Assembly: GCA_963832165.1 (NCBI GenBank)
Contig: CAWHTE010000005.1
Span: 160,001-224,000, forward strand
From: an uncultured delta proteobacterium
GTDB taxonomy: Bacteria; Myxococcota_A; UBA9160; SMWR01
Direction of reading: 5' to 3'
DNA: 64,000 nucleotides
The notes beneath the pieces are model-generated. The model saw only the letters and a list, made by a program, of their open reading frames with translations, had not been told where the DNA came from and made no database searches. How positions within the stretch are numbered: the first letter of the stretch is position 1; each line of letters opens with the position of its first letter. This document shows positions 1-64,000 of this stretch, piece by piece. A program made the translations under genes and the position numbers.

Positions 1-423
1 GGGATCCTTCCGCCATTGCGCGTGGGCCTTCGCGCGCAGGAGCAGCGCCTCCTTGTTGTCGGGCTCCTGCTCGAGGACGCGCCCCGCGGCGTCGACCACC
101 TCGTTGTAGTCCGCGGTCGCGAGCGACGAGTAGGCGAGCTGGAGTCCCGCTCGCACGAGCCACGTCGAATCCTCCATCGCCTTGCGCAGCGGAAAGGTGG
201 CCAGGCTGTTGCGCCCGGTGATCGCGAGCGCGCGCCCGTAGAGGTAGTTGGTCTCTGGATGCTCGGGTCCTCCGCGAGCAGCTGGCGCAGCGGCTCGATC
301 GACGCCCTCGAAGTTGCCGCTTGCCTGTTGCTTCCGGATCGCTTCGAGCGGATCGACCTGTGTGCAGCTCGCGAGTGCGAGAGCTGCGAGGCATGCGGCG
401 AGAACGCCGCGACTGATGCGCAT
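1..423 (-). CDS. TPR-like lipoprotein, runs off window start, one apparent frameshift near 300
   Basis: Manual translation from ATG at 423: MRISRGVLAACLAALALASC (lipobox), then helical TPR-like DPEHPETNYLYGRAL and VLEQEPDNKEALLLRAKA. Confidence 0.6.
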   Translation of the reverse strand, partial: MRISRGVLAACLAALALASCTQVDPLEAIRKQQASGNFEGVDRAAAPAARGGPEHPETNYLYGRALAITGRNSLATFPLRKAMEDSTWLVRAGLQLAYSSLATADYNEVVDAAGRVLEQEPDNKEALLLRAKAHAQWRKDP

Positions 424-487
424 GGGGGGCCGAGTATACGCAGCGCGCGCGAAGGCAGCCCAGATCGGCTGCGCTAGCCTGCGCGCC

Positions 488-1895
488 GTGCAGGGCTCGC
501 TGCTCGACCGGCGTTGGCCGTGGCTGGTCGCCGCGGGTGTGATCATACTCGTATTCCTCTCGACGTTGATCGAGAAGCGGCCCGACGGCCTCGATCGCCG
601 TCCGATCGGCACCGCGGACGACATCGCGCGACTGCGCGAGCGCAGCGATCTGAACGTGCTGTTCGTGCTCGTCGACATGTTGCGCGCCGATCGCCTCGGC
701 AGCTACGGATACGCGCGCGACACGAGCCCGACGCTCGACCGCGCTCGCCGCGAGCGGCGTGCGCTTCAGCCGCCAGCTCTCGCAATCGTCGTGGACCAAG
801 GAATCGATGGCCTCGCTCTGGACGGGTCTGTTCCCGCCGCGCAGCGGAGTGACGCGTTTCGACCACGTGCTCCCCGAAGCCGCCGAGCTGCCCGCGGAGA
901 TGCTCGCGAAGGCGGGTTTCCAGACGATCGGGATCTACCGCAACGGCTGGGTCGCGCCGACGTTCGGCTTCGGACAGGGATACGACGTCTACCAGCGCCC
1001 GAGCCCGCGGCCCGTGCCCGCGACCGTGAAGCTCGCCAATCCCACGATCAAGGAGCGCGGCACCGACGAGGATGCCGTGGAGGCGGCGTTCGAGTTCCTG
1101 CGCGTGGCGGGCCGCAAGCGCTGGTATCTCTACCTGCACCTGATGGACGTCCACGAATACCTCTACGACGAGGAATCCGCGCTGTTCGGCACCGACCACC
1201 CGGACATCTACGACAACGCGATCCGACACACCGACAGCGTGATCGACGTGCTGCTCGAGGGCGTCGCCGACGCGGGCTACCTCGACAAGACCGTGGTCGT
1301 GATCGCGGCCGACCACGGCGAGGCATTCGGCGAGCGCGGCTTCGACGGGCACGCGCGCGAGGTCTACCGCGAGACCACCGAGGTCCCGTTCCTGATCGCA
1401 TTTCCGTTCCGGCTCGAGTCCGGGGTTACCGTCCACGCGACCACGCGCAACGTCGACGTTTGGCCGACCGTGCTCGACCTGCTCGGCCTCGCGATGCCAG
1501 AGGGCGTGGACGGCCGCTCGCTCGTGCCCGAGATCCTCGCGCTCGCGCGCGGGGATCAGAGCGCCGTCGCGGATCGCACGGGGTTCGCCCACATCGATCA
1601 GACGTGGGGCCAGCCCTCGCTCGCGCCCAAGCCCGCGGTCGCCGTGGTCGAGGAGGGCCACCGCTACGTGCGCGTCGAGCAGGGCAGCCGGGTGGTCGAG
1701 CAGCTGTTCGACTCGCGCGAGGATCCCGACGAGCTGCGCGATCGCGCGCGCGAGCAGCCCGAGCTCGTCGCACGGCTGCGCGAGCGGGCCGAGCAACAGC
1801 TCACCACTTCTGCGCCCTGGGGCGACACGCCCACGCGAGAGCTCGGCGAGCTCGAGCTCAACCACCTGCGCGCGCTCGGCTATGCGCTGCCTTGA
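488..1895 (+). CDS. Sulfatase-family protein with N-terminal TM, frameshift near 745
   Basis: NVLFVLVDMLRAD in one frame; SSWTKESMASLWTG, YLHLMDVH, ADHGEAFGE in ORF 759..1895. Confidence 0.85.
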
Positions 1896-1904
1896 GCCCG
1901 CGGC

Positions 1905-4585
1905 TCAGAACGTGACGGTGACGGTTCCGCCGAACGTGCGCGGATCGTTCACGTAGTAGATCGTCGTGCGCTGAAACGTGCTGCCGTCGAAGGCGAAGGT
2001 CTTGGTGGCCTTGTTCTCGATGTTGCGGACCCAGCCCGCGACCTCGAGCCGGCCGTCGGGGGTGCGATACGCGAGCCGCGCGCCGTGCAGCCAGTACGCG
2101 CGCTGCCCGATCGTGAGCTTGGGAAGGAAGGTGATGCCCTGATTGTTGGGGATGCCCCGCCCCTTCGTCGCGTCGTAGTAGGTGTCGTCGCTCCACGCGC
2201 CGTCGTAGCGCGGCGCCAGATATCCGTACCTGCCGAGCGGAATCAGCTGCTCGGCCGAGATGCTGACCTTGAAGCGCGGCGAGTTCAGCAGCGGGTTGCC
2301 CGAGTTCTGGAGCTCGCGATTGATCGTGATCTGCTGGCCCGAGCGCGCGATGACCTGCTGCTGCAGCAGCGTGAAGTCGAGGAACTGCGTCTCGAGCCAG
2401 CCGAAGCGCACGTTCACGAATGCGCCGACCCAGGGCCGAATCAGCGCATCGATCTCGGCGCCGTACACCTCGGCGTCGTTCGCATTGAGGATCACGAACT
2501 CGGGGCCGCTGCCCGCGAACTGCTGCGCCGTGAAGATCTGATAGTCCGCGTAGTTGTAGTAGAACAGCGAAGCGTCGCCCGAGAGGATTCCGCCGAAGAA
2601 CTCCGCTCGCAGACCGGTCTCGAACGCGTCGATCGTCTCGGGATCCGCGATCGAGATCTGCTGGATTCGCGAGCCCGTCGCGTTGTAGTGCCCGGGCTTC
2701 CAGCCGCGGTTGTACTTCCAGTAGACGTGCGTGTCCTCGTTGAACCGGTACGTGAGCTTCAGGATGCCCGTGGGCGCGCGCCAGGTGTCGCGCTCGTTGA
2801 GCGCGAGCGGCTGCCCCAGGTCTTCGAGCTGGTAGTCGATCTTCTTCTTCTCGAAGTTCCAGCGCACGCCCCCGTCGAGCGTGAAGTCGTCCCAGAAGTC
2901 GAACCCGAACTGCCCGTAGCCCCCGAGGCTCAGCACGTTCTGCTCGTAGGCGCGATTGCTCACCGCGGCGACCGTGAGTATTCCGAGGTCGTTGTTGACA
3001 CCGATCTTGAGCTTCTCACTGAGTCCGTAGCCGCCGACCTCCCAGCGCACCGGCGACTCGGGGATGATTTCGTGCTCGCCCGCGAACGAGATGTCCTGCG
3101 TGTACTGGTGGCCGTGGTCCTTGGTCCGGATGTGGAAGAGCGTCTCGGGCGACTGGTCGAGGTCGAGGCCGATCGCGCGGTTGTATGTGTCGTAGCCGGT
3201 CGTGCTCGTGAGGTCGATCTCGAACGGCAGCAGGATCTCGCTCTTCAGGTACATCCCGTAGACGTCGTTCGTGGTGTCGCCGACGAAGTCGAAGTCGCCC
3301 GACCAGGGCCGCTCGTCGAGGTTGCGCGCGAGCTCGTTCGCGACCTGGCGCCGCGCGTTGTCGAGCTGGACGAAGCTCGGGTTCGTCCCCACCGGCGGTC
3401 CGCACGTGATCGTGAGGTTGAACGCGTTGTTGTAACAGGGCGCGAGCTCGTTCATCCGGCGTATGACCTCGGGCGCGATGTAGCCCGTGGTGCCCTGATT
3501 CCCGCCGAGCAGGTTGTTGATCCGCGCCCCGTTCGGGAACGCCTGGACCGCGGCGCAGTTGTTGACATCCCCGTTCAGGCAGTAATTGCCCGTGACGCCG
3601 TACGACTGCCCGAGCCGGGAGAGCTCGTCCCGGCGCGCGCCGTGGAAGCCGAGCAGGAACGAGGTCTCGAGCGTGGGCTCGAAGCGCAGCGTGCCGCGCG
3701 CGGCCCAGTTGTTGCGGTTGTTCACCCAGTCCTCGAGGCCGGGAGGAACCTCCGAGACATTGGAGAGCCCGGAATCGGGATTCACGATCACCAAGACCTG
3801 CTCGCCGCACAGCGACCACGGGGGATCGCGGTCCGTCTGACGGTTGGCGGCGCGCACGCCGGCGTCGGGCATCACCGCGCGCTGGTCGTAGGGAGGCGCG
3901 CTGCCGCAGCGGTTGCGCATCGTGCCGTCGCGCTGCTGGAAGCGGAATCCGATCCGCGCGGACAGGATTTCCTCGAAGATCGGCGCCTCGATCGCGCCCT
4001 CGTAGTCTTCGTGGTTGAAGTTGCCGCCCTCGGCGCGCAGGTAGCCGTTGAACTGGCCGGTGGGCTTGCGCGTGTAGAGCTTGATCGCGCCCGCCGAGGA
4101 GTTGCGCGCGAGGCCGCTTCCCTGCGGCCCGCGCAGCACGTTGACCGACTCCATGTCGAAGAGCGTGCCGAGCTGGAGCGCCGGCGCGTTCAGCGCCACG
4201 TCGTCGGCGTAGACCGCGACGGCGCCGGTCGAGTTCGCGTTGAAGTCGTTCAGGCCGACGCCGCGGATGAAGAAGGTGGGGGTCGTCGCGCCCGCGGTCA
4301 CGATCTCGAGGTTAGGCGTGAACGCCGCCAGGTCGGCGATGTTGGCGGCGCCGAGCGCGACCAGGTCGGCCGCGCTGAACGCCGTCACCGAGTCGGCGAC
4401 CTTGAAGTCGGACGCGGCCTCCGACTCCGCGCCGCGCACGACGATCTCCTCGACCCCGGATCCGGGCGGCCCGGGTGCGTCCTGCGCGCGCGAGCGGGGG
4501 AAACGAACAGGAGCGCGAGCGAGACGAGGGCGCCAAGCCCGCCGAGGAGCGAGAGCCGGTTCCCCAGCGGTTTCCGGATTGTCAT
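1905..4585 (-). CDS. TonB-dependent outer-membrane receptor, frameshift after signal peptide
   Basis: Plug motifs FFIRGVG, VLRGPQG..GAI; C-terminal PRTFGGTVTVTF; signal peptide MTIRKPL..FVSPARA in adjacent frame. Confidence 0.9.
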
Positions 4586-4655
4586 GTAGGAGAGCAAACC
4601 TCCTGCGACTCCGTGCTTCCTTTTACGCAACTCCGTGTGGTAATCCTACGGCCAC

Positions 4656-5729
4656 ATGCGAGCTGGGGTCAATCAAGTAGTTGCCGGTTGGACGCTCTTG
4701 GCGATCGCCGGCGCGCCCGGCATCGCAGCGTCCGAAGAGCCCGACGCACCCTACGGCGAGAACCGCTTCGTGCCATCGTTCTCGATCATCAGTGGCGTGG
4801 TCGAGCAGGGGATCGATGGCTCGCAGAGTTCGATCCGGTTCGACGACGACGTCCCGCAACCGCTCGAACTGCGCCGTTCGCGGGTGGGTGACGACAACGT
4901 CGTGACCCCCTTCGTGGGCGGCTCGCTCGAGCTCATGACGCCCGCGCTGCCGATTCCGACCCGCCCGCGCTTCTTCGTGAGCGGCGAGATCCTGCCCCTG
5001 TTCGCGAGCGAGCATCAGCCCGCTCAGGAGGGGAAGCCCTCGCGAATTCGCGGCCCCGAGGTCAGCGCGGTGCTCGCGGTGGAAGAGGACGAGTTTCACC
5101 ACGTGACCAATCCGGCAGGTCCGCGAGGGCCCGCGTCAGATTCCGTTCGCAGAGGCCGAGGCCAACGGCCAGGGCATGGTCACGAGCGCGCAATGGGGCA
5201 GAGTGGCACTGGCCGCGAAGGCGGGTGTGGCGTTCGGCTTCGAGCTCTTCGGGCGCCAGCTCCGGATCAAGCCGTCGGCGGGCTGGATCCAGTATGAAGT
5301 CATATGAAGGGATACATGGTCGATCCGACCTGCTTTCCGACCACGCGCTGCACGAACCTCTACACCGAGAGAGACCCCCTCACCGGGGCCGGGACGTTGG
5401 TCGCGGAGCCCGGCCTTCTGCGCGAATCGATCATCGCGGGCAGTGACCATGGCGTATTCGACGGCGTCGGGCCCGGCGTGGATCTCGAGGTGGACACGGC
5501 TCGCATCGGTCCGCTCGGCGTTTCGCTGTTCCTCGGCATGCACGCCTACTATCTGCCCGGCGACCGCGACATCAGGGTGACCGTGAGCCAATCGCACAAC
5601 GACGCCGACCTGGACCCCGCCACGACGGGGATCGACACCGACGTCGCGACCTGGCGCGTGCGCGTCGAGCCCTGGATCTATCGGGCTGGCGTCGGCATCC
5701 GCTTCTCGTGGCTGGGGACCAGCGACTAA
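4656..5729 (+). CDS. Hypothetical secreted/outer-membrane beta-rich protein, frameshifted
   Basis: Signal peptide in 4656..5297; C-terminal YRAGVGIRFSW in 5304..5729. Confidence 0.55.
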
Positions 5730-5738
5730 CGTCCGCGA

Positions 5739-6334
5739 TCAGTTCGCGGTCGCCGGTACGGCAGGAGCCGCTGCCGCGCTCTGGGGCGGGTACACCGCGA
5801 GCACGCGCGCCACCGCCTCGTCGAGGTTCGCAGCGAGTCCGTCCAGGAAGCGCTCGTCGAGCTGTGCCTGCCAGAGGAGCCGCTCCTGACCGGAGCTCGT
5901 GATGAACACCGAGAGCCGGCAGCGGTCGTACGCGCGCATCTCGGTGACGTCGCCCTGGATCTCGTAGGACCCGGAATGATGGAAGCTGTGGCAGCGTCTG
6001 CGTGGCGCTCGACCGCCGGTGCGCCTGCATCGAGCGCCAGACCACGAGCAGCGCGGCGACGCGCACCTGCGCCTGGCCGGGTGCGCGTTCGAGCCCGCGC
6101 GCGTGCAGCTCGTTCTCGACCAGCGCGGTGAGCTTGTCCGCGAGCAGGTTCTCGTCGTGCGAAGGCGCGCGTCACGACCACGGCGCGGCCGTCGATCCAG
6201 TCCCAGGACCGCAGCGGCGCGAGGTCCTCGCGCGCGTCGTACTGGACCGAGATCGGCGGCGGCGTCTCGCAGCCGACGGCCAGGCACGCCAGCAGCGGTG
6301 CAGCGACTAGAGCGACGAATCCGAGACCCCGCAT
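5739..6334 (-). CDS. DUF4136-like lipoprotein, frameshifted
   Basis: Lipobox LAVGC, SVQYD..LRSWDW; C-terminal LLWQA..DEAVARVLAVYPP. Confidence 0.65.
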
Positions 6335-6366
6335 CGAGGCCTCCGGGCCAGGGGATTCCACCCCTC

Positions 6367-7207
6367 ATGTTAGACTCCGCGCGCGCCTCCCGCCCGAGGC
6401 AGCGTCAGGAGTCCGGACCCGCCTTGGGACGCGCGAGCGGAGCGAGACTTTGGATCGGCGCCGGCCTGGCCGCCGCGCTGTGGACCGCCTGCGCGAGCGA
6501 GCCGCCCCACGCGACCACCGTGCTCGCGAAGGTTCCCGAGCGGATCGTGATCCTGCCGCTCAACGTGCCCGTCGCGATGCCGGCCGAGCTCGAGCCCTCG
6601 AGCCCGGCCGTCTGGAGCGCGCTCGAGTCCTACCTGCGCGCGCAGGGCTCCTCACTCAAGACGGTGTCGTTCCCCTCCGCGCGCGGTCTCTGGCTCACGA
6701 GCATCCGCGACGCCCAGGCCGCGGCAGAAGGACTCGATGCGGGCGAAGAAGCCGGATTTCGATGATGCCGCGCGGATCTTCGTCGAGAAGTTGAAGGAAA
6801 GCGCCGAATTCGACGCGGTGATCGTGCCGTCGCTCTACATCCAGCGCGCGGCGCTGACAGGCACCAAGGCGAGCTGGGACGGAGTCGAGCGCACGATCGA
6901 AGTCGACGCGCCGGGGCGCGGGGTCATCCAGGTCCCCGACGACGCGCCGATCGAGGGCGCGGCGCCCGCGGCGTCACTGCACGCCGTGGTGCTCGATGCC
7001 GCGGGAAACAAGCTCCAGGAGACGCGCACGGGTCTCGTGCTGCTCGTCCGCGCGCGGCTCGCGACGACCGAGGTCGGCGAGCCGAGCTTCACGTTCGTCC
7101 CGATCCAGGACCCGTTCGCCGATCGCGAGCATCTCACGGAAGGAATCGCGAAGGCGCTGTCACCCTTCATCGTGCCGCGCAGCGAAGAGCCGAGCCGCAA
7201 GCGTTAG
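6367..7207 (+). CDS. Hypothetical lipoprotein, frameshift near 6730
   Basis: Lipobox-like LWTAC and RIVILPLN, continued by ORF 6737..7207. Confidence 0.5.
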
Positions 7208-7213
7208 AGCCCG

Positions 7214-10146
7214 TCATAGCTCGCCGCCTTCGTGCGCGGGCTCGGCCGCAGGCTCCGGCGGCGGCGCCTGGTGCGCGGTGCCGCGCAGCGTGTCTTGCTG
7301 CGGATTCAGCCAATTCCCGGTATCGGGCGGCCGATCGCCCAGCACGAGCCGTTCGGCCGCATGTAGCCCCGGCTTGCACAGCTCGACCCCGCGCGGGTTC
7401 TTCCCGCAGCGCTCCCACACCGCGAGCAGTGCGCCGGGATTGAACGGCGCCACGTGCGCAGTACTGCCGCATGAAGAGCTGCGTCACCTCGAGTGCGATC
7501 GCGGGCTGGATGCGGCTCTTCTCGGGCGGCACCGAGGCCTGCTGCAGGAACCCGAGCCGGCGCACGAACACGGGAGCGCCCTGCCCCTTCATGTTCGCGA
7601 GCACGCTTTCGCACCGCCTCGGAGTCCGGATCCGCGCGAAACCACTCCGCCACGAGCGCTCCACAGCTGGGCAGCTGAAGGGAGCACGCCCGCATCGCGA
7701 CCGCCTCGCGGGTCTGCGCCGCGAGGTCTCCGTTGTGCTCGTTCAGATATCGCCGCAGCATCGAGTGTTGGGCGCCCACTTCGGCGGCCGCTCCGTAACC
7801 CGTGAAGGGCAGCGCGCCGCGCGCGCCCACGAAGAAATCGCGCCCGGCCTCGAGCGAGAGGCGCGGGTGGTAGAGCGAATGCACCGGCCCCTCGAGCTGT
7901 GCGGCGTTCGCGACGTCGACCGGCAGCGCCTCGTGCACGAACAGGCTCCCGGGATCGGCAATGCCCAGACGCGCGAGGCCCGCGCGGAAGTCCGGCCGAT
8001 TCATGCGCTGCTCGACGCGCGCGAGGTCGAGCGCCGAATCCGCGTCGCGGAAGCCGATCAGCATCAGATCGAGCTGGTTCACCGACCAGACCGAGACGTG
8101 GTCGAACACGGATGCGTAGGTCTTGAGGAGCATCTCGACCACTGCCGGGCTCGTCTCGTACAGGTGGAACCACTGGCAGTACACGCCCTGCGGTGTGAGC
8201 CGATCGCGCGCCTCGGTCAGGAACTCCTTGGAGTAGAGCATCTCGACGCCGGCAACCCAGGGATTACTCGGCTCCGAGACGATCACGTCGTATTGCCGGC
8301 CGCTGCGCACGAGTGCGCGGTACGCATCGCTGTGGACGAACTTCACCTTCGGGTTCTGTGATGCGTTCAGGTTGGCGAAGTCGAACAGCGGCGCCGCCTC
8401 GATCACGCCCGAGGAGATCTCGGCCACGGTGACGCTCTGCGTCTCGTCGAGCGCGGCGAGCTGGCCTGCGGTGATTCCAGTGCCGAAGCCGATCACGAAC
8501 GCGTGCTCGACGTGATCGGCAAACAGCGCCGGCACGAGCGCGAGCAATACCACCGTGTCGAGATCGCCCTTCGTGTTGCCGTCGGATTTTCCGTTGATGA
8601 TGATGCTGCGCGATTCGAGCTTCCCGAGCTTCCCGCTGGGCCGACCGTCCATCACCCCGACCGAGGTGTTGGGGTCGTCGTCGTGGAACGAGAACGCTTC
8701 GCGCCGCGAGTTCAACACCGAGGGGCCCGACAAGGTCCAGCTGGTCGGCTGGCGCTCGCGGAACGTCCCGGCCAGCAGGTGGGAGGGGCGCCAGGCCGGC
8801 AACGCGTAGATCGCCCCGAACGACGCGAGCAGCAGCGCCGCCGCGCCCGCGAAGCGGATGCGCGGAATCTGATGCAGCGTGACGATCACGGCGGCGAGCG
8901 CGAGCGCGCAGACCGCGATCCGGTAGACGTGGTGCAGGTCGAGCCAGGAGAGCAGCGCATAGCCGCCCAGCAGCGCGCCGAGCAGCGAGCCCGCCGTGTT
9001 CACGCTGTACAGCCGGCCCGCCTGCGACCCGAGATCGCCAACCTCGCGGCGCAGCGTGTGGAAGAGCAGCGGCAGCGTCGCGCCCGAGAGCAGCACCGCG
9101 GGCCCCAGCACGAGCAGGATCGTGCCGAACACGGCCAGGTAGAACGGGTAGAACGCCGCGGAAAAGTCGCGGAACAGCACGCGCAGCACGTGGCCGAAGT
9201 AGGGAGCCGTCTCGATCGCGAAATAGAGGACCGCGAACAGCAGCGCGAGACCCCAGAGCGTGGTCGCGAGCGCGTATCGGCCGATCGTCTTGCGATCGGA
9301 GACGGCGAAGCTCCCGCGCGCGATGCAGAGCACGAACACCGCCACCACCATCGTGAACGTGTACTCCGACGATCCGAACGCGAGTCCGCCGACCCGGATC
9401 ACGGTGGTCTGCAGGACCATCATCGCGAAGCCCACGAGCAGCGCGACCGTGCCGTAGATCGCGAACAGCTCGGGGCGCAGCGGCGCCGCCGCGTCCGGCT
9501 CGAGCGCGGCGAGCTCGCGGCGGCGCAGGCCCAGCAGTGCGAGCACCACGCCTACCGCGACGTTGGTCGCGCCCATCGCGCGCAGCACCCCGTCGAGGCC
9601 GAGCCACTCGATCAGCCAGAAACCCGTCGCGAGCGCGCCTGCGAACGCACCCGCGGTGTTGCAGCCGTAGATCCGCGCGTGAACGCGCGTCGCGTCGTCG
9701 AGGTCGCGCGCGAGCGCCTGGGTCAGGATCGGGATCGTCCCGCCCATCAGCGTGGCGGGCGGCACGATCAGCACGGCCGCGAGCACGACGTCGACCGCAA
9801 AGGCGAACGCACCGGATCCGGTCGGCAGCGCGACCGACGCACCTCGCACGAGCGCGAACAGCCACGGAAACGCGATACACCAGACCCCGATTCCGGCCTC
9901 GACCGCGCCGTACACCACCAGGAGCGGCGCAGGCCGCCCTCGATCGCGCTGCATGAGCCGGCGCGTCACCGCGCCGAACAGCCAGTACCCGAGCGAGAGC
10001 CCACCCAGAAACAGCCCGAGCACGGCCGCGGTGGCCTCGCTGTGTGCGCCGAGCAGGATCGCGAGGTACTTCTGCCAGGTGACCTCGTAGGCGAGACCCG
10101 TGAAGCCCGAGACGACGGTCAACGCGAGGACGGCGGATCGCAACAT
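7214..10146 (-). CDS. Fused membrane (MFS-like)/spermidine synthase-like methyltransferase, C-terminal frameshift
   Basis: SGFTGLAYEVTW, LMGGTIP, IGFGTGIT, YDVIVSEPSNPWVAG. Confidence 0.9.
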
Positions 10147-10207
10147 CGCGCAGCAGTATCACGCAGCCCTCGCGCAAAAACCCGGACGCGCGCGCGGGTC
10201 GCGAGCG

Positions 10208-11093
10208 CTAGCGCGGGTCGCCGGCTCCGAGCGCAGCGAGCAGCTGACAATAGAGGTTGCGCGGATCCGGCACGGCGCGGTAGGTGCCGCCGGTCGCCCC
10301 CGCGATCTGCGCGAGCGCGTGTCCGCCAGAACCGGCCTGGGCCGCATCGCCGATTCCGAACGAGTGGAACGAGATGCCCTTGGCGATCGCACGCTCGGCC
10401 TCGACCTCCATGCGCCAGTCGTCGCGCGCGATGCGTTCCATGGGTGCGAAGCGCACCGGCGTCGGGGTGTCGGCCAGGAACAGCACGCGCCGGCGCCGCG
10501 CGCCGGCCGGGTCGTCGCCCGTGAGGCTGCGCACGGCAAGGCGCATGGCGGGCGCGAAGCTCGACGCGCCGTCGCTGCCGCGGCTTCCGACCCGCGCGAC
10601 CGCCGCCTCGAGTGCGCCGAGATCGTCCGTGAGCGCGCTCTCGAGTCGCGCGTCGCGCCGGTCGACGCGCTGGGTGACGGAGTCCTCGAGCGGGTAGTCC
10701 TTGCGGCCCGAGTACGAGACGATCGCGAAGCGCATGCCGCCGAGCCGCGCGACGTCGATCAGCCGCTGTACCGCGGCGAGCTCGGCCGCGAGCATCGAAT
10801 CGCCGCGGTCGGTGTACTCGCTGCGCTGGAACTCGCCGATCGTTCCGTCGCCATCGATGTCGAGCCCCGTCGGATTGAGCGTCGAACGCGAGCGATCGAT
10901 CGCAATCACCACGTCCGCGGCGAGGATCTCGATCGGACCCGGCCCTTCCGCGCAGCGCTCCGGGGCCGGGGCGTACGGATCGGCCGCGTAGCTCGCCGAG
11001 GTCGAGGCGCCTGCGCCCCGGGTCAGCGCGAGTCCGAGCCCCGCTACGAGAACTCCGATCGCCACTCTGCGATCGCCGACACCGTGCCGCATC
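10208..11093 (-). CDS. Secreted VWA-domain protein
   Basis: MIDAS DVVIAIDRSRS, VLFLAD, LAQIAGATGGTY. Confidence 0.75.
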
Positions 11094-11206
11094 ACGGGTG
11101 CCTCCAGCGCGCGCCCCGAGCTTACCGCTGCCGTCAAGGACCGCCCGGGGCCGCGGGGTCGGGCCGCGCGACCTCGGCGGTGAGGTTAAGCTCGGGCCCG
11201 CCGACC

Positions 11207-14176
11207 ATGACCTTCGCGCTCCTGCTCGCGTGCTTCTTCCTCTCCGGGTTCTCTGCGCTGCTCTACGAGACGGCGTGGACGCGCGAGTTTGCGTTCGTGT
11301 TCGGGACCTCCGAGCTCGCCGTCGTGGCCGTGCTCGCGGCCTACATGGGCGGCCTCGCGCTCGGAGCCGCGATCGCCGCGCGCGTCGCACCCCGGATCCG
11401 CCGGCCCGTCCTCGCGTATGGGCTGCTCGAGCTCGGCATCGCGCTGTGGGCGCTCGCGCTGCCCGCGGCGATCCGCGCCGTGAGCGCGCTCTATCTCGGC
11501 TGGCTCGGTGGCCTCGACGCGCTTCCCGAGACGCTCGGCATCGCCACCCATGCGTTTCACCTGCTCGGGGCGTTCGCCGTGCTCGTGCCGTGTACGGCGC
11601 TCATGGGCGCCACGCTGCCGCTGCTCGCGGCGCACGCGGTCACGCGCGACGAAGAGATCGGGCCGCGCGTGGGTCTGCTCTACGCCGCCAACACGACCGG
11701 CGCGATCGCGGGAACCGTGGTCGCGGCGTTCGTGTTGCTGCCCGCGCTCGGGCTGCGCGACACCGTGTACTTCGGCGCTGCGGTCAACGCGCTCGTGTTC
11801 GCCGCGGCGGCCGCACTCGCGCGGCGCGCGCCGACGACGGCCACAGCGCACGCTCCGCGCGCGAGCGGCGTGCCGTGGATCCTGCCCGCGATCGCCGTCT
11901 CGGGTGCCGTCTCGTTCGGCTACGAGGTGCTGTGGTTCCGCCTGCTCGGACAGGTGATCGGCGGCAGCACGGCCGCGTTCTCGACCATGCTCGCGAGCTT
12001 TCTCGCGGGCATCGCGCTCGGCAGCGCGCTCGCCTCGCGCTGGGCGAAGACGCCCGCAGCGGCGGCCATCGGCTTCGGCGCCGCGCAGCTCGCGAGCGGC
12101 ACCGCCGCATGGCTCGCGTTCTGCGCGGCCGATCGGCTGCGCGACTGGGCCAGCGCGCTCGGGGTGTCGGTGAACGCGCTGGCGCCCGGAGCGCTGCTCT
12201 CGATGGCGGTGCTCCTGCCGCTCACGCTCTGCGTCGGCGCGACGTTCCCGTTCGCGGTGCGGCTGCTCGCGCGCGATGCGAGCGACGCGTCGGCAGCGAC
12301 CGCGCGCGTCTACGCGTGGAATACGCTGGGCTCGATCGCAGGGGCGATCGGCACCGGGTACTTCCTGTTGCCGTGGATCGGTTTCGTGGGAACGGTCGTG
12401 ACGGGCGCTCTGCTCAACTGCGCGCTCGCGCTCGTCTCGGGCCTGCTGGGGCAGCCCGCGCGCCGCGCGCTCGCCGCTGCAGCCGCCGCGGCGGCACTGT
12501 TCCTGTTGGTGTTTCCCACGCCGGCACCCGACCGGTTGCTGCACGCCTCTCCGCTCGGCGGCGCGTACGACGGCGCCTTCGTCCATTTCGCGGTCGGCCG
12601 CTCGTCGACCGTGGCGCTGATCGAGCAGAGCGGAGGCTGGCGGCTCACCAACAACGGCTTGCCCGAATCGTTCATCCGACCGATCGGCTTCCCGCCCGAG
12701 CCCACCGCGGCGCATTGGCTCTCGGTGCTGCCGGTCCTGCTCCGCCCCGACACCGCGCACATGGTGATCATCGGGCTCGGCGCGGGGATGACGGTCGGGG
12801 CGGTGCCGAGCACGGTGAGCGAGATCGATGTGATCGAGCTCGAGCCGGAGGTGGTCGAGGCCAACGTCGCGGTGCGCGGCCGCGCAGACGGCGACCCGCT
12901 CGCCGACCCGCGCGTGTCGGTGCGGCTCGGCGATGCGCGCGGCGCGCTGATGCTTTCCGGTGGCCGGTTCGATGCGATCGTCTCCCAGCCGAGTCATCCC
13001 TGGACTTCGGGCGCCTCCCATCTCTACACGCGCGAGTTCTTCGAGCTGGTCCACTCCCGGCTCCAGCCCGCAGGTGTATTCGTGCAGTGGATCGGCGCCG
13101 CGTTCGCCGACCCGGACCGCCTGCGCGCGCTGCTCGCGGCGCAGCTCGAGGTGTTCGCGCACGTGCAGGTGTATCGACACTCGGCCGCGATCATCATGGT
13201 GGGGTCCGATGCACCGTTCGACATCGCGACGACCGCGGTGCAGGCGATCGCGCGCTCCCCGCGCGACTTCGCACGCGCGGGCATCCATCGCGCCGAGGAC
13301 GCGATCGCCGGGCTCGTGCTCGATGAGGCGGGAATCCGCGCATTCACGGACGGCGCAGCGCCGAACACCGACGATCGCAACCGGTTCGCGACCTCCGACC
13401 GCCCCACGCTCGGAAAGGACAGCGCCTGGATCAATCGCGAGCTCGCGGTCCACGATCCGCTTCCGGGCCTGCTAGGAACCATCGACGCCGAGAGCCTCTT
13501 GCAGCGCCTCTCGGAGGACGGCCGGACCGGGCGCGCGCGCCGGCTCGCGAGTCAGCTCGAACCCGGTCGCCGCGAGCTCGCGCTGGGGTGGCTCGCGTGG
13601 GACGCGGGGCACAAGGTCAGAGCACGAGCTCAGTTCGCCAAGGTCGCAGGCGATCATGCGCCCGAGAGCGCAGCGATCGGACTCGCGCTGACCGACCCGG
13701 AGGCCGATACCGCGCACCTGCCCGCTCGCGCGCGCGCGCTGATCGAAGCGCTGCGCAGCAAGGATCTGTCGGTCGCGCGCGCACGGGACGCACAGCTCGC
13801 CGAATGGCGGCCGGGAGACGCGCTCTACGGCGAGGCTGTGGAACAGCGAGTGCGCTGGCGGCTCGAGCTCGGTGAGCCCGCCGATCTCGAGGCCGCGATG
13901 GAGATCCTCGAGACGCTGCTCGAGCGCGTCTCGCTCCCGCGCCTGTACCTCTATCGCGCGGAGATCGCCGCGCGCCAGGGCAACCGCGACGTGGCGTGGC
14001 GCTCGCTCCAGGCGCTCGTGTCGCAGCCCGCGATGCGAGCCCCGCCCGCCGTGGCGGAGCGCGGGCTCGCGGTTGCGCGCGCGCTCGGTGATCCGCCGTC
14101 GCCCGACGTGGTGAGCGGGCTCGAGCAGCTGAAACGGGGGCGCGCCGCGAGCGGTGCCGGAGCACGGATCGAGTGA
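11207..14176 (+). CDS. Fused membrane/spermidine synthase-like protein (second paralog)
   Basis: LSGFSALLYETAW, IGLGAGMT, FDAIVSQPSHPW; start taken at ATG 11207 inside the long ORF. Confidence 0.9.
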   Translation: MTFALLLACFFLSGFSALLYETAWTREFAFVFGTSELAVVAVLAAYMGGLALGAAIAARVAPRIRRPVLAYGLLELGIALWALALPAAIRAVSALYLGWLGGLDALPETLGIATHAFHLLGAFAVLVPCTALMGATLPLLAAHAVTRDEEIGPRVGLLYAANTTGAIAGTVVAAFVLLPALGLRDTVYFGAAVNALVFAAAAALARRAPTTATAHAPRASGVPWILPAIAVSGAVSFGYEVLWFRLLGQVIGGSTAAFSTMLASFLAGIALGSALASRWAKTPAAAAIGFGAAQLASGTAAWLAFCAADRLRDWASALGVSVNALAPGALLSMAVLLPLTLCVGATFPFAVRLLARDASDASAATARVYAWNTLGSIAGAIGTGYFLLPWIGFVGTVVTGALLNCALALVSGLLGQPARRALAAAAAAAALFLLVFPTPAPDRLLHASPLGGAYDGAFVHFAVGRSSTVALIEQSGGWRLTNNGLPESFIRPIGFPPEPTAAHWLSVLPVLLRPDTAHMVIIGLGAGMTVGAVPSTVSEIDVIELEPEVVEANVAVRGRADGDPLADPRVSVRLGDARGALMLSGGRFDAIVSQPSHPWTSGASHLYTREFFELVHSRLQPAGVFVQWIGAAFADPDRLRALLAAQLEVFAHVQVYRHSAAIIMVGSDAPFDIATTAVQAIARSPRDFARAGIHRAEDAIAGLVLDEAGIRAFTDGAAPNTDDRNRFATSDRPTLGKDSAWINRELAVHDPLPGLLGTIDAESLLQRLSEDGRTGRARRLASQLEPGRRELALGWLAWDAGHKVRARAQFAKVAGDHAPESAAIGLALTDPEADTAHLPARARALIEALRSKDLSVARARDAQLAEWRPGDALYGEAVEQRVRWRLELGEPADLEAAMEILETLLERVSLPRLYLYRAEIAARQGNRDVAWRSLQALVSQPAMRAPPAVAERGLAVARALGDPPSPDVVSGLEQLKRGRAASGAGARIE

Positions 14177-14193
14177 GCTAGCGTCCGAGGGCG

Positions 14194-15324
14194 ATGGCCC
14201 GCCGTCAGGAACAGGAGCCGGCCCGGCCGGAGATCAGCGAGCTGCCGGGCGGCGTGCTCCGGATGGAGCTGCCGATCCGGTTGCCCGGACTCGGCCACGT
14301 CAACTGCTATGCGATCCCCGACGATCGCGGCGCGGCGATCATCGACCCGGGCCTGCCGGGTCCGGGGACCTGGAAGGTGCTGCAGACCCGGCTCGCCCAG
14401 GCCGATCTGCGACCGCGCGACGTGCACACGGTGATCGTCACGCACTCGCACCCCGACCACTTCGGCGGCGCGGCGCGCTTCGCGCGCGAGACCGGCGCGC
14501 AGATCGTCGCGCATCGGCGCTTCTCATTCGGACCGTTCCCGACCTCCCAGGAGCCCGAGGTGTCGGTCGACGATCTCGCCGCGCATCACCGCCACGCGCA
14601 CGGCGCTCCCGGCGACGACGCCGAAGACGTGTTACCCGAAGCGCTCCAGACTGCGATCGACGACGCCCACGCGATCCTCGAGCGCGCGCGCAGCGCAGGC
14701 CGCACACCCTGGGGCGGCTCGCGGCCCCGACCGCCCTTCCTCACGCGCATGCGCTTCCGCGCGGCCCACTGGCTCGGCCGCTCGTTCCTTCCCGTGATCA
14801 CGCGCCCGGTCGAGCACGGCGACGTGCTCACGCTCGGCAGGCGCGAGTGGTTCGTGACGCACACGCCCGGTCACACGGGCGATCACATCTGCCTGCACGA
14901 TCCCGAGTCGGGCGTGCTGCTCTCGGGTGATCACGTGCTGCCCACGATCACGCCGCACATCGGCGGAATCAGCAGCTCGCCCGATCCGCTCGCATCGTTC
15001 TTCTACAGCCTCGACCGCGTCGCGGAGATCCAGGGCATCGCGCAGGTGCTGCCCGCGCACGGACATCCGTTCGACGACCTCGCCGCGCGCTGCCGCGCCA
15101 TCAAACGGCATCACGTGGAGCGGCTCGAGCGCGTGCGACAGATCTCGCGCGACTTCGGTGTGCCCGAAACCGTACAGGCGTTCTCGCGCGCGCTCTTCCA
15201 CCCGCGCAGCTGGGGGCCGATGGCCGAGAGCGAGACCTACGCGCATCTCGAGCACCTGCGCATGGCTGGAGGCGCCGAGCGGCGCCACGAGCGCGACGGC
15301 ACGCTGCTCTATGTCGCCGGATGA
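14194..15324 (+). CDS. MBL-fold metallo-hydrolase
   Basis: THSHPDHFGG, HTPGHT, SGDHVL, PAHG. Confidence 0.9.
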   Translation: MARRQEQEPARPEISELPGGVLRMELPIRLPGLGHVNCYAIPDDRGAAIIDPGLPGPGTWKVLQTRLAQADLRPRDVHTVIVTHSHPDHFGGAARFARETGAQIVAHRRFSFGPFPTSQEPEVSVDDLAAHHRHAHGAPGDDAEDVLPEALQTAIDDAHAILERARSAGRTPWGGSRPRPPFLTRMRFRAAHWLGRSFLPVITRPVEHGDVLTLGRREWFVTHTPGHTGDHICLHDPESGVLLSGDHVLPTITPHIGGISSSPDPLASFFYSLDRVAEIQGIAQVLPAHGHPFDDLAARCRAIKRHHVERLERVRQISRDFGVPETVQAFSRALFHPRSWGPMAESETYAHLEHLRMAGGAERRHERDGTLLYVAG

Positions 15325-15571
15325 TCGCGTGAAGAAGCTATCGATCGACTTCGAGTTCGCATCGCGCGCGTGGTGGGAGAACGGCGGCCAGGAGCTCTGG
15401 GACGCCGTCACCGAGGGCTTCGACGGCAGCGGCGTCGTCGTCGACGACGATCTCGCCGCTTCGTGGATCGAGCAAGCGCGCGCGATCCCGGGCTGGGACG
15501 ATGGACCCGAGTACGCACCGCACCCGGTTCGCGCGAATGCACTCGCAGACGACGATATCGATTCCGCCTGA
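15311..15571 (+). CDS. Small acidic hypothetical protein
   Basis: MSPDDRVKKLSIDFEFASRAWWENGG, overlaps upstream stop. Confidence 0.55.
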   Translation: MSPDDRVKKLSIDFEFASRAWWENGGQELWDAVTEGFDGSGVVVDDDLAASWIEQARAIPGWDDGPEYAPHPVRANALADDDIDSA

Positions 15572-15750
15572 TCGAGAATTGTTCGCGAATCGCTGCAATC
15601 CGGTGATTTCCGTCACAAGTCGAGTGCGCAACTTCCCCTAGCCTGCGCGCTCCTTAGTTGATCCCTCTGCGCACCGACCTGGTCGAGTCGGTGCCATCCA
15701 TCCCTCGTATCGGCGACCTCCCCCGCGTTTGCCGTCTCAACGCTGGAGAA

Positions 15751-17013
15751 ATGCAAGTGACAAGATCACGGCCGCGCCGCGCCCGCGCGGCGGCCGCGCT
15801 CACCGCGATTGCGCTCGCGGGGGTCGCGAGCGGTGTAGCTGCAGCAACTCAGGTTCTCGTCGGTGTCGACCGCGTGCGCATGGCCTGGACGCCCGCGAGC
15901 GGCAGCCCCGTTGGCTACTGGGTGTGGCGCGGAGTGAACGGCGGCGCGCTAGCGACGTACTCCTACGTCACCCAGCCCACTGTCGAATTTCCCGTGACGC
16001 CGGGTCAGCAGATCCAGGTCCAGGTCGCGGCCGTCGGCGCCGACTCGGGCGGCGCCGCCGGTGCAGGACCGCGCTCCGTGTTATCCGATCTCGTATCGGT
16101 AGTACCCGCGCCCCGCTTCCCCGCCATCGGGTCGTGGCTGTTGCGCTGTACGACGTGTCCGGCGATCGCGAAGCGCTCGCTCGCCGACGCGTCGGTCGTG
16201 CTCGCGAACCGCCTCGCATTGCCGTCGCCCTGGCGCGTATTCGGACGCGCGTCACTGCTGGCCGGTAGAGACCATATCGTCTGGCATAACGCGACGACCG
16301 GACAGATGGCGGTCTGGGACGAGGCGACGTTCGCACCGATTCCGGGAGCCGTGGGTGTCGGCCCGACCGCCCTGCTTCCGGTCGGTGCCGTGGATTTCGA
16401 CGGCGACGGCGTCGAGCAGCTGCTGATGCAGCGCATGGACACCGGAATCGTCTCGGCGTGGGGCCTGACATCGAGCGGTTTCACGCGGATCATGGATCTC
16501 GCGGGTACGCCGAACGCGCTGCTGGCGGCGGCGCGCGATTTCGATCGCGACGGCCGGATCGATCTGCTCTGGTACGACGACGTGTTGGGGACGCTGGACG
16601 TGTGGCTGCTCAAGGGTGATCTGCTGGGCAGCCTGTCGCTCTCCAAGCTGCTGAACCGCGTCCTCCGGCTCGGTGGGACCTCGCCCGATGCGGAGCTCGC
16701 GTCGACGGGCGACTACAACGGCGATGGCCACATCGACGTGCTGCGGCGCTACCCGGATGGGAGGCTCATCGTCACCTACCTCGTCAACGGAGCGACGTCG
16801 GGCAGCATCACGCTGGCGGCCGCTGCGGGCGATGTCGACCAGCAGGTGATCGGATCGGTGAACATCGACGGCATTCCAGGCGACGAGATCGCGCTGCAGC
16901 ACCTCAAGACCATGGCGATCTCGCTCGCGTTTCCGCGCGTGCCGTCGCAGGCCACGCGCGTGATCGCGGTACACCCGGGCGGCGGTTGGAGGTTGGTCGC
17001 GATCGGGTCGTAG
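15751..17013 (+). CDS. Secreted FG-GAP/VCBS-repeat protein with N-terminal Fn3-like domain
   Basis: DFDGDG, DFDRDGRIDLLW, GDYNGDGHID repeats; signal peptide. Confidence 0.75.
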   Translation: MQVTRSRPRRARAAAALTAIALAGVASGVAAATQVLVGVDRVRMAWTPASGSPVGYWVWRGVNGGALATYSYVTQPTVEFPVTPGQQIQVQVAAVGADSGGAAGAGPRSVLSDLVSVVPAPRFPAIGSWLLRCTTCPAIAKRSLADASVVLANRLALPSPWRVFGRASLLAGRDHIVWHNATTGQMAVWDEATFAPIPGAVGVGPTALLPVGAVDFDGDGVEQLLMQRMDTGIVSAWGLTSSGFTRIMDLAGTPNALLAAARDFDRDGRIDLLWYDDVLGTLDVWLLKGDLLGSLSLSKLLNRVLRLGGTSPDAELASTGDYNGDGHIDVLRRYPDGRLIVTYLVNGATSGSITLAAAAGDVDQQVIGSVNIDGIPGDEIALQHLKTMAISLAFPRVPSQATRVIAVHPGGGWRLVAIGS

Positions 17014-17016
17014 GGT

Positions 17017-18693
17017 TCAGCGCGCGGACGCGGCGGGTGCGGAAGCGGGCTCGGGCTCCGCCGCGGTCTTCGCGCGCAGCTCCGCCTGCAGGCGCGCCGA
17101 GCGCTCGCGCTGCGCCGCTGAAAGCCCCGACGCGAGCGTGTCGCGGTTCTCGCGCGCCTTGTCGAAGCCGCCCTCCACCGCGAGCGAGAGCCAGGCATGT
17201 GCGGTGACGAGATCCTTGCGCATGCCGCGCCGGCCCTGGGCGTAGAACAGACCGAGCGTGGACTGCGCGCGCGCGAAGCCCTGGTTCGCGGAGCGCTGGA
17301 TCCAGCGCACGCCCTCGGCTTCATCCTTGGGCACGTCCGTTCCTTCGAGGAACCGTTCCCCGAGCAGCACCTGCGCATCGGACTGGCCCGCCTCCGCGGC
17401 GCGCTGCAAGAGGCGCAGGCCCTCGGCCAGCTTCTCGGGATCGCCGCGCTGATCCAGATATCCGAGCGCCGTGTTGAGCGTGCCATCGCGATCGCCGAGC
17501 TCACTCGCGCGCCGGTACCACTTCGCCGCCTCGACCCGATCCTTCTCTGTCCCGATGCCGCGCTCGTAGAGGATCCCGAGCCGGTTCTGCGCCTTGGCGT
17601 GCCCCTGCCCCGCCGCCTCGCGCGTCCAATGGAACGCCTGCGCGTCGTCTTCCGGGACGCCGCGTCCCTCCAGATAACACTCGGAGAGACGCGACTGTGC
17701 CTCGCGATTGCCGCCCTCGGCTCCCGCGCGCAGCCAGCGCGCGACTTCTGCGGCATCGGGCGTGCCGTACGCGCCCGACTCGATCAGCTCGGCGAGGCGC
17801 AGCCCCGCGGCACCTTCGCCCTTCTCGGCCGCCGCGATATACCAGCGGCGCGCTTCGTCGAGGTTCGCCTCGACGCCGTTGCCCTTCTCGTAGAGCTCCG
17901 CGATGCGCGCCTGCGCCTTCGGGCTGCCCGACTCGGCAGCCTTGAGCGTCCACTGAAAAGCGGCGTGCGGATCGGGCTCCATGCCGAGCCCGCGCTCCGC
18001 GAGCACCGCGAGATTCAGCTGGGCCTCGGCATGTCCCTGGTCGGCCGCGCTGCGAAACCAGCGCACGGCCTCGGCGAAGTTCCGCCCCGGACCCAGGTGG
18101 CTGGTGTAGAGCAGCCCCAGCCGGTTCTGGGCCTCGGCGCTCCCCGCCTGTGCCGCGCGCTGGTACCACTCCGACGCTTTGCCGAAATCCCGCATCGTGC
18201 CGCGTCCGTCCAGGTACGCGAGCCCGAGCGCAAGCTGGGCCTCCAGCAGTCCCGCCTCGGCGGCGCGCTGGTACCACTCGAACGCGCGCTGCGGGTCCTC
18301 GCGCACGCCATCGCCCTTTTCTAGGCGCTGCGCGAGCGCGAAATGCAGATCCGTGCCGCCCGACTCGGCCTCGACCTCGAACCAGTGGAGCGCCTGATCG
18401 GGATCGGGTGCGATGCCATCTCCGGCCGCATACAGGCGCGCCAGCGCACCGGCCGCGTCGGCCCGCTTCTGCTCGGCGGCCTCGCGATACCAGCGCGCGG
18501 CCTCGGCCGTGCTCTTCTCGACTCCGGCGCCCTGCGCATAGGCCGCCGCGAGCGCGACCTGGGCGTCCGCATCGCCGAAGCGCGCCTTCAAGCGCGTGCG
18601 GTCGATCTCGCCGCACGCGAGCGCGAGCCCGGCGGCCGCGAGCACGACGATCGCGCGCGCAATTACACTCTTCATCGCACTGCCGGGCCCCAT
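17017..18693 (-). CDS. Sel1-repeat lipoprotein
   Basis: Many AQxxLGxxYxxGxG..A..W...AA..G repeats; lipobox LALAC. Confidence 0.92.
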   Translation of the reverse strand: MGPGSAMKSVIARAIVVLAAAGLALACGEIDRTRLKARFGDADAQVALAAAYAQGAGVEKSTAEAARWYREAAEQKRADAAGALARLYAAGDGIAPDPDQALHWFEVEAESGGTDLHFALAQRLEKGDGVREDPQRAFEWYQRAAEAGLLEAQLALGLAYLDGRGTMRDFGKASEWYQRAAQAGSAEAQNRLGLLYTSHLGPGRNFAEAVRWFRSAADQGHAEAQLNLAVLAERGLGMEPDPHAAFQWTLKAAESGSPKAQARIAELYEKGNGVEANLDEARRWYIAAAEKGEGAAGLRLAELIESGAYGTPDAAEVARWLRAGAEGGNREAQSRLSECYLEGRGVPEDDAQAFHWTREAAGQGHAKAQNRLGILYERGIGTEKDRVEAAKWYRRASELGDRDGTLNTALGYLDQRGDPEKLAEGLRLLQRAAEAGQSDAQVLLGERFLEGTDVPKDEAEGVRWIQRSANQGFARAQSTLGLFYAQGRRGMRKDLVTAHAWLSLAVEGGFDKARENRDTLASGLSAAQRERSARLQAELRAKTAAEPEPASAPAASAR

Positions 18694-18824
18694 CGCGCGA
18701 AATCCTATCAGCTCGCGCGCTCGATCCTGAACGGAACGCTGTCGTTGGATTGTATGCCCCCAGGGGCTGCGGTAGGTTCCTTCCGCGCTTGCGTCGGAGT
18801 CGGATCCGGCCGTTAAGGCAATCG

Positions 18825-19649
18825 ATGTACGAAGCGTTCTACGGTTTCTCAGAGCAGCCGTTCTCGCTGACGCCAGATCCGCGTTTTCTCTGGCCGTCGG
18901 AGACCCACGAGGAGGGCTTTGCCACCCTCTATTACGGGATCACGCGCCGCAAGGGCTTCCTGCTGCTGACCGGCGAGGTCGGCAGCGGCAAGACCACGCT
19001 GCTGCGCGCGGCGATCGACCAGATCCCCTCCGACATCGAGACCGCGCTGATCATGAACACGGCCGATCTCTCGGGGCTCGATCTGTTCAAGCTGATCGCG
19101 GCCGAGTTCCGGCTCGAGGGCAATTTCCAGACCAAGGCCGACTATCTGATCGCGCTCAACCAGTTCCTGCTGCGCCGGCTCGAGCGCGGCCTCAACACGG
19201 TGCTCGTGATCGACGAAGCGCAGAACCTCGCCGACGGTCTGCTCGAGCAGGTGCGCCTGCTGTCGAACCTCGAGACCAACACCGAGAAGCTGATCCAGAT
19301 CGTGCTGACGGGACAGCCCGAGCTGCGCGACATCCTGGCCTCACCCGTGATGGCGCCGCTGCGCCAGCGGATCGCGCTCGAGCACCACGTACAGCCGCTG
19401 CGCGAGCACGAGGTCGACTCGTATCTCGAGCATCGCGTGCGCGTCGCGGGCGGCGATTACGCGTCGGTATTCCCGCCCGGCGCGAGCAGCGTGTTCTACG
19501 CGACCTGCGGCGGCTGCCCGCGCCTGATCAACCTGCTCGCCGACCGCGCGCTGCTCGCGGGCTTCTCGGCGCAGGAGCGCCCCGTGAGCCTCTCGCTGCT
19601 CGAGCGCAAGGCCAAGGAAATCGCCGACCGCGTCGTCGATCGCCCGTAG
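18825..19649 (+). CDS. ExeA/GspA-family AAA ATPase
   Basis: MYEAFYGFSEQPFSLTPDP, GEVGSGKTT, IDEAQNL, LTGQPEL, GCPRLIN. Confidence 0.9.
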   Translation: MYEAFYGFSEQPFSLTPDPRFLWPSETHEEGFATLYYGITRRKGFLLLTGEVGSGKTTLLRAAIDQIPSDIETALIMNTADLSGLDLFKLIAAEFRLEGNFQTKADYLIALNQFLLRRLERGLNTVLVIDEAQNLADGLLEQVRLLSNLETNTEKLIQIVLTGQPELRDILASPVMAPLRQRIALEHHVQPLREHEVDSYLEHRVRVAGGDYASVFPPGASSVFYATCGGCPRLINLLADRALLAGFSAQERPVSLSLLERKAKEIADRVVDRP

Positions 19650-19673
19650 CGGCTGGGTCCGGACGCCTGGGTC

Positions 19674-20576
19674 CTAGAACAGACCCATCGCCACGGCGAG
19701 TACGAGCGCCATCAGCGCGCCCACGGCAAAGCTCACGCGGTCGCGCAGCGCGAACGCCACCGGATCTCCCGGCAGCTCGCCACGCCGCGCGAGGAACCAG
19801 ATCCGGCTCACCCAGTAGAGCAGGAGCGGCACGAGAAACCAGAGCGCGCTCTCGTGCAGATACTGGCGACCCACGCGCTCGCTGTTGATGTACAGGCATA
19901 ACACGAGCACCGACAGGTAGGCGCTCGTGGTGCCGAGCATCATCACGAGATCGAGATCGTCGCCGCGGTACGCGCGGCCCTTCGGGTCGCCCGCGCCCGC
20001 GCGCACGAAGCGCTGCAGCTCGCCGTAGCGCTTGACGAACGCGAGATCGAGAAAGAAGAACAGCGAGAATGCGAGCAGCCACGGCGTGAGCGTGATCCCG
20101 ACCGCCGCGCCGCCTGCGAGCAGGCGCAGCGTGTACAGGCCCGCGAGCACGAGCACGTCGATCAAGAGCAGGCGCTTGGCGTAGAGCGTGTAGACGTGTG
20201 TGAGAACGAGATAGGCGACCAGATGGGCGATGAACGCCACGGGCGTCATCAGCGCGGCGATTCCCACCGCGAGCAGCGTGAGCGCGAACGCCGCGACGGC
20301 ACCGACGCGCAGCGACAGCGCGCCGCTCGCAAACGGCCGATCGCGTTTCGCGGGGTCGGCGCGATCCGTGGCGAGGTCGCGCCAGTCGTTCGCGAGGTAG
20401 CCCGCCGACGCGATCGCGCTCCAGGCGGCGAAGGCCGCGAAGAGCACGATCCACTTCTCGGTGTCGGAGAGCTGGGCCGGCGTGAGCGCGAGCGGCACGA
20501 ACAACAGGAGATTCTTCGCCCACTGCTCGGGTCGCAGTGCTCGCCACAGCGCCCGACCGTTGCCTTGCTGTGCCAC
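19674..20576 (-). CDS. UbiA-family prenyltransferase (decaprenyl-phosphate phosphoribosyltransferase-like)
   Basis: LRPEQWAKNLLLFVP, YLANDWRD..DR..K.RPFASG, DPVAFALRD. Confidence 0.88.
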   Translation of the reverse strand: MAQQGNGRALWRALRPEQWAKNLLLFVPLALTPAQLSDTEKWIVLFAAFAAWSAIASAGYLANDWRDLATDRADPAKRDRPFASGALSLRVGAVAAFALTLLAVGIAALMTPVAFIAHLVAYLVLTHVYTLYAKRLLLIDVLVLAGLYTLRLLAGGAAVGITLTPWLLAFSLFFFLDLAFVKRYGELQRFVRAGAGDPKGRAYRGDDLDLVMMLGTTSAYLSVLVLCLYINSERVGRQYLHESALWFLVPLLLYWVSRIWFLARRGELPGDPVAFALRDRVSFAVGALMALVLAVAMGLF

Positions 20577-20716
20577 CGTACCCCGCTCGACTGCCGCCCG
20601 GAGGCGAGAGCGCGGCAAGCTTACTGGAACTCGGCCGCGAGCGGCCGAGGCGCAGGCCGGTACGAGCACGTCCGAAAACCGCGCATCGCCGCGCGCGATC
20701 CTGCTACAAACCCATC

Positions 20717-22261
20717 GTGCGACTCGATCCCGACGTCTGCTACCGCGCGATGTGCGCGCGTGATCCGCGCTTCGACGGGCGCTTCTTCGTGGCCGTGCGC
20801 ACCACCGGGATCTACTGCCGCCCGATCTGCTCCGCGCGTACGCCGCGGCGCCAGAACTGCCGCTTCGTCGCGTGCGCGGCCGCGGCCGAAGCCGCGGGAT
20901 ATCGCCCGTGCCGGCGCTGCCGCCCCGAGAGCGCACCCGGCACGCCGGCCTGGCTCGGCACGTCGGCCACCGTCGCGCGCGGGCTGCGCCTGATCGCCGA
21001 AGGAGCGCTCGACGCGGGCGGCGTCGGCGATCTCGCCGCACGGCTCGGGATTGGAGAGCGCCAGCTGCGCCGACTCTTCACGACCCATCTCGGCGCCGCA
21101 CCGCTCGCGATCGCGCGCACACGCCGCGTGCACTTCGCGGCCGCGCTGCTCGCGCAGACCGACTGGCCCGTGTCGCGCGTCGCGCTCGCGGCGGGATTCA
21201 CGAGCCTGCGCCGCTTCAACGAGGCCGTGCGCGAGACCTTCCAGCGCGCGCCGCGCGAGCTGCGCGCCGAGCGCCGGAAGGCGAACGCCGGCGCGCCTGC
21301 GGCGATCCGCCTGCCCTATCGCGCACCGTTCGACGCCGCGGGCCTGTTCGGCTATCTCGCCGCGCGCGCGGTGCCCGGCGTGGAGGTGATCGCAGAGGGT
21401 CGCGTGCGGCGCGCACTGCGCGTCGCGGGCCGACCCGTCGTCGTCGAAGTGAGCGCGCCCGCGGACGCGCGCGCTCTCGAGGTGAGAGCGGACGGAGCCG
21501 ATGCCACGCATTGGCTCGCGCTCGCGGAGCGCGTGCGATCGGTGTTCGATCTCGGCGCCGATCCCGGCGAGATCGGCCGCCACCTCGCCGCCGATTCCCT
21601 GTTGCGCGCGCGCGTGCGCAGCCGGCCCGGGGTGCGCGTGCCCGGCGCCTGGGACCCGTTCGAGATCGCGGTGCGGATCGTGCTCGGGCAGCAGGTCACC
21701 GTGGCGGGGGCGACGCGGCTCGCAGGGCGGCTCGCCGCGCGCTTCGGAGAGCGCCTGCCGGATGCGCTGATCGATTCCGAGCGCGGACCCACGCTGCTGT
21801 TTCCCGAGCCCGCTGCACTCGCCCACGCTGCGCTCGAGGAGATCGGCCTGACGCGCCAGCGCGCGGGGGCACTGCGCGCACTCGCCTCGGCCGTGGCGTG
21901 CGGAGATCTCGCGCTCGCGCCGGGGGCCGATCCCGACGCGGCGCGCGCAGCGCTGTTGGCGCTGCCGGGCATCGGACCGTGGACCGCCGAGCTCGTGCTG
22001 CTGCGCGCGCTAGGCGAGCCCGATGCGTTCCCGGCTGGCGACCTCGGCCTGCGCCACGCCCTCGACTGCGACGCGCGCGCGCTCGAGCAGCGCGCCGAGC
22101 GCTGGCGCCCGTGGCGCGCCTACGCCGCGATGCTCTTGTGGACCGCGCCACAGCCGCACCGCGCGGCGACGCTCACGAGCTCGGCACGGCTCAGCTGGGT
22201 GGCACCCAGTTCGGCGGCGGTGCGTGCGGCTCCACGGCGAGCAGCTCGAGGTCGTAGCTGA
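20717..22261 (+). CDS. alkA: Ada Zn-binding/AraC/AlkA fused DNA-3-methyladenine glycosylase
   Basis: FFVAVRTTGIYCRPIC, PCRRCRPE, HhH LPGIGPWTA, ERWRPWRAYA. Confidence 0.92.
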   Translation: MRLDPDVCYRAMCARDPRFDGRFFVAVRTTGIYCRPICSARTPRRQNCRFVACAAAAEAAGYRPCRRCRPESAPGTPAWLGTSATVARGLRLIAEGALDAGGVGDLAARLGIGERQLRRLFTTHLGAAPLAIARTRRVHFAAALLAQTDWPVSRVALAAGFTSLRRFNEAVRETFQRAPRELRAERRKANAGAPAAIRLPYRAPFDAAGLFGYLAARAVPGVEVIAEGRVRRALRVAGRPVVVEVSAPADARALEVRADGADATHWLALAERVRSVFDLGADPGEIGRHLAADSLLRARVRSRPGVRVPGAWDPFEIAVRIVLGQQVTVAGATRLAGRLAARFGERLPDALIDSERGPTLLFPEPAALAHAALEEIGLTRQRAGALRALASAVACGDLALAPGADPDAARAALLALPGIGPWTAELVLLRALGEPDAFPAGDLGLRHALDCDARALEQRAERWRPWRAYAAMLLWTAPQPHRAATLTSSARLSWVAPSSAAVRAAPRRAARGRS

Positions 22262-22922
22262 GCACGGCGCCGCCCGGAACCAGGCCGGGCCAACCACCCC
22301 ATCCGTAGCTCAGCGAGGGCGGACACACGACGTGCACGCGCGCTCCGGCCCCCACTCCCGCGAGCGCCTCCTGCCAGCAGCGCGTCGTCGTGCCGAGCTG
22401 CACGCGGTACGGCTCTTCGCCGCGATTGGAGTAGAAGACTTTGCCGTCGCGCAGCGTCCCGTGATAGTTGATCGTTACGAAGTCGAAGATCGACGGCGAC
22501 GGGCCCGACCCCGCCGCGATCACGCGCAGCACCATCCCGCTCTCGTTCTTCACGGCACCGGGCTCGCTCAGAGCCTGCTCGAGTGCGGACGCACCCTCGA
22601 CTTCCTCGCGCCGCGCGAGCTCCTGGAGCCGGCGCTCGTGGAACAGACTGACGTCCGTCGCGGTCTCTTCGGTTCGCACGCCCGCGTAGGGTATGAACAG
22701 CGAAGAGTCGCGTACGCCGCGCGTCACCTCGCGCACCTCGTCCTCGTCGAGGTGGTAGTCCTTCAGCTGGTCGCCGAGTGCCGAGCCGATCGCGTACAAC
22801 ACGCCGGGCTCGGCGCGCGGCAGCTCTTGGGCCTCTGCGCTCGCCCCCCCCGGCGGCGTGGGCCCGGCGCACGCGACGGCCGTGAACAACAGCGCGGACA
22901 TCGCGATCGGACGCGCGTTCAT
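22191..22922 (-). CDS. FKBP-type peptidyl-prolyl isomerase (Mip/FkpA-like lipoprotein)
   Basis: YAIG, VTINYHGTLRDG, CWQEAL, CPPSLSYG, VLSYDLELL. Confidence 0.85.
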   Translation of the reverse strand: MNARPIAMSALLFTAVACAGPTPPGGASAEAQELPRAEPGVLYAIGSALGDQLKDYHLDEDEVREVTRGVRDSSLFIPYAGVRTEETATDVSLFHERRLQELARREEVEGASALEQALSEPGAVKNESGMVLRVIAAGSGPSPSIFDFVTINYHGTLRDGKVFYSNRGEEPYRVQLGTTTRCWQEALAGVGAGARVHVVCPPSLSYGWGGWPGLVPGGAVLSYDLELLAVEPHAPPPNWVPPS

Positions 22923-23060
22923 GGTGGATCCCCCGCTTCGAAGGCCGATCCGTCGGTCGGCAGCGGAGAGTAACGGACCCACCCGCTCGATGGCGCACCC
23001 CGGAGTGGGCGGAGCTCTGTCTGCGGGGTAGGATCTGCGCCCGATCTCCAAGGAGGTGCT

Positions 23061-23582
23061 ATGCGACGGCAATCCCCGGACCGATCGATCCGACCTCGGC
23101 TCGCCGCGCCGATCCTCGTGTGCGCGATCGCGCTCGCGTCGATCGCGCTCGCGTGCGGCAGCGGCGAATCGCCCAGCCCGGACTCCGCAGCCACGCCCGG
23201 CGATCCCACGGCGGCGCCCGCGACGGATCCCGGGGCCGCACCCGCAGCACCGACGCCCGGTGAAGCGGCGGGCGAGGCCATCGCGAACGACGGGGTGATT
23301 CCGGAGGGCTACCCGAGCGATGTCCCGGTGTATCCGGGCGCGGCGCCCGGCCCCTCCATGACGATGGCGGGCCTCGGCGTGTTCGCGACATTCGAAAGTG
23401 ACGACTCGGTCGAGCAGATCCTCGAGCACTACCGGGGTGAGCTCTCGAAGGGCGGTTGGAGCGTCGCCGACGCACCCGACGGCGGCCTCGACGGCACCAA
23501 GGGGACCCGCTCGGTTCAGGTGCGTGCGCGCGAGAACGAGAACGGTCGCTCCGAGATCGCGGTGAACGTCTCCGAGGGGTAG
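23061..23582 (+). CDS. Hypothetical lipoprotein
   Basis: Lipobox IALAC; IPEGYPSDVPVYPGA..YRGELSKGGW. Confidence 0.65.
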   Translation: MRRQSPDRSIRPRLAAPILVCAIALASIALACGSGESPSPDSAATPGDPTAAPATDPGAAPAAPTPGEAAGEAIANDGVIPEGYPSDVPVYPGAAPGPSMTMAGLGVFATFESDDSVEQILEHYRGELSKGGWSVADAPDGGLDGTKGTRSVQVRARENENGRSEIAVNVSEG

Positions 23583-23588
23583 GACTCG

Positions 23589-24143
23589 TCAGCGCTCGAG
23601 CCGGAGCGCGAACGAGACGAGCGCCTCGCAGTCGAGGAACGTGAGTTCGACCTGACCCAGGCGCACGTCGTCGCCCGGGCTGAGCTCGGCCGCCGGTCCG
23701 TGGCCCTGCCGCGGGACCGAGTGGCCGTTCACCGTGGTGCCGTTCGTCGAGCCCGCGTCCTGCATCAGCCAGGCGCCGGTCGCACCTTCCTTCACGAAGG
23801 CGTGAAAGCGCGAGATGCTCACGTCGGGCACCACCACGTCGTTGTCGGGCGCGCGGCCGAGCGTGATCAGATGACTCGCTGACTTGCCGCTGCGCCGCAC
23901 CGGATACACCACGAGGGACAGGCTCGCGGTCGACTCCGCGCGCCGGACTCCGCTCTCGTCGAGCCGCACCTCGGTGATCGTGGGACGCGCCACCGAGAGG
24001 TCCGCCGCGGAGAGCAGCAGGAATGCGCGTCCGTAGCGCTCCTCGAACTCCGCGCGCGGAAGACTTCGCGCGTGGCCGTGCAGCTCGCGAATCGGCACGC
24101 CGCTGCCTCGCTCGATCGCTACGCCATTCGAACCCGAGCCCAT
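23589..24143 (-). CDS. FHA-domain protein
   Basis: LGRAPDND, SISRFHA, DAGSTNGTTVNG. Confidence 0.88.
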   Translation of the reverse strand: MGSGSNGVAIERGSGVPIRELHGHARSLPRAEFEERYGRAFLLLSAADLSVARPTITEVRLDESGVRRAESTASLSLVVYPVRRSGKSASHLITLGRAPDNDVVVPDVSISRFHAFVKEGATGAWLMQDAGSTNGTTVNGHSVPRQGHGPAAELSPGDDVRLGQVELTFLDCEALVSFALRLER

Positions 24144-24255
24144 GCGCACTGGTCCTCTTCGCTCTTCGCCTCGGAGGGTCCGGCGACGAGCTTGAGGACC
24201 GGCGTCACATCCGGGCGCAGCAGCGCGCAGCCTGGGCGCAGCAGCGCGGCGCAAG

Positions 24256-24987
24256 TCAGGCGCGCGGCGGCGGCCCGTCGATCGCGCGCTCGATCCCGTC
24301 GAAGAACTGCCACCACTGCGCCAGCGAGGTCTCGACGGCCGCGCGAATGCGGCGCTGGAGGTCTGCGCTGTCGGCGTGGCGAACCACCGCGTGATCGCCG
24401 ACTCCCGCGTGGTCGCGGTCGGCGATCTCGTGGATGTCCCAGAACGCGACCTGCTCGCGCGAGAGGCCGTAGTGTTTCTCGAGCGCACGCGCGAACGGTT
24501 CGAACGCACCCGGCACCTGCCCCTCGGCCGCGAGCGTGATCGCCGCGGCGCCCTCGATGTAGGACAGACTCCGCGTCGAGAGCTCGAACCAGTGGATCAG
24601 GGAGGCCGTGGACGGAAGCGGCGCTCCGCGCTCGAACGCGTCGCGCGGCAGGCCGGTCGCGGTGCCGAACAACAGGAACAGCTCGGGGTGCGGCATGTTG
24701 CAGCCCGAGATCCGTCCCGTCTCCTCTTCGTAGATGCTCTCGGCGAGCTCCATGCGCTGGTGCATGTCCGGGCAGCGCGTGTGCAGCCCGCTCACCGCGC
24801 GCGGGAACTCGCGCACCTGCAGGAAGAACTGGACCGCGAAACGCTGCAGACCGGCGCGATCGACACCGCCCTCGGCGATCCGGTGCCAGAGCGGATGCCC
24901 GCCGAAGCTGCGGCGGGATTCGATCAGCTCGCGCAGCGAGTCGGCGAACGCACGGGGGTCGAGGGCGGGGTCGGACACGGCGCGCAT
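24256..24987 (-). CDS. PqqC/TenA/CADD-like (heme-oxygenase-like) iron redox enzyme
   Basis: GHPLW, IYEEETG..HPELF, FWDIHEIADRDH. Confidence 0.8.
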   Translation of the reverse strand: MRAVSDPALDPRAFADSLRELIESRRSFGGHPLWHRIAEGGVDRAGLQRFAVQFFLQVREFPRAVSGLHTRCPDMHQRMELAESIYEEETGRISGCNMPHPELFLLFGTATGLPRDAFERGAPLPSTASLIHWFELSTRSLSYIEGAAAITLAAEGQVPGAFEPFARALEKHYGLSREQVAFWDIHEIADRDHAGVGDHAVVRHADSADLQRRIRAAVETSLAQWWQFFDGIERAIDGPPPRA

Positions 24988-25008
24988 TGTAACGCTACGT
25001 TCGCGCGC

Positions 25009-26217
25009 GTGCGCGCCGATCTCGACTTGAAGTCGCCCGCGGTCGCGCGCGATCCCTACCCCACCTTGGCGTGGCTGCGCGATCGCGAACCCGTTCACTG
25101 GAGCGAGGGCCTCGGCGCCTGGGTCGTCACGCGTTACGCCGACGTGCTCGAGATCTGGAACCGGCCCGACCTGTTCTCGTCGGACCGCTTCCGCAAGGTG
25201 CGCGCCGAGTTCACGAGCGAGCGCCCCGACGTGCGCGCGGTGGCCTCGGTGCTCTCGGAGTGGCTCGTGTTTCGCGATCCGCCCGATCACACGCGCCTGC
25301 GCGCGCTGCTGCAGAAGACGTTCACCCCGCGCCAGCTCGCGAGCAGCCGCGACCGGATCCAGGCCGCGATCGACGCGCTGATCGACGAGGCGCTCGCGAA
25401 GGGCGAGATCGACTTCGTATCGCAGTTCGCGTTTCCGCTGCCGGCGCTCGTGATCGCGCTGCTGCTCGGCGCCCCGAGCGCGGACATCGAGGCGATCAAG
25501 ACCTGGTCCGATCAGCTCGCGGCGTACCTCGGCGGGTCGGTGGACGGTCAGGACAACTTCACGCGCGCGCGCGCGGGCGTGGAAGGACTGGTCTCCTACT
25601 TCACGGACCTCTTGCGCGAGAAGCGGCGCAGCCCCGGCGAGGATCTGATCGGATTGATGCTGCGTGCCGAGCACGAGGGACACACGCTCGGCAGCGACGA
25701 GATCGTCTCGAACTGCGTGCTGCTGCTGTTCGCAGGGCACGAGACCACCACGAACCTGCTCGCGAACGGGCTCCTCCACCTGCTGTGCAACCCCGACGCC
25801 CGCGCGTTGCTGCGCGCGCACCCCGAGCTCGACGCGCCCGCGGTCGAGGAGCTGCTCCGGATCGAATCCCCCGTGCCCGCGACCGTGAAGGTCGCGACGC
25901 GCGATCAGAGCTTCGGCGGTGCGAGCCTGCGCGCGGGCGAGATGGTCCTGCCCTTTCTCTCGGCGGCCAATCGCGACCCGCGCCAGTTCGCAGACCCCGA
26001 TCGACTCGACCTCACGCGCTCCCCGAACCGCCATCTCGCATTCGGTTGGGGCATCCACTTCTGCCTGGGCGCCCCGCTCGCGCGCCTCGAGGCCTCGCTC
26101 GCGTTTCGCGCGCTGCTCGAGCGGATGCCCGCGCTCGCGCTCGTCGATACGGAGCCTCGGTGGCGGCCGTGGCTGTTCTTTCGCGCGCTCGAGGAGCTGC
26201 GCGTGCGTTCGGCCTGA
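25009..26217 (+). CDS. Cytochrome P450
   Basis: DPPDHTRLR, AGHETT, EELLR, FGWGIHFCLGAPLAR. Confidence 0.95.
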   Translation: MRADLDLKSPAVARDPYPTLAWLRDREPVHWSEGLGAWVVTRYADVLEIWNRPDLFSSDRFRKVRAEFTSERPDVRAVASVLSEWLVFRDPPDHTRLRALLQKTFTPRQLASSRDRIQAAIDALIDEALAKGEIDFVSQFAFPLPALVIALLLGAPSADIEAIKTWSDQLAAYLGGSVDGQDNFTRARAGVEGLVSYFTDLLREKRRSPGEDLIGLMLRAEHEGHTLGSDEIVSNCVLLLFAGHETTTNLLANGLLHLLCNPDARALLRAHPELDAPAVEELLRIESPVPATVKVATRDQSFGGASLRAGEMVLPFLSAANRDPRQFADPDRLDLTRSPNRHLAFGWGIHFCLGAPLARLEASLAFRALLERMPALALVDTEPRWRPWLFFRALEELRVRSA

Positions 26218-26230
26218 GATCCGCGCTGGC

Positions 26231-26704
26231 TCAGCGCCGGCGCAACCCGTAGCCAAGGCCCGCGAGACCGAGCAGCAGCAGCAGCGCCGTGTTGGGTTCG
26301 GGCACCACGATCGCCGAGAGACCCGCGCTCGCGTGTCCACCGCCGAGCTCGCCGCCGAACGGCGGCGCCAGTCCGAGCACGACCCCGGACGCCCCCTCCG
26401 GCAGCTCCACGTCCGTGGTGAGGTCCGGCGGGGCTTCGGGGATCTCTCCGCCCGGGAGCGGGTCCGGCGGACCCGGCGGAACGCCGAGATCGGGCGCGCC
26501 TTGCGGCGCAGCGGGATCGGGCAACACGAGCTCGAACGGCGGCGCGGCGACCGGGGGCGCCTCGGGCGGCGCGCTGATCTCGACCGGGCCGAGCGGCACG
26601 ACGGGCTGTGCGGGAACGGCAAGCGGCGGGCCGAAGCCCGCCGCGAGTGCGGCAGCGGGGACGAGAGCGACGCAGGTCAGCAGGAGCGACGGGCGCAGGT
26701 GCAC
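26231..26704 (-). CDS. Pro-rich PEP-CTERM sorting-domain protein
   Basis: Signal peptide; C-terminal VPEPNTALLLLLGLAGLGYGLRRR. Confidence 0.85.
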   Translation of the reverse strand: MHLRPSLLLTCVALVPAAALAAGFGPPLAVPAQPVVPLGPVEISAPPEAPPVAAPPFELVLPDPAAPQGAPDLGVPPGPPDPLPGGEIPEAPPDLTTDVELPEGASGVVLGLAPPFGGELGGGHASAGLSAIVVPEPNTALLLLLGLAGLGYGLRRR

Positions 26705-26976
26705 AGCGGGGGCCTCATTCCAGCGGGATTTGCTGCCAGGGATGTGGCGGTCTGCCCCGAGGCCGTGGCGAGAAATTTTCCGGCGCCCTGCGCGGACTAT
26801 CGGGTTTCTCCTTCACCTCGTTTTCGCCTCGCAGGTGTCTCTCGCGTGCGCAGAGCGCTTCCGGGGCCGCGCAACGGTGATCGGGGTCACATAAGTCGCG
26901 AGTTGTGAGGCCGATCACTCCCCCTGAACTCGCACAAAGCCCGGAGGAGGGAGGGCCCCATCAGGAGGTCCGCTCC

Positions 26977-27886
26977 GTGCGCATCGCGACGATGTCTCTG
27001 TTTCTGGCCGGGCTCTTAGCGGGTCCGGCCACTGCGACCGAGGTGATCTCGTTCGAAGAGATCCCGGCCCAGAATTCCGTCAGCTCCACGCTGAGCGAGG
27101 AGTACGCCCACCTGGGCGTCCACTTCTTCTCCACCGATGACGGGGGGATCTGGGACGGCATGAGCAACGGCGACCCGGGAGGCTGGGAGCTCGAGGGCAC
27201 GAACGGCCCCTCCTTCCTTGGCTTCCAAGGCCGCAGCTACCGGCTCGCGCTGACCTTCGACGCGCCCGTGCCCGCGTTCTCGGTCGACGTGGCGGCCGCG
27301 GCCGGCGCAACTCCGGGTGGCACGTTCGCGCTCGAGGGATACCTCGACGGGCGCGCTCGTCGAGCGCAACGCGGTGACGCTCGGTGGGCTCAACCAGTGG
27401 ATGACGGTCGCGCTCTCGGCCGAGGTCGACCAGGTGGTGTTCGTCGGCGACACGCGCGGCGCGCGCTACTTCGGCGCCGACAACGTCCACTGGGGTCTCG
27501 ACGCTCCCGAGGCTCCGCCGCGCCTCGACGTGATGATCGACGTGCGGCCCGACAGCGCGGAGAACCCGGTGAACCCGGGCGCCAACGGCCTGCTGCCGGT
27601 CGCGCTGCTCGGCTCCGATTCGCTCGACGTCACGTCGGTCGACCCCGACTCGCTCGCGCTGGGCGTGGGCGCCGCACCCGCGAAGAAGTACGAGATGTTC
27701 GACGCGAACGGCGATGGCTTCGTCGATCTCGTGGCGCACTACCACGTGCCCGCTACCGGCACCGCGTACGGCGACACGTCGATGTGCCTCACCGGCGCGA
27801 CGATGGACGGTGTTCCGCTCGCAGGCTGCGACGCGATCCGCACCGTTCCCCAGGCGCCGTCTGCGCAGAAGGCGCGCGGGCGCTGA
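26977..27886 (+). CDS. Secreted hypothetical protein with C-terminal DxNGDGxxD domain, frameshift near 27350
   Basis: Signal peptide, EVISFEE; IDVRPDS..NP..LPVALLGS, FDANGDGFVDLVAHY. Confidence 0.65.
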
Positions 27887-27891
27887 GACGC

Positions 27892-27928
27892 GCGCGGGGG
27901 CCGGGCTCGCACCAGCCGGCCCCCGCGC
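27892..27928 (+). terminator. GC-rich hairpin just after stop codon (no U-tract)
   Basis: gcgcgggggccgg...ccggcccccgcgc inverted repeat. Confidence 0.4.
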
Positions 27929-27999
27929 CAGCCCGCCTCGCTGGCTAAGCTACTCACGCCCGGACAGCGGGCGGAGGAAGTCGGCCTGCGAGGCGGGAC

Positions 28000-28744
28000 G
28001 TGGCGCAGCGGCGAAGTCGCCGCAGGAGAGTTCGGGCCTGTTTCGCGAGCGCTGTTTGCGCTCGCGATTGCTGCGACGCCACTCTTCGCCGCCTATCACG
28101 CGGTCGGCTGGCTGCCGCCGCTGCGAGCGGCCGACGTGCTCTTCGCGCTCGTGGGCGGGTGTCTGGGCGCGTGTGCGGCCGATCTCGTCACGGGCCTCGT
28201 GCACTGGGCGTGCGATACCTGGGGCGGCCCCGGCACGCGCTGGCTGGGACCCGGACTGATCCAGTCGTTTCGCGAGCATCACGACACCCCGCGCGCGATG
28301 CTCGACCACGACTGGGTCGAGGTGAATGGGCATCCGGCCGCCGCCGCGTGCGCGGCGTTCGCGCTGCTCACTCTGCCTCCCGTGCAGGACTGGCTCGCGG
28401 ATCGCACGTTCCTCGGCGCATTCGCGTGGACGCTCATCGTCACCGGGGCGCTCGCCAACCAGCTTCACAAGTGGTCGCACGCGCCCGACCCGCCGCGCTG
28501 GGTCAAGACCCTCCAGCGCACCGGCTGGATCCTGTCGCCCGGGCGCCACGCGCGTCACCACCGCGCCGGCCACACCACCGACTACTGCATCACGGGGGGC
28601 TGGCTCAACCCGATGCTCGACGCCACCGGCTTCTGGCGCGTGCTCGAGCGCGCCGTCACGCGCTTGACCGGCGCCGCGCCGCGCGCCGCGCAGCGCTGCT
28701 CTCCCGCTACTGTTCGATCGCACGAACGAGGCACAACCCGATGA
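28000..28744 (+). CDS. carF: CarF/TMEM189-family desaturase (plasmanylethanolamine desaturase-like), 5' frameshift
   Basis: GLVHWACDTWG, FREHH, NQLHKWSH, HARHH, YCITGGWLN histidine motifs. Confidence 0.85.
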
Positions 28745-29256
28745 AATTGGTGGAATGGCTCGCGAAGCAGGTGACCGACGATCCGCGCGCACTGCGCTGG
28801 TTCGCGGAGCCCGGCAGCGACGAGCGGATCGCGCGCGCGTACCGCGAGCTGCTCGCGGGCTACCAGATCGATCCCGCGTCGATCCTCAAGACGACCCGCA
28901 TGCTCGAGCCCGGTGAGCGCCCGGGCTCGGTGGAGGTGAACGAGATCGCCTTCTACTCGCTGTGTGCGCACCACTTCCTGCCCTTCTTCGGCGAGGTCGA
29001 CATCGCCTACGTGCCCGGGGACCGGATTCTCGGGCTCGGCAAGCTGCCGCGACTCGTCGATGCGCTGGCCCGCCGCTTCCAGATCCAGGAGGACCTCGTG
29101 CGCGAGGTGGCGCACGTGATGATGGAGCACGGCCGCGCGCGCGGCGTGCGCGTGCGCGCGCGAGCACAGCACCTGTGCATGTGCAGCCGCGGACCCGCGA
29201 GCCAATCGTCGATCACGCACACCGAGTTCGCGCTTGGCACGTTGGACGGCGGCTAG
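28741..29256 (+). CDS. folE: GTP cyclohydrolase I, short and divergent
   Basis: FYSLCAHHFLPFFG, IAYVP, FQIQE, HLCMCSRG. Confidence 0.8.
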   Translation: MKLVEWLAKQVTDDPRALRWFAEPGSDERIARAYRELLAGYQIDPASILKTTRMLEPGERPGSVEVNEIAFYSLCAHHFLPFFGEVDIAYVPGDRILGLGKLPRLVDALARRFQIQEDLVREVAHVMMEHGRARGVRVRARAQHLCMCSRGPASQSSITHTEFALGTLDGG

Positions 29257-30085
29257 CGCGGCCCTCGCGCTCGCGCTCGCCCTGCCCGCGCGCGGCGACG
29301 ACCGCGCGATCGCGTTCCGGCGCCACGGCGAGCCCGTCGCCACGCGCGATCTCGCTGCGCTCGAACAGATCACGCGCCCCGAGCGCCTGCGCGTGTTCGA
29401 GCCCTACGAGCAGCGCGAGATCGAGTTCAGCGCGCTGCGGTTCGAGCGCGTGCTCGACGCCCTCTACGGCGCGGAATGGCGCGTGGAAGACGAGCTCTTG
29501 TTTACGTGCCGCGACGGGTACCAGCCCACGGTGCCGGTCGCGCGCGTGCTCGCGCACGCGGCGTGGCTCGCGTTCGAGCGCGTCGGCTCGCCCGCGTTCA
29601 CGATCCGCAAGCGCGAGTCGGGGCGCGTGCAGGACGTCTCGCTCGCGCCGTTCTACCTGATCTGGGAGAACCTCGACGACACACAGGTGCGATCGGAGGG
29701 CGACTACGGCTGGCCCTATCAGCTCGTCGGCGTCGAGCTGATCCGCAGCCGCGACCGCTTCCCGCGGATGGCGCCGCCCGCGAGCTCGCCGCCGAAGGTG
29801 CACGAGGGCTTTGCCGCGTTCCGCGTCCACTGCAGCCGCTGCCATCCCGTCAACGGCGAAGGCGGCAAGATCGGTCCCGAGCTGAATGCGACGGCGGGCC
29901 CGGCCGGCCGGCGCGATCCCGCGTGGCTGCGCGATTGGATCGATGATCCGAGTCGGATCGCGCCCAACGCGCGCATGGAGCGGCTCAACCCCGCGCTGCC
30001 GAACCGCGAGGCCGTGATCGCATCGATCATCGCCTACCTCCAGGCGATGGTGGATTACCCGCGCGCGGAGTCGAAGCGTGACTAG
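29234..30085 (+). CDS. Periplasmic protein with C-terminal monoheme cytochrome c
   Basis: CSRCH..GGKIGPELN..W..P..M; N-domain FTCRDGY, WPYQLV. Confidence 0.8.
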   Translation: MARWTAASAALALALALPARGDDRAIAFRRHGEPVATRDLAALEQITRPERLRVFEPYEQREIEFSALRFERVLDALYGAEWRVEDELLFTCRDGYQPTVPVARVLAHAAWLAFERVGSPAFTIRKRESGRVQDVSLAPFYLIWENLDDTQVRSEGDYGWPYQLVGVELIRSRDRFPRMAPPASSPPKVHEGFAAFRVHCSRCHPVNGEGGKIGPELNATAGPAGRRDPAWLRDWIDDPSRIAPNARMERLNPALPNREAVIASIIAYLQAMVDYPRAESKRD

Positions 30086-30758
30086 CGCCGGCCCGTTCGA
30101 GGCCTTCTACGCGAGCGCGTGGCAGCACCCGCTCGCGCTCTGGGTGGCCGCGATCGCGGGCGGGCTCGTGTGCCTCTCGCGGCGCGATCTGCACGCGAGC
30201 GTGCGGCGCTACGGCCTCGCGCTCGTGGTGCTGTCGCTGCTCGACGCATGGCTCACGTCGACCCACGTGTACGGGATCGGCACGCTGCCGGGCCGTCTCG
30301 CGAGCTACGTGCCGCTGTTCTTCGTGCTCGCAGGCGATCTCCGCTATCTGCTGCTCTGGGAGACGGCGGCGCCCGACGGGCGGATCGCGCTCGCCCGGGG
30401 CATGCCGCTGCGGGCACTCGGCCTCACGTTGATCGTTCCGATCTTTGCGCAGATCGCCGCACCCGCGATCGCGCCCGGAAACACGCGCGTGCTGTTCTTC
30501 GTCTACGAGCTCGCGTTCTGCGCGCTCACGCTCGGGCTCTTGCGCTGGCACCCGAACGCGCGCGCACTGCCCTGGGTGCGCGCGGTGAGCCGCTTCGTGC
30601 TGCTCTACTACGGACTGTGGGCCACCGCCGACGCGATCCTTCTCGCGACGGGCACCGAACTCGGCTATGCGCTGCGCGTGATCCCGAACCTGCTCTACTA
30701 CGGCGGGCTGATCGGCGCGATCGCGTGGCTCGCGCCGGGCGCGGAACCCGCGCGCTGA
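30078..30758 (+). CDS. Hypothetical integral membrane protein
   Basis: Several hydrophobic segments; overlaps upstream stop. Confidence 0.7.
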   Translation: MTSAGPFEAFYASAWQHPLALWVAAIAGGLVCLSRRDLHASVRRYGLALVVLSLLDAWLTSTHVYGIGTLPGRLASYVPLFFVLAGDLRYLLLWETAAPDGRIALARGMPLRALGLTLIVPIFAQIAAPAIAPGNTRVLFFVYELAFCALTLGLLRWHPNARALPWVRAVSRFVLLYYGLWATADAILLATGTELGYALRVIPNLLYYGGLIGAIAWLAPGAEPAR

Positions 30759-31255
30759 GCTGCGGCCAGCCGCTCGACGAGCGACTCGACGCGTTCCTTC
30801 AGCGCCGCGCGCGACGGAAAGTACTGCTCGCGCATGGGCGGAAACCCGCTCCAGATCTCGGTCGTGAGATCGTCGACGCGCGCCTCGGCCGGCAGCCCCG
30901 TGTCGATCATGACGACGAGCCGCGCGCGGTTCGCGTCCTCGGCGTCGATCACGCGGGGCCGGTAGCCGTGCAGGCGGTAGCCCTCGAGTGCGAGCGCGAG
31001 CACCATGCGCAGCGGGACGTCTCGGAAGCTCGGCGTCGACGCTCGGGATACCGCCCGCTCGCGGAGACCGCGCTCACTCGCCAGCCGGTTGAAGTACGAC
31101 GCCGACCACACGCTCATGGCCACGCCGTTCTGGCACACGAACACGATCTCCGCCTCACGCGGATCGCCCGCCTCGCGTCCGCCCCACGACGCCACCGCGA
31201 GCGCCGCCGTGAGCAGTACCCCGAGCGAGAGCGCTGCGATTGCGGGAATCCTCAT
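30698..31255 (-). CDS. LMW-PTP/ArsC-like fold protein with signal peptide
   Basis: IVFVCQNGVAMS, RAVSR, RPR, W..P..LKERVESLV. Confidence 0.65.
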   Translation of the reverse strand: MRIPAIAALSLGVLLTAALAVASWGGREAGDPREAEIVFVCQNGVAMSVWSASYFNRLASERGLRERAVSRASTPSFRDVPLRMVLALALEGYRLHGYRPRVIDAEDANRARLVVMIDTGLPAEARVDDLTTEIWSGFPPMREQYFPSRAALKERVESLVERLAAAQRAGSAPGASHAIAPISPP

Positions 31256-31296
31256 GCAGGAAGTAACGCCGCAGGCCGGCCCGGCGTTACAGCGCG

Positions 31297-32580
31297 CTAG
31301 CCGGCCACATCCTCGAGCTCGCGCCGCGCCGTCTCGGGTACGAGCGCCACGCTCGCAGCGGCGCCCAGGCAGGCGAGCGCCACGAGCGGCAGCGCGATCG
31401 ACTGCGACCCGAACGCCTCCATCCCTGCGCCGTAGAGCAGGAGCCCCGTGCCCACGCCGAGCGTCTCGAGCAGCGCGAGGCTGCCCGCGCCGGTGCCGCG
31501 CAGCGAGGTGGGAAACAGCTCGGTGGCGAGCGTGCGAACGGTCACCGTGATCGCCATCGACAGGAACACCATGAGCGTCCACGGGAGCGCCACCCACGCA
31601 GGAGGCCCCGCGAAGAACGCGAGCGAGGCGATCGGAAACAGCGCGATCACGCACACCGCCACCTTCCGGCGGCCGTAGCGATCACCGAGTCGACCGGCCA
31701 CGGGATTTCCGATGATCGCGAATGCGCCGAACACGACCGTGAGCGCCGCGAACGCGCCCGGGCGCCAGCCGTGCTCGGTCTGCAGGAACTCCGAGACGAA
31801 CTGAAACGACGGTCCCGTGCCCGCGCTCGACAGGCCGCCGATCAGCGCGATCGCGAGCGCGCGCCGCGGGTGGGCGCGCAGCAGCTCGGCGAGGCCGCCC
31901 AGCCCACGCGGGCCGACGATTCCGCTGCGCGACATCGCCGCGAAGCGCGTCGTCTCGCGCAGGCCGCGCGCCAGCGCGGGCAGGAACAGGAGCGGGATCA
32001 CGCCGAGCGCGTACAGCCCGCGCCAACCGAACGGCAGCCATTCGACGGTGCCGTACAGCAGCGCACCGAAGCCGTAGCCGATTGCGCCGACGCCGCCGAG
32101 CATGCCGATCCCCCATCCGCGGTGATGGGCGGGGAACTCCTCGGAGACGACCACGAACGACGTGATCGCGGCCGCGACGATGCACGTGCGCGTGGCGATC
32201 TGTGCGGCGATGAACTGCGCCGGCGATTGCGCGAGCGCGGTCGCGAACGAGCCCACGCTCATGCCCGCGATCGCGAGCAGCAGGATCCGGCGCCGGCCGA
32301 TGCGATCGGCGAGCGGCAGCAGCAGGAACGCGGGCAATGCTCCGAATCGCGTCCATGCGGTGAACTCGCCCTGCATCGCCTTGTCGAGACCGAACGTCGC
32401 AGCGATCTGCGGCAGCGCGTTGGCGAACATGCCGAGGTCGTAGTTCTCGAAGAACATCGCGAGCGTCACGAATCCGAGCACGCGCAGGTGCGCGGGCTCG
32501 ACACCCTGCGGCACTCCGCCCAGAAACGGCGGGATCCACCACGGGTTCTGGCGCGGGGAGCGAAACCCCGATCCGCTCAT
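31297..32580 (-). CDS. MFS transporter
   Basis: LADRIGRR, EEFPAHHRG, LGDRYGRR, TELFPTSLRG. Confidence 0.92.
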   Translation of the reverse strand: MSGSGFRSPRQNPWWIPPFLGGVPQGVEPAHLRVLGFVTLAMFFENYDLGMFANALPQIAATFGLDKAMQGEFTAWTRFGALPAFLLLPLADRIGRRRILLLAIAGMSVGSFATALAQSPAQFIAAQIATRTCIVAAAITSFVVVSEEFPAHHRGWGIGMLGGVGAIGYGFGALLYGTVEWLPFGWRGLYALGVIPLLFLPALARGLRETTRFAAMSRSGIVGPRGLGGLAELLRAHPRRALAIALIGGLSSAGTGPSFQFVSEFLQTEHGWRPGAFAALTVVFGAFAIIGNPVAGRLGDRYGRRKVAVCVIALFPIASLAFFAGPPAWVALPWTLMVFLSMAITVTVRTLATELFPTSLRGTGAGSLALLETLGVGTGLLLYGAGMEAFGSQSIALPLVALACLGAAASVALVPETARRELEDVAG

Positions 32581-33989
32581 CGCGTCGCTTCGGCTGCAGG
32601 GGTGCTAGGCGCGCAGGGCTCATCCCAGATCGTGACATCGTCGACGCGATCGGAGCCGCCAGACGCCGGAGGCGCTTCCTTGAGGAGGTGGATCGTCACG
32701 CTCTCGAGCTGTGCCCTGTCATTGCGTCGCGCATTCTCGCTGCGACACAGCCACACCGCGTACGCCTGCCGGACTGCCGGCCGCCGACGCCACAAGCCCC
32801 GGTGATAGATGCGCCAGCGCCAGCCGAGATCGAGCTCGGACAGGCGCGTTGGGGTCGACCACGACGGCGCACCGCCCCAGAGCAGATCCTCTTCCGCGCC
32901 GTCGGCACGCCGTCCGAGGACCACGAGCCAGCCGTCACCACGGCCCGGGTCCGCGAACATCCCCCACTTCTGAGTGAGCCCGCTGAGCTGGAGCGGTGCT
33001 CGCAGCGGCGCGGGAATCGACCGCTCGGGCAGCGTGCCCAGATTCGAGACGAGCACCAGGCCCAGGCACGCGAGCGCGAGCCATTGCCGTTTCCGGAGCA
33101 GGTCGGGCGCTCCACCGGCCCCAACACCGAGCCGATCCCAGAGGGTTCCCGGAATCAGCGCGCACCAGGCCACGATGCACACGAACGAGAAGAGCCCGAG
33201 ATCCAGCAGCAGGAGCAGCCCGAGGTGGAAGCCCCAGAAGCCGAGCACGAGCGCGGTGCGCAGCGGACCGACTCCGAGCGGCACGAACAGCAAGAGCGGC
33301 GCAATCGCCTCGAAATAGCGCACCGCGTGTGTGATCGCGGTGAGGAGCTCGGGGTAGCCCAGAGCGACTGCCGCAAGCGGTCTGGCGATCATCTCGTTCT
33401 GCAGCGCCACCGCCACCGCAGAGCCATCCGACCAGCTCGCTCCCGTCTTGAGCAGCGCGGAGAACGAGTAGATGCAGGCGAGCTGGAAGACGAATCCGAC
33501 GCTGCCGAATCCGAGGAAGCCCCGGGCCGGCGTGCCGCCGCGCCGGTCGATCGAAGCGCGCTCGGCCAGTGGCAGGAACAGCGACCAGAACAGCAGCAGG
33601 CACAGGACCGAGTCGCCCCAGTTCACCACGAGCGGGTTGCGGTGCTGAATCGAGAGCGTGAGGACCCAGGCCAGCGCGGTCGCCAGCCGTGTGCGGTAGC
33701 CCGCGACGAGACACACCCCGGCGAGCGCATGGATCACGAGCAGGCCGCCCGCGAATAGCGCGCTCCCATCGAGCAGGTGCAGCGAGAGAAGCCACCTTCC
33801 CCCGATGAACTCGCGCACGACGGCGCGCGGCACGGCGCCTGCGTCGCCATAGAGCGCGGTCGTGTCGCCCAGGCGCCCGCTTGCGTCGATCACGACGAGC
33901 AGCCCCAGCCCGACGCGGAACAGCGCCAGCGAGCGGCTGTCGAGCGCGAACAGCCGCTCCGGAATACCGCGCAGGAATGCCGGCATCAC
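32577..33989 (-). CDS. HTTM-domain membrane protein
   Basis: LDSRSLALFR, GYRTR, SIQHRNP, QKWGMFA. Confidence 0.85.
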   Translation of the reverse strand: MMPAFLRGIPERLFALDSRSLALFRVGLGLLVVIDASGRLGDTTALYGDAGAVPRAVVREFIGGRWLLSLHLLDGSALFAGGLLVIHALAGVCLVAGYRTRLATALAWVLTLSIQHRNPLVVNWGDSVLCLLLFWSLFLPLAERASIDRRGGTPARGFLGFGSVGFVFQLACIYSFSALLKTGASWSDGSAVAVALQNEMIARPLAAVALGYPELLTAITHAVRYFEAIAPLLLFVPLGVGPLRTALVLGFWGFHLGLLLLLDLGLFSFVCIVAWCALIPGTLWDRLGVGAGGAPDLLRKRQWLALACLGLVLVSNLGTLPERSIPAPLRAPLQLSGLTQKWGMFADPGRGDGWLVVLGRRADGAEEDLLWGGAPSWSTPTRLSELDLGWRWRIYHRGLWRRRPAVRQAYAVWLCRSENARRNDRAQLESVTIHLLKEAPPASGGSDRVDDVTIWDEPCAPSTPAAEATR

Positions 33990-34060
33990 GGCCCGATCGC
34001 GCCGCCGCAGGTTCTCATGTCGCGATCATGCGCGAACGGATCGCGGTTGCAACGGAGCAG

Positions 34061-34088
34061 TGGCGTCCCCAACGGGAGTCGAACCCGT
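34061..34088 (-). repeat. att copy: duplicated 3' end of tRNA-Glu
   Basis: tggcgtccccaacgggagtcgaacccgt identical to 43531-43558. Confidence 0.97.
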
Positions 34089-34113
34089 TGGGTTTCTCCG
34101 CAACCGCTTGCAA

Positions 34114-34362
34114 TCACGACTCTTTCCTCCGCGCGAGGTTGTGACGGGTTTGTGACGGTCGCCGCGCTAGGTGGCGCACCAGCAGCGCTCGTAGAAAATC
34201 GCTCGGCGACTCGTCGCCCGTGGCGTCTTCCAACGCCCGCGCCTCATTGGCGGTCAGGTTCACCGTCACCCGTATCTTGCGCCGCTCGCCGGGAGGGAGA
34301 GGCTTCCGACCCGATCCGGGCCTCGGTCCTCCCCACTCGCCTTTGGTTTTGCGACGCATCAA
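34114..34362 (-). CDS. Small DNA-binding protein (GGxRPGSGRK motif plus ribbon-helix-helix-like region)
   Basis: WGGPRPGSGRKP..RVTVNLT..EARAL..PSDFLRALL. Confidence 0.65.
   Translation of the reverse strand: MMRRKTKGEWGGPRPGSGRKPLPPGERRKIRVTVNLTANEARALEDATGDESPSDFLRALLVRHLARRPSQTRHNLARRKES
34139..34158 (+). promoter_or_regulatory. Putative integrase arm-type sites, left
   Basis: TTGTGACGG twice, 11-bp period. Confidence 0.6.
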
Positions 34363-34502
34363 ACCATCTTACGGGCTCACTGCTCTCGCCGCCACAGGCG
34401 CGGCTCGAACCACCGGGGCCACTGATTCGCCCACCACCCGTCGTGCGGCGAGCGCGTGTTCGGCGAGATCGTTCCGGGCGGTCGAGAGCGCGGCCGCTCC
34501 GT

Positions 34503-35157
34503 TCATGCGTCCAGCGTCGTCTCCCCGCTCTCGTCCCCGTCCTCGCCCGCAACGCCGGTTTCGCAGGTCGGGTAGCCGCGCAGCCGCTGTGCCTCCATCG
34601 CGATCCGTTTCGCCATGCCGTCACCACCGAGAGACTCGATGACAGCCCGAGAACAAGAACAACCACGTGCGCGCGTGCGGCAACGAAACACGGATCCTTG
34701 TTCTCGGGGTCTCCGGGTGCCGGAGGCAGCACCGGCATCCCATAGAGGACGCGGAACATCATCTCGTCGCCATCGATCCCAGACTCGCGGCGGTACTCGT
34801 CGGCGCTCACGATGTACTCGGCCACTGAGATCGCGCTCGGGTCCCTCCGTGCAGATCGACGTTCCACCAGAATGGCTGCGCGAAGCCCATCATCAGTGAA
34901 GTGAGCCACTCGGCCGCGGCATCGGGGATCAGGAACCGGCCCTTGCCGCGCCGCTGCGAATCCTCCGCCAGCTGACGGGCGCGCCACTGTGCAACCTCGT
35001 GCAGCCGAAAGAGGTAGTCGCTCCTTCCGTTTCTCCGCCGCTCGTGCGGACAGCCGCGGCGAACCCAGTTGTCAACCGTTACCAGGCTCACGCCGTACTC
35101 ACGCGCCAGGTCGGAGCGGTTGTAGGTCAACTCGCTCTCGTCTTCCGTCCCGCTCAT
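34503..35157 (-). CDS. Lambda Nu1/TerS-like winged-HTH protein (Rpp-like?), probably frameshifted
   Basis: YNRSDLAREYGVSLVTVDNWVRRGCP..YLFRLHEVAQWR resembles the Nu1 N-terminal HTH; C-terminal extent is inferred across frames. Confidence 0.6.
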
Positions 35158-35199
35158 ATAAACAACCCCCTAGCGGCTGCAGTGCCTAGGCCGATCGGG

Positions 35200-35241
35200 C
35201 GCGGTGCCCGACTCCGCAAGCAAGGACTCCAGGAAGGACCC
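35200..35241 (-). other. Lambda-like cosQ-cosN packaging site
   Basis: Minus strand GGGTCCT-N15-TTGCG-GAGTCGGGCAC-CGCG, 42 bp upstream of the Nu1-like start. Confidence 0.6.
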
Positions 35242-35312
35242 GCGAAGTCTATGTGCTACGGAAAGCGTAGCACCTGGAGCGCTTCGCTCGGGGTCGCCGG
35301 TCCTTTTGGAAT

Positions 35313-35380
35313 CCGGCCTCCGCGGGGCTGGAACTTTCCCACAGGCCGCTAAGGCGGAGGCCGGTCAGCTGCAGCGCCTT
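35313..35380 (-). other. Truncated attC (L'' plus terminal hairpin), interrupted by IS; its R'' lies at 36918-36924
   Basis: Removing the IS gives GCCTAACAAGGCGCTGCAGCTGACCGGCCTCCGC..GCGGAGGCCGG; L'/R' missing. Confidence 0.8.
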
Positions 35381-35399
35381 CCATAGTAGGCGATGTCAA

Positions 35400-35715
35400 G
35401 AGCATGGTACTCCGTTATTCGACCTAGCGGCGTCGAACGTCCAGGCATCATTCGATCGATCGGCACCGTACGGGTCCATCCGCCATCCTCCTCCGCGTTC
35501 TCCTCGGGCCGTGAAGCGTGCGGGCTTGCGAACCATGCTTCCATCGGGGCCTCGAAGGCCATCGCTTCATTCGGTCCTGCGAGGGGGCATATCCTTGTTA
35601 TTGGGCCTGCAACCGCAGTCGCGGCCACGCGTTGGCACGGATGCTTCCCCTCGACCCTGTGCCCCGGAGATCCAGATCTCGCTGTAGCAGACGATGCTCC
35701 GTCGATGCAGAGCGA
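35400..35715 (-). ncRNA. Candidate bridge/seek RNA in the IS 3' non-coding end (boundaries approximate)
   Basis: Target match CCTTGTTA (35593-35600), AAGGC (35555-35559), donor match CTTCCAT (35538-35544). Confidence 0.65.
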
Positions 35716-36771
35716 TCAGTGGGTGACGAGATTGTGGATCTTCCCGGGGTCGTACTCCTCCTGTGTCTTCCACATGGCCAGCACGATCGCGGCGATCTGC
35801 CGCGCCACCGTGAGCTTGGCCAGGTTCGGCTTCGTGCCGTTCTCGAGCTGCCGGTCGTAGCCCTCGCGCAGCGGATTCGGTCCGCAGTGCGCGACGACGG
35901 TCGTGGCCGCGCCCTTGAAGATCGCTTTGAGCATCCGGTTGTGGTTGAAGTTCAAACCGCGCGTCTGCACGACCCGAGCCTTCACCCATCGGCCCTGGTC
36001 CTGCACCCAGTCGCTCGACGACCGCATCACGACCCCAAAGCCACAGTAGGCCCAAAACTGCCGCTTGGTGCGGAAGCGGTACGGGGTCACCACGATCGGC
36101 AGCATCTGCGCGACCCGGATCGGACCGAGCCCGGGCGCAGTCTCGAGGATCCGCGCGATCCGATGCCGATGCGACTCGCGCAGCATCGCCGCTTCCGCTT
36201 CGGCCTTGAGCGCTTCGAGCTGATCGAGCTCGCGTCCCAGGAGCTCGACGGCTTCCCGTGTCGCCGGCGGCAGCGCCTGCGCACGCTTCGCCCGTTCCTC
36301 GAGCTTGTACAGCGCGTCGCCCGCACACGGCAGGCCGCGAGACCGAAAGAAGCTCTTCAGTCGACTCTTCACCCGCGCCACGTCCCGGGTCACCATCGTG
36401 TACGTCCGAGCCCGATCGCGCAACGCCGTGAAGAGCTTCGCGTCCTTGTACACCGGCCGCTTGATCCCCCCGGTGCGCAGCTTCTCCGCGAGCCCATGCG
36501 CGTCGATCGCGTCGCTCTTCTGGCCCGGCTTCCACTCACCGCGGTACACGACGAGCTCGTCCACATGGGGCGAGAGGATCTCGTAGAGCCACTGGCTCCA
36601 CTCGCCTTCCTCGATGCACAAGTGCAGATTCCCCGCGAACGATTGGAGGTAGCCCACGAGCGCCTTCCCATTCGTCTCCACCACGTCGCGCCGGATCTGC
36701 TTCCCCGACGCATCCAACCCGCAGAACGTGACACTCGCGGCGTGCACGTCGGCTCCGAGATAGCGTTCCAT
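35716..36771 (-). CDS. IS110-family transposase/recombinase
   Basis: YLGADVH, CIEEG, KSDAIDA (DEDD RuvC); TAPGLGP, FWAYCGF..RSSS; RBS AAGGAGG. Confidence 0.95.
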   Translation of the reverse strand: MERYLGADVHAASVTFCGLDASGKQIRRDVVETNGKALVGYLQSFAGNLHLCIEEGEWSQWLYEILSPHVDELVVYRGEWKPGQKSDAIDAHGLAEKLRTGGIKRPVYKDAKLFTALRDRARTYTMVTRDVARVKSRLKSFFRSRGLPCAGDALYKLEERAKRAQALPPATREAVELLGRELDQLEALKAEAEAAMLRESHRHRIARILETAPGLGPIRVAQMLPIVVTPYRFRTKRQFWAYCGFGVVMRSSSDWVQDQGRWVKARVVQTRGLNFNHNRMLKAIFKGAATTVVAHCGPNPLREGYDRQLENGTKPNLAKLTVARQIAAIVLAMWKTQEEYDPGKIHNLVTH

Positions 36772-36918
36772 TGCGGTCCTCCTTCGTTGGGCGTCCATGC
36801 CCAGGTCGTGTTTCAACCCGAAGCATGTCCCCAGCGGAGGAGACCGCCACCGCGCCTCGATGCTGCCTTCCCATGCAGCGCGCCTCGATCGAGGACGTGA
36901 CCTACTTATGATCCCTTG

Positions 36919-37455
36919 TTAGGCCGCGGCCAGCTCGCCAGCTCGGCCATGGGTAAGCAGCTCGCGGAAGCTCTCAGGAACGTGTGCAACCAGTTGCGAG
37001 CGAAGATGCCAGAGGCCGTTTCGCCCAACCTGGACATCCGCGGCCGCAAGGAAGAGAGTTTGTATGTGAACTGGCGGATCGCCAGAGACCGTGCAGATCG
37101 AAACGATTGTGGCGGTTGAGATAGAACGCGGAGTTGTGATAGGGGGGACATACTCGCGCGAGGCGACCATCGTTCTTGAGCGAGCCTGTCCGTCGCCGAT
37201 TTCGAATGCGACTTGGATGTCGCGACCGCCCGAGTCGTAGTGCCCGAGAAACAGCCGGACGGGATGCCCCCCGGGAGCACCACGCTCGGACTTGCACCAG
37301 GAAACCTTGCCAGCTCGGATGACGAAGGACACCGCAACGATCGGTTCGGATGCGGCCGCTGTACCGCGCCAGTCGCGAACCGCCGCTGGAAGCCAAGCGC
37401 CTGTGAGGGCGACGTCGAGCCGTCGACAGGCATCGGATTGGAACGCATCCAGCAT
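36919..37455 (-). CDS. Integron cassette 3: hypothetical protein
   Basis: Stop TAA lies inside the R'' GCCTAAC; ATG 15 bp after the R' core. Confidence 0.65.
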   Translation of the reverse strand: MLDAFQSDACRRLDVALTGAWLPAAVRDWRGTAAASEPIVAVSFVIRAGKVSWCKSERGAPGGHPVRLFLGHYDSGGRDIQVAFEIGDGQARSRTMVASREYVPPITTPRSISTATIVSICTVSGDPPVHIQTLFLAAADVQVGRNGLWHLRSQLVAHVPESFRELLTHGRAGELAAA

Positions 37456-37470
37456 GATTCTCTTGCCGCG

Positions 37471-37595
37471 GCCTAACGGATCGGCGTTGAGCTGCCGGCC
37501 GCTGACCGATTCGCGACGGCTCTCAACGCTCGCCGCCAGAATGCTACCACCGTTCGGAAGGGCGCAGGACGGTCAGCTCCAACGCCTTGTTGGGC
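37471..37595 (-). other. attC site (125 bp)
   Basis: Minus strand GCCCAACAAGGCGTTGGAGCTGACC...GGCAGCTCAACGCCGATCCGTTAGGC. Confidence 0.92.
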
Positions 37596-37622
37596 AGCGC
37601 CTAGCGCATCTAGACAAGGACG

Positions 37623-38003
37623 CTACCGAAGCAGTGCATCAAGGTCGTCCCGCCAGGGATGCCGGTCCGGAGCTGCCCACTCCCCACTTGGCGGTGGAAA
37701 GTTCGAACGAGCGTAGGCGCACCTTGTAGAGAAGTCGACCACCGCGTAGAGGCGGTCGTTGATGAAAAGGCCGGCCTTCTGGCCGTCTGGAGACCAGACG
37801 ACGCGCACGATCGCCTCGTGGTGATTATCGGCAAACTGGGACGCCTTGTAGATCTGGACCGCGTCTAGGATTGAACCGCGTTCGCGATCGTGTGCGTAGA
37901 AGTAGCCCGATTCGCCGTCGTCTTCGAACACAACACTCACGGGCGAACTCGGTGAGTCGCTCGCGAACCACGCTTCTTTGCCTGGTGTGAGGTGCTCAAG
38001 CAT
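37623..38003 (-). CDS. Integron cassette 2: DUF2251-like protein
   Basis: VVFEDDGESGYFYA..ILDAVQIY..WSPDG.KA.L.IN..YAVVDF..RSNFPPP. Confidence 0.8.
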   Translation of the reverse strand: MLEHLTPGKEAWFASDSPSSPVSVVFEDDGESGYFYAHDRERGSILDAVQIYKASQFADNHHEAIVRVVWSPDGQKAGLFINDRLYAVVDFSTRCAYARSNFPPPSGEWAAPDRHPWRDDLDALLR

Positions 38004-38011
38004 TCGGCGCT

Positions 38012-38171
38012 GCCCAACGGATCGGCGCTCAGCTGCGAGCGCGCTGACCGCGATGTTACAACACGGCGCCACGCCGCCAGACCGCAAGAGCCGCTGGCGA
38101 GGCGAAGCGAGCCCAAGCGGCGATGCCACGAGAATCCACTGGCGCTCGGCAGCTGCAGCGCCTTGTTGGGC
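38012..38171 (-). other. attC site (160 bp)
   Basis: Minus strand GCCCAACAAGGCGCTGCAGCTGCCGAGCGC...GCGCTCGCAGCTGAGCGCCGATCCGTTGGGC. Confidence 0.92.
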
Positions 38172-38192
38172 GGCGTGCTGCCATTCAACAGC

Positions 38193-38837
38193 TCATCTCG
38201 CGAGCGATTGAACTCGCTGCAGCATCTCAACTCGATCTTTCGTGGTCGGGGGGACAAGCTTGCTGTCCGCTACGAATGCGGGTGCCCCGTGTCCAATAAC
38301 GAACCTCGTCCCGAATCTTACCCGCGGGTTGTACTCCAGTACTTCGACTTTGGTTCGGGTGGGACCATCATCCCGTAGATGGATGATGAAGTCGCAGTGA
38401 AATGGCAGAGGCTTTCCAGATGCCGTGTATTCGGAATACCACTCCATAGCACCATTAAGGAAGATATCGTGCTTTCTCGCCTCGGCCGAAAGGCGACGGT
38501 ATCGGTCCATCGCAGGGTCATCCTTACTGTTACGACTTGGAGGCGGCCAAGTATTCTCGTCTGTCGGAACGAAATTACCAAGTGAAAATGACCTGTATTC
38601 GAGGTGCGGGGTTACTAGCGACCTGCCGGGAAGGCGAACAGTAGCTCTGTCCACCAACTTCTCGCCTAGCGCACCATCGCGGATCTTCGCCGAGACGTCG
38701 GCAAGACTTAGCGGGACGACGCCCTCAACGAAATCTCTGGTTTCAGCGGCTTGCCGCTCAACCTCCCCCCCGCAGGAGAAAAGGAGCGGCAGAAGAGCGA
38801 TCAGTAGTTCCTTGCGCTCCATACGCAGCTTTCGCAT
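38193..38837 (-). CDS. Integron cassette 1: hypothetical lipoprotein (start uncertain)
   Basis: MERKELLIALLPLLFSC lipobox; visibly more AT-rich than host genes. Confidence 0.7.
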   Translation of the reverse strand: MRKLRMERKELLIALLPLLFSCGGEVERQAAETRDFVEGVVPLSLADVSAKIRDGALGEKLVDRATVRLPGRSLVTPHLEYRSFSLGNFVPTDENTWPPPSRNSKDDPAMDRYRRLSAEARKHDIFLNGAMEWYSEYTASGKPLPFHCDFIIHLRDDGPTRTKVEVLEYNPRVRFGTRFVIGHGAPAFVADSKLVPPTTKDRVEMLQRVQSLAR

Positions 38838-38918
38838 CTGCGGCAAGCAGGCCGAGAACACTACGGAGGCAATCAATCCGAACCCTCGAGCGCAATTTGG
38901 TGGTGTTCCATTCACGCC

Positions 38919-38985
38919 GCCCAACTACTAATGGATTGCGCTCCCCCAACAGCAAACGCTGCGAGAGCTTGCAGCCTATTGTACC
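38919..38985 (-). promoter_or_regulatory. attI-like site with possible Pc -10
   Basis: Core GTTGGGC not preceded by an attC palindrome; second GTTGGGG 25 bp upstream; TACAAT at 38983-38978. Confidence 0.6.
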
Positions 38986-39403
38986 GGCGGTTGTGGGGAG
39001 CGGTCGCAGAATCGCGGGGTTTGGGCGGGAGTCGAGTCCAATTAGGCTGCGAGATTTCGCAGGATAAGAGGGAGACGGGCGCGGGGGGCGGTCGCAGCTC
39101 TCGGTTCTCGCAGCCTATGTCGATGTTCGTTGCGGGCATCCGGCGTCGAAGCTCGCGACGGAGCACGTGAATCGCGTGACTGGAGCGGCGGCAAAGGCTG
39201 CGAGGCGATGGACGCATCCACGTGATCCGCAGCGGTGGACGAATCGTCCGGCGTGGGCAGCCGCGAGCGAAGCGGGGCGGCGAGACGCAGGATCGCAGGC
39301 GACCACTCGATCAGTGCAGGTCGCCCGGTTGCGTCGATCGCGAGCACGAACGGCGCGCAGCCACTTTCGAGGCGGAGCGGCCCCAGGATGCGGCCTCGAA
39401 TCC

Positions 39404-39500
39404 GGTGCGGCTGGTGCAGCCGGTGCTGCCTTCCACATCCTTTTCCCTGCGCGCGTGGGGGGGAGTTAGCGAGAGCTGCACCACCTGCACCGCGTGCACC
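39404..39500. repeat. Iteron-like repeats, putative replication origin
   Basis: GGTGC at 39404/39413/39422 and TGCACC at 39477/39486/39495. Confidence 0.65.
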
Positions 39501-39513
39501 TTGGCCCTGGTAG

Positions 39514-41032
39514 TCATCGGGTCCTCACCCCCTTGAATCCTCGAACACCGCCGTGCTGCGCCGTCTCTTCGAGGTCGGGGTTCTGGCGCAGCCGCTCGTA
39601 CACGGCCTCGGCGCGCAGTGGGAAGCGGTGCCCGTTGTCCGCGCACCATATTCGATAGCTCGCGTACAGCGCCGTTCGCGGCGTCACGGCCTGCGCGTGC
39701 TCAGCGAGCAGCGATCGTCGAGCCACCCGGCCACTGAGTCGAGTTGCCGCCGATAGTCGCCACCTGCATCGCGCACGGCCTTCGGTAGCTCGAAGCGCCC
39801 GCGTTCGATGAGTCGGCGCAGGGCATCGACGGCCGCCACGAGCAACCCCTCAAGCTCAGCCTGCGTCGTCAACTTCGCGACGAGGTAGGGGTCACGCTTC
39901 TCGGGGGCGATCACGCTCTGCATCGGGACCACGATCCAGCGCTCGAACGACGCTTCGCTCTGGTCCCTGGAGTACGGCGCTTCGTTCGCCGAGAAGATCG
40001 GCAGCGCGAAGCTCGTGAACGAAAACGGCTGGCCGTACTTCCGCTCGGCGTAGATCGCGTCGCCGCCGGTCATCATCTTAAACACGTCGGTGCGCTCGAT
40101 TGCCCTGGCGTCGAGGTCGCCGCAGACGTTTGCCAACTTTCCATAGAGCGCGGCGGCGGCAAAGCGAGACTCGGAGAATAGTTGCAGCGGTACCGAGGCG
40201 ACGTTCGCCGCTCCGAGCAGCGCGCGGATGATCGAGAGCAACACCAACTTGCCGTTTCGACCCGGCCCGAGGAGCAGCACCGCGGTGTGCAGCGAAAGAT
40301 CCGCGAGCAGCGCGTATCCGATGATCTCCAGCACGAGCTGCACGGTCGGCTCGTCGGGCAGCACATCTCCGAGGAAGGCTTCGATCCGCATACAGCAGGA
40401 GTGCACGTGCCACTCGATCGGGATCTGGATCGCGCTGCGGTGCTCAGGTGTGTGCGGGCGCAATTCACCGGTGCGCCAGTCGAGCAGCCCGTTGCGGACG
40501 TTGAGAAATTGCTCAGGTGGACGGTGCGGGATCGTTGGCGCTTCAGACGCAGCCACGAGATCACTTCGTCGGAATGCCGCCGCTTGAACTTCTGGCCCAA
40601 CCGGTCGCGCACCCAGGCGCGCGCGTGCTGCTCGCCGTCGGCGACGTAGACGCCATCGCTGTAGCGATACAGCCGATCGTCGTCGCCGAGGGCGAGATGA
40701 TGTTCGCGTTTGAGCAGGACGCCTGCGCGCGATGGGGTGAATCCGCTCTCGCCGAAGAACTCACCACCCGCGGTACTGCCATTGGCAGTAGATCGTGCCC
40801 CGGCGGTTCGCGAGCACAGCTCACCGAGCCCGAGCGCGTCGAGATGTTCCGAATCCGATCTCCCACAACCGCAGAGCAGAACAACGCCACCATCGCGACC
40901 CGCGCGGGCGGCCATCCAAGGCGGTGCGCCGTCTTCGAGTGGACACCGAGCGCGTCCGCTCGGGTCGAGCCCGCCGAGCCCAGCATCTTCGAGCGCGACG
41001 TGGACGCGGTCGATCGCGGCCGCCGCCGTCAT
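39514..41032 (-). CDS. P4/D5-family SF3 helicase with N-terminal Zn-finger-like domain, two frameshifts
   Basis: NVRNGLLDWRTGELRPH, GPGRNGK, LYGKLAN, FKMMTGGD..AERKY, IFSAN; C-terminal LYASYRIWCADNG. Confidence 0.88.
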
Positions 41033-41217
41033 TCGCCCGGCTCCGCCGTCGCCTCGGACGCGACGAGCCGCACCGGCCTCTCAAGACGCGCCAGACGCCG
41101 CCGTTCGAGCGCGGCCAGCTCCGACGCAAGGCGCTGGACCACTTTGGGGTCGTCCGAGCGGCCGAGGATGCGGACGCCACCGCCCAGGACGGACTCGATC
41201 AGTAGAGCCTCGCGCAT
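41029..41217 (-). CDS. Small hypothetical protein coupled to the helicase
   Basis: 62 aa, ATGA overlap with the helicase start. Confidence 0.5.
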   Translation of the reverse strand: MREALLIESVLGGGVRILGRSDDPKVVQRLASELAALERRRLARLERPVRLVASEATAEPGE

Positions 41218-41265
41218 GGGTTCCGACCTCCTGCCCGTCTACTCCGAGCCAGGAGGTGTTTGCGC

Positions 41266-42162
41266 TTACACGGCCCTACGAAATTTCGCGCGGATCCGAC
41301 CGAGGTGGACGCGAACGGTGGATGACGCGAGCCCGACGTGCTCGGCAGCAGCCTCGCTCTCGCCACCGTTCTCGTACATCGCGGCGACGATCTCGCGTTC
41401 GCGAGGGCTGAGCGCGGTGGCTGAACGGGCGCACTGGATTTGCAATTCCACCTCGCGATCCGACGCGGGGAGGTCCTCGACGTTTAGATCGGTGTGGGGA
41501 CGGTCCATCATCTCGCGAACGTCCCGCCGAACGATTGAAAACACGGCGTCAGCGAGCGCCTTCCGAAAACGCGGATTCTCGCGGCGGCAGAGATGGAATG
41601 GAAGCGAACCGACCTTCGCGGCCGCCTCGGGGGTCGCCGCCAGTACCAGCTCCCGCCGCAGCTCCTCCCGCTGGCGTCCCTCACGGATCGCAATTCGCCA
41701 GAGTGCGCGCTTCACCTCCGCGCGCGCATCGGGGTGTCCGTGGAACCCACCGAAAGCATTTGCAATCCATGCATCTGCAATCCATTCCGCCGCCAGATCG
41801 CGCGCATCGTCTGCGTAGGGCCATCCGCCGCGGTGCCGCATCGCACGAGCGGACCACGCCAGGTCTGGCTCCGCCGGAGTCTTCGCCTCCTCAACGTAGC
41901 CCTCCGCCATCCTGACGGTCTGTGCGGCCGCCTCGAAGTCCAAGGATGCGAGTACCGCGCGTAGCGCCTCTTGGGCCACATCCAGCATCGGCTGGAGCGT
42001 GCGCATAATCGCGCGGTACTGGCGATCGTGTTCGGCCACTAGTTCGCGCACGTGTTGCACGAGCCACGGCGGCGGCAGAACGTCACACGCTCGCTCTCCG
42101 ACGGGAGCGTCGGGCGCTGCAAGGATCTCGGCGGCCGTCAGTAGTCGAATCGCCTCACTCAC
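41266..42162 (-). CDS. Regulator with C-terminal sigma70-r4/LuxR-type HTH
   Basis: LSPREREIV..AAEHVGLASSTVRVHLGRIRAK. Confidence 0.7.
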   Translation of the reverse strand: MSEAIRLLTAAEILAAPDAPVGERACDVLPPPWLVQHVRELVAEHDRQYRAIMRTLQPMLDVAQEALRAVLASLDFEAAAQTVRMAEGYVEEAKTPAEPDLAWSARAMRHRGGWPYADDARDLAAEWIADAWIANAFGGFHGHPDARAEVKRALWRIAIREGRQREELRRELVLAATPEAAAKVGSLPFHLCRRENPRFRKALADAVFSIVRRDVREMMDRPHTDLNVEDLPASDREVELQIQCARSATALSPREREIVAAMYENGGESEAAAEHVGLASSTVRVHLGRIRAKFRRAV

Positions 42163-42173
42163 CCGTGGAAATC

Positions 42174-43325
42174 CTACTGCGCTCGCGAACGTCGCGCGAT
42201 TTCGAGCATCCCTTGGTCGAGTCGATTCGCGTAGCGCCGCGTGCTGCGAGAGTCGGCGTGCCCGAGGTAGTCGCGAACGGCGCGCTCGTTCTTGGTCCGC
42301 TCCATCGCTTCGGTTGCGAACGTGTGCTTAGTGCCCTCGTACAGCTTCACCGGCTTCGGCAGCCCGGCCTCGGTGCACGCGGCCGTCCACCGCTCGCGGA
42401 GCTGCCAGTGGGACCAGCGCCGACCCGATCGGGGGTTCGGGAGCAGCACCGCACCAGGATCGGCCGCGAGGCGCTTCTCGGCGGGCCAGCGTGCCTCGAT
42501 CCATGCGGCCACCAGCTCGGGCACCGGCACATCGCGATTGCGGCGCGTCTTCGTCGGGCCGACGCGCGCGCTCGGACCGGGACCCTGCACTGCCTTCGTG
42601 ATCGAGAGCCGCGGCGGATCGCCGGGGCGGTAGTCGGCGACGGTGAGCGCGCGAACCTCGCCGGGACGCAGCCCCATGAACGCCATCGCCAGGTGCGCGC
42701 CGCGGTCGGCTTCGGGGATCGCATCGAGGATCGCCTGTTGCGTCGCAGGCGAGAGAATCGTCGGCGTGTAGTTGGCCTGGGCGACGTGCGGGAACGCGGG
42801 AACCTCGCGCAACGTGCGCTGGCGCTGGCACCAGCGCAGGAACGCGCGAAATGCGCCGAGCACGTGTCGGCGCGTCTTGGGCGTAGAGCGCGCGTTCCTT
42901 CGCCATCCACAGCGACCACGATTCGAGCGCGCCCTCGGTGACTTCCGTCAATCCGCGCGCGCCCGACCACGCCACCTCCCCGCCCTTCCGGCCGTAGCGT
43001 CGATACTCGCGCACGGTGAGCGGGCTCCGATCGCCGATCTGAACGAGCCCGTCCATGTGTTCGAGCCAGCCCGTGTAGCGGTTGGCGATGCGGTGAATGT
43101 CGGCGACGACGGGCAGGAACTCCGAGACCGCTTCCTCCCGCGGCGTCCCCTGCGCGATCTTCACGCGGATCACGTTGAGCACAGCCTCGGCCATCGCTCG
43201 GTTGTCGCGCGAACGACACACCGGCGAGCCCGTGGATCCACCCGAAGGGCCTCGCGTCGATGCGCCAGCGCTGACCGTCCGACGTGCGCCGGACCTCACG
43301 ACAGCTTCCGGTCCCCGCGCGCCAT
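42174..43325 (-). CDS. Tyrosine recombinase (phage-type integrase), frameshifted
   Basis: GLRPGEVRAL, TKT, KHTFAT, LGHADSRSTRRY; N-terminal domains in adjacent frames. Confidence 0.88.
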
Positions 43326-43473
43326 CACGAGCACCGCGAGCATGTGCTCGGATTCGGTGCGAAGGCGGAAAGCGTCCATGCCTTCCGACTCCGCGCCGCG
43401 AGCGGATTTCGTTTACAGCGAACGCAACCGGTGCCGATCCCGTTGGGGCTCAACCCGGAGGAAGGGCTCCGAC

Positions 43474-43493
43474 TTGTGACGCAGTTGTGATGG
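43474..43493 (+). promoter_or_regulatory. Putative integrase arm-type sites, right
   Basis: TTGTGACGC and TTGTGATGG, 11-bp period. Confidence 0.6.
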
Positions 43494-43530
43494 CCGTAGG
43501 TGGGTGTAACTAACTGAAATGCGTGCTATT

Positions 43531-43606
43531 TGGCGTCCCCAACGGGAGTCGAACCCGTGTCGCCGCCTTGAAAGGGCGGTGTCCTAGGCCTCTAGACGAT
43601 GGGGAC
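43531..43606 (-). tRNA. tRNA-Glu(TTC)
   Basis: GTCCCCATCGTCTAGAGGCCTAGGACACCGCCCTTTCAAGGCGGCGACACGGGTTCGACTCCCGTTGGGGACGCCA, 76 nt with CCA. Confidence 0.98.
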
Positions 43607-43636
43607 GGCCGGCGCGCAAGATAGCGGAGCGAGGCT

Positions 43637-44269
43637 TCAATTCCCCGGCGCGATCGTATCGGCGACGCGCCACAGATACCACGACGCGACGCTGCGGTAG
43701 GGACGCCACGGCTCCGCGAGCACCTCGAGCTCGCGCGGCTTCGGCAGCTCGCGCAGCCCGTAGAGCTGCATCGCGCCCTTGCGGACCCCGTAGTCGCCGA
43801 CCGGCAGCACGTCGGGCCGCCCGAGCGAGAACATCAGGAGCATGTGCGCGGTCCACTCCCCGATCCCGTGGATCTGCGTCACCGCCGCAACGACGTCCGC
43901 GTCGTCCATCGCGCGCAGCCTTCGGTTCGACACGTCGCCCGCGGCGAACGCGGTCGCCACCGCGCGCACCGCGGCGATCTTCTGGCGCGAGAGCCCGGCC
44001 GCGCGCAGCTGGGTGTCGGGCGCCTCGAGCAGCAGCTCGGGCCGCGGGTAGCGCCCGCGCCACGGCGCGCGCAGGCGCGTGTCGATCGTGCGCGCGGCCG
44101 CGCCCGCGAGCTGCTGGTAGATCACCGAGCGCAGCAGCATCCGATACGGATCGCCGCGGTGCTCCATGGAGCACGGCCCGACGCGCCGGATCACGACGGC
44201 CAGAACCGGATCGCGCCGCAAGAGGGAGCGGCGCGCGCGAGCGTGTCCGTTGTCGTCCGGGGGAGTCAT
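43637..44269 (-). CDS. HhH-GPD DNA-3-methyladenine glycosylase II family protein
   Basis: SVIYQQL, GLSRQK, GIGEWTA, DYGVR, PWRPYRSVASWYLW. Confidence 0.9.
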   Translation of the reverse strand: MTPPDDNGHARARRSLLRRDPVLAVVIRRVGPCSMEHRGDPYRMLLRSVIYQQLAGAAARTIDTRLRAPWRGRYPRPELLLEAPDTQLRAAGLSRQKIAAVRAVATAFAAGDVSNRRLRAMDDADVVAAVTQIHGIGEWTAHMLLMFSLGRPDVLPVGDYGVRKGAMQLYGLRELPKPRELEVLAEPWRPYRSVASWYLWRVADTIAPGN

Positions 44270-44371
44270 CGAGCGGCGGATGGTAGCTGCCATGGGTCTG
44301 CACGCGTCCAGTGCCACCGGAACGCTCGCACGGCTCCGGCCCGTGCGACTTCCCGCCGATACGTCGGGGCG

Positions 44372-46237
44372 ATGGCGAAGGCTCAATCGGAGGGGGCTGC
44401 GCCCGGAGGCGTGCAGCGCGGCGTGCTGCGTCCCGCGCTCGGGCTCGAAGAGGTGCTCGAGCTGCTGGTCCAGCACCAGCTGCTCTCGGAGGGCCAGGCG
44501 CGCGAGGTAGCCGGGCGCGCCACCACGCTGCGCAGCAGCGTGCTCAAGGAGCGCGTCGGGTCCGTGCGCTCGCAGGCGGCCGCGCGCTATGACGTGTCGC
44601 CGGCCGAGATCGTGGCCGCGGCGCACTTCCCCGATCCCGATCCGAAGCAGGGCAAGATCGACGAGAACTCGGTGGCGAAGGTGCTCGCGGCGGCCGCGGG
44701 CGCTCCCTACCTGAAGATCGACCCTCTCGCGATCGACAACGATCTGGTCGCGAAGATGCTCTCGCGCCCGTTCGCGCACCGCCACGTGGTGATCCCGATC
44801 GCGCGCGAGCGCGACGCGATCGCGCTTGCGGTGACGGACCCGTTCGACACCGCGCTGCGCGACTCGCTCGAGCAGATGATCCAGGCGCCGCTGCGCTACG
44901 TCGTCGCTGCCAAGTCCGACATCATCGCGATCATCGATCGCGTCTACGGCTTCCGCTCGAAGGTAAATCAGGCGCAGGCGCAGCTCGGCCGCGGGGCCAC
45001 CGGTGGCGCGCTCGTGCAGCTCGTCGAGCTGCGCAGCAACGCCGAGCTCGCGGCGACCTCGAACGACGAGCACGTCATCGCGGCCGTCGACTATCTGCTG
45101 AACTACGCGTTCGAGCAGCGCGCCTCGGACCTCCACCTCGAGCCGCGCGCGAAGGACGCGGTGATCCGGTTCCGGATCGACGGCATCCTGCACGATATCG
45201 AGAACCTGCCGCTCGCCGTGCACGGCGCGGTGGTCTCGCGGATCAAGGTGCTCGCGGGCATGAACATCGCCGAGCGCCGCCGCCCGCAGGACGGCCGGAT
45301 CAAGACCCACCGCGCCGAGCGCGAGGTGGAGCTGCGCGTTTCGAGCATGGCGACCGCATTCGGCGAGAAGATCGTCGTGCGCGTGTTCGACCCGAGCGTG
45401 CTCATGACGAACCTGCAGGACCTCGGCTTCACCACGGCCGAGCGCGAGCGTTTCGAGAAGTGGATCACCTGCCCGAACGGGCTGATCCTCGTCACGGGCC
45501 CGACCGGCTCCGGCAAGACCACCACGCTCTACTCGACGCTCCGCTACCTCTCGGGCCCCGAGCTCAACATCACGACGGTCGAAGACCCGATTGAGATGGT
45601 CGACTCGCGCTTCTGCCAGGTGCAGGTCAACCCGCAGATCGACGTGACGTTCTCGAATGCGCTGCGCACGATCCTGCGCCAGGACCCCGACATCATCATG
45701 GTCGGCGAGATCCGCGACGCCGACACCGCGAACATGGCGGTGCAGGCCGCGCTCACGGGCCACCTGGTGTTCTCGACGCTCCACACGCGCAACGCCGCGG
45801 GCGCGGTCACGCGCCTGGTCGAGCTCGGCGTCGAACCGTTCCTGCTCTCGAGCGTGCTGCGCGGCGTGCTCGCGCAGCGCCTGATCCGGCGCATCTGCGT
45901 GCGCTGCGCAGTCGAGGGCACGCTGAATCCCGACCAGGTGACGGCGCTCGGCATCAAGGTGCCCGTCGAGCGCCGCGAGCGGCTCGTCGTGCGCTGGGGC
46001 GAGGGCTGCGTCGACTGCCGGCACACGGGCCTCTACGGGCGCACCGGCGTGTTCGAGATGCTCGACGTGGGCAAGCGCGTGCGCGCGCTCATCAACGAGG
46101 GCAAGGACGCCAACGAGATCGACCGCGCCGGGCGGATCGAGGGCATGGAGAACCTGCGCGAAGCCGCGCTGCGCAAGCTCGCCGACGGGCTGACCACCTA
46201 CGAAGAGGTCGCCCGCGTCACGGTGGACACCGAGTGA
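44372..46237 (+). CDS. GspE/PilB-family secretion ATPase
   Basis: ASDLHLEP, PQDG, GPTGSGKTTT, LRQDPD, GEIRD, STLHT. Confidence 0.93.
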   Translation: MAKAQSEGAAPGGVQRGVLRPALGLEEVLELLVQHQLLSEGQAREVAGRATTLRSSVLKERVGSVRSQAAARYDVSPAEIVAAAHFPDPDPKQGKIDENSVAKVLAAAAGAPYLKIDPLAIDNDLVAKMLSRPFAHRHVVIPIARERDAIALAVTDPFDTALRDSLEQMIQAPLRYVVAAKSDIIAIIDRVYGFRSKVNQAQAQLGRGATGGALVQLVELRSNAELAATSNDEHVIAAVDYLLNYAFEQRASDLHLEPRAKDAVIRFRIDGILHDIENLPLAVHGAVVSRIKVLAGMNIAERRRPQDGRIKTHRAEREVELRVSSMATAFGEKIVVRVFDPSVLMTNLQDLGFTTAERERFEKWITCPNGLILVTGPTGSGKTTTLYSTLRYLSGPELNITTVEDPIEMVDSRFCQVQVNPQIDVTFSNALRTILRQDPDIIMVGEIRDADTANMAVQAALTGHLVFSTLHTRNAAGAVTRLVELGVEPFLLSSVLRGVLAQRLIRRICVRCAVEGTLNPDQVTALGIKVPVERRERLVVRWGEGCVDCRHTGLYGRTGVFEMLDVGKRVRALINEGKDANEIDRAGRIEGMENLREAALRKLADGLTTYEEVARVTVDTE

Positions 46238-47712
46238 GCGGGGGTGCCGCCGCGGAAGAGCTGCGCGCGCTCGTGCGCGCGGGCTGGCGACTCGCCATCT
46301 TCGAGACCTTCGAGGAGGAGCGCGCGCTGAACCTGCTCGAGCGCGTCGCGAGCAGCAATGAACGCGCGCTCGTCACCTGGACCGTCGCCGCGGGACTCTC
46401 GGGCAACGGGGACGGTGCGGGCTCGCTCGACGCGGGGCTCTCCGCGATCGCGCGCTGCGACCAGCCCGCGCTGTTCGCGATGCTCGATGCGCACCGCTGG
46501 CTCGACGACGCGATCGGGCTGCGGCGCCTGCGCGATCTGCTTCCGCAGCTCGGCGCGCGCAAGCAGTGCATCGTGCTGGTCGGCCCGGTCTTCCATCTGC
46601 CGGTCGAGATCGAACGCGACGCGGGCCACGTCGCATTGCCGCTGCCGAATGCGGCCGAGATCGCGCATCTGTTCCAGCGCGTGCTCGAGCAGGGCGAGAC
46701 CAAGGTGGATGCGCAGGTACTGGGCCAGGCGATCCGCGGCGCGCTCGGGCTCTCATCGGGCGAGGCCGTGCGCGTGCTGCGCAAGGCGCTGCGCACCGCG
46801 GGCGCGCTCGATGGGCGCGCGGTGGCCGAGATCGTGCGCGACAAACGCCGCGCACTGCACCGCACACCCGCGCTCACATTCCTCGACGACGGTACCGGGC
46901 TCGACGACGTCGGCGGGCTCGGCGACCTCAAGAGCTGGCTCGCCGAGCGACGGCGCGCGTTCACGGACGAGGCGGTGGCATTCGGGCTGCCCACGCCGCG
47001 CGGGCTGCTCCTGCTCGGCGTCCAGGGCTGCGGGAAGTCGCTCTCCGCGCGCGCGGTCGCGCGCGAGTGGCAGTTCCCGCTGCTGCGCCTCGACCTCGCG
47101 GCTGCGTTCGGAGGAGAGCGCAGCCCCGAGCTCGCGCTGCGCGAAGCCGTCGAGGTGGCGGGCTCGCTCGCGCCCGCGGTGCTCTGGATCGACGAGATCG
47201 AGAAGGGGTTCGCCGCGGCGCTCTCGGATCCGGTCGCGTCGCGCGTGTTCGGCTGGTTCCTCACCTGGCTGTCCGAGAAGCGCGAGCCCGTGTTCGTGGT
47301 GGCGACCGCGAACGACGTGCAGGGACTACCGCCCGAGCTCTTGCGCCGCGGGCGCTTCGACGAGCTGTTCTTCGTCGACCTGCCCACGGCCCCCGAGCGC
47401 GCCGAGATCCTGCGCATCCACCTGCGCAAACGCGGGCGCGATCCGCTGCACTTCGAGGTCGATGAGCTCGCGCTCGCGGCCGAGCGCCTGACCGGGGCCG
47501 AGCTCGAGCAGGTGGTGGCCTCGGCGCTCTACACCGCGTTCGCGGAATCGCGCGAGCTCTCCGACAACGATCTCGCCAACGCGATCGAGCAGACCGTTCC
47601 GCTCTACGACACCTACGAGGAGCGGATCAAGGAGCTGCGCGACTGGGCCCGCCACCGCGCGCGGATGGCTTCCGTGGATGGGCGGATCGCCGAGCTCTTC
47701 TCGACGCGCTGA
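46234..47712 (+). CDS. AAA ATPase, Ycf46-like
   Basis: DVGGL..LKSWL, GVQGCGKS, WIDEIEK, ATAN, RRGRFDE. Confidence 0.9.
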   Translation: MSGGAAAEELRALVRAGWRLAIFETFEEERALNLLERVASSNERALVTWTVAAGLSGNGDGAGSLDAGLSAIARCDQPALFAMLDAHRWLDDAIGLRRLRDLLPQLGARKQCIVLVGPVFHLPVEIERDAGHVALPLPNAAEIAHLFQRVLEQGETKVDAQVLGQAIRGALGLSSGEAVRVLRKALRTAGALDGRAVAEIVRDKRRALHRTPALTFLDDGTGLDDVGGLGDLKSWLAERRRAFTDEAVAFGLPTPRGLLLLGVQGCGKSLSARAVAREWQFPLLRLDLAAAFGGERSPELALREAVEVAGSLAPAVLWIDEIEKGFAAALSDPVASRVFGWFLTWLSEKREPVFVVATANDVQGLPPELLRRGRFDELFFVDLPTAPERAEILRIHLRKRGRDPLHFEVDELALAAERLTGAELEQVVASALYTAFAESRELSDNDLANAIEQTVPLYDTYEERIKELRDWARHRARMASVDGRIAELFSTR

Positions 47713-47731
47713 ACGCGTTAGAATCGGACGC

Positions 47732-48661
47732 GTGGAAGACCGCACGATCGTGCGCGAGCGCGCACAGAACATCTGGGCGAGCTTTGCGCGCAAGTTCGAG
47801 CCGATGGCCCAGGCGTCGCACCTCGAGCCGATGCCGAACCAGGAGCTCGCGCGGATCGGCGGGCTCGCGGACGCGAAGGACGAGATCCAGACCTACGCGA
47901 GCGCGGCCACCAACCCGGACGTCTACGCGCGCTGGGGGACGCATCCGCCCAGCGGCGTGCTGCTATTCGGACAGCGCGGCGTGGGCAAGGAGCTGCTCGC
48001 GCGTTCGCTCGCGAGCCTCACGCAGACGTCGTTCCTCTCGCTCGCGATCCCGAAGCTCGTGCTCGAGGTGGTCCACCGCGGCGGCAAGGTCGGCGAGCTC
48101 GTGGCGGGCTGGTCGACCGCGCTCGCCGAGATGCCGCCGCTCACGGTGCTGTTCGACGAGCTCGAGTTCCTGCAGGCGGAGGAGATCGGCACGCGCCGCC
48201 TCGATCTGCCCGTGGGCCCCGTGATGGATTTCCTGCTCGACATGGTCGATCGCGCGATCGCCGTCGATCACGTGCTCGTGCTGGGATCCACGTCGCACCC
48301 GGGCACGCTGCGCCGCGCGTTTACGCAGCCCGGGCGGCTCGAGCGCGTGGTCGAGGTGAGTCCGAGCTATCCCGGCGACATCATCGAGGCGCTGCGCATC
48401 CACGCCGCCGACGCGGAGAAGCTCGCCGGGCGTTCGCTCTTCGATCAGATCAACTGGGAACAGATCGTGTCGAGCGTGCCGATCCGACCGATGCCGGGCG
48501 ACTGGGTGCACATCCTCCACTCGGTGCTGCGCCGCAAGGCGCGCTGCGAGGCGGCGGGAGACGGCGTCACGCCCGTCACCACGGCCGACTTCCACGAGGA
48601 GGTCGAGCGGTTCCAGAAGGCGAGCAGCCGGCTCGCGACGCCCACCGGGAACTACGTCTAG
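47732..48661 (+). CDS. Divergent AAA-family ATPase
   Basis: IGGL..AKDEI, PSGVLLFGQRGVGKE, LFDELE, PGRLER. Confidence 0.75.
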   Translation: MEDRTIVRERAQNIWASFARKFEPMAQASHLEPMPNQELARIGGLADAKDEIQTYASAATNPDVYARWGTHPPSGVLLFGQRGVGKELLARSLASLTQTSFLSLAIPKLVLEVVHRGGKVGELVAGWSTALAEMPPLTVLFDELEFLQAEEIGTRRLDLPVGPVMDFLLDMVDRAIAVDHVLVLGSTSHPGTLRRAFTQPGRLERVVEVSPSYPGDIIEALRIHAADAEKLAGRSLFDQINWEQIVSSVPIRPMPGDWVHILHSVLRRKARCEAAGDGVTPVTTADFHEEVERFQKASSRLATPTGNYV

Positions 48662-48669
48662 GCCACCCC

Positions 48670-49758
48670 ATGGATACCTGGCTCGTCACGGGCGGCGCCG
48701 GATTCATCGGCTGCAACTTCGTGCGCATGGCGCTCGCCAAAACCCGCGCGCACATCGTCGTGCTCGACAAGCTCACCTACGCGGGCAACCTCGCCAATCT
48801 GGCCGATTTCACCTCCGACCGGCGCTTCTCGTTCGTGCGCGCCGACATCGCCGACCGCGAGGCGGTCGCGGGCGCATTCCGCGAGCACCGGCCGAGCGCC
48901 CTGCTCAACTTCGCCGCCGAATCCCACGTCGACCGCTCGATCGATGCTCCCGCCGATTTCGTGCGCACGAACGTGACCGGCACGTTCGAGCTGCTCGAGG
49001 CGGCGCGCCATCACCTCGCAGGCGCCGACGCGGACACACGAGCGCGCTTCCGCTTCCTGCACGTCTCCACGGACGAGGTCTACGGCTCGCTCGGCGAGAC
49101 GGGCGCGTTCTCCGAGACGACGCCCTACGAGCCCAACTCGCCCTACTCCGCCTCCAAGGCCGGCGCCGACCACCTCGTGCGCGCCTATCACGCGACCTAC
49201 GGAATCCCCGTGCTGATCACGAACTGCTCGAACAACTACGGCCCCTACCAGTTCCCCGAGAAGCTGATCCCGCTCATGATCCTGAACGCGCTCGAGGGAC
49301 AGCCGCTGCCGATCTACGGCGACGGCCGCAACGTGCGCGATTGGCTCTACGTCGACGACCACTGCGAGGGCATTCTGCTCGCGCTCGAGCGCGGGCAGCC
49401 CGGGCAGAAGTACAACCTGGGCGGCTTCGGCGAGCGCACGAACCTCGAGATCGTCGATGCGCTGTGCGCAGAGCTCGAGCGCGTGCATCCGGCCGCGAGC
49501 AATCCCGCGATCGCGGGCGCAAGGGCGTACGCGGATCTCAAGCGATTCGTCGCGGACCGCCCCGGACACGACCGGCGTTATGCGATCGACTCGGCGCGCG
49601 CGCAGAAGGAGCTCGGCTGGCGCCCCGCGCACGACCTGTCCCGGGGTCTTGCCGCCACCGTGCGCTGGTACCTCGAGCACCGCGAGTGGTGCGAGGAGGT
49701 ACAGTCAGGGCGGTATCGCCGCGAGCGGCTCGGACTCCGGCACGGGACGCGCCCCTAG
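48670..49758 (+). CDS. rfbB: dTDP-glucose 4,6-dehydratase
   Basis: TGGAGFIG, DKLTYAGN, AAESHVDRS, STDEVYG, YSASK, DRPGHDRRY. Confidence 0.97.
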   Translation: MDTWLVTGGAGFIGCNFVRMALAKTRAHIVVLDKLTYAGNLANLADFTSDRRFSFVRADIADREAVAGAFREHRPSALLNFAAESHVDRSIDAPADFVRTNVTGTFELLEAARHHLAGADADTRARFRFLHVSTDEVYGSLGETGAFSETTPYEPNSPYSASKAGADHLVRAYHATYGIPVLITNCSNNYGPYQFPEKLIPLMILNALEGQPLPIYGDGRNVRDWLYVDDHCEGILLALERGQPGQKYNLGGFGERTNLEIVDALCAELERVHPAASNPAIAGARAYADLKRFVADRPGHDRRYAIDSARAQKELGWRPAHDLSRGLAATVRWYLEHREWCEEVQSGRYRRERLGLRHGTRP

Positions 49759-49774
49759 CTCGCGAGGAGGAACC

Positions 49775-50371
49775 ATGCGAAGACTGCTCCTGGGAATCGC
49801 GCTGTCGAGCGCGCTCGCGCTGCCGGCGCTGGCCGCGTTGAAAGAGGGCGAGGCCGCGCCCACCTTCACGGCCCGCGTGTCGGTGGCCGGTAAGGAATCA
49901 AACTTCTCGCTCACGGACGCACTCGGGAAGGGACCCGTCGTGGTCTACTTCTATCCGTCGGCGTACACGACCGGCTGCAATCTCGAGGCCCACGCGTTCG
50001 CGACCCAGATGGACGCGTTCAAGGCGGCGGGCGTGACCGTGATCGGCGTCTCGCACGACAGTATCTCTCGGCTCAACGACTTCTCCGCCGATCCGAAGTA
50101 CTGCGCGGGCAAGTTCCCCGTCGCCTCCGATCCCGACGGCGCGATCGCGCGGTCGTTCGGTCTCGCGGTGATGGATGCGAAGCCCGGAGCCAAGGACACA
50201 CGCGGTCAGGCGATCGATCACGCGTTCACCGAGCGCACGACGTTTGTGATCGCACCGGGTGGCAAGATCGCGAAGGTCCTCTCGTCCGCCGACGACCGGA
50301 TCGCGCCGTCCGATCACGCGGTCGAGTCGCTGCTGGCCGCGCAGAAGCTCGCGAAGCCCAAGGCCCGCTAG
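49775..50371 (+). CDS. Peroxiredoxin (BCP/PrxQ-like) with signal peptide
   Basis: VVVYFYPSAYTTGCNLEA, GVSHD, ERTTFVI. Confidence 0.88.
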   Translation: MRRLLLGIALSSALALPALAALKEGEAAPTFTARVSVAGKESNFSLTDALGKGPVVVYFYPSAYTTGCNLEAHAFATQMDAFKAAGVTVIGVSHDSISRLNDFSADPKYCAGKFPVASDPDGAIARSFGLAVMDAKPGAKDTRGQAIDHAFTERTTFVIAPGGKIAKVLSSADDRIAPSDHAVESLLAAQKLAKPKAR

Positions 50372-51057
50372 AACAGCGACGGCTGGCGCAGGGGCTCGGG
50401 CACCGCGTCCAGCAGAGCAGCGTCGTCGTTCTCGATCCGATTCACGCGCGTGCCGACCGGGCGCAGCGCGAGCGCATCGGGCGCGAGCGGCGCGAGCAGC
50501 TCCGCGAGCGAGGCGACGTCGCGCGTGGGGTCGAGCCACGCCGCGTAGGTATCGGGCGCGAGGATCGCGGGCATGCGGTCGTGCAGCTCGGCGATGCGCG
50601 CGTTCGCGGCCGTGGTCAGCAGCGCACAGGTCTCGAGCCGCGCACCGCCCGGGGCGATCCAGCGCTCCCAGAGTCCCGCGATGCCGAGCGGCGCGCCGTC
50701 GCTCGGCGCGATCCAGTACGGCTGCCGGAAGTCGCCGCGGTCGGCCCACTCATAGAAGCCGCTCGCGGGAACGATGCAGCGCCGTGCGCGGAACGCGTCG
50801 CGGAACGCGGGGCGCACCGCGGCCGTCTCCGAGCGTGCGTTGATGAGCGCCGCGCCGGCCGCCTCCGGACCCGACCACGCGGGCACGAGCCCCCAGCGCA
50901 GCAGTCCCGCGGCGCGCTCTCCGCCGTCCGCGCGGATCGCGAGCACGTGTTGGCCCGGCGCGATGTTGAAGCGCGGCGCGCAGTCCGGCGGCGCACCGAG
51001 CCCGAAACGCTCTGCGAGCGACTCGGGAGTGGAGGTCAGCGTGAATCGGCCACACAT
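50368..51057 (-). CDS. SOS response-associated peptidase (SRAP/HMCES/YedK)
   Basis: MCGRF, NIAPGQ, INARSET, GFYEW, HDRMP. Confidence 0.93.
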   Translation of the reverse strand: MCGRFTLTSTPESLAERFGLGAPPDCAPRFNIAPGQHVLAIRADGGERAAGLLRWGLVPAWSGPEAAGAALINARSETAAVRPAFRDAFRARRCIVPASGFYEWADRGDFRQPYWIAPSDGAPLGIAGLWERWIAPGGARLETCALLTTAANARIAELHDRMPAILAPDTYAAWLDPTRDVASLAELLAPLAPDALALRPVGTRVNRIENDDAALLDAVPEPLRQPSLF

Positions 51058-51245
51058 AGACTCGCACCCAGACTACCGATTCTGGGAAGCGCGGCGCCCC
51101 GAGCTGCCGGCTCGTGATGTACGCAACTCGTGCGCAGTCAGATCGCGCAACGCGCCGCGCGAGCGGACCGACTCGGCGATTGCGCTGACCGCGCACGTTT
51201 CTTGCACCAGCGGAGCGCACACCTGGAATCCCGGGAGGACCCTCC

Positions 51246-52769
51246 ATGCGCCGAGCTCGCAGCCTTGCGATCACCCTCGTCACGCTCAGCGCCGCGCACA
51301 CGCTCGGCTGCTGGTCCGTTCACAAACGCGAGAACGACCTCGACCGATCGCCCGTGGTCAACCACGGCGCCGGCGCGACCGTCATCTACCCGGGCGGGAA
51401 CGCACCGATGCATCCGGGCAACTTCCATCCTCGCGAGGCCGGCTACGGACAGGGCGTGCTGTCGCAGCCGGGCGCTCCGCCGAACACCTACGCACCGGGC
51501 GCGGCACCCAGCTACAAGCCCGGTTCAGCGCCCGCTCCCGCACCCGCACCGACTTCCGGAAACTATCCCGTGCCGCAGAACGCGGTCGCGCGCAACGTGG
51601 CCGTGCCGCCGCCCGAGTTCGGCTCGGGCAACGGCAGTGCGAGCAGCAGCGGATCCGCGGCGCCGCGCGGCGCAGGGGTCGCGATGCTCGGCGGCACCGA
51701 GATCGAAGAGACGCAGCACATCAAGATCAACGAAGAGCCCAAGTGGCTCAAGTACATCGCGCTGCCGTTCGTGGCGCTCGCGGCGCCGATCAAGTACGGC
51801 GCCGACAAGATGGCGGGCGACCCCGCGCCTGCGCCGACCGTGCCGCGCAACGAGCACCAGGCGCGGCCCGAGCTCCAGACCGCGCCCGCGCCGACCGACT
51901 ACGAGACCACGCGACTCCAGGGCATGGAGCGCGAGCTGGCCCAGCGCGGGGCCACACCGCCGCCCGCGCCGAGCGCAGCGACACCGGCGCCCGTCGCACC
52001 CGGCTCGAGCTTCTCGGACGAGCTCGCGGCGCTGCGCCGCCGCGCCAATCCCGCGCCTGCCCAGCCCGTGCAGCCCGTGCAGCCGACTCAGCCCATGCCG
52101 CCGGTGCAGCCCACACAGGCGCCCCTGCCCCCGGTCTCGGCGCCGCCCGTGATCGCGGCCGCGAACCCCGCGCCACCCGTTGCCACCCCGAGCACCGGCC
52201 AGGTCGATCGCGACGGCGACGGCCGCACCGACCACTGGATCACGCGCGAGAACGGCGCGATCGCGCGCGAGGTATTCGACGAGAACTTCGACGGCAGACC
52301 CGACCGCACGCTCGTCTACGATCCCGCGTCGCACCAGGTGGTGCAGCTCGAAGAGGACGCCAACTTCGACGGCAGAAGCGATGCGTTCACGGCGCTGCGC
52401 GGCGGACAGGTGATCGGACGGCGCGTCGACGGCAATGGCGATGGCCAGATCGATTCGTGGAGCATCTACCGCGCCGGCGTGATCACGCGCCTCGAGCGCG
52501 ACGCGAACGGCGATGGCTTCCGCGACCACGTCGCCTACTATCAGGAAGGCCGCCTCGCGCGCGAGGAGCGCGACGACGACGGCGACGGCCGCACCGACCT
52601 GATCAGCTACTTCGACCAGGGCGAGCGCGTCTCGCGCGTCGAAGAGGACTCGAACGGCGATGGCGAGATGGACGTGGTCTCCCACTACGAGAACGGCCGC
52701 CTCGCGCGCCGCGAGGTGCTCGACGCATCGGTGCTGAGCGCGAACCCGCCGGAAGCGGATCCCAAGTAG
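51246..52769 (+). CDS. Pro-rich lipoprotein with C-terminal DxDxDG repeats
   Basis: Lipobox TLGC; about seven DxNxDGxxD units. Confidence 0.75.
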   Translation: MRRARSLAITLVTLSAAHTLGCWSVHKRENDLDRSPVVNHGAGATVIYPGGNAPMHPGNFHPREAGYGQGVLSQPGAPPNTYAPGAAPSYKPGSAPAPAPAPTSGNYPVPQNAVARNVAVPPPEFGSGNGSASSSGSAAPRGAGVAMLGGTEIEETQHIKINEEPKWLKYIALPFVALAAPIKYGADKMAGDPAPAPTVPRNEHQARPELQTAPAPTDYETTRLQGMERELAQRGATPPPAPSAATPAPVAPGSSFSDELAALRRRANPAPAQPVQPVQPTQPMPPVQPTQAPLPPVSAPPVIAAANPAPPVATPSTGQVDRDGDGRTDHWITRENGAIAREVFDENFDGRPDRTLVYDPASHQVVQLEEDANFDGRSDAFTALRGGQVIGRRVDGNGDGQIDSWSIYRAGVITRLERDANGDGFRDHVAYYQEGRLAREERDDDGDGRTDLISYFDQGERVSRVEEDSNGDGEMDVVSHYENGRLARREVLDASVLSANPPEADPK

Positions 52770-53272
52770 TGCCGCGAACCCCGGTCCAGGCGTTCGCGTT
52801 CCTGTTCGGGCTCTGGCTCGCGCTGTGGTTCTCGCCGTTCGGCGCGCGCGGCGAGACGGCGACGGGCGCGTTCGGAGGCCTCGAGGCATCGCTGCACCAC
52901 GGAGTGAACGCGGTGCGCGCCCAGCAGCACCTGATCCCGCTCGAGCGCCGCCCCGAGCTCGACGCGGTCGCGCTCGCGCACAGCCAGGACATGGTCGCGC
53001 GCCACTTCTTCGCGCACGAGAGCCCGGAGGGGCACAACGCGCTCAACCGGCTCGAGAGCGCGCGCGTCGAGGGCTTCTCGCTCGCGGCGGAGAACATCGG
53101 CATCACCGACCGGCCCGATTCCAACCGCGAGATCCTGCGCGCGTGGATCGAGTCCGAGGTGCACCGCACCAACCTGTTCGCGCCGCCGTTCAACGCCACG
53201 GGGATCGGCATTGCGCGCGCGCCCAACGGGTCGCTGGTCTACACGCAGCTCTACGTCACGTATCCGCGGTAG
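52769..53272 (+). CDS. CAP/SCP-domain protein
   Basis: HSQDM..FFAH, AENI, W..S..HRTN, GIG..YTQLY. Confidence 0.85.
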   Translation: MPRTPVQAFAFLFGLWLALWFSPFGARGETATGAFGGLEASLHHGVNAVRAQQHLIPLERRPELDAVALAHSQDMVARHFFAHESPEGHNALNRLESARVEGFSLAAENIGITDRPDSNREILRAWIESEVHRTNLFAPPFNATGIGIARAPNGSLVYTQLYVTYPR

Positions 53273-53284
53273 CATCGCGGGCCC

Positions 53285-54154
53285 GTGAAGGTCCATCTCG
53301 TCGACGGCACCTACGAGCTGTTCCGCCACTTCTTCGCGCTGCCCTCGCACACGCGCGCGGACGGGCAGGAGGTGGCCGCCGTGCGCGGCGTGCTCGCGTC
53401 GCTAGTCGGCCTGCTCGAGGAAGGAGCGACCCACGTGGGCGTCGCGACCGACCACGTGATCGAGTCGTTCCGCAACGACCTCTACCCGCACTACAAGACC
53501 GGCGCGGGCATCGACCCCGCACTGCGCTCCCAGTTCGAGCCGCTCGAGGAGGCGCTTGCCGCGGCGGGCTTCGCGGTCTGGCCGCTCGTCGAGTACGAGG
53601 CCGACGACGGCCTCGCTGCGGCCGCCGCCCTCGCCGCGGCCGATCCGCGCGTCGAGCGCGTGCTGATCTGCACGCCCGACAAGGACCTCGCGCAGTGCGT
53701 GATCGGCACGCGCGTGCAGCTCTTCGACCGGCGCCAGCGCGTGGCGCTCGATGCAGCGGGCGTGCGCGCGAAGTTCGGCGTCGACCCCGAATCGATTCCC
53801 GACTATCTCGCGCTCGTGGGCGACAGCGCCGACGGCTTCCCGGGGCTGCCCGGGTGGGGCGCGAAATCGGCGGCCGCCGTGATCGGCCACTACGGCCACC
53901 TCGAGAAGATCCCGGCGTCGCCCCAGGACTGGGCCGTGCCCGTGCGCGGCGCGGCCAAGCTCGCGGCCACGCTCGAGGCGCAGCGCGCCGATGCGCTGCT
54001 GTTCCGGCGGCTGGCCACGCTCGCGCGCGAGGGACCCGCCGTGGGCGCGCTCGACGACTGGCTCTGGCGTGGCCCGACCCCGGCGTTCGCGGAGATCGCG
54101 GCCGGGCTCGGGGCGCAGGCGCTCGCGGTGCGCCTCGCGCGGCTCGCGCGTTAG
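53285..54154 (+). CDS. Stand-alone 5'-3' exonuclease/flap endonuclease
   Basis: LVDG, FRNDLY..YK, EADD, DKDLAQ, LVGDSADG.PG. Confidence 0.92.
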   Translation: MKVHLVDGTYELFRHFFALPSHTRADGQEVAAVRGVLASLVGLLEEGATHVGVATDHVIESFRNDLYPHYKTGAGIDPALRSQFEPLEEALAAAGFAVWPLVEYEADDGLAAAAALAAADPRVERVLICTPDKDLAQCVIGTRVQLFDRRQRVALDAAGVRAKFGVDPESIPDYLALVGDSADGFPGLPGWGAKSAAAVIGHYGHLEKIPASPQDWAVPVRGAAKLAATLEAQRADALLFRRLATLAREGPAVGALDDWLWRGPTPAFAEIAAGLGAQALAVRLARLAR

Positions 54155-55011
54155 TGCAGCGACGAGAGCGTGGCCGTGGTCCGGCGGTCGTCCCAGTAGA
54201 TGTCGATCGGGGCGGACGCGTCGAGGTGCGCGGGCAGCACCGCATAGCCGAGCACACGCTGGCCCGCGGCGAGATCCCCCAGCGCACCGTCGATCACGCC
54301 GAGCTGATCGGGATTCGCGGGATCGGGGTGGAATGCGACGTGGCCCTGCACGAAGGTGAGATTGGCGTGGATCGCGCCCGCCTTGCGCGCTTCGGCGCGA
54401 AACACCACGACCGGGCCGCGCTGTCCGCCGCCCTGGGTCGCTAGCGCCGCATGCACGCGCTGCTCGAACAGCGCCGAGCGCGCGAGCTGGAGCATCGCGG
54501 TGCGCTCGCCGTCGGCGCTGAAGCGCGACACGGCCGCCGGAGCGACCGACTGCGTGAGCGCGACGATCTCGTCGAGGTCCTCGACGTCGCTCGGCGTCAG
54601 CGCGAGGTCGAGCCTGCGCGCGGCCGCGGGTGTGAGTGCTGCGACCTGGGTGGGCGCCGTCGGAGGCGCCGCGGGCGCGGTCGCCGGTACGGGTGCCGTC
54701 GCGGGGGCAGGTGCGGTCGCGGGGCTCGGCGGCGCCGAGGGCGGGACCCCCGACTCGACGAGGTTGTAGGGATTGTTCGGATCCGCGAGCCGGTTGAAGC
54801 GCTCCCAGCCATACGGGCGCGGCAGAAGCTCGGGCTGGAGCGGCGGGAGGTCCTGGGGGTCGACGCGCTTGGCCTCGCGACACGGAATTGCGTCGGCGCT
54901 CTGAACGATGAAGATGCTGCCATCCGGGCACACGCCGCTGATCGCGGCAGCGGCCGGGGCGGCGGCGAGCAGGGTCGCGAACGCGCTCAAGAGGCTCGGT
55001 CGGATCGGCAT
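54151..55011 (-). CDS. Secreted hypothetical protein
   Basis: Signal peptide, GVCPDGS..IPC, Pro/Ala linker. Confidence 0.7.
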   Translation of the reverse strand: MPIRPSLLSAFATLLAAAPAAAAISGVCPDGSIFIVQSADAIPCREAKRVDPQDLPPLQPELLPRPYGWERFNRLADPNNPYNLVESGVPPSAPPSPATAPAPATAPVPATAPAAPPTAPTQVAALTPAAARRLDLALTPSDVEDLDEIVALTQSVAPAAVSRFSADGERTAMLQLARSALFEQRVHAALATQGGGQRGPVVVFRAEARKAGAIHANLTFVQGHVAFHPDPANPDQLGVIDGALGDLAAGQRVLGYAVLPAHLDASAPIDIYWDDRRTTATLSSLH

Positions 55012-55184
55012 GGCGGGACACCTCTCAGCGTCCAGTCTACCTTGAAAAATAAAGCAAAATCAATGGGATACGAGCCAGATGTCGCGCGATTTCGAGGCGC
55101 GATCTTTCCCGCGTGCGCTCGCCTGCTTGGCGCGGGTTCTGCGCGCGGCTGAACCCTCGCGGATCGCCGCGCAACCCCGTGCGT

Positions 55185-55820
55185 TTAGTGCGTGGTGAGC
55201 GGGGCGAGCTCGATGTCGTCGACGTCGTCTTCGCCGAGGTCGTCGTCGGGCAGCGCGGGCAGCGCGGGCGCCGCCACTTCCTCGACCTCGCCCGCCTCCG
55301 GGAGCGCCTCGATCGCGCGCAGCGCGGGCAGATCGCCGAGCTTCGCAAGACCGAACACCTCGAGGAAACGGCGCGACGTGGCGTACACGATCGGGCGACC
55401 CGGCACCTCGCGGTGTCCCGCGATGCGCGCGAGCTGGCGGTCGAGCAGGCTTCGCAGCACCGCGCCCGCATCGACGCCTCGGACGTGCTCGATCTCCGCG
55501 CGCGTGACGGGCTGGCGATACGCGATCACCGCGAGCGTCTCGAGCGCTGCGGGCGAAAGCCGCAGCGGACGCGTCGTCTGGATCTCGCGCAGGTAGGGAG
55601 CGAACTCCGGCAGGGAGCGCAGCTGGTAGCCGCCCGCCACCTCCCAGATCTCGAACGCGCGTCGCTGCTCGGCGTATTCCGCGTTGAGCTCGTCGACGAT
55701 CGCGCGTACCTGGGACGGATTGCACGACGGCAGCACCCCGGCGATCCGCGCGGGCGGCATCGGCTCGTTCGATGCGAGGATGATCGCTTCGACGATGCGG
55801 CGCTCCTGCTCACGTTCCAT
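55185..55820 (-). CDS. scpB: Segregation and condensation protein B
   Basis: VAGGYQL, LSPAALETLAVIAYRQPVTRAEIEHVRGV, PGRP..Y. Confidence 0.95.
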   Translation of the reverse strand: MEREQERRIVEAIILASNEPMPPARIAGVLPSCNPSQVRAIVDELNAEYAEQRRAFEIWEVAGGYQLRSLPEFAPYLREIQTTRPLRLSPAALETLAVIAYRQPVTRAEIEHVRGVDAGAVLRSLLDRQLARIAGHREVPGRPIVYATSRRFLEVFGLAKLGDLPALRAIEALPEAGEVEEVAAPALPALPDDDLGEDDVDDIELAPLTTH

Positions 55821-55876
55821 CGGTTCTCCTCTTCGCGCGGCGGATTGCGCCCTTCGGGCCGATCCGCCCTAGGTCG

Positions 55877-56746
55877 TTACATCAGCTCGGAGACGCGCTG
55901 CTCCCAGTCGCTCGCGCCGCCCTCGCCGCGCCGGCGCACGTGGATCGCGCCGTGCGGGGCACCGAGCTCGTCCACCCCCTGATACAGGCCGATCGCCTCG
56001 AGCCGCGTGAGCTCGAGGATGGCGAGGAACGTGGCGACGATCAGTCCGCGCGAGAGCGGTGCATCGCCCGCGAGCAGGTCTTCGAACTCGCACGCCTCGC
56101 GCGAGGTGAGCGCCCCCATCACCGCCACCATGCGCTCGCGCACGGTGATCGTCTCGACCTCCACCTCGTGCGCCGCGCCGGTGTGTCCCCCGCGCGCGAG
56201 CGCGCGGCGCATCGCGTCGACGAGCTCGAACAGCCCGACCTCGATCTCGCGCTCGGCCTCGGGCAGAGGCTCGACGCCCTGCGCGTGCGCGGAGAACACG
56301 TCGCGCCCGAGCAGCTGGCGGTCGCCGATCTCGCCCGCGACCTCCTTGAAGCGCTGGTACTCGAGCAGGCGCGCCACGAGCTCCGCGCGCGGGTCGATGT
56401 CCTTGTCCGCGATCGCGCTCGGATCCGGCGGCAGGAGCATCCGCGACTTGATCCAGGCCAGCGTCGCCGCCATCACGAGGTATTCGCCCGCGATGTCGAG
56501 CTGGAGGTCGCGCATGAGCTCGAGGTATTCGAGGTACTGCTCGGCGATCCGCGCGATCGGGATGTCGGTGATGTCGACTTCGTCGATCCGGATCAGGTGC
56601 AGCAGGAGGTCGAGCGGGCCCTCGAAGATCGGCAGCTTCACGGCGCACGTGGAGGCGCCAGCCGACCACTCGCGCTCGATCGCGTCGGTGGCTCCCGCAA
56701 GAGAATCGGGCGTTCCGTCCGAAGGGGGCGGACCCGCGGTTGTCAT
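55877..56746 (-). CDS. scpA: Segregation and condensation protein A
   Basis: FEGPLDLLLHLI, YLVMAATLAWIKSRMLLP, TFLAILEL. Confidence 0.95.
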   Translation of the reverse strand: MTTAGPPPSDGTPDSLAGATDAIEREWSAGASTCAVKLPIFEGPLDLLLHLIRIDEVDITDIPIARIAEQYLEYLELMRDLQLDIAGEYLVMAATLAWIKSRMLLPPDPSAIADKDIDPRAELVARLLEYQRFKEVAGEIGDRQLLGRDVFSAHAQGVEPLPEAEREIEVGLFELVDAMRRALARGGHTGAAHEVEVETITVRERMVAVMGALTSREACEFEDLLAGDAPLSRGLIVATFLAILELTRLEAIGLYQGVDELGAPHGAIHVRRRGEGGASDWEQRVSELM

Positions 56747-56881
56747 GCTCACTCCGGCACAGGCTCGGCGGAGGGGGGAGGCGCGATCGAGTATCGGAGA
56801 TCGGATCCGCCGAGGCAAGCGCCCGGATGCGCGTGAAAAATTTGCGCGCGAGCCCGCGCGAACGCTTACCCTGCGGCCCCG

Positions 56882-58303
56882 ATGGACGATTTGCAGCAGC
56901 GGGAGCGCGAGCTCGCCCAGCGCATCGCGAGCTTCGTGAATCCGAGCAGCCCGCACGCCGTGGCCGCCGCGACGGCATTCCTGCTCACCTTCTACGTCGG
57001 GCTCGCGCTCGCCTACCGCGACGCGGTCCCGCTCTTCGAGGCTCCCGACGAGCCCTCGCACATCCACTACGCGGCGTTCGTGTACACGCACGCCCGCCTG
57101 CCGCGCCAGCAGTCCCTCGAGGTGCCCGGCGAGGGGATGCAGGCGCCGCTGGTCTATGCGGTGTCGGCGCCGCTGCTCGGCAATACCGGGATCGACGTCG
57201 CGCATGCCGCGGACGAGCTCCGGCTCGCCCTGCTCCCGTACTACTCCCACCCGCAGGAGAAAGCGGGCGGCCCCGCGATCGCCGCGTTCGAGCACGGCAA
57301 ACGCCAGTTCGTGACCGACGGCAGCCTCGAGCCGCTGCGCGTGCTGCGCAGCACGAGCCTCGCCTTCGGCCTGCTGACGGTGATCCTGACCTTCGCGGCC
57401 ATGTGGCGGCTGACGCGCGATGCGCGGATGGCGCTGCTCGCGGGCTCGCTCGTCGCCTTCAATCCACAGTTCCTGTTCAGCTCGGGCTACTTCTCGAACG
57501 ACCCCGCGGCCGCGGCGATCGGCGCCGCGGCGCTCTGGATCGTGGTGCGCGCACTCGAAGACCCGGAGCGCGCTCCCGCGCGCCGCGACTATTTCGCGGG
57601 CGCACTGCTGATCGGGCTCGGCGCGCTCACGAAGACCTCTACGCTGCCCGGCCTCGCCGTCGCGGCCGTGACGCTCGTCGCGGTCGATCATCGCGCGCGG
57701 CCCCAGGTGCGCAGGGATGTCGCGAGCGCGGCCGCACTCGTGCTGCTGCTCGCGGGCCCGTACCTGATCTGGGCGGCCAAGTACCGCGGCGGCCTGCTCG
57801 GCATCGACGCCGTGGTGGCGTCCACGGACATGATGCACCGCGCACACGGACTCGGCGGTCAGCTCTATCTCCTCGCGGGAAACTACTGGCAACGCACGCT
57901 CGAGTCGTTCTGGGGCCGGTTCGGCTGGTTCAACGTGCTCGTGCCGAGGGCGACCCTCCTCGCATTCTTCGCGATCACCTGGACCGGCGCGCTCGGATGG
58001 ATCGCGGGACGCGAGCGCCTGCTCCCGGAGAGCCTGGGCTCGCGCTTGCTGCGGCGATACCTGCTCGCAGCGTTCGGAGCCACGCTCGCCGTGCATCTCG
58101 CGATGAACCTCATGATCACCAATCCGCAGGGCCGCCTGCTCTTCCCGTGCATCTCGCAGATCGCGTTCCTGCTCGCGCTCGGCATCTACCGGTTGATCGG
58201 CAGCCCGAAGCGCATGCTTCCGCTCACGATCAGCGTCGTCCTGCTTCTGGTCGCGCTCGACGTCTACTGCCTGCGCGGCGTGCTCGTGCCCGCGTACCGG
58301 TAG
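56882..58303 (+). CDS. GT-C (ArnT/DUF2142-like) membrane glycosyltransferase
   Basis: PLFEAPDEPSH, SND, LTK, SFWGRFGW, QGRLLFP. Confidence 0.75.
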   Translation: MDDLQQRERELAQRIASFVNPSSPHAVAAATAFLLTFYVGLALAYRDAVPLFEAPDEPSHIHYAAFVYTHARLPRQQSLEVPGEGMQAPLVYAVSAPLLGNTGIDVAHAADELRLALLPYYSHPQEKAGGPAIAAFEHGKRQFVTDGSLEPLRVLRSTSLAFGLLTVILTFAAMWRLTRDARMALLAGSLVAFNPQFLFSSGYFSNDPAAAAIGAAALWIVVRALEDPERAPARRDYFAGALLIGLGALTKTSTLPGLAVAAVTLVAVDHRARPQVRRDVASAAALVLLLAGPYLIWAAKYRGGLLGIDAVVASTDMMHRAHGLGGQLYLLAGNYWQRTLESFWGRFGWFNVLVPRATLLAFFAITWTGALGWIAGRERLLPESLGSRLLRRYLLAAFGATLAVHLAMNLMITNPQGRLLFPCISQIAFLLALGIYRLIGSPKRMLPLTISVVLLLVALDVYCLRGVLVPAYR

Positions 58304-59800
58304 GCGCAGCGCGCGACGCCAAACGCGGCGGCGGGCAGTGCCAGGAGCGCCGCGCGCTCGCGCCAGTCTGGCGGTGGCGGCGGCCGCAGCGAGATCCGCC
58401 GCGCAGACCACGTGCCCTGCGGAAGCTCGTCGCGCACGCGCCCGAACTCGTCCACGACCGCGGAGAGCCCGCCGTGCGCAACGCGCACCAGCGCGAGGCG
58501 CTGCTCGATCGCGCGAAAGCGCGCGAGCTCCAGCAGCTGCCGGCGCGCGGCCGCGCTCTGCAGCCAGCTGTCGTCGGCGAGATTCACGAGCGCGAAAGCG
58601 GCGGGCGTCCGCCGGCGCGCGGCGATTCCGGGGAACAGGACCTCGTAGCAGAGCAGCGGCGCGACGCGAACCGGCCCGCGAAAGGTCGGCGGGCCCTCGA
58701 CCTCCTCGACGCGATTCCACGCGGCGGCGCCGCCGAACAGGCGCACGAGCAGCGCATCGCCCGGAAAGCGCCGGCTCGATTCCAGCAGCGGGATCGCGCG
58801 CGCCTTGTCGAGCCGCGCCGTGATTCCGCGTTCGGGCTCGAGCCACACGACCGAGCTCCGGTAGCGCTCCGTTCTGCCCGCGCTGGACGCCATCACGAGT
58901 CCGGTCAGGACCGGAATGCCCAGCTCGTCCACCCACGCGAGGAGCGACGCGGAGAGCTCGCGCGACCCGTCCACGCGCGCCGTGAGCAGATTCTCGGGCA
59001 GCACGAGTGCATCGATTCGGGTCGTTTCGCGTGCCACTGCGCGGTCGGCGAAGGCGCGCACGCGGTGCAGGTGGAGCGGCTGGAGGGCGTCGTTCCAGCG
59101 CTCGCCGCGCGGCAGGTCCGGCTGGACCAGCAGCAGATCGACGGTCTCGGTCGACGCGTGTGGACGCATCGCCTCGGCGACGGGAAGACCGAAGTGCGCC
59201 AGCGCGAGCCAGCTCGCGCCGAGCGCCAGCGCGAGCTGTGCTGCGCCCGCGCGCTTCCGTCCGAGATCGGCCAGCGCACAGTTCGATGCGACGAGCAGCG
59301 CCGAGATCAGGGGCACACCCGCCACCGCGGCGAGCTGCGCTACGCCGATCGCACCGCGCTGCGACACGCCCAGCAGGCCCGCGGGCACGCCCCACCACAC
59401 CCGTCCGATCGCGGTCTCGCCGGCGAACACAGCCGCCGCGATCGCGAGCGCGCGCGGCCCCGGACCCCAGCGCGCCGTCGCGCGCGACGCGACTCCGATG
59501 AGCCCGAACACCGGGCCGGGCTCGCCCACAGCGACACGAGCACCAGCCCCGCGAGCGACGCAGGCCGCGACGCGCCGAGCTCCGTGAGCGCCGCCGGAAG
59601 CCAGGCGAGTCGCGATCCCATGGAGCGCTCCCGCGAACGACGCCGAGCGCGGCTGCTTCGAGCCATCCCGCCCTGCGCGCCGCCGCGAGCAGCGGAATCA
59701 GGAACACCCCGCCGAGCGGCCAACCCGCCTCTCGATGCACCGGCACGGCGAGCAGCAACGAGCTCAGCGCCGCGAGCGCAACCCGCTCTCCAAACGACAT
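58264..59800 (-). CDS. lnt: Apolipoprotein N-acyltransferase, 5' frameshifts
   Basis: VQPD, LPEN, DK..IP..E, LLCYEVLFP, RFRAIE. Confidence 0.82.
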
Positions 59801-59961
59801 GCGCGAACTCGAACGGCGACCGGGCCCTTCGAGAATAACCGGGTCGCAGTCAGCAGCGCTGCTGCAGGAGCTCGAGCGGATCGGGGCGTCCGGCAAGACC
59901 GACGGAGCCGGGGAGAAAGCCGCCCAGGCTGCCGGACGCTATCGGCGTCTGGCCTGGCTCC

Positions 59962-60387
59962 TCAGCTTCCGCCGAGCTGGATCTCCACCAGCGTGCCGAA
60001 GCCCGGGAGCGCGTTCGGTCGTAGCCGCCCGAACACGTCACGCGTGTGGGCGGGGTCGTCGCGCACGGCGCGCGCGCGGCCCGCGAGCGTCTCGCCGCGC
60101 AGCCACAGCGTGACAGGCTTCTCGTCTCCCACGATCTCCTTCCACCACCGACCGTCCGCGGCGGCGTAGACGCGGTTGCCCTCGCGCAGATAGTTGACGG
60201 GGATGCGCCGGCCGCTCGGCAACGTCAACAGCATCACCTTCTGCGCGCGCTCACCATCCGGATCGCCGATCAGCTCGCGCTCGACGCGCGGATTGGCGAC
60301 GCGCGCGAAGTAGAGCGAGCTGCCGAGCACCAGCGCGACCGCGCAGGCGAGCGCGGCGATCGAGAGAGTCACCACGGGTCGTTTCAT
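59962..60387 (-). CDS. Split-barrel (deazaflavin-dependent nitroreductase-like) protein with N-terminal TM
   Basis: MLLT..SGR..PVNY, WWK, VTLWLRG..GRARAV. Confidence 0.6.
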   Translation of the reverse strand: MKRPVVTLSIAALACAVALVLGSSLYFARVANPRVERELIGDPDGERAQKVMLLTLPSGRRIPVNYLREGNRVYAAADGRWWKEIVGDEKPVTLWLRGETLAGRARAVRDDPAHTRDVFGRLRPNALPGFGTLVEIQLGGS

Positions 60388-60470
60388 CCAGGCGTTCCGG
60401 TTTCCGGCAATTTATCATCGAGCGCAGGGCCGGATCGAAGCCGATCGCCCGCGATCGAGGAGGAAGGTCC

Positions 60471-61622
60471 ATGCGAACCCAGCTGATGGAGGAGCTCGGC
60501 ATCGAGTTCCCGATCTTCGCTTTCACGCCACTGCCGCGACGTCGTCGCCGCGGTCACGAAGGCCGGCGGGCTCGGCGTGCTCGGCGCCGTCGCGCACACC
60601 CCGAGCAGCTCGAGATCGAGCTCGACGTGGATCGACGAACGAGGTCGGCGGCCAGCCCCTACGGCGTCGACCTGCTGCTGCCCGCGAAGTACGTCGGCGC
60701 CGAGCGAGGGCGGGCATCGACGCCGCCGAGCTCGGCGGCGCTGATCCCCGAGCGAGCACCGCGCGTTCGTCGACGACGCTGCTCGAGAAGTACGAGCGTG
60801 CCGCCGCTGCCCGACGAGGACGAGCGCATGACCGGCCGGCGTCGGCTGGCGCCTGGTCGCACAAGGGCGCCGAGCCGCTGCTCGACGTCGTCTTCGCCCA
60901 CCCGATCCGCCTGATCGCCAACGCGCTCGGGCCGCCGCCGCGCTGCATGGTCGAGCGGGCGCACGCGCGCGGACGTGCTCGTGGCCGCGCTGGCCGGCAC
61001 GGCCGCAGCACGCCGAGCGCCAGCAGTGCCGCCGGCGTCGACATCATCGTCGCCCAGGGCAACGAGGCCGGCGGCCACACCGGCGAGATCGCGACGATGG
61101 TGCTCGTGCCCGAGGTCGTCGACGCGTCGCGCCCGATCCCGGTGCTCGCCGCCGGCGGCATCGGCACGCGGCCGCCAGATGGCGGCCGCGCTCGCCCTCG
61201 GCGCCGAGGGCGTGTGGTGCGGCTCGGTGTGGCTCACCACCGAGGAGGCCGAGACCCACCCGGTCGGTCAAGGAGAAGTTCCTCGCGGCCGACGTCGTCG
61301 CGACACGGTGCGGTCGCGCTCGCTGACCGGGCAAGCCGGCGCGCAAGCTGCGCACCGCGTGGACCGACGAGTGGGACAGCCCGGCGCAACCCCGAGCCGC
61401 TGCCGATGCCGCTGCAGATCGAAGCTCGTCGCGGAGGCGCAGGAGCGGATCCAGCGCACGGCTCACAACCGACGCGGCGATCGGCCGAGCTCGCGAACTA
61501 CTTCGTCGGGCCAGATCGTCGGCTCGCTGAATCACGTCAAGTCGGTGCGCGCGGTAATGGAGGAGTTTGCGCTCGAGTACGCCGACACGATGGAGCGGCT
61601 CGACGAGATCGCAGAGCCGTAG
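60471..61622 (+). pseudogene. Nitronate monooxygenase/FabK-like flavoprotein with many frameshifts (pseudogene or sequencing error)
   Basis: LGIEFPIFAF, GVDIIVAQGNEAGGHTG, PVLAAGGI, GAEGVWCGS spread over several frames. Confidence 0.8.
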
Positions 61623-61644
61623 GGGCGCCCGAAGGCGGCGGCGC

Positions 61645-62550
61645 TCAGTGGCCGGATTCGATCCGCTCGAGCCAGCCGAGCAGCTCGCGATGGACCTGCT
61701 CGCGGTTCGTCTCGTTCAACACCTCGTGGCGCGCGCCCGGGTAGTAGATCGCCTCCACATCGAGCCCCGCGCCGCGCATGCGCTGCTCGAGCACGCGCAC
61801 GTTCGAGCCACCGTTCGAGACGGGATCGGCGTCGCCCGTGAGCAGCAGGATCGGGAGATGGGGCGGGATCGCGGCGATCGCATCGGGCTCCATCTCGCGC
61901 GTCGCCATGGCCATCAGGTCGGCGACGAAACCGTGGGTCATCGGCAGTGCATCGCCGCAGAACGGATCTGCGATGTAGGCGTCGACCTCGGCCGGGTCGC
62001 GCGAGAGCCAGTCGAAGGGCGTGCGCGCGTTCTCGATTCCGGCATTGAAGGCCGAGAGGCCGGCGAAGGGCTGATCGGCGAGGCCGGCCTCGACGGCCTC
62101 GCGCACGGCGCTTGCCGTCTCGAGCAGGGCCCCGTCCGCGCCGGGCGAGCCCGACAGCGCGAGACCCGCGAGCGAGGCGCCGCGCTGCTCGGCGAAGGCC
62201 TGCGAGATCAGCGCGCCCATCGAGTGCCCGAACAGCACCGTCGGCAGCGCGCCGACGTCTGCCTGTGCGATCTCGATCAATTGCGCGAGATCGCCCAGCA
62301 CGCCGTTCATGCCCGAGGGGCCCGTGCGGCCGCGGCCCGTGGAGGCGGCGGTGAGTCCGTGGCCGCGATGGTCGGGCGCGTAGACCGCATAGCCGCGGTG
62401 CGTGAGCGCCCCGGCGACGCGCCCATAGCGGCCCGAGTGCTCCGACATCCCGTGCGCGATCACCACGACCCGCCGCGGCTTTCCGCCCGGCAGCCAGCGT
62501 CGGTAGAACACGTCCACCCCGTCGCCATCGCGGAACTCGAGCTCGTCCAC
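61645..62550 (-). CDS. Alpha/beta hydrolase (lysophospholipase-like)
   Basis: HGMSEHSGRY, DHRGHG, GHSMG, ARHEVLNE. Confidence 0.92.
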   Translation of the reverse strand: MDELEFRDGDGVDVFYRRWLPGGKPRRVVVIAHGMSEHSGRYGRVAGALTHRGYAVYAPDHRGHGLTAASTGRGRTGPSGMNGVLGDLAQLIEIAQADVGALPTVLFGHSMGALISQAFAEQRGASLAGLALSGSPGADGALLETASAVREAVEAGLADQPFAGLSAFNAGIENARTPFDWLSRDPAEVDAYIADPFCGDALPMTHGFVADLMAMATREMEPDAIAAIPPHLPILLLTGDADPVSNGGSNVRVLEQRMRGAGLDVEAIYYPGARHEVLNETNREQVHRELLGWLERIESGH

Positions 62551-62638
62551 GCTCCCTCCTCGTCGGCGGTCGGACACATTGAGAATCCACGTCCGAAAGA
62601 GATGACCGCCCGCAAGCGCCCGGAGCCCAGCGACGCGT

Positions 62639-64000
62639 TCACTTCCCGACTTGTGCCTTCGCCGCTGCGCGTCGCTCCTGCTGCTCGGTGAGCAGACGGT
62701 AGGCGACGTAGTACTTGAAGATGTTGCTCACGTAGGTGACCGTTTCGCGGCCGATCCGCTCCGAGGCGACGCGCTCGACGTTGCCGAACCACACGTTCGG
62801 ATCGAGGCCCCGCTCCTCCGCCTCGCGGCGGAGCTGCCGGATGCGTCCCGGCCCGGCGTTGTAGGACGCGAACGTCATGAGCGCCTTGTTCAGATTGTCC
62901 ATCGGCTCGTTCGTGTAGTAGCGGTCGACCATGAACCGCATGTACTTCACGCCGGCGTGGATGTTGGCATCGATCTCGGTGATGTCGCCGACGTTCAGCT
63001 CCTTTCCGGTCGGCGGCATGACCTGCATCACGCCAATCGCGCCAACCGGGCTCTTGACGTTCTGGTCGAGCGTCGATTCCTGGTAGCCCTGCGCCGCCAT
63101 CAGCAGGTAATCGAGGTTGTACTGCGCCCTGTACTTCTTGAACAGCTCGACCACCGCCTGCAACTTCCGGCGCTCGGCATCGGCCGCGGCGTTCTTCGCG
63201 TACTTGACGTTCTGGAGATAGCGACGTTCGATCACGTTGCGAAAGGCGTCGCCCTTGCCGTGCTTCCGGATCCACGCGTTGACGACCTCTCGGAGCTTGG
63301 GATTCTCCTTGCGAAACGCGACGGCCAGGATGCCGCCAGACCGCACGGTGACGTCCCGGTGCACCGTGAGGTCGGTGAACACCTTGCTCCAGAACTCGGC
63401 GAGATAGTCGTCCACGACGGTGATCGGCGCGAGGCCGGCGTTGACCATCTCGAGCACGTCATCGTCTTCGAGCACGTCGGGGGCGACCGTCGATCACCAC
63501 CGGCGGCTTGCCGCGCGCTTTCAGTTGCTCGTTCAGGCTGACGAGGCTCTCGTCGTAGATGCTCCCCTTGCGGACGAACACCTCCTGGCCGGCCAGATCG
63601 TCCACCGTGACGATCGGCGGCGCTCCTGGCCCGGTGACCACCACTTCGCTCACATTGGTGCGCGTCGGCTCCGAGAAGGCGACGAGTTTCTCCCGCTCGG
63701 GCGTGACGGTCACCATGGCCGCGACCATGTCGACCTTGCCGCTCGTGAGCGCCGGGTACAGCTGATCGCGCGACATCGGCACGATCACCACGTGCACCTT
63801 GAGGTTGCCGGTCTTCAAGTCCGCGTTCAGATCCTTCTCGAACAGCTTCAACGACTCGTACGTCAGCCCGCGCTCCTGCCCCTTGTCGATGAAGTAGTGC
63901 GTGCGGTTGAAGGTCACGCCAACGCGAATCGCGCGACGCTCGACCATCGCGTCGAAGTCGCCGGTGAACGGTGCGTCGATCTTGCTCCGCACGCCTTCCG
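62639..64000 (-). CDS. mltF: MltF-like lytic transglycosylase (SBP plus SLT domains), frameshift near 63480, 5' truncated
   Basis: FTGDFDAM, VFVRKGS; AQGYQES, GAIGVMQV, ASYNAGPG, ETVTYV. Confidence 0.85.

Follow-up and report, generated by a model that had tools for sequence, protein, structure and literature searches.

An integrase-less, attI-headed cassette array in a small P4-primase island at a tRNA-Glu gene

Introduction

How does an array of integron cassettes come to lie inside a small element integrated at a tRNA gene, and could the element carry such cassettes between cells? The question is raised by a locus of an uncultured delta proteobacterium, within a window (the whole stretch of DNA that was analysed) of 64,000 nt. 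The initial annotation read the element as a working cos-type phage satellite, with an IntI-less attI site as its cargo slot, loaded by the host IntI, and with cassettes moving in helper-phage particles. The features of the locus are collected in Table 1.

Table 1. Features of the island and of its target gene, in window coordinates.
Feature	Position	Strand	Basis
Left-hand att repeat (island far end), 28 nt identical to the 3' end of tRNA-Glu	34061..34088	.	100% direct repeat
82-aa basic ORF at the island far end	34114..34362	-	0 family matches
TerS N-terminal winged-HTH-like protein, 116 aa ('Nu1-like' gene)	34807..35157	-	phrog_57 TerS 9.4e-9
Cassette 3	35267..37470	-	sequence; alignment with intact copy on contig C7
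IS110/IS1111-family IS in attC3	35381..36913	-	Pfam DEDD_Tnp_IS110, Transposase_20; NF033542 112.7 bits
Cassette 2	37471..38011	-	attC2 at 37595-37471, 107.7 bits
Cassette 1	38012..38924	-	attC1 at 38171-38012, 126.7 bits
attI leader	38914..39204	-	alignments, profile R2 106 bits, motif enrichment
Iteron-like cluster directly 3' of the primase stop codon	39403..39500	.	repeat analysis
P4-family primase / D5-type helicase pseudogene	39514..40759	-	TIGR01613 189 bits, frame analysis
Sigma-70 region-4 / LuxR-type HTH protein, 298 aa, putative regulator	41266..42162	-	Pfam Sigma70_r4_2 1.1e-6, GerE 7.2e-6
Tyrosine integrase pseudogene	42174..43401	-	Pfam Phage_integrase 2.1e-12
Right-hand att repeat (tRNA-Glu 3' 28 nt)	43531-43558		direct-repeat search
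tRNA-Glu (UUC)	43531..43606	-	ARAGORN; Rfam tRNA 61.5 bits

Island borders and content

The element next to tRNA-Glu is real and measures 9.47 kb, in agreement with the tRNA-anchored element of about 9.4 kb that had been proposed. The 28-nt repeat is present at both ends, and the site is empty in the same-genus genome G003, where the tRNA is followed directly by left-flank sequence, about 3.1 kb from the left-flank genes. All the marks of a tRNA-integrated genomic island were thus found: a 3'-end repeat at both borders, an integrase adjacent to the tRNA and a relative with an empty site. The called genes of the island are all on the minus strand, and no capsid, tail or conjugation family was matched among 34 ORFs searched with Pfam and 15 ORFs searched with PHROGs, as annotated. 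The annotated HTH regulator gene is also present, with the HTH in the C-terminal part of the protein; its role as a regulator is putative. The island probably arrived as an integrative element that entered the 3' end of tRNA-Glu, and its plan appears similar to that of a small P4-primase or PICI-type element, having an integrase, an HTH regulator, a primase-helicase, repeats that may be an iteron origin and a gene resembling the TerS N-terminal domain.

In this genome the leader, the attC sites and the IS each occur in more than one copy, and such repeats do break the assemblies of relatives, contigs of G005 ending at leaders; the island or the array could in this way have been misjoined to the contig. 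However, the whole element lies between exact att repeats, host synteny is regained beyond both borders, the cassette sequences are unique in the genome and the contig is 375 kb long, which makes an artefact of this kind extremely improbable.

State of the integrase and primase genes

The integrase and the D5 helicase of the initial annotation both exist as genes, but neither is intact, each being split over reading frames. The N-terminal half of the integrase (about 43401-42877) is in one frame and the catalytic half (42911-42189) in another, with the Pfam match of the catalytic domain on 42174-42863(-), and all three full-length homologues aligned to it in two frames. As a candidate integron integrase this gene was rejected (TIGR02249 29 bits, cut-off 265). 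The primase-helicase is spread over three or more frames and, according to the GC3 frame plot and the comparison with homologues, is broken near 40547 and 39700. It scored 189 bits with TIGR01613, the C-terminal model of P4-family primases (cut-off 108.7); the D5_N, DUF5906 and Pox_D5 matches (Pfam, 39514-40556(-)) fall on two ORFs in different frames, and the frame change was observed against both intact homologues compared (502 and 574 aa).

The host genes around the two broken genes are intact, and long high-GC3 ORFs cover 39% of the island backbone versus 76-78% of the host flanks. With frameshifts in both the integrase and the primase-helicase, the island appears to be decaying now, instead of having the intact integrase and replication module of a PICI-like element; the frameshifts are those of the assembly, and assembly errors limited to this stretch could in principle account for them. 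The relatives yielded no homologous island: primase homologues occur in 3 of 60 and that gene alone is common to them. There is no close relative of the island to show its state before the insertion.

Two repeat clusters bear on the annotated iteron-like origin. The first is indeed iteron-like: GGTGCAS, with four copies at 39413-39500, forms three tandem units with 9-nt spacing plus an inverted arm, and is a possible origin of the island. The AGGCTGCRAG 'iterons' (four copies at 38968-39204 versus 0.42 expected per 64 kb) are instead part of the attI leader.

The attI leader

The leader core (39068-38914) contains two CTGCGA..TCGCAG palindromes, a TACAAT box and the junction GTTGGGC at 38925-38919, and two more AGGCTGCGAG motifs lie upstream of the core, extending the leader to 39204. 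The TACAAT box is conserved, and a consensus scan, as a check for the cassette promoter Pc, showed no sigma-70-type site there. Ten of ten aligned leader copies end at GTTRGNCGGC, with sequences diverging after it, and nine have an attC downstream in the same direction; the tenth, G005:C91, is located 300 nt from its contig end. The leader profile R2, which covers about 155 nt, was searched in 101 genomes and detected 30 copies in 11 of them. Seven of the 30 copies lie downstream of intI matches that exceed the curated cut-off, 30-340 nt away and in the same orientation, and at these sites attC arrays always follow. The attI-like site that had been annotated is thus borne out by homology to the leader found directly downstream of a true intI in seven relatives: the window leader is a genuine attI by homology, and its function as attI in recombination is predicted.

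In these seven relatives the intI, the leader and the attC array come in this order on one strand, forming 'inverted' integrons, and the leader and attC sites of the window belong there. Unlike the integrons of the relatives, the window has no intI; the relatives also carry extra intI-less leaders, of which no earlier description surfaced in literature searching that was not specific to them.

Cassettes, attC sites and the insertion sequence

The cassette array is real. Of the three cassettes annotated, the first two have complete attC sites, 417 nt apart, but a 1.5 kb IS interrupts the third attC, of which the 3' half (35380 to about 35267) keeps the inner stem and has a degenerate R' box. 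The ORF of cassette 1 (about 38837-38193) codes by inspection for a putative lipoprotein and had no match in Pfam, PHROG, NCBIfam or PADLOC; that of cassette 2 (38003-37623) matches Pfam DUF2251 (1.8e-27), and in that of cassette 3 (37455-36919) the stop codon falls within the R'' box GCCTAAC (36924-36918). A search for similar attC sites elsewhere in the genome, suggested with the annotation, was positive: the attC model R1, with only 150 of 8644 candidates scored, gave 15 matches in the whole genome at E<=1. R1 also finds correctly oriented sites beside true intI in relatives, and the attC family of the window is the same as in the complete integrons of relatives. In an alignment of 46 sites, which was fitted to the model, 91.7% of the cells pair versus 17-41% with slid partners, and compensatory changes are seen in 15 of 24 pairs; the R''/L''...L'/R' hairpin structure of attC sites was therefore recognized.

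The transposase of the IS (36816-35716) has about 140 nt of the element before it and about 335 nt after it. A second copy, 99.5% identical, occupies the corresponding attC position on contig C7, the IS-attC junctions are identical in both copies compared in this genome, and in G056 another IS110-family element lies inside an attC. The NF033542 score is below the NCBIfam IS110 equivalog cut-off of 140 bits, and the IS is likened to ISKpn4 and ISPst6 by the criteria of the IS1111-attC group. According to PMC11187229 (citing Tetu & Holmes 2008, Post & Hall 2009) this group, e.g. ISKpn4 and ISPst6, is characterized by a DEDD transposase, a long non-coding region downstream of tnp and a fixed insertion point in attC. 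By these criteria the window IS belongs to the group, having the DEDD transposase and the long downstream non-coding region and being inserted close to one attC end, with position and orientation constant. It would appear that an attC-targeting element of the IS1111 type later split the third attC.

Integron integrase and origin of the array

The initial annotation counted on a host IntI able to load the site, and none was found in this assembly, which is 89% complete. The best TIGR02249 match in the genome (72.6 bits versus the cut-off of 265) is Xer-like, and tblastn with the IntI of three relatives returned Xer-like genes and the island integrase only. At that completeness, an intI may lie in the missing part of the genome. 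A complete integron, with an array-adjacent IntI having its specific extra domain, was thus not observed. What does stand is the annotated IntI-less landing pad in the island, with a leader homologous to intI-linked attI and no intI found; two complete attC sites near each other and a third interrupted by the IS, again with no intI found, define the array as a CALIN.

The leader also stands at the head of at least four further arrays without IntI in this genome (C11:96028, C7:814298, C4:697222 and C4:693112), and the array is therefore not an island-specific cargo slot, contrary to what had been proposed. At the three loci whose flanks were scanned (all of these but C4:693112), PFK, an oxidoreductase and other ordinary genes were found, placing these orphan arrays between housekeeping genes, outside any island.

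The array could be the relic of a complete inverted integron (intI, attI, cassettes) that was once island-borne and later lost intI by deletion, as intI-linked leaders always directly follow intI (seven cases) and about 450 nt of non-coding DNA separates the primase stop from the window leader. Yet tblastn revealed no intI remnant in 38800-41500 (best E 2.0), the window sequence upstream of the leader is unlike intI-linked loci, and the other orphan copies in the genome show the same clean left border. Nor was a remnant detected by tblastn upstream of the leaders at C11:96028, C7:814298 and C4:697222; the stretch upstream of C4:693112 was covered only as part of the same tblastn subject locus. 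G056 might offer a parallel, with an integrase 49% identical to that of the island at tRNA-Met and a MobA/VirD2-like relaxase 3.3 kb from a complete integron with the same attC family, but the borders of that island were not found and its integron may lie outside. Overall, a relic integron is an unlikely origin.

We consider it probable that the locus is a decaying P4-primase island holding one of several orphan attI-headed cassette arrays (CALINs). In this platform, situated between the primase and the terminase-like gene, three cassettes stand behind a genuine attI leader, that of the 'inverted' integrons of the clade, and there is no intI; the array was presumably built by an integron integrase acting from elsewhere, an enzyme common in relatives and not found in this assembly. 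We infer both the loading by IntI in trans and the order of events in the history of the island. Leader and intI counts are 4 and 1 in G031, 6 and 1 in G005, 5 and 1 in G006, 3 and 1 in G018, and 5 and 0 in this genome. Tentatively, the attI leader of the inverted-integron clade could be a multi-copy module, with one copy behind intI and several orphan copies, each with a small array of its own, at scattered chromosomal sites and, here, in a mobile island; one IntI would then serve many pads in trans, and any pad on an island could export cassettes as the island moves.

Terminase-like gene and the phage-satellite reading

The 'Nu1-like' gene does encode a protein resembling small terminases in their N-terminal HTH domain, but the rest of the protein does not conform to the annotation. 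The phrog_57 match spans profile positions 6-73 of 199, an excisionase also matches (4.4e-7), and the C-terminal part is unrelated to small terminases. All 11 phage matches of the protein are annotated TerS, and its nearest relative, with 63% identity, is a TerS adjoining a TerL in viral contig L059. These matches favour the satellite reading, as do the genuine attI leader and the arrangement of integrase, regulator, primase, repeats and terminase-like gene on one strand without structural genes. Against it, the likeness to TerS stops at the HTH, a domain for which excisionases and MerR-like regulators were matched as well, and no other packaging family was matched among the island ORFs (Pfam, PHROGs). 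No cos site could be demonstrated, and no helper prophage was found in the 89%-complete assembly: the proposed check for a lambda-like cos prophage elsewhere in the genome yielded neither a GpA-type terminase nor an HK97 capsid, and just two weak matches to TerL_ATPase (27.6 and 21.1 bits). The frameshifts in integrase and primase speak against a working element, the lack of a detected intI against loading by the host, and the leader and array at four or more non-island sites against a dedicated slot; moreover, attC is absent beside both of the nearest primase-bearing loci. As a working system, a satellite with an integron array in its cargo slot does not hold, and the initial reading as a whole is very improbable.

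In P4-like satellites psu, delta, sid and alpA accompany the alpha primase, whereas PICI-like ones have a packaging module of terS, ppi/rpp or capsid-size genes and a pac or cos site that corresponds to that of a helper phage, by which they are induced and packaged. The island is like these satellites in the tRNA-side integrase, the regulator, the P4-family primase, the repeats after the primase, the size of about 10 kb, the packaging-like gene at the far end and the absence of capsid and tail genes. Unlike in these, searches for families of psu, delta, sid, ppi, rpp or capsid remodelling found none in the island, its core genes are frameshifted, its likeness to TerS is confined to the HTH, and no helper or cos site could be demonstrated. 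The P4-like set is represented by the primase (TIGR01613) and a weak HTH_17 match (1.5e-3, below the cut-off), and no other P4 family was found in the island with Pfam and PHROGs. In its layout, its small size, the missing structural genes and the terminase-like gene, the island does fit a satellite-like ancestry.

Discussion

A survey of CALINs comprised 279 of them, of which half came from genomes lacking IntI and 38% had an IS as a neighbour, and had attI annotated for classes 1-3 only. The window array resembles these in its two or more close attC sites, the lack of a nearby intI, the IS in or next to the array and the several clusters per genome. Unlike the surveyed CALINs, it keeps an attI leader homologous to the intI-side leader of relatives, and the cluster lies inside a tRNA-integrated island.

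The general idea put forward with the annotation is not new, since publications already describe phages and prophages that bear parts of integrons, as well as cassettes inserted outside att sites (PMC9892861, 10.1101/2022.09.11.507474). Qi et al. 2023 (PMC9892861) describe, as here, attC clusters and attI on a phage-related element that could move cassettes between cells; theirs are whole phages or prophages, whereas the window has a small element with no structural genes and broken mobility genes.

The locus provides a clear attI-headed, integrase-less array inside a small P4-primase island, and such islands thereby join plasmids, transposons, genomic islands and phages as known carriers of integron parts. 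According to the leader profile, genomes of this group carry several attI copies and at most one intI. Loading of the orphan pads in trans, if it occurs, would account for part of the unexplained abundance of CALINs and would change the view of integrons as having one platform per integrase.

Borders and gene content of the island

The last 28 nt of the tRNA-Glu gene are repeated exactly at 34061-34088 (direct-repeat family D8), and the two copies bracket 9,470 bp with a G+C content of 0.57-0.68, compared with about 0.70-0.72 in the flanks. In G003, a genome of the same genus, the tRNA-Glu gene is directly adjoined by bases matching the window sequence just left of 34061, and homologues of the window genes at 28846-30741 lie about 3.1 kb from it, the corresponding distance in the window being 3.3 kb once the island is discounted. 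Since the tRNA gene of this relative joins the left-flank bases directly and the distances match, the island is a genuine insertion and the relative shows the site unoccupied, which bears out the tRNA-anchored element of the initial annotation. The tRNA was the sole significant Rfam match over 33500-44000. In G001 the tRNA-Glu gene (locus L049, G001:C15:22000-36000) is inverted relative to a type II/IV secretion ATPase gene about 800 nt away; this arrangement differs from those of G000 (the genome holding the window), G003 and G005, and suggests a local rearrangement at tRNA-Glu in G001.

Because G000 has 70% G+C, reading frames were picked by third-position G+C. The island genes all lie on the minus strand (Table), and no capsid, tail or conjugation family was found with Pfam (34 ORFs) or PHROGs (15 ORFs), as had been described. 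The integrase and D5 helicase named in the same description are both present, but both are broken across frames. The integrase aligns in two frames with three of three full-length homologues from relatives (433-559 aa), the N-terminal half being matched at 43401/43203-42877 and the catalytic half at 42911-42189. The primase-helicase, assigned to the P4 family by TIGR01613 (189 bits, cut-off 108.7), changes frame near 40547 compared with both intact homologues (502 and 574 aa), and its Pox_D5 piece stands in yet a further frame. Locus comparisons were made by tblastx with a 45-bit floor set against high-GC noise. The break points in the two genes are not homopolymer runs. Long ORFs of high third-position G+C make up 39% of the island backbone versus 76-78% of the host flanks, which contain ORFs of 797 to 1358 aa. 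We read the frameshifts of the integrase and primase-helicase as real decay, and with its mobility genes frameshifted the island looks defunct. The proposed satellite mechanism, in which cassettes would travel in helper-phage particles, is unsupported.

Features of the island and leader loci outside the window (G000 unless another genome is named)
Feature	Position	Strand	Remarks
tRNA-Glu(UUC)	43531-43606	-	sole tRNA gene of the window
Tyrosine integrase, catalytic domain	42174-42863	-	Pfam 2.1e-12
298-aa protein	41266-42162	-	sigma-70 region-4 / LuxR-type HTH
P4-family primase / D5-type helicase	39684-40556	-	DUF5906 + D5_N (Pfam)
P4-family primase / D5-type helicase, Pox_D5 piece	39514-39726	-	Pfam
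Leader core	39068-38914	-	attI-like
Cassette 1 (stretch)	38193-38924		ORF without family match; putative lipoprotein by inspection; lowest G+C of the region (0.57)
attC	38012-38171		R1 126.7 bits
attC	37471-37595		R1 107.7 bits
Cassette 2			DUF2251 protein, Pfam 1.8e-27
Cassette 3			ORF without family match; stop codon within R'' box
Insertion sequence, ~1.53 kb	36913-35381	-	directly after GCCTAACAAGG, splitting third attC
116-aa HTH protein	34807-35157	-	
82-aa ORF	34114-34362	-	no family match
Other G000 leaders	C11:96028-96178; C7:814298-814449; C4:697222-697328; C4:693112-693257		
intI-linked leaders	G005:C272; G031:C14; G057:C104; G018:C40		attC array after leader
intI-linked leaders	G006:C626; G014:C70; G028:C64		no attC in stretch examined
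L061	G056:C9:1748000-1767999		tRNA-Met, integrase (49% identity), 191-aa ORF, MobA/VirD2-like relaxase, complete integron

A Nu1-like gene had also been proposed. The DNA-binding domain of the 116-aa protein does resemble that of a small terminase, but the likeness is limited to this domain, as PHROG small-terminase family 57 is matched at 9.4e-9 over profile positions 6-73 of 199, and excisionase and MerR-like PHROGs match almost equally well. By tblastn the gene matched was annotated as small terminase at the genome start in 11 of 11 phage records (E 8e-6 to 9e-5, covering 47-73% of the query). The closest relative, 63% identical over residues 10-58, belongs to a viral contig, where it immediately precedes a large terminase (phrog_15, 2e-250); it extends into a C-terminal part lacking an island counterpart. 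A search for homologues among 7 candidates of near length recovered the query alone. In the G000 assembly, which is 89% complete, GpA-type terminase and HK97-type capsid gave no match and TerL_ATPase gave two weak matches alone (27.6 and 21.1 bits).

Cassettes, attC sites and an insertion sequence

On the minus strand, every ORF of the array precedes a site with the pattern GCCYAAC-AA-GGCGYT…AGCGCC-GATCC-GTTRGGC. A covariance model of these attC sites, R1, was built from six G000 sites, two of them in the window. Similar attCs lie elsewhere in the genome, with at least 15 R1 matches at E<=1 (150 of 8644 candidates scored), and as an independent check R1 found sites beside true integron integrases of relatives, oriented as cassettes would require. 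In an alignment of 46 sites, 91.7% of the cells paired versus 17-41% with the partners slid, and compensatory change was seen in 15 of 24 pairs; both figures are favoured by the fitting of this alignment to the model.

Of the three cassettes described initially, two end in complete attCs; the third attC is split by an insertion sequence that had been missed. Past the insertion the 3' half of this attC retains the inner stem, and its R' box is degenerate. The transposase is an IS110-family DEDD enzyme with the longer non-coding region downstream, as in the IS1111 type by the criteria of PMC11187229, and the element agrees with the attC-targeting IS1111 group as outlined there. A copy at 99.5% identity occupies the same attC position on contig C7, and the related genome G056 carries another IS110-family element within an attC. 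No cassette ORF (0 of 3) matched a PADLOC defence family. By inspection alone, the cassette 1 ORF begins with a lipoprotein-like signal including a cysteine lipobox. The biggest attC cluster of G000, L006 (C2:358000-376000; attCs 7841-12022, minus strand; 5 sites at E below 1e-6), is flanked by pfkB-kinase and BolA genes and contains another IS110-family transposase (366 aa); the leader profile R2 (30 candidates per genome scored) showed no leader at this cluster.

The leader as an attI region

Upstream of cassette 1, conservation stops at AGTAGTTGGGCGGCG, with GTTGGGC at 38925-38919. The preceding 150 nt were found by BLAST at three further G000 places, each followed by cassettes. Ten copies of this leader were aligned, four from G000, two from a congener and four from contigs of soil metagenomes. 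Common to the copies are a TACAAT box and two CTGCGA…TCGCAG palindromes, one copy being changed on both arms with the palindrome kept, and all end in …CGCAA…ATTAnnAGTTRGNCGGC, beyond which the sequences diverge. A co-directional attC follows in nine copies and the tenth is 300 nt away from where its contig ends. The exact 21-nt core had no match in the genome contig collection; a looser pattern gave 2 loci in that collection and another 4 in metagenomes. When the leader was compared by BLAST with 12 intI loci the result was likewise negative, due to low sensitivity, since leaders were later found at such loci by R2 alone. In a set of 101 related genomes this profile gave at least 30 copies, spread over 11 of the genomes (30 candidates per genome scored). 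Seven of these copies are situated 30-340 nt downstream of an intI match above the curated cut-off, on the same strand. Because these copies sit co-oriented just downstream of intI, the leader is, by homology, the attI region of 'inverted' integrons, an arrangement already noted in PMC4889954. The attI-like site of the initial annotation is thereby confirmed.

Two other views of the leader were rejected. As a single folded RNA or attC-like hairpin it has a weak consensus fold (-7.6 kcal/mol) and no net covariation, its conserved structure being confined to the two local palindromes; as an ORF-less cassette it has a left edge, CATTRTCC, unlike the TTRRRY cassette start. As to the iteron-like origin proposed for the island, the AGGCTGCRAG repeats (4 in 240 nt versus 0.42 expected per 64 kb) are part of the leader although they look like iterons. 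A different cluster, of GGTGCAS units, follows the primase stop codon closely at 39403-39500 and may serve as the island's origin.

Integrons of two layouts are present in a single genus. G001 (L040, G001:C7:1-9000) has a classical divergent intI and array with an attI region unrelated to the leader, whereas in G005:C272 and G006:C626 (L037, L081) intI, leader and cassettes are all co-directional.

Orphan leaders in a genome lacking a detectable intI

At least five leader copies were found in G000 by R2, none beside intI. The flanking ORFs scanned at three of the four copies outside the window (C11:96028, C7:814298 and C4:697222) include ordinary genes, e.g. phosphofructokinase and oxidoreductase, and in a metagenome a copy heading five cassettes is bordered by enoyl-CoA hydratase and MscS genes. 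Since leaders recur elsewhere in G000, the landing pad is not peculiar to the island, contrary to the idea of an island-specific cargo slot. Multiple copies were also found in relatives (6 in G005, 5 in G006, 4 in G031, 3 in G018 and 2 in G014; R2, 30 candidates per genome), each genome having a single copy beside intI; several of the orphan leaders head attC arrays.

IntI is common in the group, with 33 of 60 relatives having it and, among congeners, 3 of 6. The host IntI supposed to load the pad in trans was not found in the 89% complete G000 assembly, where the best TIGR02249 match is Xer-like at 72.6 bits versus a cut-off of 265. With IntI of three relatives, tblastn found no remnant ahead of four of the leaders, namely those in the window and at C11:96028, C7:814298 and C4:697222; the stretch upstream of C4:693112 was covered as part of the same subject locus. 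The claim of an IntI-less landing pad on the island thus stands, as the leader is of genuine attI type and no intI was found nearby or in G000.

A 22-nt perfect palindrome, GAACTGGATTCAAATCCAGTTC, occurs at about 18 G000 sites (e.g. C11:95907, C7:814209, C4:697337, C2:365452), including positions upstream of the C11:96028, C7:814298 and C4:697222 leaders. It was considered as a tRNA fragment and rejected, ARAGORN finding no tRNA and copies being spread genome-wide; we class it as a REP-like repeat and not as an att site. Cassette arrays are found within about 750 nt of four of the copies, and a variant lies upstream of one metagenome leader.

Origin of the array and its significance

No homologous island was found among the relatives searched. 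Of 60 relatives, 3 have a primase homologue, the primase being the sole gene shared with the island; attC was absent from both such loci examined, one of which is a compact element of regulator, prim-pol, helicase, HTH_17 protein and integrase. One-off capture of the array, which the initial annotation had itself named as the outcome against its proposal, is the simplest reading, because the leader recurs at non-island sites, and neither an intI nor a homologous island was found. A less probable alternative, for which a case in G056 leaves room, is that the island formerly had its own intI. In G056, an integrase 49% identical to that of the island stands at tRNA-Met, followed by a relaxase and then, at a distance of 3.3 kb, by a complete integron (intI 457.8 bits; at least 4 attCs, of the window's family). 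The whole could be a mobilisable island that bears an integron; its borders were searched for and not found.

The original observation was largely right, and the island array is, as judged by its leader and attCs, one of several orphan attI-headed CALINs (attC clusters with no intI nearby) in G000. Phages and an inactive prophage that carry parts of integrons (PMC9892861), insertion of cassettes outside att sites by IntI (10.1101/2022.09.11.507474) and CALINs with their possible origins (PMC4889954) have been described. Among the matches listed in a literature search, none names integron, attC and 'phage satellite' together in title or abstract; in passages of one of them phage satellites are mentioned solely in a size comparison of defence systems. 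The pattern of several attI copies with at most one intI is undescribed in the literature found, with no well-aimed search behind this statement. The finding worth keeping is that genomes of this group carry several attI copies and at most one intI, a pattern that is testable.

Follow-up and report, generated by a model that had tools for sequence, protein, structure and literature searches.

The element, its transposase, and the attC-like surroundings

The window, that is, the whole stretch of 64,000 nucleotides analyzed here, contains an insertion sequence that interrupts an attC-like recombination site. The features of this locus are the following.

35378-36914, minus strand: IS110-family element of the IS1111 type, 1537 bp (1.54 kb) with the AG core counted once; its left end opens with GGATCATAAGTAGG and its right end closes with CCTACTATGGA plus AG
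35719-36771, minus strand: transposase/recombinase gene, intact, 351 amino acids, DEDD type
35394-35399, minus strand: perfect TTGACA in the right end
35530-35653, minus strand: structured core of the putative guide RNA, with helices P1 to P6 around two internal loops (model R1, 150.4 bits)
36915-36923, minus strand: left half of the target, an attC R''-like CCTAAC followed by A and then the AG core
35350-35379, minus strand: AG core and right half of the target, GCGCUGCAGCUGACCGGCC, an attC L''-like arm
38170-38012, 37594-37471, and from 36923 (the interrupted site), minus strand: three attC-like sites in a row, with spacings of 541-576 nt
37623-38129: open reading frame (ORF) between attC-like sites, DUF2251
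36906-37448: ORF between attC-like sites, no family

A second copy of the element is located on contig C7 of the same genome. In the alignment of the two copies the identity is 99.6% across 1579 nt and stops within the flanks, each copy lying inside its own attC-like site. The ends were placed by aligning both copies with about 50 relatives, whose ends are homologous; the ends of the relatives were anchored on motifs picked by eye, which replaced an inverted-repeat finder that was too noisy. The left junction reads ...GCCTAACA-AG-GGATCATAAGTAGG... and the right junction ...CCTACTATGGA-AG-GCGCTGCAG..., AG being the core common to both. They agree with the junctions given in an earlier first-pass annotation of this DNA, namely, ...GGCCTAACAAGG|GATCATAAG... 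on the left and ...CCTACTATGGAAGG|CGCTGCAG... on the right. Two properties of the IS1111 group are evident in this arrangement: (i) the noncoding DNA around the transposase gene is longer downstream (~340 nt, 35718-35378) than upstream (~143 nt, 36914-36772), and (ii) there are sub-terminal inverted repeats, CATAAGTAGG at the left end and CCTACTATGG at the right end, which at 9 bp, with a 1-nt indel permitted, fall within the 7-17 bp of the group and recur as the same pattern in the relatives.

A motif search found TTGACA, followed by the inverted repeat and AT[AG]GA, in 53 of the 69 RNA-bearing loci described below. From the spacing in the sequence, the junction of an excised circle would place TTGACA 17 nt ahead of the GATCAT of the left end, and TTGACA is probably the -35 box of a promoter formed only at this junction. 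In the integrated element, a promoter scan found none, and a terminator scan returned one terminator-like site, on the opposite strand and at chance level. A hairpin-forming stretch (GGACGTTCGAC...GTCGAA; 35442-35418, minus strand) lies between the RNA core and TTGACA and recurs in relatives; this stretch might form the 3' portion of a longer precursor, act as a terminator lacking a T-run, or serve as a protein site.

The transposase has the domain composition of the IS110 family, with an N-terminal DEDD/RuvC-like domain (Pfam DEDD_Tnp_IS110, PF01548; 39.5 bits, cutoff 29) and a C-terminal Transposase_20 domain (PF02371; 37.4 bits, cutoff 21.3), and D8, E54/E55, D87, and D90 are invariant among 19 relatives. 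The NCBIfam model NF033542 ("IS110 family RNA-guided transposase") aligned with residues 4-338 of 351 at 112.9 bits, below its curated cutoff of 140, a score that, as judged from sequence, marks a divergent IS110 member and not a different fold. The C-terminal G--P----SG motif reads GF-V----SS (G244...S252 S253), its Pro and Gly being replaced. S252 aligned with the Ser of the ESG motif of IS621, which we take to be the catalytic Ser of that enzyme. A PDB search with the transposase sequence alone returned no match; a profile built from its relatives matched IS621 (8wt6, E 4.4e-12) and ISCro4. The closest IS110-family gene on 72,556 plasmids was at most 28% identical, and the hosts of the relatives are soil metagenome-assembled genomes labelled Gemmatimonadota, Acidobacteriota, and "delta proteobacterium." A midpoint-rooted FastTree phylogeny of 45 transposases suggests that AUAACAAGG guides fall in one crown group, a few members of which bear altered guides; a distant clade includes members reading GCCUAAC. 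Stop codons were noted inside the transposase frame of the relatives L010 (1), L035 (2), L039 (12), and L069 (2), all of which retain the RNA structure.

Both copies are inserted at a fixed place of their attC-like sites, after (G)CCTAACA-AG. The sites share (Y)YTAACAAG, an R''-like GCCTAAC, paired arms, and ...GATCCGTTRGGC. The L'/R' half of the attC is absent at the window copy. At the C7 copy, the right flank continues via paired arms to ...CAGCTGAGCGCC-GATCC-GTTGGGC, and this site, as read from its letters, has the layout of an attC, with GCCTAAC as the R''-like box, L''/L' arms that contain an extra base, and GTTRRRY as the R'-like box. A pattern search identified an attC-like 3' end 78-134 nt past the insertion point in 10 of the 18 relatives with AACAAG guides versus 2 of the 33 others. 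At least three further AACAAG-guide relatives bear such an end by eye that the pattern missed, and three more relatives lie beside attC-like flanks at loose ends of soil contigs. The 3'-end pattern was used in place of two attC hairpin tests (ungapped 12-mer; exact 7-mer), which missed even obvious attC sites because these carry extrahelical bases. Similarly, DNA folding of the site at 37594-37471 gave a minimum-energy fold without the canonical R''/R' pairing, which was instead read directly.

The genome contains small clusters of attC-like sites on five contigs, and an uninterrupted site is present at C2:366791. An integron integrase (IntI) was not found in this genome, which is 89% complete (TIGR02249, best score 72.6 bits versus a cutoff of 265), and we take its small IntI-less clusters to be "CALIN-like." At one further locus (L004; contig C2, about 367,890-368,010), ...CTTGACGAGGCTGGCCTTCTCATGGAAGG stands in front of an attC-like site that is intact in other respects. 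It resembles a degraded right end (TTGAC, inverted repeat, ATGGAAGG) left by a related element whose remainder has been lost; the covariance model gives no match there. In the window, the element and the attC cluster are located inside a 9.47-kb island (34061-43606) with a perfect direct repeat of 28 nt at its two boundaries (34061-34088 and 43531-43558); this repeat corresponds to the 3' end of a tRNA-Glu(TTC) gene (43531-43606, minus strand). Genes of the island encode a Phage_integrase-family protein (42174-42863), a sigma70_r4/LuxR-type protein (41266-42162), a D5_N/DUF5906 primase-like protein (39684-40556), and an HTH_17 protein (34807-35157), and the island looks like an integrative element bearing gene cassettes.

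A conserved structure in the downstream noncoding end

The first-pass annotation had proposed that the 3' noncoding end of this IS1111-type element contains a guide RNA within 35400-35715. The comparative analysis located a structured core inside this interval, at 35653-35530, which is composed of the following parts.

35653-35647 with 35586-35580, minus strand: P1
35644-35641 with 35590-35587, minus strand: P2
35640-35627, minus strand: target loop, 5' side (CCGUGCCAACGCGU), right-target guide (RTG) by position
35626-35623 with 35607-35604, minus strand: P3
35622-35609, minus strand: P4 hairpin
35603-35591, minus strand: target loop, 3' side (CAAUAACAAGGAU), left-target guide (LTG)
35577-35573 with 35534-35530, minus strand: P5
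35572-35561, minus strand: donor loop, 5' side (GAAUGAAGCGAU), with AUGAAGC at 35570-35564 as a weak candidate for the right-donor guide (RDG)
35560-35548, minus strand: P6, apical hairpin of the donor loop (GGCC UUCGA GGCC)
35547-35535, minus strand: donor loop, 3' side (CCGAUGGAAGCAU), left-donor guide (LDG)

Searches with nhmmer retrieved the conserved downstream block at 65 places among the loci of the relatives, which reduced to 57 distinct segments. The seed alignment contains 36 of these; the 21 omitted were either truncated (3) or distant or with long insertions (18). Six helices were read from the alignment. In the seed, 94.1% of the pair cells were paired, compared with at most 49.3% when partners were slid, and 15 of the 31 pairs had changed on both sides; none of 500 shuffles did as well. 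A seventh short helix in the donor loop (columns 97-99 with 134-136) was dropped before model building because 11 and 8 of its 36 cells were unpaired. The resulting covariance model, R1, gave 69 matches in 93 sources, among them sequences outside the seed that adjoin transposases just ~40% identical, and exactly 2 matches in the genome of the window, one in each element copy. Among the 61 distinct R1 rows, 94.2% of the cells were paired versus at most 49.5% with slid partners, and 20 of the 28 pairs showed compensatory changes (observed values matched by 0 of 500 shuffles), in an alignment that favors the structure because it was fitted to the model. The four pairs of P6 were paired in 100% of the cells, and three of them had changed on both sides; the helices of the second loop (helices 3 and 4) were 97.3% and 100% paired, with three pairs each changed on both sides. 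The alignment, covariance model, and covariation analysis suggested in the first-pass annotation thus revealed both this compensatory change and, as detailed below, guides that track flanks and ends. The structure, its conservation, and the covariation of the guides with flanks and ends are features of the aligned sequences themselves.

Folded as a single sequence, the whole 344-nt end was no more stable than its shuffles (z = +0.54), and the comparative structure was missed; the proposed structure thus rests on comparison with relatives and not on the single-sequence fold. A scan of 34800-37400 against Rfam, with E values up to 10, returned only a chance match to a viral family (E 6.8). R1 did not match the annotated ISSso6 element of an Escherichia coli plasmid (best E 0.57), which is a poor stand-in for ISEc11 because its transposase has 375 amino acids. 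As to soil sequencing data, four runs from two studies contained 5-10% of the sampled words. From soil libraries labelled as RNA, contigs of roughly 90%-identical relatives were assembled, with gaps over 36256-36515; they gave no evidence of transcription, RNA ends, or strand and may be DNA.

Guides, target flanks, and element ends

The guides follow the order RTG-LTG-RDG-LDG, with the complement of the top strand 5' of the complement of the bottom strand, as is characteristic of the IS1111 group. The first-pass annotation had instead read the order LTG-RTG-LDG from three strings, all of which are present where it had placed them on the minus strand: TAACAAGG at 35600-35593, GCCTT at 35559-35555, and ATGGAAG at 35544-35538. 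Two of its assignments hold, since the first string lies within the 3' side of the target loop and is the LTG, and the third lies within the 3' side of the donor loop and is the LDG. The assignment of GCCUU as the RTG was mistaken. This 5-mer sits in the P6 helix (GGCC, 35560-35557), which is 100% paired, and in its loop (35556-35552), whose letters vary without relation to the right flank; the real RTG is the 5' side of the first loop (35640-35627). A location of the matches in paired stems, which the annotation had named as evidence against its own reading, was thus found for GCCUU alone, the LTG and LDG being sides of loops.

The chance occurrence of the strings was assessed in 20,000 simulated 344-nt sequences of the same first-order composition. 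The P values were 0.001 for the 8-mer, 0.037 for the 7-mer (ATGGAAG occurs twice in the simulated range, one copy being the element's own right end), and about 0.15 for the 5-mer; the two longer matches therefore exceed chance, and the 5-mer does not. That all three are chance matches in a noncoding end devoid of guide function has a negligible probability: GCCUU is indeed expected by chance and is no guide, but the two longer strings also covary with flanks and ends in the relatives (0 of 10,000 permutations), and for these two the chance explanation is already refuted.

Covariation was quantified by permutation tests of 10,000 permutations each, with the ends fixed beforehand from motifs and the guide/flank registers from a few examples; composition is controlled for by the permutations, but the choice of ends and registers is not. 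A number of results were obtained. (i) For the LTG, the 3' side of the target loop was compared in a fixed register with the left flank plus core; over 37 unique of 46 pairs, 235 of 333 positions were identical, compared with 129.8 ± 8.9 in the permutations, none of which reached the observed value. (ii) For the RTG, the 5' side of the first loop was compared with the core plus right flank; over 46 unique of 52 pairs, the complementarity total was 288.5 versus 171.8 ± 8.5, again reached by 0 of 10,000. (iii) For the LDG, over 27 unique of 53 pairs, 177 of 243 positions were identical to the right end plus core, compared with 152.7 ± 4.1 (0 of 10,000); few classes underlie this covariation, since there is little variation in the right end. 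The LDG nevertheless tracks divergent right ends: ACGCAAG in L016 matches the right end of that element, and AUAGAAC and AUAGAAU occur in the distant clade. (iv) For the RDG, over 36 unique of 45 pairs, the total was 124.5 versus 113.4 ± 3.4, and 6 of 10,000 permutations reached it; the match is mainly AUGA pairing with the TCAT of the left end and extends over just 4-7 nt. Covariation with target and donor is thus strong for three of the four guides. The right-donor guide of this element is weak, in line with the first-pass annotation, which had seen no convincing candidate.

Individual relatives illustrate how the guides follow their flanks. The left guide of L013 is UGUAAGG and its left flank TGTAAGG; L014 has the left guide UCCAUAGAC and the left flank TCCATAGAC; and the left guides of L052 (AGCGAAGG) and L084 (GGGGCAC) equal their left flanks. 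Perfect runs between the RTG and the right flank were observed in L019 (11 of 11), L075 (11 of 11), and L076 (10 of 10). In the window copy, read directly, the RTG in the family register (CAACGCGU, 35634-35627) pairs with the flank AGGCGCTG at just 6 of 8 positions, and its best ungapped run, GUGCC with GGCGC, falls outside that register. In attC-targeting members the RTG mostly ends in GU, where CU would complement the AG core. This recurrent G opposite the core G could mean that attC is read in a folded or otherwise unusual form rather than as a plain duplex.

L024 and L026 did not fit the pattern (left guide, 2 of 9 and 1 of 9; right guide score, 3), and their ends may be misplaced. In a clade with AACCUGG guides (L043, L044, L047, and L048), both 3' loop sides carry UGG, the left flank is AGG in 3 of the 3 loci that have one, and the right junctions are heterogeneous between loci; core or register may differ in this clade.

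Proposed mechanism, alternatives, and relation to known systems

We consider it very probable that the 3' noncoding end encodes a guide RNA of ~125-140 nt, the two loops of which read target and donor for the DEDD/Ser recombinase. The 3' side of the target loop (AAUAACAAGG) equals the left target plus the AG core and, having this sequence, would pair with the bottom strand. It spells the TAAC-AAG of the attC-like site, which bears out the proposal of the first-pass annotation that the RNA is aimed at attC; the site hit would be the R''-to-L'' end of the attC-like recombination sites of gene cassettes. The donor loop would read the junction at which the two ends meet in the excised circle: its 3' side (GAUGGAAG) equals the right end plus core, and its 5' side offers just a short match to the left end (AUGA with TCAT). 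The RNA-bound recombinase would then join the circle junction with the target, strands being exchanged at the AG core. For the production of the RNA, its binding by the protein, and the chemistry, we argue by analogy with ISKpn4, ISEc11, and IS621.

Two alternatives concern the nature of the conserved segments and the extent of the working RNA. It is highly improbable that the segments are DNA sites, either for transposase binding or as copies of the target captured by imprecise excision, with no guide RNA being made. Compensatory change at 20 of the 28 pairs speaks for selection acting on a strand that folds on itself, even though the single-sequence fold was no better than shuffles and the soil RNA-labelled libraries gave no transcript evidence, both of which would agree with a DNA role. 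The end does carry DNA signals as well, namely, the sub-terminal inverted repeat and the conserved TTGACA; the two sides of one loop, however, follow opposite target strands, which fits RNA-DNA pairing and not a captured target copy. Moreover, the passages of PMC11187229 on ISKpn4, ISEc11, and ISPa11 describe the same layout as yielding RNAs that copurify with the transposase.

We regard it as unlikely, to a lesser degree, that the working RNA is the first loop alone, a seekRNA of ~80 nt, with the protein recognizing the ends through the inverted repeats and the second loop being no donor guide. The second loop is conserved and paired as well as the first (97.3% and 100%), and its 3' side follows the differing right ends of L016 and of the distant clade; these observations outweigh, in our opinion, the weak right-donor guide and the small variation of the right end and LDG, whose covariation derives from few classes. 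A size argument for the shorter RNA comes from Siddiquee et al. 2024 (PMC11187229), in whose purification data for IS1111 members the predominant RNAs measured 82-96 nt.

IS1111 members are said to target attC, reportedly in print since 2008-2009 in work by Tetu & Holmes (2008) and Post & Hall (2009). For the attC-targeting members ISKpn4 and ISPst6, the sections of Siddiquee et al. 2024 (PMC11187229) on these elements report RNAs, purified with the transposases, whose sequences come from downstream of tnp and correspond to the attC target on both strands; a guide RNA of an attC-targeting IS1111 element is therefore of a known kind. According to the same sections, the guide order of IS1111 seekRNAs is reversed, with the top-strand complement 5' of the bottom-strand complement, the bridge RNA of IS621 having the opposite order in the corresponding part of PMC11208160. 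The element is, with good support, a further instance of this mechanism, which was described in 2024, and it comes from a divergent lineage; its guide RNA leaves the mechanism unchanged.

The comparison with individual systems can be summarized as follows. (i) The element resembles ISKpn4, ISPst6, and ISPa25, as far as their published outlines go, in that the sequence for the RNA follows the transposase gene, both target strands are matched by short segments with the top-strand complement placed 5', the target is one end of cassette attC sites, the inverted repeats are sub-terminal, and the transposase has ~350 amino acids. It differs from them in its transposase, which is at most 28% identical to plasmid IS110-family genes and scores under the NCBIfam cutoff, and in its hosts, which are soil metagenome-assembled genomes instead of gammaproteobacterial plasmids. 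(ii) With IS621, in the features covered by the relevant parts of PMC11208160 and by structure 8wt6, it shares a homologous recombinase and two internal loops, the first for the target and the second for the donor, each reading both strands around a 2-nt core. Unlike in IS621, the RNA lies in the right end (the left end in IS621), the loop sides are swapped, with the top strand read by the 5' side, the core is AG (CT in IS621), the inverted repeats are long, and the right-donor guide is much weaker. (iii) The general layout and guide order, compared by description, are those of ISEc11 and ISPa11, IS1111-family members with seekRNAs shown in PMC11187229, whose targets are given there as a short linear site and REP hairpins, respectively, unlike the target here.

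Few IS1111-type guide RNAs have a known layout, and the element adds to them a family of 61 distinct sequences (69 places) that is supported by covariation and lies outside Rfam. This family provides a natural series of retargeted guides on one scaffold, covering attC and at least 10 other sites, which is useful for deriving the pairing rules of IS1111-type recombinases, less explored than IS621. With respect to integron biology, RNA-guided elements would be invading arrays of gene cassettes in soil phyla remote from the clinical integrons in which such elements were first described.

As to the origin of this specificity, one possibility, which we put forward tentatively, is that a deep-branching IS1111-like lineage, not closely related to the classical IS1111-attC group, reached attC R'' by guide rewriting. 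Some members of the crown group that bears the AUAACAAGG guide would then have since drifted to other targets (AUAGGAAGG, AAGCGAAGG), and a second clade, just 40% identical, would read GCCUAAC and cut three bases earlier.

Two minor observations concern the LTG 8-mer TAACAAGG. It is also present in the genome of the window at C3:363547, within GTCGTAACAAGGTAGCCGTA, which we take to belong to 16S rRNA, in its conserved 3' region; at this site there is no fit of the right-target guide. In two metagenome relatives, at L038:1946-2063 and L032:1156-1257, the homology of the RNA gene ends exactly after the 8-mer, with unrelated sequence beyond, and these breaks may be rearrangements at that spot because the guide-encoding DNA is itself a half-target.
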